Assembly (NCBI GenBank): GCA_028826165.1 | Contig: JAPDFW010000136.1 | Location: forward strand, 558,001-622,000 | Direction of reading: 5' to 3' | Length of the DNA stretch: 64,000 nt | From: Anaeramoeba ignava BMAN | Taxonomy: Eukaryota > Protista > Anaeramoebae | Shown here: positions 1 through 64,000 of the stretch, piece after piece | Layout of the letters: each line of letters begins with the position of its first letter | Numbering within the stretch: position 1 is the stretch's first letter | Notes under the pieces: model-generated | Databases searched by the model: none | What the model saw: only the letters and a program-made list of their open reading frames with translations | Told to the model about the DNA's origin: nothing | Position numbers and translations under genes: made by a program

Positions 1-3000
1 AGAACTAACGCAACCGCAAACAGCGAAGACAGTAAAGAAATATTCGCGTTCTATATCAATGTTAGATGTGAAAAAAGTGAATGAAAAAACGAGCAGCGTC
101 CGGCAACAAATCAAAGGGTATTTAAACACGGGAAAATCACATTTAGAAGAAATTCAAGGTGAAAAAATTGAAGAAGTTGAAATGAGTCCCAGACAACTCA
201 CAATGGATCCAAAACGGCTTTATGGAAATCTCGCAAACAAAGTACAATCGCCGCGATTCTCATCCAAACAAGTGAGATTTGCGGCCGAAAACACCAGCAA
301 TGATTCAAACGAGAAGAACTCAGTTGACAAACAAAGTCCGCAATCAATGCAAATGCAGATCAATCAACTTAAGGCTGAACTTGAAGAAAAGGAAAATGAA
401 TTGCGGACTGTTGCCGAGCTTGGATTGCTTGTTTCCAAAGAAAACAAGGGGTTGATTGCCGAAATTGAGGATCTTCAGAATCAACTTTTGGATCATGAAG
501 AAGATGATAATATGCGTTTTGAATGGCAAAATATGATTGATGAACTTGAATCTGAAAAAGCTGAACTAGTCAAGAAAAACCAATATTTGGGCAAGCAAAT
601 CGAAGAGGCTACTACCACTAATTATAGTTATCTAGACCAAATTACAATTCAAGAGGAAGAAATTGAATCTTTGAAAAAAAATGAGAAGTTAGTATCCAAA
701 TTGAAGTTTGAAAACATTGAGTTAAAAAATGAAATTGATAGTTTACAGTTTTTAAAAAGTGAAATCCAGAAATTTTCTGAAGAGAAACAAGAACTTAAGC
801 ATCAGATTTCTAAGTTAGAATTAGATAAAAGTAGAATATTTAAAATATTAAAAATATTAAAAATAAATATTCAAAATATTCAAATAAATATTAAAAATAT
901 TACAAATAAATATTAAAAATATTAAAAATAAATATTAAAAATATTAAAATAAATATTAAAAATATTCAAAATAAATATTCAAAATATTAAAAATAAATAT
1001 TCAAAATATTAAAAATAAATATTCAAAATATTAATAAAAATATTTCAAAATATTAATAAAAATATTAAAAATATTAAAAATAAATATTAAAAATATTAAA
1101 AATAGATATCAAAAATATTAAAAATAAATATTAAAAATATTAAAAATAGATATTAAAAATATTAAAAATATTTAAAATAAATATTCAAAATAAATATTCA
1201 AAATATTAAAAATAAATATTCAAAATATTAAAAATAAATATTCAAAATATTAAAAATATTAAAAATATTTCAATATAAATATTTCAATATAAATATTTAA
1301 AATATTTCAAAATAAATATTCAAAATATAGGATCCCTATTAAAATCAAACGAGGAAAAAGGTGACCAATTAGATATACTTAATGTAGACTACAACTCTTT
1401 AAAATTAGAAATGGATAAATTACAATCTCAAGATAGAAAACTAAATCAATCACAATCAGAAATCAAACAACTCAAAACTCAACTTGATTGGATGGAAAAA
1501 TTCACAGTTTCATCAACAAAACTCGCAGAAACAGCCCAAAATATTATTGAACTTCGTCTTTCAGAAATGGAAAACTTAGATCAAGAAGAAAAAATAATGA
1601 ATGAAGAAGCCAAAAAAACAATATCTTTTCTGGTTCATAAACTCCCGCTTCATTTGAAAAGTAAAAACGAAACAGATGTTAGTGATGAAAATGATGAATT
1701 CGAATGGATGGATTTAGATCTCGACGATGCAAGGCAAGAAAGTGAATTCATCGCTCTTTATCAAGATTCAAAACGGAAACTTGTTTATCTTGTATTTATA
1801 AAATTTAATTTATAAAATCTAATTTATAAAATTTAATTTATAAAATTTAATTTATAAAATTTAATTTATAAAATTTAATTTATAAAATTTAATTTATAAA
1901 ATTTAATTTATAAAATTTAATTTATAAAATTTAATTTATAAAATTTAATTCATAAAATTTGATTTATAAAATTTAATTTATAAAATTTAATTTATAAAAT
2001 TTAATTTATAAAATTTAATTCAAAAAATTTAATTTATAAAATTTAATTTATAAAATTTAATTTATAAAATTTAATTTATAAAATTTAATTTATAAAATTT
2101 AATTTATAAAATTATTTAATTTATAAAATTTGATTTATAAAATTTAATTTATAAAATTTAATTTATAAAATTTTTATTAGTCGTATTTACTTGTTTTTGG
2201 AAAGCTTTATTTGGATATGGAAAGCCAAAAAAGTCTCGCAGAAAAAGAAAAAAATGAATTAAATGAAGAAATCCAAGAATTAAAAAGGAAATTAGAACAA
2301 GAAATTGAAAAGAATAATAATTTGGAACAAATTCTTCATAAAAAACTTAATGAATCCGAAAGTGGAATGAATGAACTTCAAAAGGAAAATGAAAGAAAGA
2401 TTCAGAAACTAAATGATGAATTGAATAAATCTAAAGAAAATGAAAAGAAACTTCAAAAGGATTTAAATGCTTCAGAAGGAAATAATCGACAATTACAAAA
2501 TCAAATTGAGGAATTAAAACAATCACTTGAAAACCAAAAACAATTAACTGAAAGACAACAAAATTTAAACGATTCACTTAAAAAACAATTTGAAGAAAAA
2601 CAGAAAGAAATGGAAGAAGGATTCCAAAAAGAAAAAGAAGTAAAAATTCAAAGAAAAATAATTTAATTTTAATTTTAATTTTAAATCTAATTTTAATTTT
2701 AATTTTAAATTTTTAATTTTAATTTTAATTTTAATTTTAATTTTAATTTTAATTTTAATTTTAATTTTAATTTTAATTTTAATTTTAATTTTAATTTTAA
2801 ATCTAATTTTAAATTTTGAAAAAGGAATTCGAGAATAAAATCAAAAATCTTTTGGCAAATATCCAAAAACTTGAAGAAGAAAAGAAAGATCTTGATGATT
2901 TAATCAACGGAAAATATCAACTTGAAATTGATGATTACAAATTCAAAATAAAACAACTTGGGGATAAAATTGAGGAATTAAACAACTTATTGAAAACTCA

Positions 3001-4936
3001 GGAAAACAAATTCAAAAAGGAAATTGAAGAAAATAACGAAAAATACGAAGATGAAATCAAGTCATTAAACAAAAAATTGGAACAAGAAAAAAACTCAAAA
3101 GAAAAATTAGAAGAAGAAAAGGAATTCCTAAAGAAACAACTTGAAGACGAAGAAAAAACGCGGAAAAAACTGGAAGAACAGAAGAAGGAATTAGAAACCA
3201 ACTTGCAAATAGCAAATGCAAGAGCAAATGCAGAATATCAAGAAAAAAAATCACTTGAAGAAGAAAATGTGAAGTTAGAAAAGGAAATCAAAAAACTTCG
3301 TGCAGAAATTGCAGAATTAAAGAAAAAACTAGAAGAAGCACTTTCAAAGGAGCCTCAAGTAGTAATCAAAGAGATATCAATACCGGTTCAAAGCGAGCCT
3401 GAACTACCAGAAAGAGAAATAGATCTATTGGAGCAATCAATGATTGAGTACATCAATTTCATGTTCAAATACGATCGTGATTTAATTCACATTTTGCCAA
3501 TGGGAGTCAAAACACCTGACCTCATCTCGGCAAGTTTGGACGGAGTTCTTTTGTGCAAATTAATAAATCACGCAATAACAGGAACAATTGATGAACGTGT
3601 AATCAACATGAACGACCCTTCGGAGGAGCAAATCATGGAAAATATTGTTCTTTGCTTGAATTCGGCAAAATCAATAGGATGTAATGTTATTGGGATGAAA
3701 CCCGAGCAAATTATGAAGGGAGAAGAGTCAACAATCCTCAATCTCGCATGGGAAATCATCAAGATTGGGTTGCTTTCAAATGTTTCTTTTGAAAGACATC
3801 CCGAATTGATCCAACTTTGTGTTGATAAAGAAACAATTGAAGATATCCAAAAATTATCTCCCGAAGATATTCTTCTGAAATGGTTCAACTATCATCTCAA
3901 GAAAGCCGGCCATCTCCGAAGAGTCACAAACTTCAACGAAGATATCCGCGATTCTGAGAACATTGCAGTGCTACTTCACCAACTCAGCCCTAAAAGATGC
4001 CCGATCCAGGGCTTTATCGAAGAAAGTGATTTCGACGTTCGTGCCGAACTCATTGTTGCAAATGCAGCCAAACTTAACTGCAAGTTATTTGTCTCAACAC
4101 GTGCAATTGTTTCGGGTCAATACGAACAACTCAATTTGGCGTTTATTGCCAATTTGTTTCATACTCGCTCAGGTCTACAAGCAACTCAACAAGAAATCTC
4201 GAAAACAGCGCTTCAATATGACAAAAGTGGAACAAGAGAAGAACGTGCATTCCGCATTTGGATCAACTCAATGGGTATCGAACCCAAAGTGAATAATCTC
4301 TATGAAGATCTCAAGGACGGGATTATCTTGCTCAAGGTCTTGGATCACATTGAGCCTGGTTGTGTTTCTTGGAACAGAGTCAATCTCCATCCTCCGAATA
4401 TTTATAAAAAACTCGAAAATTGCAATTACGTCATTGAAATCGGCAAAAACTTGGGTCTTCATTTGGTTAATATCTCTGGAAATAACATCCACGAAGGAAA
4501 TAAAACACTTGTTCTTGGTTATGTTTGGCAGGCAATGGAATATCACATCAAATCCATTTTGACAAAACTCAAAGTGATCCAAAGTGGGAAAATAACAGAC
4601 AGTGTAATGGTCAAATGGGCAAATGAAAAAGTTTCAAATGCAGGCAAAAAAACTCAAATTCGCAGCTTTCGAGATCGATCTATTCGCAACGGTATTTTCT
4701 TTGTTGATCTTGTTTATGCGATAAAACCTCAAGTTGTTAATTATAGTTTTGTTCAAGATGGAAGTTCTGATTCTGAATGTATGAATAATGCTCTCTATGC
4801 AATTTCTTTATGTCGTAAAATTGGTGCTGAGATTTTTGTTATTCCTGAAGATATTGTTGAAGTTAAGCCTAAAATGCTTCTTACTGTTGTTGGTGAATTG
4901 ATGAGAGTTTATAAGGAAATTCATGAAAAAAATTAA
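1..4936 (+). CDS. Long coiled-coil protein with N-terminal CC1-box-like motif and C-terminal fimbrin/plastin (4 CH) module; probably 5'-partial
   Basis: Exons (<)59-830, 1331-1791, 2181-2639, 2825-4936 join in frame across GT-AG introns (~1267 aa from ATG 59; the frame is open back to the window edge). C-terminal ~500 aa has fimbrin signatures DGVLLCKLINHAITGTIDERVIN, SAKSIGCNV, LSPEDILLKWFNYHLKKAG, GTREERAFRIWINSMG, KLENCNYVIEIGK, PEDIVEVKPKMLLT. Confidence 0.9.
831..1330 (+). repeat. Intron 1 filled with AAAATATT/AAATAAATATTC-type repeats
   Basis: GTAGAA...AATATAG; removal restores the frame; interior almost entirely tandem repeat. Confidence 0.85.
1792..2180 (+). repeat. Intron 2 filled with 14-bp tandem repeat (ATAAAATTTAATTT)n
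   Basis: GTATTT...TATTAG, phase 0; near-perfect 14-mer array from donor to acceptor. Confidence 0.9.
2640..2824 (+). repeat. Intron 3 with (TTTTAA)n
   Basis: GTAAAA...AAAAG, phase 0; CTAAT variant ~20 nt before the AG (possible branch point). Confidence 0.85.
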
Positions 4937-5089
4937 ATGAATTTAGAAAAGAGAATTGGAAAAGAAAAAAAAAAAGTTATTTAAGAATTATTTGAGTCGA
5001 ATTAGGTTTTCTTTTTATTTCATTTTCTTTTTTTTTTTTTTAATCAAAAGAAGTAAATTGGTTCGAAATAATTTTATAATTTTTTCTAT

Positions 5090-6616
5090 TCTAAATTGAT
5101 TTTAAATTGATTTTAAATTGATTTTAAAATAATTCCACTTTTTAATTAATAAATTTTAAATTAATTCTAAATTGATTTTAAATTGATTTTAAATTAATTT
5201 TAAATTGATTATTTTAAATTGATTTTAAATTAATTCCACTTTTTAATTAATAAATATTAATTGATTTTAAATTGATTTTAAATTGATATTAAATTGATTA
5301 TTTTAAATTGATTATTTTAAATTGATTTTAAATTGATTTTAAATTAATTTTAAATTAATTTTGAATTGATTTTAAATTGATTTTAAATTGATATTAAATT
5401 GATTTTAAATTGATATTAAATTGATTTTAAATTGATATTAAATTGATTACTTTAAATTGATTATTTTAAATTGATTTTAAATTGATTTTAAATTGATATT
5501 AAATTGATTTTAAATTGATATTAAATTGATTTTGAAATAATTCCACTTTTTAATTAATAAAGATTAAATTGATTATTTTAAATTAATTCCACTTTTTAAT
5601 TGATTATTTTAAATTGATTATTCTAAATTGATTTTAAATTGATTTTGAAATAATTCCACTTTTTAATTAATAAATATTAAATTGATTATTTTAAATTGAT
5701 TTTAAATTGATTTTAAAATAATTCCACTTTTTAATTAATAAATATTAAATTGATTTTAAATTGATTTTAAATTGATTTTAAATTGATTATTTTAAATTGA
5801 TTATTTTAAATTGATTTTAAATTGATTATTTTAAATTGATTATTTTAAATTGATTTTAAATTGATTTTAAATTGATTATTTTAAATTGATTTTAAATTAA
5901 TTCCACTTTTTAATTAATAAAGATTGAATTGATTTTAAATTGATTTTAAATTGATTATTTTAAATTGATTATTTTAAATTGATTATTTTAAATTGATTTT
6001 AAATTGATTATTTTAAATTGATTTTGAATTGATTATTTTAAATTGATCTTAAATTGATTTTGAATTGATTTTAAATTGATTTTGAATTGATTTTAAATTG
6101 ATTTTAAATTGATTTTGAATTGATTTTAAATTGATTTTAAATTGATTTTAAATTGATTTTAAATTGATTTTAAATTGATTTTAAATTGATTTTAAATTGA
6201 TTTTAAATTGATTTTAAATTGATTTTAAATTGATTTTGAATTGATTCTAAATTAATTCCACTTTTTAATTAATAAAGATTAAATTGATTATTTTAAATTG
6301 ATTATTTTAAATTGATTTTAAATTAATTATTTTAAATTGATTTTAAATTGATTTTAAATTGATTTTGAATTGATTTTAAATTGATTTTGAATTGATTTTA
6401 AATTAATTCCACTTTTTAATTAATAAGTATTAAATTAATTATTTTAAATTAATTATTTTAAATTGATTTTAAATTGATTTTGAAATAATTCCACTTTTTA
6501 ATTAATAAATATTAAATTGATTATTTTAAATTGATATTAAATTGATTATTTTAAATTAATTCCACTTTTTAATTAATAAAGATTAAATTGATTTTAAATT
6601 GATTTTAAATTGATTT
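5090..6616. repeat. Intergenic minisatellite: (AAATTGATTTT)n with a 14-bp variant and interspersed AATTCCACTTTTTAATTAATAAA blocks
   Basis: Directly visible 11-bp array between the fimbrin stop and the NAE1 start. Confidence 0.9.
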
Positions 6617-6777
6617 TTTTTATTTAAACGTGTTTAACTCAATTTTTTGAAATAAATAAATCATTAAAACAAAAATAAAAAAAAAAGCAAAAAAAAAATT
6701 TTTTTAAATTCTTTTTTTCATTTTCATTTTCATTTTTTTTCTTTCTCTAAAAAAAAAATTTAATAATTATAATTAAA

Positions 6778-9526
6778 ATGTTAGATGAGAAAAGTCAAAG
6801 ATATGATCGACAACTAAGATTGTGGGGAACAAAAGGACAATCAAGTCTTGAGAATGCAAGGATTTGTGTTATTAATGCGAATGCAACTTCAACTGAAACA
6901 TTAAAGAATTTAGTTTTACCAGGAGTTGGTCATTTTACAATTGTTGATAATGCTAAAATTACTTCAAGAGATCTTGGAACTAATTTTTTTATTACTTCTG
7001 ATTCAATTGGAAAACCAAGAGCAGAAATTACTAAAGACCTTCTTTTAAAGCATAATCCAAATGTTATAGGAGAAGCTGTTGTCGAGGTTTGTTTGCAAAT
7101 TCGTTTTTAAATTAAAATTAAAAATCAAAATTAAATTCAAAATTAAAATTAAAATTCAAAATTAAAATTAAAATCAAAATTAAAATTAAATTAAAATCTA
7201 AATTAAAATTAAAATTAAAATTAAAATTAAAAATTAAAAATTAAAATTAAAATTAAAATTAAAATTAAAATTAAAATTAAAAATTAAATCAAAAATTAAA
7301 TTAAATCAAAATTAAATTAAATTAAAATCAAATCAAAATCAAAATTAAAATTCAAATTAAATCAAAAATTAAAATTAAAATTAAATCAAAAATTAAAATT
7401 AAAATTAAAATTCAAAATTAAATTAAAAATCAAAATTAAAAATTAAAATCAAAATTAAAATTAAAATTAAAATTCAAATCAAATTAAATTTAAATTAAAA
7501 TTAAAATTAAATTTAAATCAAAATTAAAATTAAAATTAAATTAAAATTAAAATTAAAATTAAAATTAAATTAAAATTAAATTTAAAATTAAATTAAAATT
7601 AAATTTAAAATTAAAATTAAAATTAAATTAAAATTCAAAATCAAAATTAAAATTCAAAATCAAAAATTAAAATAAAATCAAAAATTAAAATTAAAATTAA
7701 AATTAAATCAAAATTAAAATTAAAATTAAATCAAAAATTAAAAATCAAAAATAAAAATTAAATTAAATTTAAAATCAAAATTAAAATTAAAATCAAAATT
7801 AAAATTAAAATTAAATCAAAATTAAAATTAAATTAAAATAAAATTAAATTCAAATTAAAATTAAAATTCAAAATTAAATCAAAATTAAAATTAAAATTAA
7901 AATTAAAATTAAAATTAAATTAAATTAAAATTAAAATTAAATTCAAAATTAAAATTAAATTTAAATTTAATTCAAAATCAAAATTAATCTTTTTGTTTAG
8001 GATCCTCGAGCTTTAATTAACGAAAAAATTGAATTTTTCGAAAAATTTACATTAATAATTGTATCTAAACTTGAAAGACCTTTACTTGTTAAATTAGCTA
8101 AAAAATGTTGGGATTTGAGCATTCCTTTAATCTCAATCAAAAGTGTTGGATTTATCGGATATTTAAGAATCATTTCCCCTGAACACACCGTTATTGAAAC
8201 TAAACCTGAAAATCCACCATTTGATTTTAGAATTAATGATCCTTTCCCCTCATTATTAGAACATTGCAATAGCATCAAAATGGAAGAACTTGATGAAGAA
8301 TATCGTGCACACGTTCCTTATGTTATTATTCTTGTCAAGGCAATCCAAGATTGGAAACAAAAGGTTGATATTTTTTCAAATTATATAAAAAGAAAAATAT
8401 CTCAAAATTTATATTTATATTTATTTCTCTTCATTTTTAAAAGCATGACGGAAAACTTCCAAAAACAAGAGATGAACAAAATGAATTTAAAAAGGCTGTT
8501 TACTCTTTCAAACTCAGAAACGAAGAATATAATGTTGACGAAGCCTTTGCAAATGCTTATAAGGCATGGGCAGAATACTCAATTCCATCAGATACTCAAC
8601 AAATTATTGACGATGAAAAATGCAACCAAATGAATGAAAAAACTACTCCGTTTTGGGTTTTGGCTCGTGCTGTTAGAGATTTCGTAAAGGAAGAAGGAAA
8701 AGGATATCTTCCTCTTCTCGGAACAATCCCAGACATGACAGCTGATACAAACAGCTTTTTAGCTCTCCAGAAAGTGTATAATTTTAAAAAAAAATTTTGA
8801 AATCACATGACATGAACAAATTAAATGAAACTGTTTTTTTTTCTTTTTGAAAAATTTGATTTAATTAGTTATAAAGATCAAGCAAATCGTGAGATCGATA
8901 TTATTCAAAAGAAAGTCGTTGAACTTCTCGAGAAAATTGGAAAAAAACCAGAATCTATTGAACGGGAATATATTGAATTATTTTGCAAAAATGTTATGAA
9001 TCTCCAAATGTTTAGATTCGGTTCATTAGCCGAAGAATTAGATCCAAAAAAATCCAAAATTTCTAGATATGGTAAAAATTTTATTGAATAATAATAATAA
9101 AAAAAAGAAGAAGAAGGAGAATTTATAAATAATTTATAAATAAATATTTCAAAAGATTTCGAAATGGAAAGCGAAGGAAGTACAGCAACATTCTATCTCT
9201 ATCTCCAATCATCAGAAATTTTCAACGAGAAGTATGGAAGATATCCAGGCGAAAATACAAAAGAATGGGAAAAAGATGTTCCACTTTTAAAAGAAATCAC
9301 ACTCCAATATTCCAAAGAATTTGGTCTTCCAGAAACAGTTGTTAGAGACGCAGAATCTACTGAATTTTGCCGATATGGAAATTGTGAGCTTCATAATATT
9401 GCAGCAATTATCGGAGGAATCACTGCTCAAGAATCAATCAAATTACTCACTTCTCAACTTCCTTCTTTGGATAACACTTTTATTTTCAATGGAACTCAAT
9501 GTTCTGGATTGAAACTTAAAATTTAA
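6778..9526 (+). CDS. NAE1: NEDD8-activating enzyme E1 regulatory subunit (APP-BP1/ULA1)
   Basis: RYDRQLRLWG..GQ..L, TETLKNLVLPGVG, HVPYVIIL, LPLLGTIPDMTADT, RYGNCELHNIAAIIGGITAQESIKLLT. Exons 6778-7086, 8001-8363, 8444-8775, 8869-9071, 9156-9526, all GT-AG and in frame. Confidence 0.95.
7087..8000 (+). repeat. NAE1 intron 1 filled with (AAAATT/AAAATC)n
   Basis: 914-bp GT-AG intron, hexamer array. Confidence 0.9.
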
Positions 9527-9745
9527 ACAAAAAATCAAAAAAAATCAAATCAAAAAAAATCAAAAAACAAGACAACTTCTTCTTCTTCTTCTTTTTTTTT
9601 CCTTTCATTTTGATTTTTTTCTCTTCTTTTTTTTTTTGGTTAAACCAATCAAAACAATTTCATTTCTTTTCTTTCTTTTCAACTAAAAAAAATAATCAAG
9701 AAACAAAACTTTTTCTTTTCTTTTCATTTCATTTCATGTTTCTTT

Positions 9746-10831
9746 TCAAAAATCCTCATTAAAATAATCTTCTGTTTCATTCTTATCTAAAACAGCAGCC
9801 CAACCAACAGAAGATTTCAAAGCTAAAGTTTTCTCGTCTTGATCAACACCAACAAAACCAGCATAAAATCGCATATTCACAATATCACCATTATCATTCA
9901 GAATAAAAGGAGCAGAAGAAAGACCCAAAGGGAAATGGTTCAGATTAACTTTCTTGTTTTTGCCTCTCATTCCTGGATTTTGGACATAACTTTCATCTAT
10001 CCAAAGATACGGGAAAAATGAGGTAATCCAACCATTAAGATAACGTGGACCAGAACCATGACCAGTTTTTTTACAAATTTTTTTCCAAAATTTCGGTTTG
10101 ATTTTTTCACCTTTTGCAGCTGAGACAAATTGGTCAAGAACGGGAAGCAAATGCTTAAGCCACCAGCTCATACCGAACTCAGAAAATTTCTCAGCTTTTG
10201 TTCTGATCGATATCCAGTCATCAACAGTCCCCAGCAGAGTAACCTCTGAAAGACCGCAAAGAAGATGGACGCTGTATTTAAAATATTTCTGCATAGCTTC
10301 CATCAAGATGATTTGCGAGGCGACTTTCTCGTTTTGTGTTGTTGTTGAGAAATTGGCCTCGATCAAGTCTTTTGTGTCTGATTTCAGGTTTTGATCGATA
10401 ATTTGAGTAAATTCGTTGATAACTCCCTGCCAATTATTATTTTCTTGATTCCTTTTGATTCCGTATTTGATTCCATCGATTTGGATCTCCTTTTTTCCAT
10501 CATGAGCAACGAATTGATCTCGAAATTTTTCAGCATTCAAATTGATATGAGTTGAAAATCCTTGAGCCAAAAGTATCCAAATATCATCCGGACTAAAAAC
10601 AATTGGATAATGCAGTGAATATGCTGCAAAAGCTGCTTGAACAAATCCGTTGCCGATCATCGAATTCGTTACATTTACTAAATTTTTTGCTTCACTTGTT
10701 GTTTCCACTTTTTTGTTGATTTGATCAGATAATTTTTTTTTTATCTCCATTTTCGCAAATTTTATATCAGCTAATTGGATTTTTTCTACTTGGAATTGTC
10801 TTAAAATTTGTTTTCCAAAAATTTCTTTCAT
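9746..10831 (-). CDS. DUF4419-like protein
   Basis: Intronless 361 aa; NGFVQAAFAAYSLHYPIVFSPDDIWILLAQGFSTHIN.NAE..R..FV.H.GKK, NFSTTT, M..MQKYF.Y....CG...VTL.GT..DW, GSGP.YL.GWI..F match the family pattern as I recall it. Confidence 0.8.
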   Translation of the reverse strand: MKEIFGKQILRQFQVEKIQLADIKFAKMEIKKKLSDQINKKVETTSEAKNLVNVTNSMIGNGFVQAAFAAYSLHYPIVFSPDDIWILLAQGFSTHINLNAEKFRDQFVAHDGKKEIQIDGIKYGIKRNQENNNWQGVINEFTQIIDQNLKSDTKDLIEANFSTTTQNEKVASQIILMEAMQKYFKYSVHLLCGLSEVTLLGTVDDWISIRTKAEKFSEFGMSWWLKHLLPVLDQFVSAAKGEKIKPKFWKKICKKTGHGSGPRYLNGWITSFFPYLWIDESYVQNPGMRGKNKKVNLNHFPLGLSSAPFILNDNGDIVNMRFYAGFVGVDQDEKTLALKSSVGWAAVLDKNETEDYFNEDF

Positions 10832-11419
10832 TGGAATTTTATTCTAAGTTAATTTTATATTTGATTTAATTTGAATTGAAAAAAAAAAAGCAAAAAAAAA
10901 TAAAAAAATTAAAATTTTTTTAATAAATTAATTTTTAAATTTTTTTCTAAAGCTTTTTTAAATAAATAAGTTATAATTTTATTTTCAAAAATTGATCGTA
11001 ATTGAATTAAATTAAAAATTATTATACCTTTAATATTATTTTCTGTTTAAAATTTGATCTTTTTTTATTCACTTTACAAAAAAAAAAAAATTTTTTTTAA
11101 TTAAAAAAACAAATTAATTTAAATAATAATTTTTAATAATAATTATTCATTACTCAAAATTTTTTTTTTCTTTTGAATTAATTAAAATTAAGAAAATTTA
11201 ATAAATTTGGATTTAATTAACTTTTTAAACATTAATTCTCCACTTTTTAAATATTTTGATTTTAAAAAAATTTTTTTTTTTTTTTATAAATTAAATTAAA
11301 TTAAATTAAATTAAGAAACAATTAAAAATTTTTGTTTTTTTTTTTTTTTCATTTTTGAATTGATCTTTTGTTTTTGTTTGTTATTTTTTAATTTTATTTT
11401 TAAAACGATAATTTTTAAA

Positions 11420-12429
11420 ATGGAAGAACCATTTAAAATCCCCAATATCCCAAATTCACTAGATTCAAAAGAATTATATGAATTTACAACAATGCCCAAT
11501 CATTCACTCTGGATGAATTCCACCAACATGAATCTACCGAGTCATTTACTAACTAACTTTCACCAAACACACCCCAGTTTTCATTCACACAACATGCACC
11601 ATTTCTTGAATAATAATCTGAACCATTATTATTTGAATCATCACTTATCCATTTCTAATTCAAATCCAAATGTTGATCAAAATTTGAAGAATTTCAATCC
11701 AACTTGTAATCCAAATTATAATCCAAATTATAATCCAAATATGCCCCATTCTCCATTGAATTCAACTAATAATCCAGCTTGTAATCCAATTTATAATCCG
11801 ATTTATAATCCGATGTTTAATCCGTTTATTAATTTTTATTTTGATGCTACTTATAATATCGATCAAAAAAGTAGTATTATAAACATAAGTGAGATTTCGA
11901 ATAAAAACAAAGATTTCAATAGTGAGATCGAAGATCAAAACGAAGGAGAGATAATTAATAAAGAATTAAATCCAAAAAAATTAAAAACAAATAAAAAAAA
12001 ATTAAAAGAAAATTTAAAAGAAAATAAAGAAAATTTAAAAGAAAATTTAAAAGGAAATTTAAAAGAAAATTTAAAACAAAATAAAAAAGAAAATAAAGAA
12101 CAAAATATAAAAGAAAATAAAAAAGAAAATAAAAAAGAAAATAAAAAGGAAATAAAAAAGATTCAACAACTCAAATCCTTCAAAATTTTTTAATGAGACC
12201 CCTTTCTTCAAATGAAAAACCTAATCGAAAAAACCCTTCTTTTGGTGTTATTATTGATTTATATCTTAAATCAAAAATTCGTAACAAAAAAAGTAAATCA
12301 AAACCAGCAAAATATCAAATTAATTTGAAAAAAAACGAAAAATTAATTTCTTCAGGTATTTGTTCTGAAGAATTGTGTGGTTTTATTTTGGACAGAAAGT
12401 ATCTAACTAAAAAGCCAACAAAAAATTGA
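11420..12429 (+). CDS. Orphan protein (N/H/P-rich N-terminus, KEN repeats, basic C-terminal domain) with one apparent -1 frame break near 12150
   Basis: ATG 11420 (MEEPFKIP). The frame of the 12193 ORF is open upstream to ~12145 (NKKDSTTQILQNFLMRP), so one missing A in an A-run joins both ORFs. Confidence 0.6.
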
Positions 12430-12573
12430 TTGATTTTTTTCTTTTTTTTCTTTTTTTTGCTTTTTCCTTTTTTTTTTAGATCATTGTTGAACATTTTCTT
12501 TAAAATAAACAGAAAACAACTTTCATTTTTTTTCATTTTTCATTTTTCATTTTTCCATTTTTTCTTTTTTAAA

Positions 12574-15500
12574 ATGAATTTAAAAAAATCAATAATTTCA
12601 ATTCCTTGGACAGAAAAATAGTAAAACCAAATAATAATTTCTTATCCATTAAATACAATTATAATAATAAATAATAAATAAATCATCATCAAAATCTTTG
12701 GTAAAACAGTAGACCAAAGACCATTGACGAAGTAGCTCATCAATCAGAAGTTGTTGATGCGTTAAAAAATTCATTGAAAACAGAAAATGTATTTTCAATT
12801 AAAATTAATTGAATTCAATAAAAAATCCCAAATCTTAATAATATTTGATTTGATATTTCAATACAACATTTTGAGAACAGATTCCACACATTCTTTTTTA
12901 TGGGCCTCCAGGGACAGGAAAAACCTCAACTATTCTTGCAATTGCAACCCAACTTTTTGGGTATTTTTTTTTTATGAAATTTTTATTGATTCAAACAATT
13001 TCTCATTTATAACTTTTCTTTATTCAAAGTCCCAAATTGTTTCGTTCGCGAGTTCTTGAACTTAATGCCTCTGATGAAAGAGGAATTCAAGTAATTAGAG
13101 ATAAAGTGAAAAAGTTTGCGCAATTATCAGCAATTCAAAAGGATGATAGATATCCGAGTCCTGCTTTTAAAATTATTATTCTTGATGAGTGTGATTCTAT
13201 GACTCAAGATGCACAAAATGCATTAAGAAGAATTATGGAGCAATATTCAAAAGAGACAAGATTTTGTATTATTTGCAATTATATATCGAAGTATTTTATT
13301 AATTTAATTCAAAAATATTTTATCAATTTAATTCAAAAATATTTTATTAATTTAATTCAAAAATATTTTATCAATTTAATTTAAAAATATTTTATTAATT
13401 TAATTCAAAATTCAATTCAATATTCAATTTAATATTAAATTCAATATTCAATTCAATTCAATTTAATTCAATTCAATATTCAATTTTCAATATTTAATTC
13501 AATTGAATTCAATTCAATATTTAATATTCAATTTAATTTAATATTCAATTCAATATTCAATATTCAATATTCAATATTCAATATTCAATTTAATTTAATA
13601 TTCAATTCAATATTCAATTTAATATTTAATTTAATTCAATATTCAATTCAATATTCAATATTCAATATTCAATATTCAATATTCAATATTCAATATTCAA
13701 TTTAATTCAATATTCAATATTCAATTTAATTCAATATTCAATTCAATATTCAATTTAATTCAATATTCAATTCAATATTCAATTTAATTTAATTCAATAT
13801 TTCAATTCAATTTAATATTCTATTTAATATTCAATTTAATATTCAATTTAATATTCAATTCAATATTCAATTCAATATTCAATTTAATATTCAATTTAAT
13901 ATTCAATTCAATTCAATATTCAATTCAATATTCAATATTTAATTCAATATTCAATTTAATTCAATATTCAATATTCAATATTCAATATTCAATTTAATAT
14001 TCAATATTCAATATTCAATTTAATATTCAATATTCAATATTCAATTTAATATTCAATATTCAATATTCAATTCAATATTCAATATTCAATTCAATATTCA
14101 ATATTCAATTCAATATTCAATTCAATATTTAATTTAATTCAATTCAATTCAATATTCAATTTAATATTTAATTCAATTCAATATTCAATATTCAATATTT
14201 AATATTCAATTTAATTCAAAAATATTTTATTCAATATTCAATTTAATTCAATATTCAATATTCAATTTATTTAAATATTCAATTTAATTCAATATTCAAT
14301 TTATTTAAATATTCAATTCAATATTCAATATTCAATTTATTTCAAAAATATTTTATCAATTTAATTCAATATTCAATATTTCAATTCAATTTAATATTCA
14401 ATTTAATTCAATATTCAATTTAATTCAATATTTCAATATTTAATATTCAATTTAATTTAATATTCAATTCAATATTCAATATTCAATATTTAATTCAATA
14501 TTCAATTTAATTCAATATTCAATTTAATTCAATATTCAATTTAATTCAATATTCAATTCAATATTCAATTTAATTCAATATTCAATTTAATTCAATATTC
14601 AATTTAATTCAATATTCAATTTAATTCAATATTCAATTTAATTTAATATCCAATTCAATTTAATATTCAATTTAATATTCAATTCAATATTCAATTTAAT
14701 ATTCAATTCAATTCAATTTAATTCAATTCAATATTCAATTTTCAATATTCAATTCAATTCAATTCAATATTCAATTTTCGATATTCAATTTAATTCAAAA
14801 ATATTATTTCAATTTAATTTAAAAGTATTTTATTAATTTAATTCAAAATATTTTATCAATTTAATTTAAAAATATTTTATTAATTTAATTCAAAAATATT
14901 ATTTCAATTTAATTTAATATTCAATTTAATTCAATATTCAATTTAATTTAATATTCAATATTCAATTTAATATTCAATTCAATATTCAATATTCAATTTA
15001 ATTCAATATTCAATTTAATATTCAATATTCAATTTAATTCAATATTCAATTCAATATTCAATATTCAATTTAATTTAATATTCAATTCAATATTCAATAT
15101 TCAATTTAATTTAATATTCAATTTAATTTAATATTCAATTCAATATTCAATATTCAATTTAATATTCAATTCAATATTCAATATTCAAATCAATTTAATA
15201 TTCAATTCAATATTCAATATTTAATATTCAATATTCAATTTAATTCAATATTCAATTTATTTCAAAAATATTTTATCAATTTAATATTCAATTTAATTCA
15301 ATATTCAATATTCAATATTCAATATTCAATTTAATATTCAATTTAATTCAATATTTAATATTCAATATTTAATATTTAATTCAATATTCAATATTCAATA
15401 TTTAATTCAATTTAATATTCAATATTCAATATTCAATTCAATATTCAATATTTAATTTAATATTCAATTTAATTAAATATTCAATTCAAAAAAGAATTAT

Positions 15501-16104
15501 AGACCCGTTGGCTTCACGTTGCGCAAAATTTAGATTTAAACCAATCCCAGAAAAAATAATGCAAGAAAGATTAAATTTTATTGCAAAAACAGAAGGAATA
15601 GAAATTGAAGAAAAAGCACTTGAAGCATTAATGGAATCATCACAAGGAGATCTAAGAAAAGCAATAACAATTCTTCAAAGCACAAGCAAAATGATTTCCA
15701 AAAAAACCACTCAATCAAAACCAGAAGAAAAGAAGATGGCGATAGAAGAAGAAGATACAAATATTGAAACTGAACCAAATGTGAAAATCACAGAAGAATT
15801 GATTTTTGATGTTTCTTGTTCAGTTCCTTTAAGTGTTGTCAAAGAATTTATCGAAAGTTGTAAAGCAAGCTCAATTAACGAACTTGTCACTACTTGCCAA
15901 AAACTTATTAACTCTGCTTTTTCAATTCCTCAAATTCTTTTGTTAAGTTTGAAAATGATTATTGAAGATAATTTTTTAAATAACTTGCAAAAAGCTGAAA
16001 TTTGTGAAAAAATTTCCGAAATTGAATCAAGATTAATTGATGGAGCTGATGAATTATTACAATTAATGGAACTTGGTGTTTGTATTTTGGAAAATTATCG
16101 ATAG
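12574..16104 (+). CDS. RFC4: Replication factor C small subunit (human RFC4/yeast Rfc2 type)
   Basis: [83 protein letters not shown]. Exons 12574-12620, 12710-12788, 12881-12960, 13030-13290, 15495-16104. Confidence 0.93.
13291..15494 (+). repeat. 2.2-kb RFC intron filled with (TTCAATA)/(TTCAA)/(TTTAA) repeats plus a 24-bp unit
   Basis: GTATTT...AAAAG; splicing gives [14 protein letters not shown]. Confidence 0.9.
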
Positions 16105-16200
16105 AAATTAAAAAATCCAAAAATTGAAAAATTGAAAGAAAGAAAATAAAGAAAAATTTTATTAAACAAAATATTTAATTTCTTTTTCTTTTTCTTTTTT

Positions 16201-17530
16201 TCAAATGATTGAAATGTTTTTTTGATCATTTCGCAATTCTTCTCGTGGTTTTTTTGTTGGAATTGCTCCTTCTTTTTCATAAATCATAAGTCGAGAAACT
16301 TTGTTTTCTAAAATTAAACCTTTAAGATAAATTGAAACTAAATTTTCTGTTGGATTTCTTGCTAATTTCCTTAATTCTTGTTTTGTAATTAGTTTTGACC
16401 AAGAACCGCCTTGATTTTTTGAATAGAAACTATCTCCATATGATTCTGTTGAATCACCTCCATTTCCTTGATTTGAAATGCAATTTTTTTGGATTGTTTT
16501 TTGATTGTCTTTTTCATTCGAAGTATTTTTGCGTAAATCGACTAGATTCTGAACAAAATTATCAATGATTTTTTGTTGGTTTTCAACATTTTGCATTGTT
16601 TCCATTTCAACCGAAATTGTTTCTTTTTTTTCTTCTGGATAATCTTTCGTTAACTGGATATTTTTTTTCTATTGCTTCAAATAAAGCTTTTATCCCAGTT
16701 GGGAAATCTGGTTTTTCTTGTGATTCCTGAAGAGCAAAGAAAGGTTGTGAATCATCTTGATTTTGTGAATTTGTTGAATCTGTGAGATTTGAATCCTCTT
16801 CAATCAAATTTTTTTCATTATTTTTTTCATTGTTTTTGTTTTTATTGTTTTTTTTGTTTTTGTTTTTATTTTTATTTTTATTTTTATTGCTTTTTTGCGA
16901 ATCTTCGAAATTTAGTTTGCGATTAGAAACGGTTGTTTTTGTTCCGATTGTCTGAGTTGTTAATGGTTGAAAGACTGGTGGTTTTTTATAAGCGGTTTGC
17001 ATTTTCCGAAGATCATAATTTGTTGTTTTATGCTTTTTAGAATTTGAATAACTTTTTTGATTTGGAATTGGATTTGGATTTGGATTTGGATTTGGATTTA
17101 AATCTTTGCGTTTGGAACGATGATATTTTTTTTGGGTTGGTGTTGTTTTGGATGGGCTTATCGAAAATAAACCACTTTTTGTTTTTTGGATTTTTGAATT
17201 GGATTTTTCAAATTTTGATGCGAGAGTTGTTGAAAGAGATTGTGATTTAGATGAAATGGGAAGTTGTGGATAAGGAGATCTGGGAGTTGTGTTGAATGGA
17301 TGTGTGTTATTGCTTATTTTGTGAATTGAAAGTGGTTTTGGAATTGAAAGAGGGTTAAAAGAGTTTGGTGTATTTTGTTTTTTTCTAACAACAATAACTT
17401 TTTTATTTTCAAGTTTGTTATTAGAAGATGTTGATAACGAAGAATTTTTTTGAGAAGAATTTTTTAAATCAGGAGATAATTGAAAAGAAAGAATAGATTG
17501 TTGAGCAATTTTAGGTGAAAAAGTTTGCAT
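16201..17530 (-). CDS. Orphan S/T/K/N-rich protein with one apparent +1 frame break in an A8 run near 16665
   Basis: The frame of ORF 16201-16605 is open upstream (NIQLTKDYPEEKKETISVEMETM) and overlaps ORF 16607-17530; removing one A joins them. Confidence 0.6.
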
Positions 17531-17946
17531 TTTAAAAAATAAAAATAAAAATAAAAATAAAAAAAAAATAAAAATAAAATAAAAGAGAAAAATGAAAAAA
17601 TTTAAAAAATGAAAAATTTTTTTTTCTAAAATAGTTTTTGGTCTTTTTGTTCAATTTTTATTGGACACAAATGAGAAAAAGAAAAGAAAAAGAAAAAGAA
17701 AAAAAAGAAAAACAAATTTAGAAAGTTAGAGGAAAGGAAATTTGTTTTTACTGTTCTCATTTAAATTTTTGAGCACACAATTGAAACAAAAAGAAGACTT
17801 TGAATTTGAAGTTTTTAAATTGAATTTTGAATTTGAATTTTGAATTTGAAATTGAATTTTGAATTTGAAATTGAATTTTAATTGAATTTTAATTTTAATT
17901 TTGTTTGAATTTTGAATTTGAATTTGAATTTTAATTTGAATTTTGT

Positions 17947-19974
17947 TTAATCAACTTCTTCAATTTTAACATCTCCTCCTTGTTTTGGTGGTGGTTGTTG
18001 AGTGTTTGGTCCTTGGAAATTTTGTCCAAATTGGCTCATATCAGGCATTCCTTGTCCTTGGAAATTTTGTCCAAATTGACTCATATCAGGCATTCCTTGT
18101 CCTTGACCTTGACCTTGACCTTGTCCTGTTTGTTGATAAAGTTTTGTGATAATTGGAGAGCATTTTCCTTCGAGTTCTTTGAGTTTTTCATCATATTCCT
18201 CTTTGGTAGCACTCATGTTGGCATCGAGCCATTTAATTGCTGCTTCAACTTCAGTTTCAATTGTCTTCTTGTCTTCTTCTGAAATAACAGCTTTGAATTT
18301 TTCATCTCTGACAGTGTTTCTCATATTGTAAGCATAAGATTCAAGTTGATTTCTTGCTTCAATCTTCTCTTTTTGCTTTTCATCTTCTTCACGGAATTTT
18401 TCTGCATCGCGAACCATCTGTTCAATTTGCTCTTTGGAAAGTCTTCCTTTTTCGTTTTTGATTGTGATTTGGTTCTTGATTCCTGTTGTTGTATCCTCAG
18501 CAGTAACATTCAAGATTCCGTTGGCATCAATATCGAAACTAACCTTGATTTTGGGAACACCTCTTGGAGCTGGCGGGATTCCTCTCAATTCAAATTTACC
18601 CAATATATTGTTGTCTTTTGTCATTTTTCGTTCTCCTTCGTAGACTTGAATCAAAACACCTGGTTGGTTGTCTGCATAAGTGGAGAAGATCTCGTCTTTC
18701 TTGGTTGGGATTGTTGTGTTTCTTGGAATCAAAACAGTCATAACTTCACCGACAGTCTCAATACCCAAACTCAAGGGAGTAACATCCAAAAGAAGAATTT
18801 CTCCAACATCTTCCTTTTTGTTTTCAGATAGCACAGCAGCCTGGATGGCAGCACCATAGGCAACAGCCTCATCAGGATTGATGCTCTTGTTAAGTTCCTT
18901 TCCGTTGAAGAAGGATTGGAGTAACTCTTGGACTTTTGGAATTCTTGTTGATCCTCCAACAAGAACAATCTCGTCGATTTGTGATTTGGAAAGTTTGGCG
19001 TCTCTCAAGCATTGGTCAACAGGATCCAAGCATTTTCTGAACAAACTTCCGCAAAGCTCTTCAAACTTGGCACGAGTGATTGGCAAGAAGAAGTCGTTAC
19101 CCTCGAACAAAGAGTCGACTTCAATGGTTGTTTGTGTTGCGCTTGAAAGGGTTCTCTTTGCACGCTCGCAAGATGTTCTGAGTCTTCGCATTGCCTTTGG
19201 ATTTCTTGTGGGATCGGATGTGAGGTTTCTGTATTTCTTCTTGAATTCATTCATACAATATTCGACCATTCTGTTGTCGAAATCTTCACCACCTAAATGA
19301 GTGTCTCCAGCAGTTGATTTGACTTCAAAAATACCGCCCTCAATAGCAAGAACAGAGACATCAAAAGTTCCACCGCCAAGATCGAAAATGAGGATTTTTT
19401 TCTCGCCCTTTTCCTCACGCTTATCGAGTCCATAAGCAATAGCTGCGGCTGTGGGTTCGTTGATGATTCTTTTGACGGTTAAACCGGAAATGATTCCTGC
19501 ATCTTTTGTTGCTTGTCTTTGGGAATCATTGAAATAAGCTGGGACTGTGATAACAGCTTCTTGCACAGTCTCTCCAAGAAAAGCTTCTGCGGTTTCTTTC
19601 ATTTTTCCAAGAACCATTGCGCTAATTTCTTCAGGTGCAAAATCAACTTGTTTTTCCTTGAACATGACACGAACATAAGGTTTGTCGCCTTCTTTTCTAA
19701 TGATTGAGAAAGGCCAAAGCTTCATGTCTCCTTGCACGGTTTGATCGCTGTATTTTCTTCCAATTAATCGTTTGGCGTCAAAAACTGTGTTTGATGGATT
19801 CATTGCAACTTGGCTTTTTGCTGCATCTCCAACTAATCTTTCTTGATCTGTGAATGCTACATAAGATGGTGTTGTTCGGTTTCCTTGATCATTGGGAATA
19901 ATTTCTACTCTTCCGTTTTTGAAAACTCCAACGCAAGAATAAGTTGTTCCTAAATCAATTCCAATTGCTGACAT
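17947..19974 (-). CDS. HSP70: Cytosolic heat shock protein 70
   Basis: [50 protein letters not shown]-terminal IEEVD; intronless 675 aa. Confidence 0.98.
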
Positions 19975-20454
19975 TTTTATTTGTTTATTTTTAAAAAAAG
20001 TTTATTTAAAAATATAAAAAATAAAGGTAAAAATATTTTTGATCTTTTCTTATAAATTATTTTTAAGTAAGAACCATTTTTAAAAATTTTTAATTAAAAA
20101 TAAATAAAAATAAAAATAATTTTTAATAAAAAATATTTTTATTTTTTCATTTATAATTTATTTTTATTAAATTAAGAACCATGTTTTTTTTTTAATTTGT
20201 TTTATTTTTTTTTTTTAAAAATTTTTGATCTTTTTAAAAATTTTTAACATCTTTTTCTAAAAATATCTCATTTTAAATCATCATTAATTTTTATAAATTA
20301 ATTAAAAATAAAAATTTAATTTTAAATTAAATTTTAATTTAAATTTAATTAAATTATTTTTTTATTTATTTAATTTTAATTTTTAAATTCAAAAAAATTT
20401 ATTTTATTAATTTATTTTTTATTTTATAAATTTATTTTTATTTTATTTATTTAT

Positions 20455-23400
20455 TTATTTTAAATTAATTCAAAATATATTTTAATTAATTTTATTAATT
20501 AATTATTTATTTATTTATTAATTAGAAAATGAAATAAATATAATTAAATTTATTTATTATTAAAATATTATAATTTAATTAATATTTGATTTATAATTTA
20601 TTTATAAATTAATTCAAAATATATTTTAATTTAATTTTATTAATTAATTATTTATTTATTTATTAATTAGAAAATAAAATAAATATAATTAAATTTATTT
20701 ATTATTAAAATATCATAATTTAATTAATATTTGATTTATAATTTATTTATAAATTAATTCAAAATATATTTTAATTTAATTTTATTAATTAATATTTATT
20801 TATTTATTAATTAGAAAATAAAATAAATATAATTAAATTTATTTATTATTAAAATATCATAATTTAATTAATATTTGATTTATAATTTATTTATAAATTA
20901 ATTCAAAATATATTTTAATTTAATTTTATTAATTAATATTTATTTATTTATTAATTAGAAAATAAAATAAATATAATTAAATTTATTTATTACTAAAATA
21001 TTATAATTTAATTAATATTTGATTTATAATTTATTTATAAATTAATTCAAAATATATTTTAAATTAATTTTATTAATTAATATTTATTTATTTATTAATT
21101 AGAAAATAAAAATAAAAATAATTAAATTTATTTATTATTAAAATATTATAATTTAATTAATTAAATTTATAATTTATTTATAAATTAATTCAAAATATAT
21201 TTTAAATTTAATTTATTAATTAATATTTATTTATTTATTCAATTAGAAAATAAAATAAATATAATTAAATTTATTTATTATTAAAAAATATTATAATTTA
21301 ATTAATAATTTTAATTTATTTATAAATTAATTCAAAATATATTTTAATTTAATTTTATTAATTAATATTTATTATTTATTTATTAAAAAAATAAAATAAA
21401 TTAATTAAATTTTATTTATTATTAAAATATTATAATTTAATTAATATTTTAATTTATAATTTATATTTATAAATTAATTCAAAATATATTTTAATTTAAT
21501 TTTATTAATTAATTATTATTTATTTATTTATTAATTAGAAAATGAAATAAATATAATTAAATTTATTTATTATTAAAATATTATAATTTAATTAATATTT
21601 GATTTATAATTTATTTATAAATTAATTCAAAATATATTTTAATTTAATTTTATTAATTAATATTTATTTATTTATTAATTAGAAAATGGAATAAATTTAA
21701 TTAAATTTATTTATTATTAAAAAATATTATAATTTAATTAATATTTAATTTTATTTATTTATAAATTAATTCAGGTAAAAATATATTTTAATTTAATTTT
21801 ATTAATTAATATTTATTTATTTATTAATTAGAAAATGAAATAAATATAATTAAATTTATTTATTATTAAAATATTATAATTTAATTAATATTTGATTTAT
21901 AATTTATTTTATAAATTAATTCAAAAATATATTTTAATTTAATTTTATTTATTAATAATTATTTATTTATTTATTAATTAGAAAATAAAATAAATATAAT
22001 TAAATTTATTTATTATTAAAATATTATAATTTAATTAATATTTGATTTATAATTTATTTATAAATTAATTCAAAATATATTTTAATTTAATTTTATTAAT
22101 TAATAATTATTTATTTATTAATTAGAAAATAAAATAAATATAATTAAATTTATTTATTATTAAAATATTATAATTTAATTAATATTTGATTTATAATTTA
22201 TTTATAAATTAATTCAAAATATATTTTAATTTAATTTTTATTAATTAATATTTAATTATTTATTAATTAGAAAATAAAATAAATATAATTAAATTTATTT
22301 ATTATTAAAATATCATAATTTAATTAATATTTGATTTATAATTTATTTATAAATTAATTCAAAAATATTTTTAATTTAATTTTATTAATTAATATTTATT
22401 TATTTATTTAAAGAAAATAAAATAAATATAATTAAATTTATTTATTACTAAAATATTATAATTTAATTAATATTTGATTTATAATTTATTTATAAATTAA
22501 TTCAAAAATATATTTTAATTTAATTTTATTAATTAATATTTATTTATTTATTAATTAGAAAATAAAAATAAATTTAATTAAATTTATTTATTATTAAAAT
22601 ATTATAATTTAATTAATATTTAATTTATAATTTATTTATAAATTAATTCAAAATATATTTTTTAAATTAATTATTTTTATTTATTAATTAGAAAATAAAA
22701 TAAATATAATTAAATTTATTATTTATTAATTAATTTGAATTAATATTTAAATAATTTTAATTATAAATTAATTCAAAATATATTTTAAATTAATTTTATT
22801 AATTATTATTTATTTATTATTTATTAGAAAATGAAATAAATTTAATTAAATTTATTTATTATTAAAATATTATAATTTAATTAATATTTAATTTATAATT
22901 TATTTATAAATTAATTCAAAATATATTTTAATTTAATTTTATTAATTAATATTTAATTATTTATTAATTAGAAAATAAGATAAATATAATTAAATTTATT
23001 TATTATTAAAATATTATAATTTAATTAATATTTGATTTATAATTTATTTATAAATTAATTCAAAATATATTTTAATTTAATTTTATTTATTAATATTTAT
23101 TTATTTATTAATTAGAAAATGGAATAAATTTAATTAAATTTATTTATTATTAAAATATTACATAATTTATTTATAAATTAATTCAAAATATATTTTAAAT
23201 TAATTTTATTAATTAATATTTAATTATTTATTAATTAGAAAATAAGATAAATATAATTAAATTTATTTATTATTAAAATATTATAATTTAATATAAATTT
23301 AATTTATTTATTTATAATTAATTCAAAATATATTTTTAATTTAATTTTATTATTAATTAATTTATTATTTTATTAATTAGAAAATAAGATAAATTTAATT

Positions 23401-23745
23401 AAATTTATTTATTACTAAAATATTATAATTTAATTCATCATTGATTTATAATTTATTTATAAATTAATTCAAAATATATTTTAATTTAATTTTATTAATT
23501 AATATTTATTTATTTATTAATTAGAAAATAAAATAAATATAATTAAATTTATTTATTACTAAAATATTATAATTTAATTCATATTTGATTTATAATTTAT
23601 TTATAAATTAATTCAAAATATATTTTAATTTAATTTTATTAATTAATATTTATTTATTTATTAATTAGAAAATGAAATAAATATAATTAAATTTATTTAT
23701 TACTAAAATATCATAATCTAATTCATATTTGGTTTATAATTGAAT
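20455..23745. repeat. Satellite A: ~144-bp near AT-only unit, ~23 copies
   Basis: The C of marker ATTCAAAATATATTTT falls at 20471, 20615, 20760, 20904, 21048 (spacing 144-145). Confidence 0.92.
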
Positions 23746-23825
23746 TAATTTTTTGTTTCTATTTAAAGATTAATTTCATTTTCCAAAAAAAAAAAATTTT
23801 TAAAAAAAAAAACAAACAAACAAGT

Positions 23826-24425
23826 TTATTCAAATGAAAAAAATAAACACCAACCAAATCCAAAAATAGAAAACCAAAAACCATCTCCAAACAATTTAAA
23901 CAAATTAGAAAAAAAAACAAAAGTTAAAAATAAAAAATGACTTGAAAGTAAAATAAAAATTCCAATTTTTCGATCTCCAAAACAATAAGTAAAAATTCCC
24001 CAAAATAAAACAATAAAACTTAAAGTAACAAAAACAGATTTGAAAGAGGAAGAAAAAGAAATGAGATTTTGAGCAAAAAGAGAATCAATAAAAGAAAAAC
24101 CATGCAATAAAACCTTCACAAATCCATCCAAATAACCAATAAAAAGACTTGTATGATTTTGACTATTTTTAATCAAAATTTCTCGAGATTTTTCATATAA
24201 TTCTCTCATTTCAGTATTTCCTCTAAAAATCACACTTGGAATAAACGTTTTTGAACCTGAAATCAAATACGGGTGAAATAATGAAAAAATATAAAAAGCA
24301 ACTCCTAATCTCGACCAAACAGAAAAAAATATTTTTTCACTTGTTTTTAAAAATGTAATTGTAATATGAATAATTGCTGTTAAAAGAATTAATAAAAGAA
24401 TTAAATCAATTAAACTGTAAATCAT
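23826..24425 (-). CDS. Small multi-pass membrane protein, unknown family
   Basis: 199-aa ATG-initiated ORF with several hydrophobic segments; ends ~80 bp from satellite A; may be truncated. Confidence 0.5.
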   Translation of the reverse strand: MIYSLIDLILLLILLTAIIHITITFLKTSEKIFFSVWSRLGVAFYIFSLFHPYLISGSKTFIPSVIFRGNTEMRELYEKSREILIKNSQNHTSLFIGYLDGFVKVLLHGFSFIDSLFAQNLISFSSSFKSVFVTLSFIVLFWGIFTYCFGDRKIGIFILLSSHFLFLTFVFFSNLFKLFGDGFWFSIFGFGWCLFFSFE

Positions 24426-24673
24426 AACAAATTTTTTAAAAAATGAAAAAATTAAAAAAATAAAAAAGAAAATAAAAATGATTTTTTATTTTTGATTTTA
24501 AAAGAAAGAAAGAAAAAAAAGGAGATTTATGATGAGGATCCAACAATGCAAATCAATTGATTTCAAAATAAAAAATCAGTTTAAAAAAAATTGAAATGAA
24601 TTTTTGAGAATTTTGTGTTCAATTTGATCTCCTTTTCTTATTTTTGATCAGATAAGAAAAAATGATTTAAAAT

Positions 24674-27600
24674 TCAAATTTTGATCGATGCAATTTTTTG
24701 GAAATATTTAAAAGCTTCAACACAATGTTTTGCTTGAATATTTTCTGGGAAATATTCTTCAATTTTTTCAATTGATTCATCATATTCCTCATCATCAAAA
24801 AATGTAAGACTTAATAACTCTCTCAATTTTTTATCAGGTCGAATTTTTTCAGTTAAATAATTCTCAATAAAAAACTTCCAAACTTTTGCCAAATAAACAA
24901 CATCAAGATGCTTAATTGCGTCGCATAAATTTTCTTGATAAAGTTGCCTGAATGGTTGTTTGAATTCTTTTGGAATTTTCTGATAGGGATCAACAAAGTA
25001 CTCTTTGAATTTTTTATCCAAAAATTGAATGTGTTTCAATTTGGCCACTTTTTGGAATGTTGGCGAAGTGTGTCCAATTTCTTGGATTGAGTTGTTTTTG
25101 AGAGTATTCAGAACATAATCGAAAATAGTTTCTTCGAAAAATCTCTTAGTGAGATGACTTGTTTCAATTTTCTGGATTGCTTTTAATGTTTGAACAATGA
25201 ACGCCTGACAATTTTTTGCTTGTGAATTTTTTTCCAAATTGGCAATAATTTGGTCCCATTCATGAGTTGGCAATCCTTCAAAGTAATCTTCCACATTTGC
25301 GATTTGGGGTATTTGAATAATCTCTTCTTCTTGTGAATTTGCAAATTCAAAACGATCAATTTTGATTGCGATAGGAACAATAGTTTTCAATTGAATCGTT
25401 AATTGAGATGCTAAGTTGGATTCGAGCATCGAAAGAAAACTTGAATCAAGCGTTCTGTTCTTTAAATTGCGCTCAATTTCTTCCACATCAAGATCAAAAA
25501 GAGGCAATGAATATTGCTTTTTTGTTGGGATTGGGAACATCAAAGTGAAACTACCATTTGTTTTTTCTTCGTGTTTGAGTAATTGAGTTAATTGTGATTT
25601 TAATAAGTTTTGGATGTTAATTGCATGTTTGATCAAAATTCGGATAAATGATTGTTCCTTTGTATCTCCGGGCAAGCAATAAATTAGGCTGTTTTGCTGT
25701 GAAATGGCTAAATTTTGATCTTTTCGGTCTATTGACTCAATCATTAACAAATAGTCCAAATCATGGATACACAAATTCCAGAACCTCTCGAAATCTGGGT
25801 AAATTTCTTCAATATTTTCTTTTTGGATAAATTCAGAAATCTTCATTGAACGCGCATTTTCTTCTTTGATTTTCCCATTCATCCTGTTGAAAATAATACT
25901 CGCAAACAACAAAAATTTTGGGAACAGATGAAGAATCCGAAATTGCTCCAAATTCTCAAATAAAAATCTAAGTAATTCTTTGTTGTTTGGATCGGTACTT
26001 TGAAGAAAGATGTAATTGCAAACTTTGATATATTTCATTTCTTTGGAAAATACAAAACATCCACTCCTTCTTTTTTTCATTACGAACCTTTTCTACCAAT
26101 TCTGTTTTGGCAACAGGATTATTTTGGATTCTTTTCCTAATTGTTTGATCCCATTTATCATAGATTTTCGCAAATTTGGTTTCAAATAAAGTTCGTCCAT
26201 CGGTTTTTTCGAATGATTCAAAACGTTTCATTTTTCTTGATTGTGTGAATTTTGGGATTGCTTTCATAAGAATTTCATGATAATATATTTTTGTTTCTTC
26301 ACTAGAGAAATTTAGTAATCCAGACAAAACTGCGAAATCTGTCTTCAAATGATCCAAAAGTATCGCGATCATTTCTGGTTGTGAATTTCCCCATGAAATA
26401 CAGTTGTTTATTAATTCTCCAAACCTTCGTGACGCATTTTCTAGTGTGATTACAAATGGAAGTAATAAAGAATGAAGTATGATTCGACAAATTCGAAATA
26501 CAACAGGATTCAAATTTCTCACAGTATAAAGTGGATTTATATTTGGATATCGGCTAATGCAATATGAATAAGGCTCTAAAACCCAATCTTTAATTTTAGT
26601 TTCAAAATTATTTTGCGGATCTCTTAAATTAATCTTCATTTGGCAAACAGTGCAATTTTCTTCCATTTTCTCTTCTCCAATTTCGTAGAAATTCACATGG
26701 TTATTTTTGCATAAGAAACATTTTCTTCCATTTTCAATTAGATACTCCGAAAATGGAACCGGTGTTATTGTTGGCCAATATATAGAAAACAGTTGCTTGA
26801 CTACTTGTTCTGAATTTGGATCTGTTCTCAGATCAAACAAATAATTTGATAATGCATAAAAAGGTTCGAGTTGTAAATTTTGGAATATCTCCATTGTGGG
26901 GAGAATTATTTCAAGTAATATCGGTGAAACGATCTTTTCTCTTACTATTCTAATTGAATCGTAAATATGCTCCAATACCGGCGAGGTATTATCATCATAC
27001 TCCATTTCATCTGGATATCCTTTTTCTACAAATTTTCTGAAAACTGAGGTTTGCTCTAATATTTTACTTTTTGATATGCTCCAATTAGATAACAATAGAC
27101 CTTGGAAATCAATAATTGCATTATCAGTTATCTCCATTTGTTGAATAGTTCTTAACAAAGATTCGGGCCCGTTTTGCTTATACACATTTTTCAGTAAAAA
27201 TAGAAGCCAGTTTTCTCCTTTTCCATTTAGTGCAAATTCTGGTCTTTTTTCAAAGAAATCTTGTGGTTTTTCGTTCAATTGAATTCGATTTAGGACAATT
27301 TGAATGATTTTCGAAAAACTGAATGGCTTCGTGAGAATAAGAAATTTGGGGTCTTGTTCGTAATCGTAATCATCAATTTCATAATCTCCATCATCTTCAT
27401 TTTCATCATTTTCATCATCATCATCATCATCATTTTCATCATTATTGTTATTGTTATTGTTATTATCATTCTCATTAAATAAAATTTTGAGAGGGAATGC
27501 TGAACTCAATTTTTGTGTCAAATTAGGTCTATCTTCCAAAAACTTCACACAATTGACAGCAATCCAATTATATTTATTCCCCTCAATATCCCTTTCATCA

Positions 27601-30600
27601 CAATTGTTCAGTAATTCATCCAAACCTCCAACTACAGATGAATAAAACCGTTCATCATTTTCTGCACTAAATAATTTTGCCAAAAATGTCAAAATGACAG
27701 GATTTCCAACTGAATCCGAATTAATATTCAATCCACTAAGAAAGCGAATATATCGATTCCCAATAATTTTTTCCAGGAAATTCTTAACGTTTGATGAAAC
27801 CAATTTGTGGTGATGATCTTCTAATTTTGTGAAATTCAAAATTAATCTTTCTGCAACAATCCTTCCAAGTTGTTCTAAAAATAATGAAGAATAACGAATT
27901 ATTTTGAAAAATTTTTCTTGTTTTTCTTTGATTTCTTTTTCATTGAAAATGGATTCGAAATGATCTGCCTTTTCTACTCTTGTTTTTGCAAATTGGACAT
28001 CTAATTTTTCCGTTTTTTTCATTCAAACTTTCTATTATACTGTATGAAACAATTCTTGAATCTAGTTTTTGATCTGGAATTTGTTTTTGGCACAATAAAT
28101 GATCCTCGCTAGAATCAAAAAATATTTTTTCCATTTCTTTCATTGAAGTAAAATTCTGCAAAACCCATTGCTGATCATTCCAAATATATCCTCTCAGTTC
28201 TTCCCAAATTGGTGCGAATATTTCCTCAAAATAATTCTCGAATTTTACTCTTTTTTGGAATGATTTATCAATAAATGCACTCATTTTTGCTGTTGTTCGA
28301 TTTGAGCGGAATGCGGATACAACTTGTATGCTATATTTCTTGATCAGAATATGGTTCCATTTATTAATCAATGACTTGATTTTGAGCGAGTTTGATTCTT
28401 GTCTTTCACTTGTTTTTTGTAAAAGATCCACGAGATTATCGAAGTTGGATTCAAAGAAAATGATAATCTTTTGGAAATTTGGATTTTTTTGATATGCTTC
28501 GACATCCAACTTGACTAAAATATCGAAACAAAAATCAAGGAACTGAAAACCTGAAAATATAACATTTCGGCTTCGATAATTGGAACTCTCAAAAAATTTG
28601 TTGTCAATGGTTCTCATCTCGTTCCACATAATCATTATCAGATCTAAGTAAGGCTTAATATCATGAGAAAAAGTTTTGTGTATTTGAACCAATAAATCTT
28701 TTGCATTTCTCAAGTTTGGTTTCATGGATTTGATCATTTCCCAAACTTGAATATTCAAATGATTCAGAAGCTTATCCTGTTGTTCCTCTGTCAAATGAAA
28801 AGCGTTGGAAATCTTTGAAATATCTTTTGGGTTAAATCTGCATATGTATTCTCGTCTCGGCAAATCTCTTTCTGGATTACAGATAACAATTCTTTATTCT
28901 CTGGTTTTTCATATTTGTTTTCTTCGATGATAGAATATATGTGATAAGAAAATGGGGACCGGGAATTTGTGAAATCATCCGCTTTTAATATATGGAACAC
29001 TGGAAGATGCGTTTTTGCAATAATTGTTTGCCATAAACGGGCTACATTCTGATTTTGTGAAATGAAAAGATCAAGATTCTGATTTCTGTTAATATTGTTC
29101 AAAAATATTGAGAATATTTGAATCGTTTTCTCTCGGAAATGGTGAAAAAGAAATGAGTTGAAAGATTGATAGTTTTCTTCATTCTTCCATTTTTCTCGAA
29201 TAATCTTGATCAGATCCCATTCATAAATATTAATTTGCTCCTCAACTCCTGATTGGATCATTTCGATCAGAGTATCATAAACAATCTTTTGGAACGCATC
29301 TGTTTGTAAGAGCTTATGAATCCTATCGAGAAGAGTTGAGTACTTGGTGGTGGTGGAATCTAAGAAACGGGATAAAGACATTCCTGCAATATTAGGAAGA
29401 AGATCTTGGATTCTACGCTGATTGTTTCTGAAAATGCTTTCAAAAGTGTTTGTTTCTTGTCTAAATTGAACCAAGGAAATCAAATTGGATTTTGGGCATA
29501 AGTTCTTCAACATAATAATATTCCCAAATATCTTCGAAGGAAAAAGAAAGATCAGAAACAGTTCCATTCGGAGAAAGATGAATAAGGAAGATGACAAAAA
29601 ATTTCTGTGTTGAGAAATAATACTCTTTTCTTTCCTTTTGATTGGCAAATTTAATATCTTTGTTTTTATCATTTTGCTGAAGGAATTCGTATATTGAAGT
29701 TTCCATTAGATATTTTGATTGATAGAAAATTTGTGATGCTTTTTCATTTGGGTTAAAGTGGATGATTAAAGCATGCTTCTCGTCATTCAAGTTTTTGTTC
29801 TCTCTATTGAGGAATTTCTCTTTAATCTCGGATGCCAGATTTTGGTCTGTTTCAATATAGAGAAGATCGATTGTTGAGAATGTGTATCCTTGAGGATATT
29901 GAAGGTTTTCATAATTCGGTGAGTGCGTGAAAATAACTGAATTGTGAATTTGCTTTGGAGCGATCTCCTTATGAAATAGATCATCGAAGCTTTGGTGTTG
30001 GGATTCCAAGTAATTGGTGCATTCTTGATCAAGTTTTTCCAGATCTTGAAAGCCGGTTTGAGCTCCTTGAAGTTTTTGTTGATTAATGAAATATTTTAGT
30101 TCAATAATCTTATCAACTTTGCAAATTCTAATCCAATAATGCATTCCAATTTGGTTCAGTTTTTGAAGATTCATTTCCTCGAAATTATTATTGTTGTTGT
30201 TGTTGTTATTGTTATTGTTATTATTATTGTTATTATCAAAAGATTTTCTTTTGTATTGATTTTGGATCTTGATCCCAAGCGTATCAAGCAAATCAGGATG
30301 GTTGATCACGAGGAAATTGTCTGGATGAATTGATTGAAGTGATACTTTTTTCACTTTCTCGAAAATTTCTTTCTGATTGGAGACAAATTGCTTAATAAAT
30401 GGGTTCTGAATAAAATCAGAGGGAATAAAAAGTTGTTTCTCAAAACGATTCAAAACAGCTGGTGATTCGTTTTGATATGCTTCCATTTTGTCTATAACAA
30501 CAAGAACGCGAAAGTTTGGATTGATTTGGATAGAATCTGAACTATCTCCAAATGATATACGCGCAAAAACTTTATCTTCAATTTGTGCATAATTTTGATT

Positions 30601-33600
30601 GAGGAGATCATAAAGCGGTTCAAAAAGCTGCTTGTTATTGCATAACACAATTGTTTCTCCCAATCTCACTGACAACTCAACTTTTTTCAAGTTTTGAATT
30701 ATTCGAAGAAAGTTTCGATCTTCAGCAAAAGATGATCCAAACATTACAGCACTTTTGGTCTCAATTTGTTGCAAAATGACAGGGAAAAGAGCCAAATTAT
30801 CAACTAATATCATCAAATGTCTGGAAAATTTGTGAATTTCATCATTAGTGAGATTGTACTCCTTCCTTTCTTCATTAGGAAGTAACTTCCCCTTGAGATT
30901 TTGTTCAATCAAGACTCGTGTTGTGGGAACGAAATCAGGAACTTGTATCCCTAATATTTGACATATTTTCGATTCCAAGTTACCAAGAAATTCGGGTTTT
31001 GATCCAAAATTCCTATAGATGAAATTCCAGAGAAGTTTCGGATTTCGATAATTTTCATGAAATTTAGAAGTCGACTTTGCAATCATTTTGAGCAGGTAAT
31101 AGAAGTCTCTGAGTCCATAGTAATTTTGGTTGATTTTCTGTCCATGAAAATTGAGAGGATTGCTTTTTTGGTAATCAATGATGAGTTTGTATACTTCAGC
31201 TAATTTCTCTGGAAAATCTGCAGATGTTCTTGATTGCAAAGAGCTGAGAATCATTGTAGCAGTTTTTTGGAGTTCTTTTTTTGTTGGTTCTAGTCTTCTG
31301 AGTAAAATACCCCGATTTGTATTTGCTGGATCAAGTTTCCAATTCGATATAGCAAGAACAGCAATATCTGCATTTTTGCGGGCTTTTTTCTTATCCTTTT
31401 CGCTTTTTTGATTGTTATTGTTATTGTTATTTTCATTTTGATTATTATTATTATTATTATTGTTATTGTTATTTTCATTTTCATTTTGATTTTGATTTTG
31501 ATTTTGATTTGGCTCTTTTGATTTCTCAAGCAAATGCTTTTTGTCTGATTTTTCAAGTTCAGCATGAAGTACTTTCAAAGGCAAATGAGGACTTAATTCT
31601 GCTAATGCAACTTCATCCAAAATTACAACAGGTATTGTTGTTTCTCCATCTGTTTGAGTTGCAAAATCTCGAGCAGAATCAAAAATTTCTTGGATTCCTT
31701 TTGAAGTTGTCATTGGGGAGCATTGGAGATAAAAAGGTTGTAATGATGGAATTTTCCATCTTGAAATAAATGTGTTTTCACTTCTTGGGCGTAAAATATG
31801 CATCAGTAATTCAATAGAAAGAGATTTTGATGATCCTAATTTAAATAAAGAAACAGAAATGAAAAGCGTTTTTAGTTATGATTTCAAATTGCAATTAGAA
31901 TTTTTGAATTATTTACCTGGTTTGCCAACAATAAATAATGGAATTTTCACATAGCAAGAGATAAATATTAGCAATATATTTTCCTTCAATGCCTCGTTGA
32001 TTGCAACTGTGGGGTCATGCTTCTGGATTTCTAGAGCATTGATTAAATTTTCCTGAATATGCGTAACAATTTCTTTGATGGTTTTATTGGATTGAATACT
32101 TTTTGATAACTTGGAATACTCATTTTGGAGATCACTCAAGAAACGATCTCTCACATCCCCAACAAATCGAGTGGCATAGCAAACAAAGAGAGATAGAATA
32201 ACTGCATAATGTATTTTTTTGTTTCTTTTGATATGAAGTAATTTTGTCCCTTCTTGAGTTGAGATTAACCATTTGAAAATTCTCAAAGTCCTTGAGGCAT
32301 CTCTCAAAGAAACAGAGCTTTCCTGATCATCTGAATATTGACGAACAAAATTATGTGACTGGCAAATGATCATTGTGAAATTCGCGCCAATTTCAAGAAG
32401 CTTTTCTTCGGTATAATTACTTGAAATTTCACTCAAAGTTTGCTTCACCATCTCCGAGATATAAACTCTTTCAATATTACTTGTTAGACTTCCAAAGTCG
32501 TAGATATCTTCCAAAAACGAATCTGGAATAGGATGAACACGATAAACAGCTTGTTGGATTTTCTTCATTTGCTGCTGTTCTTCTCCGTAATGAAAAGTCA
32601 GAATCCCATTTGGTAATGTATCACTATCATCTTGATAGCTTTGATTATTCTTGGGTTTCTCTTTCTCATTTCCAACCTTTTTTCGAATTGAATAGTCATG
32701 TTCGATATTCTGGATTTGATTAATTTTAGGTTTTTTGTCATGTTTTTGCGGGAAAGATGAATGATCTTCTTTTCGTAAACGATAAGGATTTGCTGCAGCT
32801 AATAGTTTAATTTCATCAGATAGTGGCTGTCCATTTATGCAGCGATCAATCAAAATTTCTTTGAATAACATAATGCAGTCTTTGGATGCTGTATTGAATT
32901 CATCAAAGAATATGTAAATGAACATCAATCTTTCATTTTGGATTTTTGCTTTCGCTTTTGTAATGGTTTTGATGATGTCTTTCTTTTTCGTACCTCCATG
33001 AATATTTTTGATTATTAACTTTTGTTTCATCACTTCTTCGATCAAATATTTGATCAATGCTGTTTTGCCGCATCCTGTTTCTCCAAGTAAAATAACAGGT
33101 AATCCTGCAAAAAGCTTGTACTGAATATAAACCATCTTCATAAAGTTATCTGATGTGAGAACATATCTTTTTTTTCTTTGAGAAAAATCCTCATTGGCTT
33201 TTTCTTTTTGTTCTAACAAAAGCATTGGAGTTGGATTAAGTGCATTTAGAGTTCGGAGAACATATTCTTCCTTGATTCCAACAAGATCAGTTTCACTTGA
33301 TAAACGATCATGAAAATGAAAATTATTGATTTCCAAAATGGGTCTTAGTTCCTCTGAAAATTGACTTTTCATCGCATTTGGATTCCTTCCTATTAAGTTG
33401 ACCCCATTGATTTCCTCGTTTTCGCTCATAAAGAGAACAAGTAAAGACAAATCCCTTGTTTTCCATGGTCTTCTCTCAAGAAGTAGTTTGGATAAATCCT
33501 CGAGTTCTGTCATATTAGGATCAGATGATTTGGTAACCCAGTTGATAGAGCGGGAAACCATATTAGTCACTGAATACATATATGATTGAAAAAGATCGTT

Positions 33601-36600
33601 GATAAACCGCATTCCGAAATCGCTTGGATTCCATTCGTCTTCCCAACTCTGCGAAATTTTATTAAGCTCAGAAATTTTTTGTTCGACAATCCTCTGCCTT
33701 GCTTCCTTGAATACATCAGATTCCATATGGTCAAAAATTTGTGGTCCAAAAAAATCAAACATTCGAGCATCTACATCGCTTTGGAAATCTGTGGATATAA
33801 TAACCTCATCAAGACTCTGAGGTTTCTGCAAAAAAATAAGTTTGGCTGATCTCAAATCGAAGAAGGTGTATTTGATTAATGCATTGACGTGACTTTTCAT
33901 TATCGTCCAGAAATTTGATAAGATCCGAAATGTTGATTGCGTATTTATTGGATCGTGCTGAGTAAATCTTTCTAGAGTTTTTGTTAAGAACAGTTGTTTA
34001 TCCGTTTTAATGTTATTTACGATAATCATTCGGTCTTCTCGTTGAGTTGCGTTAAATTGTGTAAATTGGTTTTGTGCAACAGTCCAAAAATTTGCGACTT
34101 TCTCAAGCTCAAAATCTTGAATCAACTTAATTTCATTCGATTGTGTGATTTCGTATTTGTCCAATGAAAAGACATTTTTTTCAAATTTACATTTCACTTC
34201 TTCCGCATATTTTAAAGGGGAGAAATGGATCAATCCATTCTCTGAGTTATAAATTCTACTACTTGGTATTTCCACTGCTAATTCGAATGATTGGTTGAAA
34301 ATCCAAACTAAATCATTTGCTCGATCAATTTTCCTGCGATTTTCAATAGATTTCCACATCAATAATTCCCAAAGAAAGTCAAGAGTTGGTCTTTCAGGCA
34401 AATATGGGAATTCCACATGAAGATATTTTTGGGAAAATTTAATTGTTGGATCCTTGACAAGATCTCTAATTCTTTTGATTGCTTCAGAAGCTGTTCCCCT
34501 CTTAAGCAATAGAGAGAAATAGAAATAATTGTTTCCTTTGTTCTTTTGATAGCATTGCTTGCGGATCTGGTAACTTTTCCCCAATCCCGCAAACTCAGAT
34601 GTGAATACCCTCACTTTTCCATAATCATTCTGACTCTGTTGGAAAATTTCCTGAATTTCCTTTCTTTCCAAAAAATCCAATCTCTCTTTTATTTCCCCTT
34701 CGCGGAAGGCTTGAATCAAATTAAGAACTGAATATAACTGACCTGAACATAACAATACCAATGGATGTGTTGTTTTATAATTGATTTTCTGAAGCTGCTT
34801 TATCAGAAAGTTGTTGTTTTTTTTGCTCAGATCCTGGGTGTACAAAACAGTGAAAAGAAACTTGTTTTGAGAATTTGCTAATTCAGTGTTGTAGAATTTA
34901 TAGACATTCATAAAATTACGTATATCATCCTCAGTTGTTGAGCTTCCACAAATCATCACAGTTTCTCTGAGAGGGAAATGGTCTGAATAGCAGAAATGGA
35001 AAGAAGTCGCAATGTCATACACCTGTGTGCTGTCTTTGAAGTTGTAAATATAGATTTTAGGATCAACAATTGTTCCTTTTCTTTGTGTAAAGAAGATTTG
35101 GTATTGATTTGATAACTTGTCAATTTTTTGATTTGTTGTTTTCGCGTGAATTTGAATAATGCGTGTTCCGATGTGGTTGGGGATGCTTAATAATTTGACT
35201 AATTCCGATGTGAAATGGTGAATGTTCAATTCAGAAGCAGAATCATTTGCAATCTGAATGGTTTTCAATTCTTTGAGATCTTTTTCTGCTAATTTTGGAT
35301 TAACTAAATTGAACAAATACAGAACATCTTCAGTTTTTCCTTTGAAATGAAAATTATGAAGAATCGAAAAAAATTGTTCCTTTGAAAAGAAGCAGATGAG
35401 AGGGAAATCTTGATAAACTTTGTTGATTTGGTTTTCCCATTTCTCGAGATCGTTTCGCAGGTCTTGTTGCAATCTCAACAGACTCCTTTTCCAGTCGCTA
35501 GTTGAAGATAAAACCAGATTATGTTCATATCCATCAAATCTATATTTGAAATGTGCGGAGTCAATCAGTTTTTGGAACAGATGCGGAAGATCCTCGATTA
35601 TTGGGAATAACTCTTGGAAATTGCTAATATATTTGAGATCAAATTCCTTCTGCGCAACCCTGATTTGGGAATCTAAAACTGTTTCTGTTCCTTTGAATTC
35701 TTGTGTGTTTTGTGTGTTTTGGAAAATGTAGTACATTTCGTACAAATCTTTCAAAAATATCGATTCTTTTTGGATTTGGCACTCGAAATTCTCTTTCTTT
35801 TTTTTAGGTGAGAATTGGAAGATGAATTTGCATCCTTCCGAAAACATTTTCTTCACTCTTTCTCCGGCTCTTTGTTGTATTGTTTGCTTTTTTTCTTTTA
35901 AGGTTTCAAGAAACTCGTGGAAAGTTTGATGTAAAAATCCAAAATCAATTTTTGCTTCTTTGGGAGCATTCTCCACTGAGGTTTTAATTTTCTCTAAAAA
36001 TTCATCGAGACTCTTGAAAGGTTTCTCGGAGTAAAGATACGATTTCATCCGATCTCGAAGAATTTCCAATGATCTCCCAGTTTGGAAAAATCCTAGAATT
36101 TCCAAGAAGACTTGAATCAATAGAGGCCTTAAATTGCTTGTCATTCTGACTTTTCAACCATTTAATAATTCGATCATCAAAATACTCCACTTCTTTCATT
36201 TCGATTGATCCATCATCATTTTCATTTTGGATTTCCTTTTCATCGTCTTTTTCTTCTTGAACAATCTTGCTTCTTTTCGGCATCAAAGAACCAATAAAAT
36301 CAAGAATTTGAGGTGATAAGTTTCGAGATGTTTCCAGTGTTGTTTTCAATATTGTTGCGACTTCAGATAATTTGTTTTCGTGCTGGAATTTGGGATCAAT
36401 AAATTTTGGTTTTTGCTCAAAATCAAAAAGAGAACAGAATTTTTGGAAGGAAGGAAAAGTTTCTTGATTTCTCATAATATATCTATAATCTCTAATATTG
36501 CTTTCATCCATTTCCATCTCTTTTGAACCAGGAAAAAGAGCGTGATCCAATTCGAGAATTTCCATTGATAGTTGTTGATCAGTCATTTGTAAGGGGAAAA

Positions 36601-38996
36601 GATTCTTTAATTCCTTGAATGTGATTTCTTTGGTGTAAATTTCGGTACGTATTTGTTCCCAATTTGTTTTGGAAACTAAAATGAGATTTTTTGTAATATC
36701 AGGCAAAGATAACTCAGTGTTTGGAGGGATTTTTTCGCATTCTTTTTGCCAAATTTGCATAAAAATAGAACTTGGTTGTAAGAGATCCAAAGTTTCCAAA
36801 TATCTAAAATCAAGATTTAAATCATCGAAAAAAGTATTGATGGAAGATAATTTGTGTTTTTTCTTCTTATTATCTGGGTCACTCTCCGGGAATGTTCTCT
36901 TGTGTGATTTTATCTAAAACTTTTTCAATCTTTTTGTCTTTCACAAGTATGTGAAAGTTTCGAAGGTATTCTGCAGAAAAATTAAGCAATAACTTCTCTT
37001 TTTTATCGAGTTCATCTTTTTTTGCTTTTGTTTCTTCGAAATTGAGATCTTGAGAAAAAAGTTGAAAAAAATCATTGTATCTTGGAAGATTATTATAGTA
37101 ATCATAATATTCACTAATGGTTACTGTTTCGGGAAGCTTCAACCTTGTGATTTTACTCGTGATATCTCCTTTCCATTTAAGAAGGAGTTTATAAAATTTG
37201 CTTTCATCTTTCTTTTCTTTGTCAACCTGGAATTTTTCAATATTGGAAAGCCATCTCATTGTCGTAGTTAATTTCATTCTTTCATTTTCTTTCAATTGTT
37301 TCAAGAAAGAAAAGAAATCACCGGTATACATATCCATACTTTGTATTTCCAAGTGTTTTTCCCAAAATGAAATTTGGAAAGGATCAAGTGGAATTTTTTT
37401 GAAGAATGTGCTCGTCATCAACAACCTGATCTGCAGAAGCATGTTTGAAATAAACTGAATATGTAGTTTATGATTAAATCCTGAATTTTTTGATTTTTTT
37501 TCATTTGGAAAATCTCGTTGATCGCAATTTGTTGAAGCATAAAAATGCTTTCGAGTTTCCGAAATTTCTGATTTTCAAAATTTTTTTGAATGATGTTTTC
37601 AAGATGTTTTTTTTGAAAAAAATAAAATTCTGTTCCCATATGCTCAACCAGCGGATCGTTGTTTCTTTTCCTTTGTGTAATTTCGGTTTTGATTTTTTTG
37701 AAATTTTTTTCACAAACTTGGTAAAATTGTTCCCAGAAATTAATCCAATTTTTTAGTTCTAAAAATTCGAGAAACTCCATTAAAGAATAAATCTTTTTTT
37801 GTTTAAATTTGAGAACGAGATTGGCGAAGAATTGATCATCTTTGAGTAATTCCGGGAAAAAAACGATTTTTCAAACTATTTTTTGCTAAAAGACGGATAA
37901 AATGCTCCCAAGTGAAGCTTTGCGAAAGAAATTGGGAGTTGAGTAATTGTTTGAGCATAGAAATCAAGTTTCTGAAATATTCGATTTCCAATTCTTTTTT
38001 TTTGGGTGGATAAACAGGGAACCCTTCTTGATTGAATAAATGATAGAGTGGGTAATAATGAACTAAGTAAAACTTATCGCTTCTTTTAGCACCAAATGTT
38101 AAAAGGAGATGAACTTGACTCATAAAGCGTGTCTGTTGATTGGCATTTAAATCGTTTAGGTTGTGAAATATATCATAAATGAGTCTGAAAAAATTTCTCC
38201 AGTTGAACAGTAGTCAACTTTGTGGAAATTAAAGCTTCTGTCACTTTTTCGATTTTTGCAAAAGTTATGGTAATAAATCAAAAAAATTCTCAAAATAAAT
38301 GGGAAATTTGGATCAGATAAATTATTCAAAAATTGAGAATTTTGAAAAAATTGTGTCCAAAAAGGATGATTTCTTTTTTCATCTTGCGTGAAAAGTGAAT
38401 CAATTTGATCCACACCTTTGTTAAGTTCCAAAAATTGGGCTTGAGGATTCTGTATTTGTTGCTGAATTTGATTTGTAAAACAGAATAAAAAATTATTGAG
38501 AAATGATAATGCCATTGCGCTCTTATCGAATTTTTTATCTTCAGAAGTTAATCCGATGAATTGGAAAAAACCCTCCCAAAAATGCTTATTGACTTCTTCA
38601 AAATCAAATAAATGGAAAATGTATCGAAATGGTTGAGGATCTTTTGAGGGATTTTTTGAAATTTGCATTTTCTTTTGATCTTTTGGATTCCACTTTTTGT
38701 GGATGTTCAGAATAAATGAGATAATTAAATGAGTTTTTCTTGCTTTTTTGTTTTATGAAGTTCATTATCCACACATTAGAATTTGGATCATTTTGCTTAA
38801 TTTCTATATTACGAAACCTTTTTGCATTTGTTTTAACTTGAAAATTTTCCACTTTTTTTTCTTTTTTTTTCAGTTTTTGTGTGAGAATATATTTTGCTTT
38901 TTCTGCATCAATAAATGAAAAAATATAAATCATTTCTTGTTTTTGTCTTTTCTTTTCTTCTTCTTGTCTTTTCTTTTCTTCTTTTTTTCTTTCCAT
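24674..38996 (-). CDS. RNF213/mysterin-like giant AAA+ ATPase with degenerate RING and RZ-finger remnants (~4700 aa if frame breaks are corrected); frame-broken in this sequence
   Basis: RNF213-type motifs VFTSEFAGLGKS, PVILLGETGCGKT, FFDEFNT, AAANPYR, VYRVHPIP, YDFGSL, PLFIVGKPG|SSKSL (across GT-AG intron 31836-31916), QCSPMTTSKGI, VVILDEVALAELSPHLPLKVLH, ISNWKLDPA..NRG, PLYDLLNQNY, LNRFEKQ. ORFs tile head to tail on the minus strand from 38996 to 24674. Confidence 0.88.
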
Positions 38997-39154
38997 AATG
39001 ATAGATAAAAAAACAATTTAAAAAATTGAAAAAATGAAAAATGAAAAATGAAAAAAAAAAATTTTTGGTTTTGTTTGTTTGGGCAAATTTTTATTTAGAA
39101 AAAGAAAAGAAAAAGAAAAGTGGAATTTGTGTTTTCTTTTTAATAATTTGTTTT

Positions 39155-41795
39155 TTAATTTAAATTTCCTTTTTTGTTGTCTTTGTTTTTGTTGTCTTTG
39201 TTTTTGTTGTCTTTGTTTTTGTTTTTGTTTTTGTTGTCTTTGTTTTTGTTGTTGTTGTTGTTGTTTTTGTTTTTGTTTTTGTTTGTTGTTGTTTTTTTTG
39301 GTGTTGTTTTTTTTGATGTTGTTTTTGTTTTTGATGTTGTTTTTTTCTTTTCTGGATCTGAATTATCATTTGAATCGTTTTGGGAAAAATGAGTCTCTGT
39401 TTTTTGTTGACTCAAAAAATTGATTTGTGAGATTGATTTGAGAATATTTCTTGCATTTAATAATTTCGAGTTCATTTCAAGCAATTCTTGATGAATTTTA
39501 AGAGTTTTTTTGTCTTCTTTGAGCAAATTCTTGAGTTTCTTACTATTTTCATCGATATTTTTGTGCAAAATTGAGAAAAGATCATCAAAAGGGGAAAGGA
39601 TTATAAATTGGATCGCTGATTTTGAAACTGTGTCTGAGATTTTTTTGCGGATAATTTGGAAGTATTGATTTGTGAGATTTCTGAGGGTTTGAACCTGATT
39701 TTTTGGCTTTTCATCTTTTTGTGGTTTTGATTGAAACTTTTTCATTTGGGGATGTTCAATGAAAATATAAGCCATTTCAATATCGATCATTTTTTCGACA
39801 AAATCCTTGCATTCCTGGATTTTTTCACCGAAGAACTTTGTGCATATCTTGACGATAAAATCATTAAAAGGGGGATATCTTTTTATGCGATAGAAATTGT
39901 GATTTGTGATTATTTCAACGACATGATTATAAATTTGATCGATGCAACATTCGCTTGGTTTTTTGAGTTCCTTGATGCACTCGCGTGCGAGCTGTTCGAA
40001 AGCGGCCTGAGGCACAAACAAAGATGGGGCTATTTGCAAGGTGTTGTTTATTATTGTCTGGATCTGTTTGTCTGTGTATTTCTCGATTGGGTTCAGTTTA
40101 TTGACTTCTTTCTGGAATTTTTCAATCTCCACTCGTAAAATTGATCCGCCAGTGAGATTGTTCATTGAGAGTGTCTCACGAGAACCCCAGATGATATCAT
40201 GGAGATAGAGCGAGAATTTCTCTGCCAAATTTAGGGCCAGATATGATCGGGACATTGAGTTTTCAACAATATTGTCGAGCCCGAGTTTTTTGAGTTTTTC
40301 GTCGTTTTCTTTAAGAATAGTTACAATTTTAATTCTGAGTTTTGGGAGATATTCCTTTATGTGTTGGAAAAGAAGTTCCGAAAGACGGAAGGAAAGATGG
40401 CGCACCCCGCATTTATCTGCGATGACTTTGTAGTCTTTGTGTTCGCTGAAGTATGTTTCTTCTTCTTCTAGTGCTTGAGAAATTGGGATATTTTTTTTGA
40501 TTTGTTCTTGCGATCGATTTTTGACTGGGATGTAGCCGAGGTCCAAGTGAATGAGGTCTCCCGATATGATATTCATTGCGTTTTGGCCTTTGTCCATGAT
40601 ATCCAGTTTTGTAAGAACTCCGATTGTGCGTTTTCTTTGTGGGTCTACTTGTCGTGCTATTTTCATTGCGTGGCTTCGAGCAAAATCTTCGTTTACTGCT
40701 GAAACTGCGAGAATTAAAGTGTTTTCTTTTTCCACATATTTTTTGACTAAATTTTCAATATCCATGACTATTGATTCTGGTTGGTTTCCGACGGGGACTT
40801 CTATTAAACCTGGGAGATCTACGAGTGTTAAGTTTACTGTATTTTGCATGAAGAACTGAATATATAATTTATAATTTGAATTTATAAATGAATTTATAAA
40901 TGAATTTTGATTTAGATTTAGATTTAGATTTATATTTATATTTAGATTTATATTTATATTTAGATTTATATTTATATTTATAATTATATTTATATTTATA
41001 TTTATAATTATATTTATATTTATATTTATATTAATATTTATATTTATATTAATATTTATATTTATATTTATATTTAGATTTATATTTATATTTATATTTA
41101 TATTTATATTTATATTTATAATTATATTTATATTTATAATTATATTTATATTTATAATTATATTTATATTTATATTTATATTTATATTGATATTTATATT
41201 TATATTTATATTTATATTTATAATTATATTTATATTTATATTTATATTTAGATTTAGATTTATATTTATATTTATATTTATAATTATATTTATATTTATA
41301 TTTATATTTATATTTATATTTATATTTATAATTATATTTAGATTTATATTTATATTTATATTTATATTTATATTTATATTTAGATTTAGATTTATATTTA
41401 GATTTAGATTTTACATGAAGTTCAAGTGGCAAATCAGAAACCATTCCTGGTTCAGCAACTCTATTTGTTGCTTCTTCAATTTCTTTTTTAACTTCTTCAA
41501 AATCAATAAAAATTTTATCCGAATGAGCAAATACAGCCCATTCCTTTACTTCTTTTTCATAAAAAAGAGGGCAATTTACTGCAACTTTCTGAAGATGTAT
41601 TGATAAAGGTCTTCTTGTAACCATATTTATTCCTCGAGGAAGAAAATCTCGACCAACAATACTTTCAAGAACTGATGATTTACCAGAACTTTGTCCTCCA
41701 ACTACAACAATTTTAGGAAAATCAATATTTTCATCATTTAAAAAATCAAAATGAATTTTTTGTGTAATTGAAATTAAATCTTGAAATGGATCCAT
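39155..41795 (-). CDS. Dynamin-related GTPase (DRP/Vps1-like, no PH domain) with K/T/N low-complexity tail
   Basis: G1 [27 protein letters not shown]2 VTRRP, G3 LTLVDLPG, G4 TKLD; middle-domain [11 protein letters not shown]; GED-like end. Exons 41795-41415 and 40855-39155. Confidence 0.93.
40856..41414 (-). repeat. Dynamin intron filled with (AAATAT/AAATCT/AATTAT)n
   Basis: GTAAAA...TTCAG, phase 0; source of the spurious KYKYKY translation. Confidence 0.9.
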
Positions 41796-42213
41796 TGAAC
41801 CAAAAAATGAAATGAAAAATGAAATTTAAAAAAGGAAAAAATTTAAAAAAGGAAAAAATTTGTTTAATTAAATTCAACAAATTTTTTATTCAAATTTGTT
41901 GAAAAAATAAAGAACATAAACTATGCAGTTCGAAACAAAAATATTATTATTATTTTTTTTGTTATTAATAAAATTAAAAATAAGAACTTCCAAACTTGCA
42001 ATTAAAAAGAAAAAAGCACAAACACTTGAAATAAATGTATCAATTTTTTTGATAATAATAATAATGTTAATGTTGTTTAACTTGATTTTCTTTCATAATT
42101 CTATTTAAGAAAGTTTTTATTTCTAAATTCCAAAAAAGGAAAAAAAATTATTTAAATAAATAAAAGGAAAAATTTTGATCAATTTCTTTTCTTTTGTTTT
42201 GTTTTGTTTTGTT

Positions 42214-45200
42214 TTACTTTTTTGATTTTTCTTTAGTTGGTGAAGTGTGTGTATTTGTAGTTGGTATTTCTTGATTTGTCTGGATTTCTTGTAATAAATT
42301 TTTTTTTGTCCGATTTTGGATGAAATATATTGGTTTTCGAATTTTTTGTTTTGTATTTGAATTTAATTGTGTTTTTGACTTATGAATAAAAGGATGTTGA
42401 TCTCCAATCGATAGAAAATGACTTTTTTTTTTTGGAAATAGATTAGAAGGGAAATTCAAAATGAATTATTTTTTCACTTACTTTTTAGAAATATCTTTTG
42501 AATCTTGTTCTTTCTTTTTTGATTTAGATTTTGATTTTGATTTTGATTTTGATTTTGATTTTGATTTTGATTTTGAGTTTGATTTGAATTTATATTTTCA
42601 TTTGATGAATGACTTTTTTGACCAATATTTTCTAAAGAGTTTGTTCGTTGTTTTGAAACTACTCTAATTGGTTCTGGTTTAGATTTTTCCACTTCTTTTT
42701 GGATATCATTATATTCAGTTTTAAAATTTCTAACATTAACATTTTTTTTGGATAAAATATTTTGATCGAAATTATTTTCTTGTTGTTTCTTTGGACTATT
42801 TTCTTCGTTTAAAATATCTGGAGTATTTGTGCTATTTGAACTTTTTTCCATCATCTCTTGCTATAAATTGTTTTGAATATTTTATTGATTATTTTGAATA
42901 TTTTATTGATTAAATTAGAAAGAAAATTAATTATCTACTTCAAGAATAATCCAATCATATTTATAATCATAAACAAAACCTTCTCGAATAAATAAATCAC
43001 GAAATAATTTACGCAAATAACTATAATCTGGTTTTTCATCAAAATGCAAGTTTCGACAATATTCAAGATATGTTGCAAATTCAGCTAAAAAAATATTTCC
43101 ATTTTAAATTTAAATTTTAATTTTAATTTTAATTTTAATTTTAATTTTAATTTTAATTTTGATTTTTAATTTGAATTTTAATTTAATTTTAATTTTAATT
43201 TTAATTTTAAATTTGATTTTGATTTTGAATTTTAATTTTAATTTTAATTTTAATTTTAATTTTAATTTTAATTTTAATTTTAATTTTAATTTTAATTTTA
43301 ATTTTGAATTTTAATTTTAATTTTAATTTTAATTTAATTTTAATTTTGAATTTTAATTTTAATTTTAATTTTAATTTTAATTTTAATTTTGATTTTGATT
43401 TTAATTTTAATTTTGATTTTAATTTGAATTTGAATTTGAATTTGAATTTTAATTTTTGATTTTTACATGGAAAACCTTTGCATAATTCTGAAATTGGAGT
43501 TGAAAGTTTCATCTCAGAAATTCGATCGTATTTTTGTTTAATATCTTTAGCTTGTAATCCTTGCCAAGGAAGACTTCCTCTACAAAAATATACTAACAAA
43601 AAACCAATACTTTCAAGATCATCTCTTCGACTTTGTTCTTTTAATTTTAAATGATTAAATAAATTGTTTTGTTGAAATGAATTATTATTTGAACAAATTG
43701 AAATCAAATACCAATTCCTAAATGTGTATTTAAAGATACAAATCTTGCTGTTCCAATTAAATGCCTATCATTTCTATATTTAATATGTTCAAGATTAATA
43801 GGATCTCGATATTTCTTTGATAATCCAAAGTCCACAATATAAATTGTACTTTTTTTATTTCCTCTTCCAATTAAAAAATTATCTGGTTTGATATCTCGAT
43901 GTATATAATGTTTTAAATGAACATATTCAATACGATAAAGCTTTAAAAGAAATGCACAAATAACCCGATTTTATAAAAATAAATTGTTATATAAATTATT
44001 ATATAAATTATTTTATAAATTATTATATAAATTATTTTATAAATTATTATATAAATTATTTTATAAATTATTATATAAATTATTTTATAAATTATTATAT
44101 AAATTATTTTATAAATTATTATATAAATTATTTTATAAATTATTATATAAATTATTTTATAAATTATATAAATTATTATATAAATTATTTTATAAATTAT
44201 TTTATAAATTATTTTTATAAATTATTATATAAATTATTTTATAAATTATTTTATAAATTATTATATAAATTATTTTATTATAAATTATTATATAAATTAT
44301 TATATAAATTATTATATAAGTTATTATATAAATTATTTTATAAATTATTATATAAATTATTATATAAATTATTATATAAATTATTAAATAAATTATTATA
44401 TAAATTATTATAGAAATTATTATAGAAATTATTTTATAAATTATTATATAAATTATTATATAAATTATTATATAAATTATTATATAAATTATTTTATAAA
44501 TTATTATATAAATTATTATATAAATTATTATATAAATTATTTAATAAATTATTTTATAAATTATTATATAAATTATTTAATAAATTATTTTATAAATTAT
44601 TATATAAATTATTTAATAAATTATTTTATAAATTATTATATAAATTATTTAATAAATTATTTTATAAATTATTATATAAATTATTATATAAATTATTAAA
44701 TAAATTATTATATAAATTATTATATAAATTATTATATAAATTATTATATAAAATTATATAAAATTATTATATAAATTATTTTATAAATTATTATATAAAT
44801 TATTTTATAAATTATTATATAAATTATTTTATAAATTATTATATAAATTATTTTATAAATTGTTTTATAAATTATTATATAAATTATTTTATTTTATAAA
44901 ATTATTAAATTATATAAAATTCCCGTATAAATTATTATATAAATTATTATATAAATTATTATATAAATTATTTTATAAATTATTTTATAAATTATTTTAT
45001 AAATTATTTTATAAATTATTTAATAAATTATTATATAAATTATTTTATAAAATTATTATTATAAAATTATTTTATAAATTATTTAATAAATTATTTAATA
45101 AATTATTTAATAAATTATTTTATAAATTAATTATAAATTATTTTATAAATTATTTAATAAATTATTTTATAAATTATTTTATAAATTATTTTATAAATTA

Positions 45201-46526
45201 TTTTATAAATTATTTTATAAATTATTTTATAAATTATTTTATAAATTATTTTATAAATTATTTTATAAATTATTATATAAATTATTTAATAAATTATTTT
45301 ATAAATTATTATATAAATTATTTAATAAATTATTTAATAAATTATTTTATAAATTATTTAATAAATTATTATATAAATTATTATATAAATTATTTTATAA
45401 ATTATTATATAAATTATTATATAAATTATTATATAAATTATTATATAAATTATTATATAAATTATTATATAAATTATTATATAAATTATTATATAAGATT
45501 ATTTATATAAATTGTTTAATAAATTATTTAATAAATTATTTTATAAATTATTTAATAAATTATTTAATAAATTATTTTATAAATTATTATATAAATTATT
45601 TAAATAAATTATTAAATTAATTATTTTATAAATTTATTAATTATTAAATAAATTATTAAATAAATTATTATATAAATTATTTAATAAATTATTATATAAA
45701 TTATTATATAAATTATTATATAAATTATTTTATAAATTATTTTATAAATTATTATATAAATTATTTTATAAATTGTTTTAATAAATTATTTTATAAATTA
45801 TTTTATAAATTATTTTATAAATTATTATATAAATTATTAAATAAATTATTATATAAATTATTATATAAATTATTTTATAAATTATTATATAAATTATTAT
45901 ATAAATTATGTTTTATAAAGGCTTTCATATTTTTCTTGATAAAATGCTTCATTAATTTTCTTATAACTTTTGAAATTCTTTCTTGAATCTCTTTGTTAAA
46001 CTCCAAATTAAATATTCATAAAATTCTCCATCAGAATAAAAAAAGCAATTTTAAAAAAAAAATTTTTTATTGAATAAAAATGATACCAATTCATCAGCAA
46101 TCATAAGAATAGTTTTCAAGGAAAATTTTCTTGAACAAAAATTAAACAATTCTTCAAGATTTTGACCTAATAAATCCATTACCATTACTCGAAAATCTGC
46201 TTCTTGTCCAAACCATCTTACTTTCGGAATTCCAACGCTTCCAGATAAAGCACGATAAACTCTGTTCTCATAAAAAAGTTGTGGATGTGTTATTCCAATT
46301 CTTTCCTAAAAATGATATTTTTTTTTCAATTCAAAATTTTTAATTAATTTTAATTTGATTTTTTTATTTGAAAAGTGTTGTTTGTTTTTTAATCATTTTT
46401 TCTTTTTACAAGTTTTATTGCTACTTTTTCTTTATCTTTAACATTAATTGCTTTGTAAATTTTTCCAAAAGAACCTGAACCAATTTTATGGCGAAGTTGA
46501 TATTTATTTTTAACCATTAAAGCCAT
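42214..46526 (-). CDS. CK1: Casein kinase 1 family kinase
   Basis: [98 protein letters not shown]. Exons 46526-46410, 46305-46087, 43940-43712, 43637-43467, 43084-42939, 42860-42482 and probably 42421-42214. The last join needs one extra A near 42515, so the 3' end is less certain. Confidence 0.92.
43085..43466 (-). repeat. CK1 intron with (TTAAAA/TCAAAA)n
   Basis: GT-AG intron; hexamer array. Confidence 0.88.
43975..45915. repeat. 12-bp tandem repeat (ATAAATTATTWT)n inside the 2.1-kb CK1 intron 43941-46086
   Basis: Directly visible; source of spurious YKLL/INYF ORFs. Confidence 0.92.
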
Positions 46527-46832
46527 TTTTTTTTGTGTTTTATTTTTTAACAATAAAAAAAAAGAAGAAGAAAAAGAAAAAGAAGAAAAAGAAAAAATGA
46601 TTTTTATTATTTTCAAAAAATTAAAAAATTAAAAATAAAAAATTAAAAATACATTTCACCACATTTAATTTTAATCTTGATTTTTTAATTTTATTTTATT
46701 TTTCTGTTTCGGATTAAAAATTGAATTAGAAATTGATTAAGAAAAAAAATTGATCAATATTTTTGTTCTTCTTTTCTTTTTTATTTTTTAAAATTTAAAA
46801 TTAAAAAATTAAAAATTTAAAAATTAAAAAAT

Positions 46833-49800
46833 TTAAATTCCCGTAATTTTCCATTGAAGTACAGATTTATCAGTTCCTCCAATAGAAATAATGTGTGAAT
46901 CCAAAAGAAATTTTGTAGATACAACTTGAGAACTGTGACCAGAAAATTCTTGGATTTGATTAAATTGAGAAGAAATTGTAGTAAGTTTAAATTTGTTTGA
47001 TTGATCACAATAAACAACCAAATCTTTGTTTTTGGCAAATAATCCTTGTTCAAATTGTAATGAACTCTTGATTTTTTCTGCAATTTCACATGTTTTAGTT
47101 GACCAGTCATTATTTCTAATTGTGATTTCCAGTTTTTCTGGTTGAGGTTCTTGATTTTTGTGAATATCCCAATATAAAAGTTTATCTTCTTGATAAAAAA
47201 TTCGAATACATTTTGAATCTTTTGAGAAATCTACTCCGTTAATAAATGAATTTTCTAAATTTATGAAAAAAAAGGAGATTTATCAATTTAATTAATTTCC
47301 ATAATATTTTATAAATTAATTATTTTGTAAATTAAATATTTTGTAAATTAAATATTTTATAAATTAAATATTTTATAAATTAAATATTTTATAAATTAAA
47401 TATTTTGTAAATTAATATTTTATAAATTAAATATTTTATAAATTAAATATTTTATAAATTAAATATTTTATAAATTAAATATTTTATAAATTAAATATTT
47501 TATAAATTAAATATTTTATAAATTAATTATTTTATAAATTAAATATTTTATAAATTAAATATTTTATAAATAATAAATATTTTATAATAAATATTTTATA
47601 AATTAATTTACCTTTTTTGGGAACTGAAATTGAACAAACTCTTCTGAATCCAGTTTTAAAATCATAAATATCAACAAAAGGATCTTCAAAAGAAAGAGCA
47701 AGATAACGATTATTATTAGAAAAAGTTATCCCAATAATTTTTGAAGTTCTATCTTTACGATTTCCAATTAAATGAAATTTTTGTGATTCGTAAACAATAA
47801 TTTGACCATCTCTAAAACCAACAGCAATCAATTCTCCATTTAATGAATAAGCCAAACATCTTGCTTGTCCATTGATACTTTTTTTAGCAATTATTTTTCT
47901 TTTTTCTGCATCCCAACTTTGGATTGTTCTATCATCACAAGCAACAATAAATTGGAATTTAGTTGGATGAGTTGCGAGTCCCCAAACTTCATCAGAAATA
48001 TTCTTTTTAAATAAAAAAAAAGGAATATTTATTTTTGAATATTTATATTTATATTGAAATATTTATATTTATTTTTGAAATATTTATATTTATATTGAAA
48101 TATTTATATTTATATTGAAATATTTATTTTTGAAATATTTATATTTATTTTTGAAATATTTATATTTATTTTTGAAATATTTATATTTATTTTTGAAATA
48201 TTTATATTTATTTTGAAATATTTATATTTATTTTGAAATATTTATATTTATTTTGAAATATTTATATTTATTTTTGAAATATTTATATTTATTTTTGAAT
48301 ATTTATATTTATTTTTGAAATATTTTATATTTATATTGAAATATTTTATATTTATATTGAAATATTTATATTTATATTGAAATATTTATTTTTGAAATAT
48401 TTATATTTATTTTGAAATATTTATATTTATTTTTGAAATATTTATATTTATATTGAAATATTTATATTTATTTTTGAAATATTTATATTTATTTTTGAAA
48501 TATTTATATTTATTTTTGAAATATTTATATTGAAATATTTATTTTTGAAATATTTATATTGAAATATTTATTTTTGAAATATTTATATTGAAATATTTAT
48601 TTTTGAAATATTTATATTGAAATATTTATTTTTGAAATATTTATATTGAAATATTTATATTGAAATATTTATTTTTGAAATATTTATATTGAAATATTTA
48701 TTTTTGAAATATTTATATTGAAATATTTATATTTATATTGAAATATTTATATTTGTTTTGAAATATTTATTTTTGAAATATTTTTATTTAATTACGGAAA
48801 TTATAAGAGATGTTGAACTTGTTGCTGCAACTACTTCCCATATTTGATTTTTAGAATTTCCTAATATAACTTTCCCAACATAATAATCAACAGAACGTAA
48901 AGGTTCACCAGATAATGAAGTAATTATTTTCAATCTATCATGAGTTTCTGAACTCCAAATAACAACTTTTCCATCTTTACCTCCTGTTAAAAAAATATTG
49001 TCTTCAGTATTATGAATTGTGAAACAGGGACCCTAAGAAATGAGAATAATTGTGAAAAAAATATACAAAGAGATGAATAATATAATTTATGAATAATTTA
49101 ATTTATAATTTATAATTTTTTACTATATGAGCTCTAATAGAAGAAATAATTGTTCCCTTTTCAAAATCCCAAGTTATAATTTCTCCATCAGATGATCCAG
49201 TCAAAATAGCACCTTGTTGAGTTATTGCTAAAGCAAGTAAGGTTTTCTTTCCTTTTTTATCAAATTCACCTTCTTGAGGAATAAGAGTATTATCTTTAAG
49301 AGTCCAAAACCTAATATTATGAATTCCACAAGTAACAATTTTATTGGTTTCTCTTGTAAATTCAACACAAAGAACCTTTTTAATTTACAAAAAAAAAAAA
49401 AAACAATTCAAATGTATTAAAAATCAAATGAATAAAAAGATATGTTCAAGAATAATAAAAGAAATTCACTTTTCTGGAATCATGAGTTTGTGAAGCGATT
49501 AATTTTCCTCCAGAAATCCAATCCCAAACACATAATGTATAGTTATCATCTCCTCCAACTGTTGTTAAAAGTGATCCTTCATCACTTGAAAAACTCAATC
49601 CAATTATTCCCCCGTCATGTGGTGCTGAAAAAGTCGAAAGTGGTTCTGGTGAATCACAATTCCATACACAAATTAATGGTTTATCACCGTTTTGTGCTGT
49701 TGCAAATATTTGTTTGTTAGGATGAACTGCATTACTACAAGTTGTTTTTATTTTAAAATTTTAAATTTGAATTTTAATTTTAATTTTAATTTTAATTTTG

Positions 49801-51229
49801 ATTTTAATTTTAATTACCAAACAATATCTTCAGTATGATGAAAAAAAAATCGTTGAGTTTGAGACAATCTATTATAAATAATTCCAATAGCACCAGAAAA
49901 ATAAAGAATTTCTCCTTTGTTAATAAAATGAAGATTATTTCTTCCTTCATTTCCTTTAAATCCATAAACAAATTCTAACTCAAGATTTGCAATATTATTT
50001 GTATTTTGATTTTGATTTTGATTTTGATTTTGATTTTGATTCGCATTCTGATTTTGATTTTGATTTAAATTTAAATTTAAATTTGGATTTTTGTTTCGAA
50101 AACTACTCCTAAAACTCTTTCGTTCTTCAACTCGATTTTCTACAATTTTCTTTTGATTTTCTTCTTTTCGGAGTTGAATATTATTTTCAAATTCATTTTC
50201 AATTTGATTTTTTTTCTTCTTCTTCTATAATTTCTGTTGTTGATTGTGATTTTAATAATTCAAGAATTACTTCCTATTTATTTGTAAAAATAAAAAAAAT
50301 AAATCATTTCATCGAATAAAATTTAGATTCAAATGAATATGGATTTATTCTTGTTTTTTTGATGATATCTTACTTCATTATTTTTAAGAGATTCTAAAGT
50401 TGAATAAATTAATAAAACAGTAATTTCTCCACTTTTCGCTTTCTTTAAATATTTAAAAATTATTTAAAAGAAGAAAATTAATAATAAAAAATCAAAGTGA
50501 TTAATTTTTTTTTAGTTTAATATTTAAATTGATTTTTGCTTTTTTTGCTTTTTTTTTACTTTAAGTCTATGTGTTTGTTCTTCTGGAACAGCTTCTTCGA
50601 GTGATTCTATTGGTATTTCTATGAAACCAACAGATTCATCACTTTAATCAATTTTAATTTTGTTTTGTTTTGTTTTGTTTTGTTTTGAAAAAAAGCAATT
50701 AGTCAATTTATTTCAAGTTTATCATTAATTTTCTTCTTTTTTTTTTGTAAATTCAAAAAGAAAAAAAAGAGAATAAATGTTTATAAAAATACTTTTGGAA
50801 ATCTTTAAGAAGAAAACATTCAATACGAAGTTTTAAGCCATTTTGTTTTGATAAAAAAAATTTAAAAACCTAAAAGAAAAAAATAAAAGCAAATTTTTTT
50901 GATAAATTTAAAATTTGAATTTTGAATTTTTTACTTCATCGAATTTTGGTTGATTTGATCTAAAAGTTGGTGTTGTTTGAAATTTTTGTTTTTCTAATTC
51001 AGCAATACAATAATAATTCCGATGATCTTATTTTAAAATAAAAATAGCAAAAAGAGTTTTTTTTTTATTTTTTATATTATTTTAACAAAAATAAGGAAAT
51101 TTGAAGTGTTAAAATAAATCTCTTACTATTTTCTCCTATCTTTAAATTATTTCCTTTAATAATTTTTACAAAAAGATATTGTGTGCTAATATTGTTAATG
51201 TTATTATTTTGCTTTTTTAAGAATTGCAT
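46833..51229 (-). CDS. C2 domain + EMAP/EML-like HELP-WD40 (TAPE) protein, many small exons
   Basis: ATG 51229. C2-like exons YLFVKIIKGNNL / YYCIAELEKQKFQTTPTFRSNQPKFDE / VFKF..LKLRIECF / DESVGFIEIPIESL / GEITVLLIY. HELP motif LELEFVYGFKGNEGRNNLHF (~49930-49990). WD repeats EVWGLATHP, LTGGKDGKVVIW. EML-type terminus FSGHSSQVVSTKF...ISIGGTDKSVLQW. Not every exon boundary was resolved. Confidence 0.85.
47300..47610. repeat. Intronic 17-bp repeat (ATAAATTAAATATTTT-type)
   Basis: Tandem array within an intron of the C2-EML gene. Confidence 0.85.
48025..48790. repeat. Intronic repeat built from GAAATATTTATATTTATTTTT/GAAATATTTATATT units
   Basis: Tandem array within an intron of the C2-EML gene. 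Confidence 0.85.
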
Positions 51230-51381
51230 TTCAATAATAAAAAATGAAAAAAAAAAATGAAAAAAAAATTATCTTTATTTTCTTTTTTATTCAAAAAAAA
51301 AAATTTCATTTGAATTAAAAATGTGGATTGGATTTTAAAAAAGAAAATGTAAAGAAATTTAATTTGAAATAAATTGTGAAT

Positions 51382-52215
51382 TTAATAAAATTGTGTATTA
51401 GACATTGCAGCCATGAAGAAAACTATCATGCAACAAGCCAAACAACAAATTAAACCATATAAAGAAATTATTGCGATTGAGTCACCAAGAGCTACTTTAT
51501 ATAAATTTCCACAAGTATCTTTCTATTTTCATTTAAGAGAAGAAAAGAATTTAAAATTGATATTTAAATTGATATTTAAATTTATATTTATATTTATATT
51601 GATATTGATATTGATATTGATATTTATATTTATATTGATATTGATATTGATATTGATATTGATATTTATATTTATATTGATATTGATATTGATATTGATA
51701 TTGATATTGATATTGATATTGATATTAATATTTAAATTTGGATTTAGATTTGGATTTAGATTTAATTAGAAATATTTTTGCATACAACTCCAGAACTTGT
51801 TGCCCAAACTATTCCAACAATAGACCAAGCAAATAAAAATAAAGTCAAAAGAAGATTAACTGTTTGAACAATACCCATAGAACCCTCTTTCAAAAAAGGA
51901 GCAAAAACACCAATAAGACTATTAACAGCAAAAGCAATATTGCAAACAAGAATCCAACTCCATAAATTTTTTGAACAACTGATATTTTTATCTTGTGCTG
52001 CAACAACTACTGAGGGAACAACAAAACCAGAAACCATGATAATAGAACAGCATAAAGAAATAGCTAAAGATATAGCTTTTTCTTGTAATCTTTTTTTTAT
52101 TTTATTTTTATTATTTTTTTATTTGATTTTTTTTTAATTTGGGAATTTATTATCATCAAAATTATTATTGATTATGTTACTCTGGACTACCTCTTCTCCG
52201 ATAAATGAATTGCAT
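51382..52215 (-). CDS. Small 4-TM Cys-containing membrane protein, paralog A
   Basis: Exons 52215-52181, 52089-51786, 51522-51382 (GT-AG, in frame): MQFIYRRRGSPELQEK...CSKNLWSWILVCN...WSIVGIVWATSSGV|KDTCGNLYKVALGDSIA. Clear homolog at 61253-61901. Confidence 0.8.
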
Positions 52216-52341
52216 TTCTTTTTTTTTAAATCGATTAAAATTAAAATTGGGAAAAAAAAATGAAAAAAAAAATTTCGTTTTAATTTTTATTTTTATTACA
52301 ATTAAAATCAAAATCATTTTTTCATTTTTTTCTTTTCAAAA

Positions 52342-54120
52342 ATGAATGATTGTTTATTTTTTGGTTACAATATAATTCCAAAACTTATGAAAAATGAACC
52401 AAATAAAATAACAAAACCAATTCAATTTAAAAATGAAAATGAAAATGAAAATGAAAATGAAAATGAAAAGCAAATTAAACAAATTGCAACAGGCTTTTTT
52501 TCAACAATTTTCCTTTTTAAAAATGGAAAAGCAATAGAATATTTAAATGAAAATGTTTCAAATCAAAAACCTGAAAAAATCCAAATTGAAGAAAATATTC
52601 AAAAAGTAACTATTGGCTATGAAAATGAAGCTATTTTAACAATAGAAGGAAATGTATTTACCAAAGGAAAAGATATTAATCAATATAATCCAAAAGAGTT
52701 TATCAATATTTCATCATTAATTGAAGATAAAAATGATAGAATAATTGAAGATATTATTTCTGGAGCTAAATCAATTTACTTATTAACTTCAAATCAAAAT
52801 GTTTATGGAATTGGTTCAAATTTTTGGGGTCAACTTGGTTTTGATTCTGAAACACTTTCAAAAACAGAAAAACCAATTTTAATGATGAAAAATGTTTCTA
52901 AAATATTTTCAGGAATTTCTTCAGATCATGTTTTTCTTTTAAATTCAAATCAAGAATTATTTGGATGTGGTTCGAATTTTTATGGTCAAGTTGGGTTAGG
53001 AGAATCAAGAAAAGAAAAAAAAATCCAAAAATTAACCAAAATCCAAAATATTCCAAAAGGCAAAATAATTGATATTCAATGTGGAAATTATCATTCAATA
53101 ATGTTGATTGAAAATGAAGATGAAAATGAAAATCGAAAAAGAAAATTTTATTCATGTGGATATTGGAGATGCAATGGACTTGAGGAGTATACTTATGAAT
53201 TTACTGAAATTAAATCACCTTTATTTGAAAATGATAATATTCTTGATTTTTCTGTTGGAAGAGATCATACTTTGATTTTAACATCCAATTCAAAATTAAT
53301 AGGATTTGGAGATAATTCTTATGGTGAATTAGGAACTGGAGATACAAATGATCAATTAATTCCAATTCAAATTGAACTTCCTAAATTAAGATTTAATGAA
53401 AATATTTCTAATTATCATATTTCTTGTGGGTATTACAAATCATTTCTTTATTATTCTCCTTTTCTTTCTTCTTTTTCCAATCTTGAAGAAGATTTGATAA
53501 AATTATTTGGAAGAAAAGAATTTTGTGACATTTCATTTAAAACCAAAAATGGAGAAATAATTGAAGCTCATAAATTAATATTGAAATATAGATTAAATCA
53601 AAATGAAAATCAAATTGAAAAACTTAAAGAAATTATTTCAAAAAAATCAATTAAAGAATCAAATCAAATATTTGAAATGATTTATTCAAACAGAATTATA
53701 AATCCAAAATTATATTCTGAAATTAAAGAAATTATAAATTCAAATGAAAAAATAGAAGAAACAATGAAAAGAATTTATTTAAATGAAAATGAAAATGAAA
53801 AAGATTTTATTATTGAAAGAAAAGAAAAACAATATAAATTTCCTAAATTAATATTAATAATGAGAAGTGAATTATATCGAGGAATGTTTTTATCTGTAAC
53901 AGAAGATAAATCAAATAAAGTTACAGATTATAGTGAATTAAGTAATAAATCATTTCAAATATTTGAATATTGGATTTATTCAAATCAAATTAAAGATGAA
54001 ATTCAAATTACACAAGAAATAATTAATGAAATTCAAATTGGAATTGATTATTTTCAATTAAATCAAACAAATCCAAATTTATTTGATTTATTAATTAACA
54101 AATTTAATAATCAAAATTAA
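52342..54120 (+). CDS. RCC1-repeat + BTB/POZ domain protein
   Basis: RCC1/BLIP-II repeats (YGIGSNFWGQLG, FGCGSNFYGQVGLG, VGRDHTLIL, FGDNSYGELGTG) followed by BTB-like FCDISF...IEAHKLIL and KLILIMRSELYRGMF; intronless 592 aa. Confidence 0.88.
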   Translation: MNDCLFFGYNIIPKLMKNEPNKITKPIQFKNENENENENENEKQIKQIATGFFSTIFLFKNGKAIEYLNENVSNQKPEKIQIEENIQKVTIGYENEAILTIEGNVFTKGKDINQYNPKEFINISSLIEDKNDRIIEDIISGAKSIYLLTSNQNVYGIGSNFWGQLGFDSETLSKTEKPILMMKNVSKIFSGISSDHVFLLNSNQELFGCGSNFYGQVGLGESRKEKKIQKLTKIQNIPKGKIIDIQCGNYHSIMLIENEDENENRKRKFYSCGYWRCNGLEEYTYEFTEIKSPLFENDNILDFSVGRDHTLILTSNSKLIGFGDNSYGELGTGDTNDQLIPIQIELPKLRFNENISNYHISCGYYKSFLYYSPFLSSFSNLEEDLIKLFGRKEFCDISFKTKNGEIIEAHKLILKYRLNQNENQIEKLKEIISKKSIKESNQIFEMIYSNRIINPKLYSEIKEIINSNEKIEETMKRIYLNENENEKDFIIERKEKQYKFPKLILIMRSELYRGMFLSVTEDKSNKVTDYSELSNKSFQIFEYWIYSNQIKDEIQITQEIINEIQIGIDYFQLNQTNPNLFDLLINKFNNQN

Positions 54121-54559
54121 AATTAAAATCAAAATCAAAATTAAAATTAAAATTAAAATCAAAATTAAAATCAAAATTAAAAATTAAAATCAAAATTAAA
54201 AATTAAAATTAAAATTAAAATTAAAATCAAAATCAAAATCAAAATTATACTTGTTTTCTCTTGATTTGTTTTTTGGATTTAATGAAAATTCAATTAATAA
54301 AACAGGATATTCTTCATCTTCTATTTTTAATTTTGTTTTTAATTTAAAATTCTATTTTCAATCAAATAAAAATCTTCAAATTAATAAATAAAAAAAGAAT
54401 TAAATTCTAAAACAAAATTTCAAATTAATTTTTATTTTAAATTTTAAATCAAAAAAAATGGAAAATTGATTTTTTAAAATGATAAACAAAAATAAAAATT
54501 GGAAATAGAAATTAATAATAATTTATTTTAAATTCTTTATTATTAGATAAATTAATAAA

Positions 54560-55505
54560 AAATTAAAATTATTTTATTATTAAAATAATACTTTTTAATT
54601 TAAAAATAATTATATTTTATTAATTAATATTTTGATTTAATTTATATTTAATTTTTTAAATAGTTTTGAATTAATATTTAATTTGGAATTAAATTTAAAA
54701 TATATTTTATTATTAAATTTATTATTAAAATAATACTTTTTAATTTAAAAATAATTATATTTTATTAATTAATATTTTGATTTAATTTATATTTAAATTT
54801 TTAAATAGATTTGAATTAATATTTAATTTGAAATTAAATTTAAAATATATTTTTATTATTAAATTTATTATTAAAATAATACTTTTTTAATTTAAAAATA
54901 ATTATATTTTAACATCTATTAATATTTTGATTCAATTTATATTTAAATTTTTAAATAGTTTTGAATTAATTTAATTTGGAATTAAATTTAAAATATACTT
55001 TTATTATTAAATTTATTATTAAAATAATTACTTTTAATTTAAAAATAATTATATTTTTATTTATTAATATTTTGATTTAATTTATATTTAAATTTTTAAA
55101 TAGATTTGATTTAATATTCAATTTTGAATTAAGTTTAAAATATATTTTTATTATTAAATTTATTATTAAAATAATACTTTTTAATTTAAAAATAATTATA
55201 TTTTATTTATTAATATTTTGATTTAATTTATATTTAAATTTTTAAATAGTTTTGAATTAGTATTTAATTTGAAATTAAGTTTAAAATATATTTTTATTAT
55301 TAATTTTATTATTAAAATAATACTTTTTAATTTAAAAATAATTATATTTTATTAATTAATATTTTGATTTAATTTATATTTAATTTTTTAAATAGTTTTG
55401 AATTAATATTTAATTTGGAATTAAATTTAAAATATATTTTTATTATTAAATTTATTATTGAAACAATACTTTTTAATTTAAAAATAATTATATTTTATTA
55501 ATTAA
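54560..55505. repeat. Satellite B: ~146-bp near AT-only unit, ~6.5 copies
   Basis: The G of marker AATATTTTGATT falls at 54634, 54779, 54929, 55074, 55220, 55366. Confidence 0.9.
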
Positions 55506-55689
55506 AAAAAATAAATAAATAATCAAGGATCTTACGAAAAAAAACTTTTCTTTCAAAGATATTACGAAAAAAAGTAAATAAAAGAAAAGAAAAATTTTTT
55601 TTTTCCATTTTTCATTCTACAAATTTTTTTTTTACTTTTTTTTTACTTTTTAAATTTTAAATTTTTTTAATTTTTAAACAAACAAAAAA

Positions 55690-56160
55690 ATGTCAATTAG
55701 TAAATATCCTTCTTTATTTTCTCCTTTTTGGTTTAATCCAATTAAAGAAGATTCATTTTCAATTTTTGATAAAGATGAACCTTTATGGATTTCAAATTTG
55801 GAAAGAAAAACAAAATCATTTGCACAACTTGGAATAAAAAAAAAGAAAAAAAATTCAAATTTCTGGAAAATTCATATTCCAAAAGAATCAATTAATATTG
55901 AATTTGATAAAGAATCAAGAATGTTATCAATTTTTGGAGAACATGAAGTAAAAAAAGAAGAGAAAGAAAATGAAAAAGAAAAAAGAGTTAGATGTGAAAG
56001 AAGTTATTCAAGTTTCAAACAATCTTTTAAACTTCCAGAATTAGCTGAAATTGAAAAATCTGATGCTTCTTTTGAAGATGGATTTCTTTCAATAACAATT
56101 CCAAAAAAAGAAGAAGAGAAAAAAGAAGAAAAAACAAAATTATCAATTAATTTCAAATAA
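55690..56160 (+). CDS. Small heat shock protein (HSP20/alpha-crystallin)
   Basis: KESINIEF...LSIFGE...ERSYSSFKQSFKLPE...ASFEDGFLSITIPK. The segment around A-runs 55836-55880 looks locally frame-disturbed. Confidence 0.85.
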   Translation: MSISKYPSLFSPFWFNPIKEDSFSIFDKDEPLWISNLERKTKSFAQLGIKKKKKNSNFWKIHIPKESINIEFDKESRMLSIFGEHEVKKEEKENEKEKRVRCERSYSSFKQSFKLPELAEIEKSDASFEDGFLSITIPKKEEEKKEEKTKLSINFK

Positions 56161-56419
56161 TTCCAAATTAATTCCAAATTAATTCCTTTTTTTTTTCATT
56201 TTTTTTGATTTTTTTTCATTTTTGAAAGAATAAAAAAATTTCAAAATCCAATTTTTAATTTTTAAGTTTTAATTTAATAAATTTATTTAAAATATAAAAT
56301 ATAAATTAAAATTATTTAATTTTATTATTTAAAATTATTATTAATTCTTTTCATTTTTGAATAACAAAATCAAAAATTTAAATTTAAAAATAAAAATTTA
56401 GAAGAGTTAGAATTAAAGA

Positions 56420-57378
56420 AATAATATAAATTAATTTAAAAATATAATTTAATATTTAATTTTATTATTAAAGTAATAATTTATTGTTTTAAATTTAAAT
56501 ATTTTATTATTTAAATATTTAACATATAAATATAAAAAATAAGAATAGATTTAATTTAATATTTAATTAATAAATTAATTTAGAAATATAATTTAATATT
56601 TAATTCCAGTTTAAAATAATAATTTATTGTTTTAGATTTAAATATTTTATTATTTAAATATTTAACATATAAATATAAAAACGAAAATAGATTTTATTTA
56701 AATATTTAACATATAAATTAATTTAAAAATATAATTTAATATTTAATTTTATTATTAAACTAATAATTTATTGTTTTTAGATTTAAATATTTTATTATTT
56801 AAATATTTAACATATAAATATAAAAATAAGAATAGATTTTATTTAATATTTAATTTATAAATTAATTTGAAAATATAATTTAATATTTAATTTTATGTTT
56901 AAAATATTAATTTATTGTTTTAGATTTAAATATTTTATTATTTAAATATTTAACATATAAATATAAAAAAATGAGAATAGATTTAATTTAATATTTAATT
57001 TATAAATTAATTTAAAAATATAATTTAATATTTAATTCCATTAATAAAACAATAATTTAATGTTTTAGATTTAAATATTTTATTATTTAAATATTTAACA
57101 TATAAATATAAAAATGAGAATAGATTTAATTTAATAATTAATTTATAAATTAATTTAAAAATATAATTTAATATTTAATTTTATGTTTAAAATAGTAATT
57201 TACTGTTTTAGATTTAAATATTTTATTATTTAAATATTTAGCATATAAATATAAAAATGAAAATAGATTTAATTTAATATTTAATTTATAAATTAATTTA
57301 AAAATATAATTTAATATTTAATTTTATTATTAAAATAATAATTTATTGTTTTAGATTTAAATATTTTATTATTTAAAA
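56420..57378. repeat. Satellite C: ~144-bp near AT-only unit, ~6.5 copies
   Basis: Marker CATATAAATATAAAAA starts at 56523, 56666, 56811, 56954, 57099, 57242. Confidence 0.9.
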
Positions 57379-57779
57379 ATATTTGGAAAATTGATTTTTT
57401 TAAATTAAAATTTTATCTTTTTTTTGAATTAAATTGAATTAATATTAATTTGGAAATTTGTTTTAAAATTTAAATTTATTAATAATTTTTAAATTCCAAA
57501 AAAAAAAAATTAAATTAAAAATTAAATTAAAATAATTTTCCTTTTTTTTTTAATAAAAAAAATTAATAAAAAATAATAATAATTTATTAATAAATTAATT
57601 TAAAATAATAAATTAAAAAGAAAATTAAATTAATTATTAATTTAAATTTATTCTTATTTTTTATATTTTTATTTATTTTCAAAATCCACTTTTTTTATTT
57701 ATTTTTTTTTAAATTTTTTTTTTTCATTTTTTTCCTTTTTTTTAAAAACAAAAAACAAAAACAAAAAACAAACAACAAA

Positions 57780-59603
57780 ATGGATAATAAAAACAAAAAA
57801 CAACATAAACACAAACATCAACATAAACATCAACACAAAACAAACAAAATGCACAAGAAGGATAATAACAATAATAATAATAACAATAACAATAACAATA
57901 ACAATAATAATAACAATAACCAAATTGAAATTGAAAATGCAAATCAAAATGCAATTCAAAATGCAAATGAAAATCAAAATGAAAATGAAATGAAAAATTT
58001 AGAAAAAAAAGTAACAAAAAATTTAATTAAAGATTATTCAAACCTTTTAAATGGAAATTCATTTAAAGATTTTTCAATTTTTGTTGAGAATAAATCAAAT
58101 CCTTTTGAAATTAAAGTTCATAAATCAATTTTATCTTCAAGATCTCCTTTTTTTAATGAGTCATTAAGGCAAGAATCTCTTTCTATTTCTTTAAATCAAT
58201 TTAATAAAAAAGAAATGGAATCAATTTTGAGTTATATTTATTATGGAAATATTTCTTTTAAGAAAAAAGAAAATCTTCTCCAATTATTGGAAATTTCAAT
58301 TTATTTTAAATTAAATTTATTGAAAGAAATTATTCAAAAAAAAATTTCAAATTCAATTAATTATTCAAATTTTTTCCAATTTTTATTCCAAAATCGAAAT
58401 TTAAATTCAAATGAAATTGAAATAAAATGTTTTGAATTAATAAATCAAAATTTTTCCCAAATTCAAAATAATGAGAATTTATTCAATTTAACTAAAGAAG
58501 AAATTATCAAATTTATTCAATTTAAACAAGAAAAAAAAGAAAATTTTCAATTTGATTTTTTTCAATTTTTAAATAATTGGATTAAAAAAAGAGTTAATTC
58601 ATTAAAATTAAGGAAATATGAACACAAAATGAATGCAAAGAAAAGATTATTTCATTCTTTTTTTTCATTATTTGATAAAAATTCAATTTCAAAACAAGAT
58701 TTTGATAAATTAAAACATTTTGATATTTTTCTTCCCAAATCTTTTTTCATCAAGAAACAAAAAAAATTATTCCAAGAAAATAAGAACCAAGAAAAGAAAA
58801 TAAATTTGAAAAGAAAAGAAAATCACAATTTAAAGAAAGAAAATCAACAAATGAAAAAGGAAATTGAAGAGAAAAACAAGGAAATTGAAGATAAAAACAA
58901 AGAAATTGAAAATAAAGAGAAGGAAAATCAACAAATGAAAATTGAAATTGAAGATAAAAACAAAGAGGTTGAAAATATGAAACCTATTTTTGATAAATAT
59001 CGAGATCAATATCAAAAAGATTTGGAATATGAAAAGAAAATGAAGGAATTCGGAAAAGCATTTTCAGATTCAGAAATTGTTCAAGATATTGAATATGTTA
59101 ATAAATTACAAGAATGGATAAATGATAATGATTTTTTTTCTAAAATGAAAAAAGGATTTTCAGCAAAAAGAGATGGATTTAATTCTCAAAATTGGCATAA
59201 AGCAGTTGATAATAAAGGAAAAACATTAGTTATTATCAAAACAAAAGATAATTTTATTTTTGGAGGTTTTACTAAAGTTGGATTTAAAAATTCAAATGGA
59301 GAATGGATTAATGATTCAAATGCATTTATTTTTTCATTAAGAAATGATAAAGGAGATAGAATACCTGCAAAGTTTACATATAAACAAGGTTCTGCAATTC
59401 TTTCTGCTTTAAGTAATGGTCCAGTATTTGGTAATGGAAATGATTTTCGTTTAGAATCTAATTTACAACCTGGTTGGTCGAATTTTGGTAATAATTATAA
59501 TCTACCTAATGGAATAACTTATAATACAAATGAAGCTAAAAGTTATTTAGCTGGTTCTTATGATAAATGGGTTGTTGATGAACTTGAAACTTATTTCATT
59601 TAA
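57780..59603 (+). CDS. BTB/POZ - coiled coil - TLDc domain protein
   Basis: FKDFSIFV...IKVHKSILSSRSPFF, ILSYIYYG (BTB); FSAKRDGFNSQNWHKAVDNKGKTLVIIKTKDNFIFGGFT, DSNAFIFSL, GPVFGNG.D, VDELETY (TLDc); intronless 607 aa. Confidence 0.9.
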   Translation: MDNKNKKQHKHKHQHKHQHKTNKMHKKDNNNNNNNNNNNNNNNNNNNQIEIENANQNAIQNANENQNENEMKNLEKKVTKNLIKDYSNLLNGNSFKDFSIFVENKSNPFEIKVHKSILSSRSPFFNESLRQESLSISLNQFNKKEMESILSYIYYGNISFKKKENLLQLLEISIYFKLNLLKEIIQKKISNSINYSNFFQFLFQNRNLNSNEIEIKCFELINQNFSQIQNNENLFNLTKEEIIKFIQFKQEKKENFQFDFFQFLNNWIKKRVNSLKLRKYEHKMNAKKRLFHSFFSLFDKNSISKQDFDKLKHFDIFLPKSFFIKKQKKLFQENKNQEKKINLKRKENHNLKKENQQMKKEIEEKNKEIEDKNKEIENKEKENQQMKIEIEDKNKEVENMKPIFDKYRDQYQKDLEYEKKMKEFGKAFSDSEIVQDIEYVNKLQEWINDNDFFSKMKKGFSAKRDGFNSQNWHKAVDNKGKTLVIIKTKDNFIFGGFTKVGFKNSNGEWINDSNAFIFSLRNDKGDRIPAKFTYKQGSAILSALSNGPVFGNGNDFRLESNLQPGWSNFGNNYNLPNGITYNTNEAKSYLAGSYDKWVVDELETYFI

Positions 59604-60069
59604 AAATTAATTAATAATAAGAAAATCAAACTTTTTTTTTTTAATTTTTTTTTTCAAAATTTAATTCAATTTTAATTTACTTTTAATCAAATTAATTTCT
59701 TTAAAATAATAAATAAGAAACAAATTTAATTTTAAATAATTTAATTTTAATTTAAAATATTTATTAAAAATTTAATTAATAAAAATAATCCAAAAAAAAA
59801 TAATAAATTTTAAAAATTGAATATTTTTAATATAATAAATAAAAATAAAAATTGAAAATAGAAATTAATAATAATTAAATTTAAATTCATTAATTAAAAT
59901 ATTAAAATAAAAAAATCAAATAAAATTTATTATTAATTAATATTTAAATATTAATAAATTATAATCAAAACCAAAAATAGAATAATTAGTAAATTATTTT
60001 TTTAGAAAGTTTATCTTATTCAATCATGTTAAATTCAATTTATTTAAAATTTTTTAATTTTTTAATTTT

Positions 60070-60815
60070 ATTTTTAATATATTTTATTATAATTAAAATT
60101 GGAATAATAAATAAATAAAAACATTAATATAATAAATAAAAACATTATTTCAAATTAAAATAAAATAAATTTAAATTAAATTATTATTAATTATTATTAA
60201 AATTAAATATTTATCTTTATTAAAATATTTATTCCACTTTTTAATATATTTTATTATAATTAAAATTGGAATAATAAATAATTAAAAATATTAATATAAT
60301 AAATAAAAATATTATTTAAATTAAAATAAAATAAATTTAAATTAAATTATTATTAAATATTATTAAAATTAAATATTTATATTTATTAAAATATTTCAAT
60401 TTTCTTCTTAAATTTATTTAATTATTGGGAATAATTTTATATTATTTTTTTATTAATAAAAAATAAAATAGAATTAATTAAATTTAATTAAATATTATTT
60501 ATTCCATTTTTGAAATAAATTAATTAAAATATTTTATTAATTTTATTAAATTATTGATAATTATTTTATATTATTTTAAATAAAGAAATATTAATAAAAT
60601 ATATAAAATATAATTAATTTTAAATTATTATTAAATATTCTTTATTCCATTTTTGAAATAAATTAATGAAATATTTTATTAATTTTATTAAATTTTTGAG
60701 AATTATTTTATATAATTTTAAATAAAGAAATATTAATAAAATATATAAAATAAAATTAATTTTAAATTTAATTATTTAATATTCTTTATTCCATTTTTGA
60801 AATAAATTAATTAAA
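60070..60815. repeat. Satellite D region: two ~167-bp copies (60070-60400), then ~144-bp units (60490-60815)
   Basis: GGAATAATAAATA at 60101 and 60268; the first C of ATTCCATTTTTGAAAT at 60504, 60647, 60791. Confidence 0.8.
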
Positions 60816-60816
60816 A

Positions 60817-61087
60817 AGATTTTATAATTGAAAGAAAAGAAAAACAATATAAATTTCCTAAATTAATATTAATAATGAGAAGTGAATTATATCGAGGAAT
60901 GTTTTTATCTGTAACTGAAGATAATTCTAATAAAGTTACAGATTATAGTGAATTAAGTAATAAATCATTTCAAATATTTGAATATTGGATTTATTTAAAT
61001 CAAATCAAAAATGAAATTCAAATTACACAAGAAATAATTAATGAAATTAAAATTGGAATTGATTATTTTCAATTAAATCAAAATTAA
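60817..61087 (+). pseudogene. 5'-truncated copy of the 3' end of the RCC1-BTB gene
   Basis: Near-identical to 53801-54120 (KDFIIERKEKQYKFPKLILIMRSELYRGMF...), with a 48-bp deletion and the same (AAAATT)n tail; no upstream coding sequence. Confidence 0.85.
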
Positions 61088-61252
61088 AATTAAATTAAAA
61101 TTAAAATTAAAATTAAAATCGAAATTAAAATTAATTTGAAAATCAAAATTAAAATTAAAATCAAAATCAAAATCAAAATTAAAATTAAAAATCAAAATTA
61201 AAATTAAAATTAAAATTAAAATCAAAATTAAAATTAAATTCTGAATTAAAGT

Positions 61253-61901
61253 TTAATGGACTCCATATCTGAAAAGTAGCAACCCACAAAAAGTTAAACA
61301 GGTAAAAATACAACAAGCAAGACCTATCAAACTAATTAAAGCAATTGAATCACCAAGAGTAACGTTGTATAATTTCCCACATTCATCTTTCTAGAAATTA
61401 AAAGTTTAAAAATTTAAAAATTTCATTTAGAATTTGGATCAAAAGAAAAAAAGTCTTTTTATTTACAACTCCATCAGATTTTGCCCAAACTAATCCAATA
61501 ATTGCCCAAATAATTAAAAAAAGAGAAAACAATCCAGAAACACAAAATGATAATTTTCTAACGTTTTTGGAAAGGATATTCAAAAGAAAAGAAAAGAAGA
61601 GATTCAAAACAAAAAATATATTGCAAATCACAATCCAAGTCCACAACTTTTTTGGACATTCTATATCCCGATCTGGATAAGCTATTGAAATTGAGGGAAT
61701 TAAAAAAACGCAGGATATAATAATTGTACAGCAAAAAGCTAACAGAAAGTTTATGAAACGAGATCTTAAAATAAGGAGAATTATTTTTTTTAAAATGATT
61801 AGTTTCTTTTTTTCTTTTTTCTTTTCTTTTATCTTATTTTTGTTTTATTTTTTGTTTTATTTTTTTTGGATTATTTACTTTGAATAGAATTCCAAATACA
61901 T
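61253..61901 (-). CDS. Small 4-TM Cys-containing membrane protein, paralog B
   Basis: Exons 61901-61879, 61764-61467, 61390-61253: MYLEFYSKSRFINFLLAFCC...CPKKLWTWIVICN...WAIIGLVWAKSDGV|KDECGKLYNVTLGDSIA. Confidence 0.8.
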
Positions 61902-62021
61902 TTATAAAAAAAAAACAAAAAAAACGGAAAAAGGAAAAAGTGAAAAATTTTTTTGATTTATTTTTCATTTTTTTCATCAAAAAAAAAAATTCGATAAAAT
62001 TAATTCACTTTTTTATTTAGA

Positions 62022-63172
62022 ATGCTTGAATGGGAACAAATAGAACCAACAGGAGACATTCCGCCAAACACATGTAAATGCGGATTTCTTACATTAAACG
62101 AAGAACAAATCATAGTATTTGGGGGCTCATCCGGATTTGGGTACAACAACGATATATGGATACTCGATGTCAAAAAGAAGGAATGGAGTCTTATAGAAAC
62201 AACGGGAGAGAAGCCTAGTCCACGTTCAGGCGTTACAGCAGTGATCTATAAGGATTCGTTATTTGTATTTGGCGGCTTTGATAGACGCAAATATTACGGT
62301 AATTTTTCTCAAAATACTCGTTTTTTTCACAGAAGAAGAGGATCATTTTAGACATAAAAATCATCTTCTTTTTTCTCGCAAACCCAGATTATCACGACTA
62401 ATTGTTGGAAAAACTAAATCGTAATGATTATTTCCAAAAAAAATTTACAGGTGATTTTTACAAATTGGATCTGAACACTTGGACATGGAAAGAACTACCA
62501 CAAGGCCCTTCAGGTCGCCACTCGCACGTAGGGAATTTGTACGGAGATGACAAGTACATATTTGGCGGGCGGTTGAATACAGAAGGAAAGCGAGCAAACG
62601 ATCTGTGGAAATATTCTATAAAATCGGAAAAATGGGAAGAAATGAAGCCATTTGGACATATTCCAAGTGCAAGATCTTCTTTAGTCAGTGCTGTTTTCGA
62701 AGATTTGATGTTTATTTTTGGCGGAATTGATGACCAAGAAGAAGGACTGAATGATCTATATTCGTACTCATTTTCAAACAACACTTGGTCACTTATACAC
62801 ACACAAGGCGAAGTGGAACCGCCTCTATGCGTTTCTCCCTCGGCGGTTCTCAGCGGCTCGTACCTGCTAGTTATCGGTGGTCAAAATAGAATTAATCATG
62901 AAAGATTCGACTTCGATCATGTTTATGCGTTTGATATTCTTCGATCTGAATGGGAAAAATGGGATCCTGCTATTACTAAAAATCAAATGTCAAAGAGAAG
63001 CTGCCACGTTTCTGCAATGGTTGGCTCTAAAGTCGTTGTTTTTGGTGGCGAAGTTCTTGTTCCTGTCTCTTATTATAAACATATGAATGAAGTTTGGATT
63101 TTGCATCTTTTATCTGATCTTGTTAATGATTTGTCTCATTTTCAAAAGGAATTGATTTTTTGTGATGTTTAA
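62022..63172 (+). CDS. Kelch-repeat beta-propeller protein
   Basis: Repeated VFGG/PSPRSG/W motifs; exons 62022-62298 and 62451-63172 (GTAATT...TTACAG). Confidence 0.9.
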
Positions 63173-63639
63173 AATTGAGATCTTTTTTTAGTCCTCAATT
63201 TATTCTTAAAATTAAAATAAAAATTCAAATTCAACTTAAAAATTAAAATTTAAAATTTAAAATTTAAAATTTAGAAAAGTGGAATAAAAAATTTTTTATT
63301 GAAATTTCAAGAAAATAAAATATTTTTTCATTTGACTTTTTGATAAGAATGTGAATTATTGATCCTTTTTCATTTAATTTTTCATTTAATTTTTCATTTA
63401 ATTTTTCATTTAATTTTTCATTTAATTTTTATTCAAATTAACTAAATTAATAATGTATAATATTATTGTTTTTTTGGTTTTGATTTTTTGCAAGTTGGAA
63501 ATAAAGAAAATATAAATTGAAATAAAGAAAGTATAAATTGTAATAAAGTGAGCCAAAAAGTTAGGAAGAACATTAAATTTTTAGATAAGCATAAAAACGG
63601 TTTCATAAAGCAACTGGATTGATTTCTTATTTTTATTTT

Positions 63640-64000
63640 TAAATTGTTTTGAATATTTTTAATATTTATTTTGAATAATATTTATTTTATTATTTATTTG
63701 GAATAATATTTATTTTTAATATATATTTTGGATATTTATTTTGGATAATATTTATTTTGAATATTATTTATTTTGAATAATATTTATTTTAATATTTATT
63801 TTGGATAATATTTATTTTGGATATTATTTATTTTGGATAATATTTATTTTGAATAATATTTATTTTTAATAATTTATTTTTATTTTTAATGAATAATATT
63901 TATTTTGAATAAATTTATTTTTGAATAATATTATTTATTTTTGAATAATTTTTATTTTATTTATAATATTTATTTTGGAATAATATTTATTTTTGATTTT
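63640..64000. repeat. AT-rich tandem repeat (GAATAATATTTATTTT-like), runs off the window
   Basis: Directly visible degenerate ~16-17 bp array. Confidence 0.75.

Follow-up and report, generated by a model that had tools for sequence, protein, structure and literature searches.

A large RNF213-like gene on the minus strand of the window (the whole stretch of 64,000 nt of Anaeramoeba ignava BMAN DNA analyzed here) changes reading frame repeatedly in the deposited assembly, and the question raised by this locus is whether these changes belong to the organism or to the assembly. An earlier note on the sequence had proposed programmed +1 frameshifting, single-nucleotide deletion editing or, as a third reading that it called "strong", error in the consensus. 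We assign a probability of about 0.92 to the reading in which the frame breaks are genome assembly errors and the underlying RNF213-like AAA+ gene, with two exons and ~4,740 codons, is intact. Under this reading, 13 spurious single-base insertions are present in the deposited consensus, eight of which are documented by reads and five of which are predicted (Table 1).

Structure of the gene and its frame junctions

The gene covers ~14.3 kb of the minus strand and comprises one intron and ten frame junctions; discounting the 13 extra bases, length arithmetic gives ~4,742 codons. In a three-frame map, the open frames follow the path 0, 1, 0, 1, 0, 1, 2 up to the intron and 2, 0, 2, 0, 1 after it. 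Seven of the ten junctions are +1 and three are net -1, the open frames overlap by 31-241 nt at each, and an isolated nonsense codon is unnecessary for explaining any of them, which agrees with the earlier count of one intron, seven +1 and three net -1 changes and no isolated stop. Read straight through, exon 1 of the assembly contains 129 stops.

The relationship to RNF213, which had been suggested from the sequence alone, was confirmed by phmmer matches to RNF213 chains in the PDB (E values of 4.5e-41 for a 1414-aa piece and 9.4e-39 for an 804-aa piece). Within the 1414-aa piece, residues 1019-1107 match Pfam AAA_5. Like RNF213 (mysterin), a giant E3 ligase of the AAA+ type found in animals, the gene encodes a homologous, dynein-like AAA core with an intact GETGCGKT motif and has a similar size (~4,740 codons). 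Unlike in RNF213, a RING or RZ finger was not detected in the pieces searched, and the gene is part of a large expansion in one protist genome, with 78 matched pieces distributed over more than 20 loci. For the C-terminal pieces searched by sequence, there was no RING in Pfam, no PDB match and no RZ finger, and the canonical RING pattern was absent from the contig-70 and contig-93 paralog pieces searched; the conserved CPIC..HF motif was the only such motif found in the C-terminal pieces.

The closest paralog, which is located on contig 93 and is ~50% identical, is collinear with the gene over seven junctions and at most ~17 residues are lost at any of them; the junctions are therefore single-base frame breaks rather than introns. 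Tiny introns of 3n+1 length at the junctions were rejected as the source of the +1 bias on the grounds that the paralog is collinear, with no missing residues, that the reads differ from the assembly by exactly one base and that the sole true intron is an ordinary GT..AG intron of 81 nt. This intron (31916-31836) is in frame and interrupts a P-loop-like motif between VGKPG and SSKS, and the contig 93 paralog has an open-frame boundary of its own at the same place. Conservation of the break positions among paralogs, a comparison that the earlier note had recommended, was not found, as the contig 93 paralog is continuous over the seven junctions and the paralogs' own breaks are elsewhere.

Table 1. 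Coordinates of the RNF213-like gene, its exons and intron, and the observed or predicted extra bases.
Feature	Position	Strand	Description
Whole RNF213-like gene	24674..38996	-	ATG 38996, stop 24674-24676; basis: frame map, PDB phmmer, Pfam AAA_5
Exon 1	31917..38996	-	Single open frame, 2358 codons, once 8 read-supported single-base omissions are applied
Junction 1, one extra base in TCCAAAAG	38681..38686	-	C (38685) absent in X1/X2/X4; A (38681) absent in X3
Junction 2, first extra base, in AAATCGAAAAA	38250..38251	-	G absent in X1; C absent in X3/X4
Junction 2, second extra base, C in CAGACTCAT	38183	-	Absent in 4/4 runs
Junction 3, one extra base in ATCGTTTTTTTCCC	37857..37864	-	T absent in X2/X4; G absent in X1/X3
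Junction 4, first extra base, T of TTT in TTATTTCAAA	37448..37450	-	Basis: read contigs
Junction 4, second extra base, A of A7 run in CAAAAAAATTCC	37394..37400	-	2 nt from SNP 37392
Junction 5, extra base C in GAGAACATTCCC, none of the CCC	36894	-	Absent in 4/4 runs
Junction 6, one extra base in TTTTTCCAAA	36084..36090	-	C absent in X3; T absent in X1/X2/X4
Walker A motif GETGCGKT, intact	33061..33084	-	AAA module, inside break-free core
Intron	31836..31916	-	Spliceosomal, 81 nt, GT..AG, 20% G+C, phase 1
Exon 2	24674..31835	-	Four junctions, five predicted extra bases; basis: frame map, paralog alignment
Junction 7 (+1), predicted extra base	29450..29476	-	Basis: paralog alignment
Junction 8 (net -1), two predicted extra bases	28800..28869	-	Third-frame KRYFKDF aligns to paralog SRYINDF
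Junction 9 (+1), predicted extra base, in CATTTTCAATGA	27943..27950	-	Directly after conserved CPIC..HF motif
Junction 10 (+1), predicted extra base	26005..26092	-	Located only to open-frame overlap

Read-derived contigs across the 5' junctions

Read-derived contigs from four public runs (X1 to X4) of two studies, three from one sample and one from the second study, were aligned to positions 33300-39100, with a depth of ~70-180 (around 100). The evidence consists of contigs built from reads, in which rare variants are dropped, and the type of each run (DNA or RNA) is a guess only ("DNA?" or "?"). In this region, eight single letters of the assembly were omitted by the runs, at 38681/38685, 38250/38251, 38183, 37857/37864, 37448, 37394, 36894 and 36084/36086. 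These omissions coincide with all six junctions of the region and comprise two letters at each of its two net -1 junctions (2 and 4), as had been anticipated by the view that each net -1 change represents two +1 events. The short third-frame segments of the three net -1 junctions had also been considered protein-like, and this was confirmed for two of them by the reads and for KRYFKDF by the paralog. Across the adjacent 33310-35817 (~2.5 kb), no gap or indel was found in the read contigs relative to the assembly.

Removal of the eight letters yielded an exon 1 with 0 stops, which stays open over the 2358 codons between the ATG and the intron donor in 16 of 16 allele combinations. The extra base was seen in 0 of 31 site-by-run observations (P ~5e-10 for an extra-base form present as a 50% allele); X2 had no contig at the first extra base of junction 2. 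The comparison with accurate reads that the earlier note had called for revealed run contigs that lack the extra base at each of the eight sites tested and, with exon 1 open, bears out consensus error among the three readings proposed there. Neutral pseudogene decay of exon 1 was likewise rejected, as the read version is one open frame without nonsense codons.

Contigs of up to 170 kb and totals of 350-400 Mb were found for X1 and X2, and these two runs behave as genomic DNA, the sizes being as expected for a shotgun of a culture with bacteria. Because programmed +1 frameshifting and deletion editing both need the extra bases in genomic DNA, both proposals fall with the absence of these bases from the contigs of the DNA-type runs at eight of eight sites.

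Allelic differences and sequence context of the extra bases

The read contigs represent two alleles at about equal depth that differ at ~0.7% of sites, a finding that is relevant to the ploidy of this organism, which the genome paper calls unknown (PMC11550330). Runs from the same sample were mutually discordant at most of 39 substitution sites, and the two alleles found in the runs are combined in the assembly as a mosaic. The first extra base of junction 4 is located in a SNP-dense stretch, for which the runs give two allelic 125-nt contigs with two gaps each; at 37362-37488, the depth of the two allelic contigs is roughly the same.

At four of the eight sites, the missing base varies between neighboring positions from run to run, which indicates two alleles that differ by a SNP and an assembly that holds both bases in series. 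At junction 6, for example, the reads contain TTTTCCAAA or TTTTTCAAA and the assembly contains TTTTTCCAAA; the paralog alignment puts the break of this junction within 36089-36081. A fifth site is located 2 nt from a SNP, and the chance of five of eight sites being so near a SNP is small (P = 2.6e-6). The sites at 36894 and 38183 are outside homopolymers and have no visible SNP alongside.

The omitted bases are, in turn, C or A, C or G, C, T or G, T, A, C, and T or C. No common slip motif was found among the contexts of the eight read-tested sites, i.e., TCCAAAAG, ATCGAAA, AGACTCA, CGTTTTTTTCCC, TATTTCA, CAAAAAAATT, GAACATT and TTTTTCCAAA, and the slip sites proposed previously (a C after T or C) are mostly wrong when compared to the bases omitted by the reads. 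Nor are the extra bases located in the proposed UUU-C or CCC-N slip context. The extra bases are clustered, with eight in 3 kb, while the 6.6-kb AAA core is free of them (P ~0.004 if 13 sites were placed at random). Homopolymers are twice as dense in the N-terminal part, and SNPs 1.7 times as dense, which explains the clustering only partly. GATC or ATCG, looked at as a methylation-type motif, was found near four sites and was absent at the others.

The 3' junctions and alternative explanations

The four junctions of exon 2 appear to bear the same signature as the proven artefacts, as single extra bases would suffice to explain them without nonsense codons. It seems improbable that the eight 5' breaks are artefacts and that some or all of the 3' junctions are real, with the gene or one of its alleles being a young pseudogene truncated in the C-terminal third. 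Dead copies are to be expected in a family as large as this one, and several paralogs do have stops inside the matches, but the 3' junctions can be resolved as single extra bases with no nonsense codon, the third-frame piece at junction 8 matches the paralog, and the open frames of exon 2 extend over 304-684 codons between junctions.

An even less likely possibility is that some minority of the genome copies or cells, such as a degenerate extra copy or a subclone, does contain the extra bases and that the long-read assembler happened to pick this form. As rare variants drop out of contigs, a form missing from the contigs may still occur in the reads; however, a consensus follows the majority, and the minority form would be needed at 8-13 independent sites amid majority alleles at the surrounding SNPs. 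Moreover, the presence of both alleles in a row at four sites is unlike a third haplotype. We consider it similarly doubtful that, at one or more of the four 3' junctions, an expressed gene truly has an extra base in its DNA that is bypassed by +1 recoding.

Programmed +1 frameshifting or mRNA deletion editing at 13 sites, which would imply that the runs are RNA or come from another strain, is exceedingly unlikely. In its favor, all events have one direction, nonsense codons are lacking and the run types are guessed; against it, the 170-kb contigs and 350-400 Mb totals of X1 and X2 are unlike RNA libraries, the runs share the two alleles of the assembly, no common motif exists, the positions are not conserved in paralogs, and the allele-dependent identity of the "removed" base is fully accounted for by the SNP. 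Judging by raw sequence, the locus resembles the genome-wide programmed +1 frameshifting of Euplotes, where many +1 changes likewise interrupt genes that are open in other respects. The motif at Euplotes sites is fixed (AAA followed by a stop codon), and these sites exist in the DNA as well as in the mRNA, whereas the sites described here share no motif and lack a stop codon, and the reads do not contain the extra base. Deletion editing, like the U deletion of kinetoplastids, would take single bases from the transcript and thereby restore the frame. By comparison, the extra base here is absent from DNA-type runs and the gene is a nuclear one with a spliceosomal intron; known cases of nucleotide deletion editing are organellar.

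Probable origin of the extra bases in the assembly

Assembly error, as the favored explanation, probably arose when a single consensus was built from noisy long reads of the two alleles. A SNP beside a short A/T or C run may sometimes have been written as two successive bases or, alternatively, the run may have been called one base too long. Polishing with short reads may then have failed because the two alleles would support two different one-base deletions. An artefact of this type can only add a base, so that every event would be +1 with no accompanying nonsense codons. The published assembly method fits the consensus-error reading, as the genome was assembled with ABruijn v1.0 from MinION R9.4/R9.5 reads and then polished with Racon, Nanopolish and two rounds of Pilon (PMC11550330).

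The residual indels that persist in early nanopore assemblies after short-read polishing are also single bases, most of them within or next to short A/T or C runs, and they likewise disrupt long open frames but add no nonsense codons. In nanopore homopolymers, deletions are the prevailing error. Unlike these typical errors, all eight proven errors at this locus are insertions and, unlike in plain homopolymer miscounting, heterozygous SNPs are involved in at least half of them, the bases of both alleles being kept in series.

Implications for this genome

These results do not represent new biology; they remove the false lead of a 13-fold substrate of recoding or editing. They also define an artefact signature for this assembly, i.e., single extra bases, often at heterozygous SNPs and with the bases of both alleles written serially. 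False introns or splits are probably present in gene models of the RNF213-like family derived from the assembly, and this signature should be considered when other apparent frameshifts, "hidden introns" or pseudogenes of this genome are judged.

Frame breaks of the RNF213-like gene

In a minus-strand three-frame map of 39017-24677, the open segments of the RNF213-like gene form the chain 0>1>0>1>0>1>2, then 2, and then 2>0>2>0>1. The ten junctions besides the intron are open-frame overlaps of 31-241 nt, and the earlier description of seven +1 junctions, three net -1 junctions and one true intron was found to be accurate. Five public sequencing runs contain this stretch; X1-X4 were found to carry 82-84% of sampled words, and X5, inferred to be a noisy long-read run, 18%. 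X3 belongs to a second study, whereas the other four runs share one sample. Read-built contigs from X1-X4, with a depth of ~70-180, were aligned to 33300-39100, which comprises six junctions and 2.7 kb of unbroken core. Among the indels listed, only eight omitted bases were identified, one at each +1 junction and two at each of the two net -1 junctions (see table), as expected from the claim that a net -1 junction represents two successive +1 events. No gaps were found in contigs spanning 33310-35817.

Omitting the eight bases by script yielded one open frame of 2358 codons from the ATG at 38996 to the intron donor, regardless of which alternative omission positions were combined (16 of 16), while straight read-through of the assembly encounters 129 stops. 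Since contig errors could not by chance restore a 7-kb frame, the error is in the assembly.

Frame-breaking bases, predicted frame breaks and intron of the RNF213-like gene
Feature	Position	Strand	Evidence
Omitted base, junction 1	38681 or 38685	minus	X1-X4 contigs, one base
Omitted base, junction 2, first	38250 or 38251	minus	X1, X3, X4 contigs; X2 without contig here
Omitted base, junction 2, second	38183	minus	X1-X4 contigs
Omitted base, junction 3	37857 or 37864	minus	X1-X4 contigs
Omitted base, junction 4, first	37448	minus	X1-X4 contigs
Omitted base, junction 4, second	37394	minus	X1-X4 contigs
Omitted base, junction 5	36894	minus	X1-X4 contigs
Omitted base, junction 6	36084 or 36086	minus	X1-X4 contigs
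Predicted frame break, junction 7	29476-29450	minus	frame map signature like junctions 1-6
Predicted frame break, junction 8	28869-28800	minus	frame map signature like junctions 1-6
Predicted frame break, junction 9	~27950-27943	minus	frame map signature like junctions 1-6
Predicted frame break, junction 10	26092-26005	minus	frame map signature like junctions 1-6
Intron	31916-31836	minus	81 nt, GT..AG, 20% G+C, phase 1; separates two frame-2 segments

Two alleles and the probable origin of the extra bases

The feature is thus an artefact, and the consensus error that the earlier note had held as a fallback was the correct explanation, which can now be narrowed. Across 5.5 kb (33310-38844), 39 substitution sites relative to the assembly were found (0.7%, mostly transitions). 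Runs from the same sample differ among themselves at most of these sites, and at 37362-37488 each run has two allelic contigs of approximately equal depth, indicating two alleles, of which the contig builder takes one per site and of which the assembly is a mosaic; the assembly base was absent from all four runs at just 3 of the 39 sites. Host ploidy was stated as unknown and taken as haploid for coverage estimates (PMC11550330); heterozygosity is present at least at this locus. Were the extra-base form itself one of two equal alleles, it would be absent from all 31 site-by-run observations with a probability of ~5e-10.

The adjacent base that is missing varies between runs at four of the eight sites: assembly TTTTTCCAAA is read as TTTTCCAAA or TTTTTCAAA, TCCAAAAG as TCAAAAG or TCCAAAG, ATCGAAAAA as ATCAAAAA or ATGAAAAA, and CGTTTTTTTCCC as CGTTTTTTCCC or CTTTTTTTCCC. 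In all four pairs the read forms are one substitution apart, and the assembly has both alternative bases in series. A fifth site is located 2 nt from a SNP within a SNP-dense allelic bubble; at a SNP density of 0.7%, five of eight random sites would lie so near a SNP with P = 2.6e-6. No alternative form was found among the four runs at 36894 and 38183, which may represent the same type of artefact with one allele chosen four times, or plain insertion errors.

When long reads of two mixed alleles were merged into a consensus, both bases may have been put in series or a short run overcalled, and short-read polishing would have left the extra base in place, since the two alleles call for different one-base deletions, neither of them in a clear majority. 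Such an artefact would only add bases and never make a nonsense codon, and would therefore match exactly the odd pattern that had been noticed (all +1, without nonsense codons). Assembly with ABruijn v1.0 from MinION R9.4/R9.5 reads, followed by Racon x3, Nanopolish and Pilon x2 (PMC11550330), fits residual indel errors. Given thirteen random sites, a clean stretch of 6.6 kb has P = 0.004; runs of at least 5 identical bases (20.7 per kb in the N-terminal 3 kb vs 9.5 per kb in the core) and SNP density (1.7 times that of the core in the N-terminal 3 kb) account in part for the clustering of errors outside the core.

Programmed +1 recoding or deletion editing, as proposed from the sequence, does not hold, as the read contigs lack the extra base at eight sites and exon 1 is open without it. 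X1 and X2, whose contigs reach 170 kb in length and add up to 350-400 Mb, fit shotgun DNA, not RNA, from a culture with bacteria, the run type being otherwise a guess ("DNA?"). The proposed slip-site motif was also not borne out; the excess bases are, site by site, C or A, C or G, C, T or G, T, A, C, and T or C, with no common motif across the eight sites, and neither of the two TTCCCGGA sites has its excess base within CCC (at one it is a T or the preceding G, at the other a C six bases upstream).

Introns at the junctions were rejected by comparison with uninterrupted open paralog pieces, each used as a separate query; the closest paralog, on contig 93 (~50% identical in the core), is collinear across seven junctions with at most ~17 residues per junction lying between two frames (just two at 36089/36081), leaving one-base frame breaks. 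Paralogs have their own open-frame breaks at other positions, and the check for conserved break positions suggested in the earlier note thus showed no conservation; the exception is the intron boundary, common with contig 93.

Junctions 7-10 and other frame breaks

At junction 8, third-frame KRYFKDF aligns with paralog SRYINDF and the flanks match in the other two frames, suggesting that this junction, like the two proven -1 junctions, may represent a pair of extra bases. Real lesions at the four 3' junctions are very improbable.

Open-frame breaks with frame overlap, mostly +1, were also observed in paralogs: contig 93 has four or five, and contigs 70, 128, 46 and 57 have a single break apiece. 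These are probably assembly errors of the same type. Two other genes in the window have open frames that overlap at A/T runs, at 12145-12190 on the plus strand (net -1 at ~12150) and 16610-16668 on the minus strand (+1 at ~16665), and both look like more assembly errors. Of three further single-base breaks reported previously, these two were retained; at the third (~42470) no frame overlap was found, and this place may be an intron.

The underlying gene and its family

Beneath these breaks, the gene is ordinary and intact, one of the RNF213-like family. Two open pieces, of 1414 and 804 aa, match solved RNF213 structures (E 4.5e-41 and 9.4e-39), and a dynein-type AAA_5 domain is present, with an undamaged Walker A motif, GETGCGKT, at 33084-33061. 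The intron splits a P-loop-like motif, VGKPG|SSKS. In the contig-93 paralog, an open-frame boundary near 678664-678674 is found at the same place, and the intron position therefore seems common to the family. Sequence search of the C-terminal pieces identified no RING or RZ finger, the sole element being a conserved CPIC..HF motif, nor did the searched pieces of the contig-70 and contig-93 paralogs show a canonical RING pattern. The motif RCPICKNKSRKGRSFRIHF (27950-28000, minus strand), kept as ECPICSQKVSEFKTHF in the contig-93 paralog, is the only zinc-finger-like element seen at the expected RING place. In the assembly (42.8 Mb, 147 contigs), the family is large, its matched pieces numbering 78 and spread over more than 20 loci, including one with an open frame unbroken over 4182 codons.

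The base composition of the window (21.7% G+C, 78.3% A+T) is near that of the A. ignava BMAN genome (80.65% A+T; PMC11550330). Intergenic stretches fall to 1.5-5% G+C, and 2-kb stretches at this level in 20001-24000 and 44001-46000 are extreme even for A. ignava.
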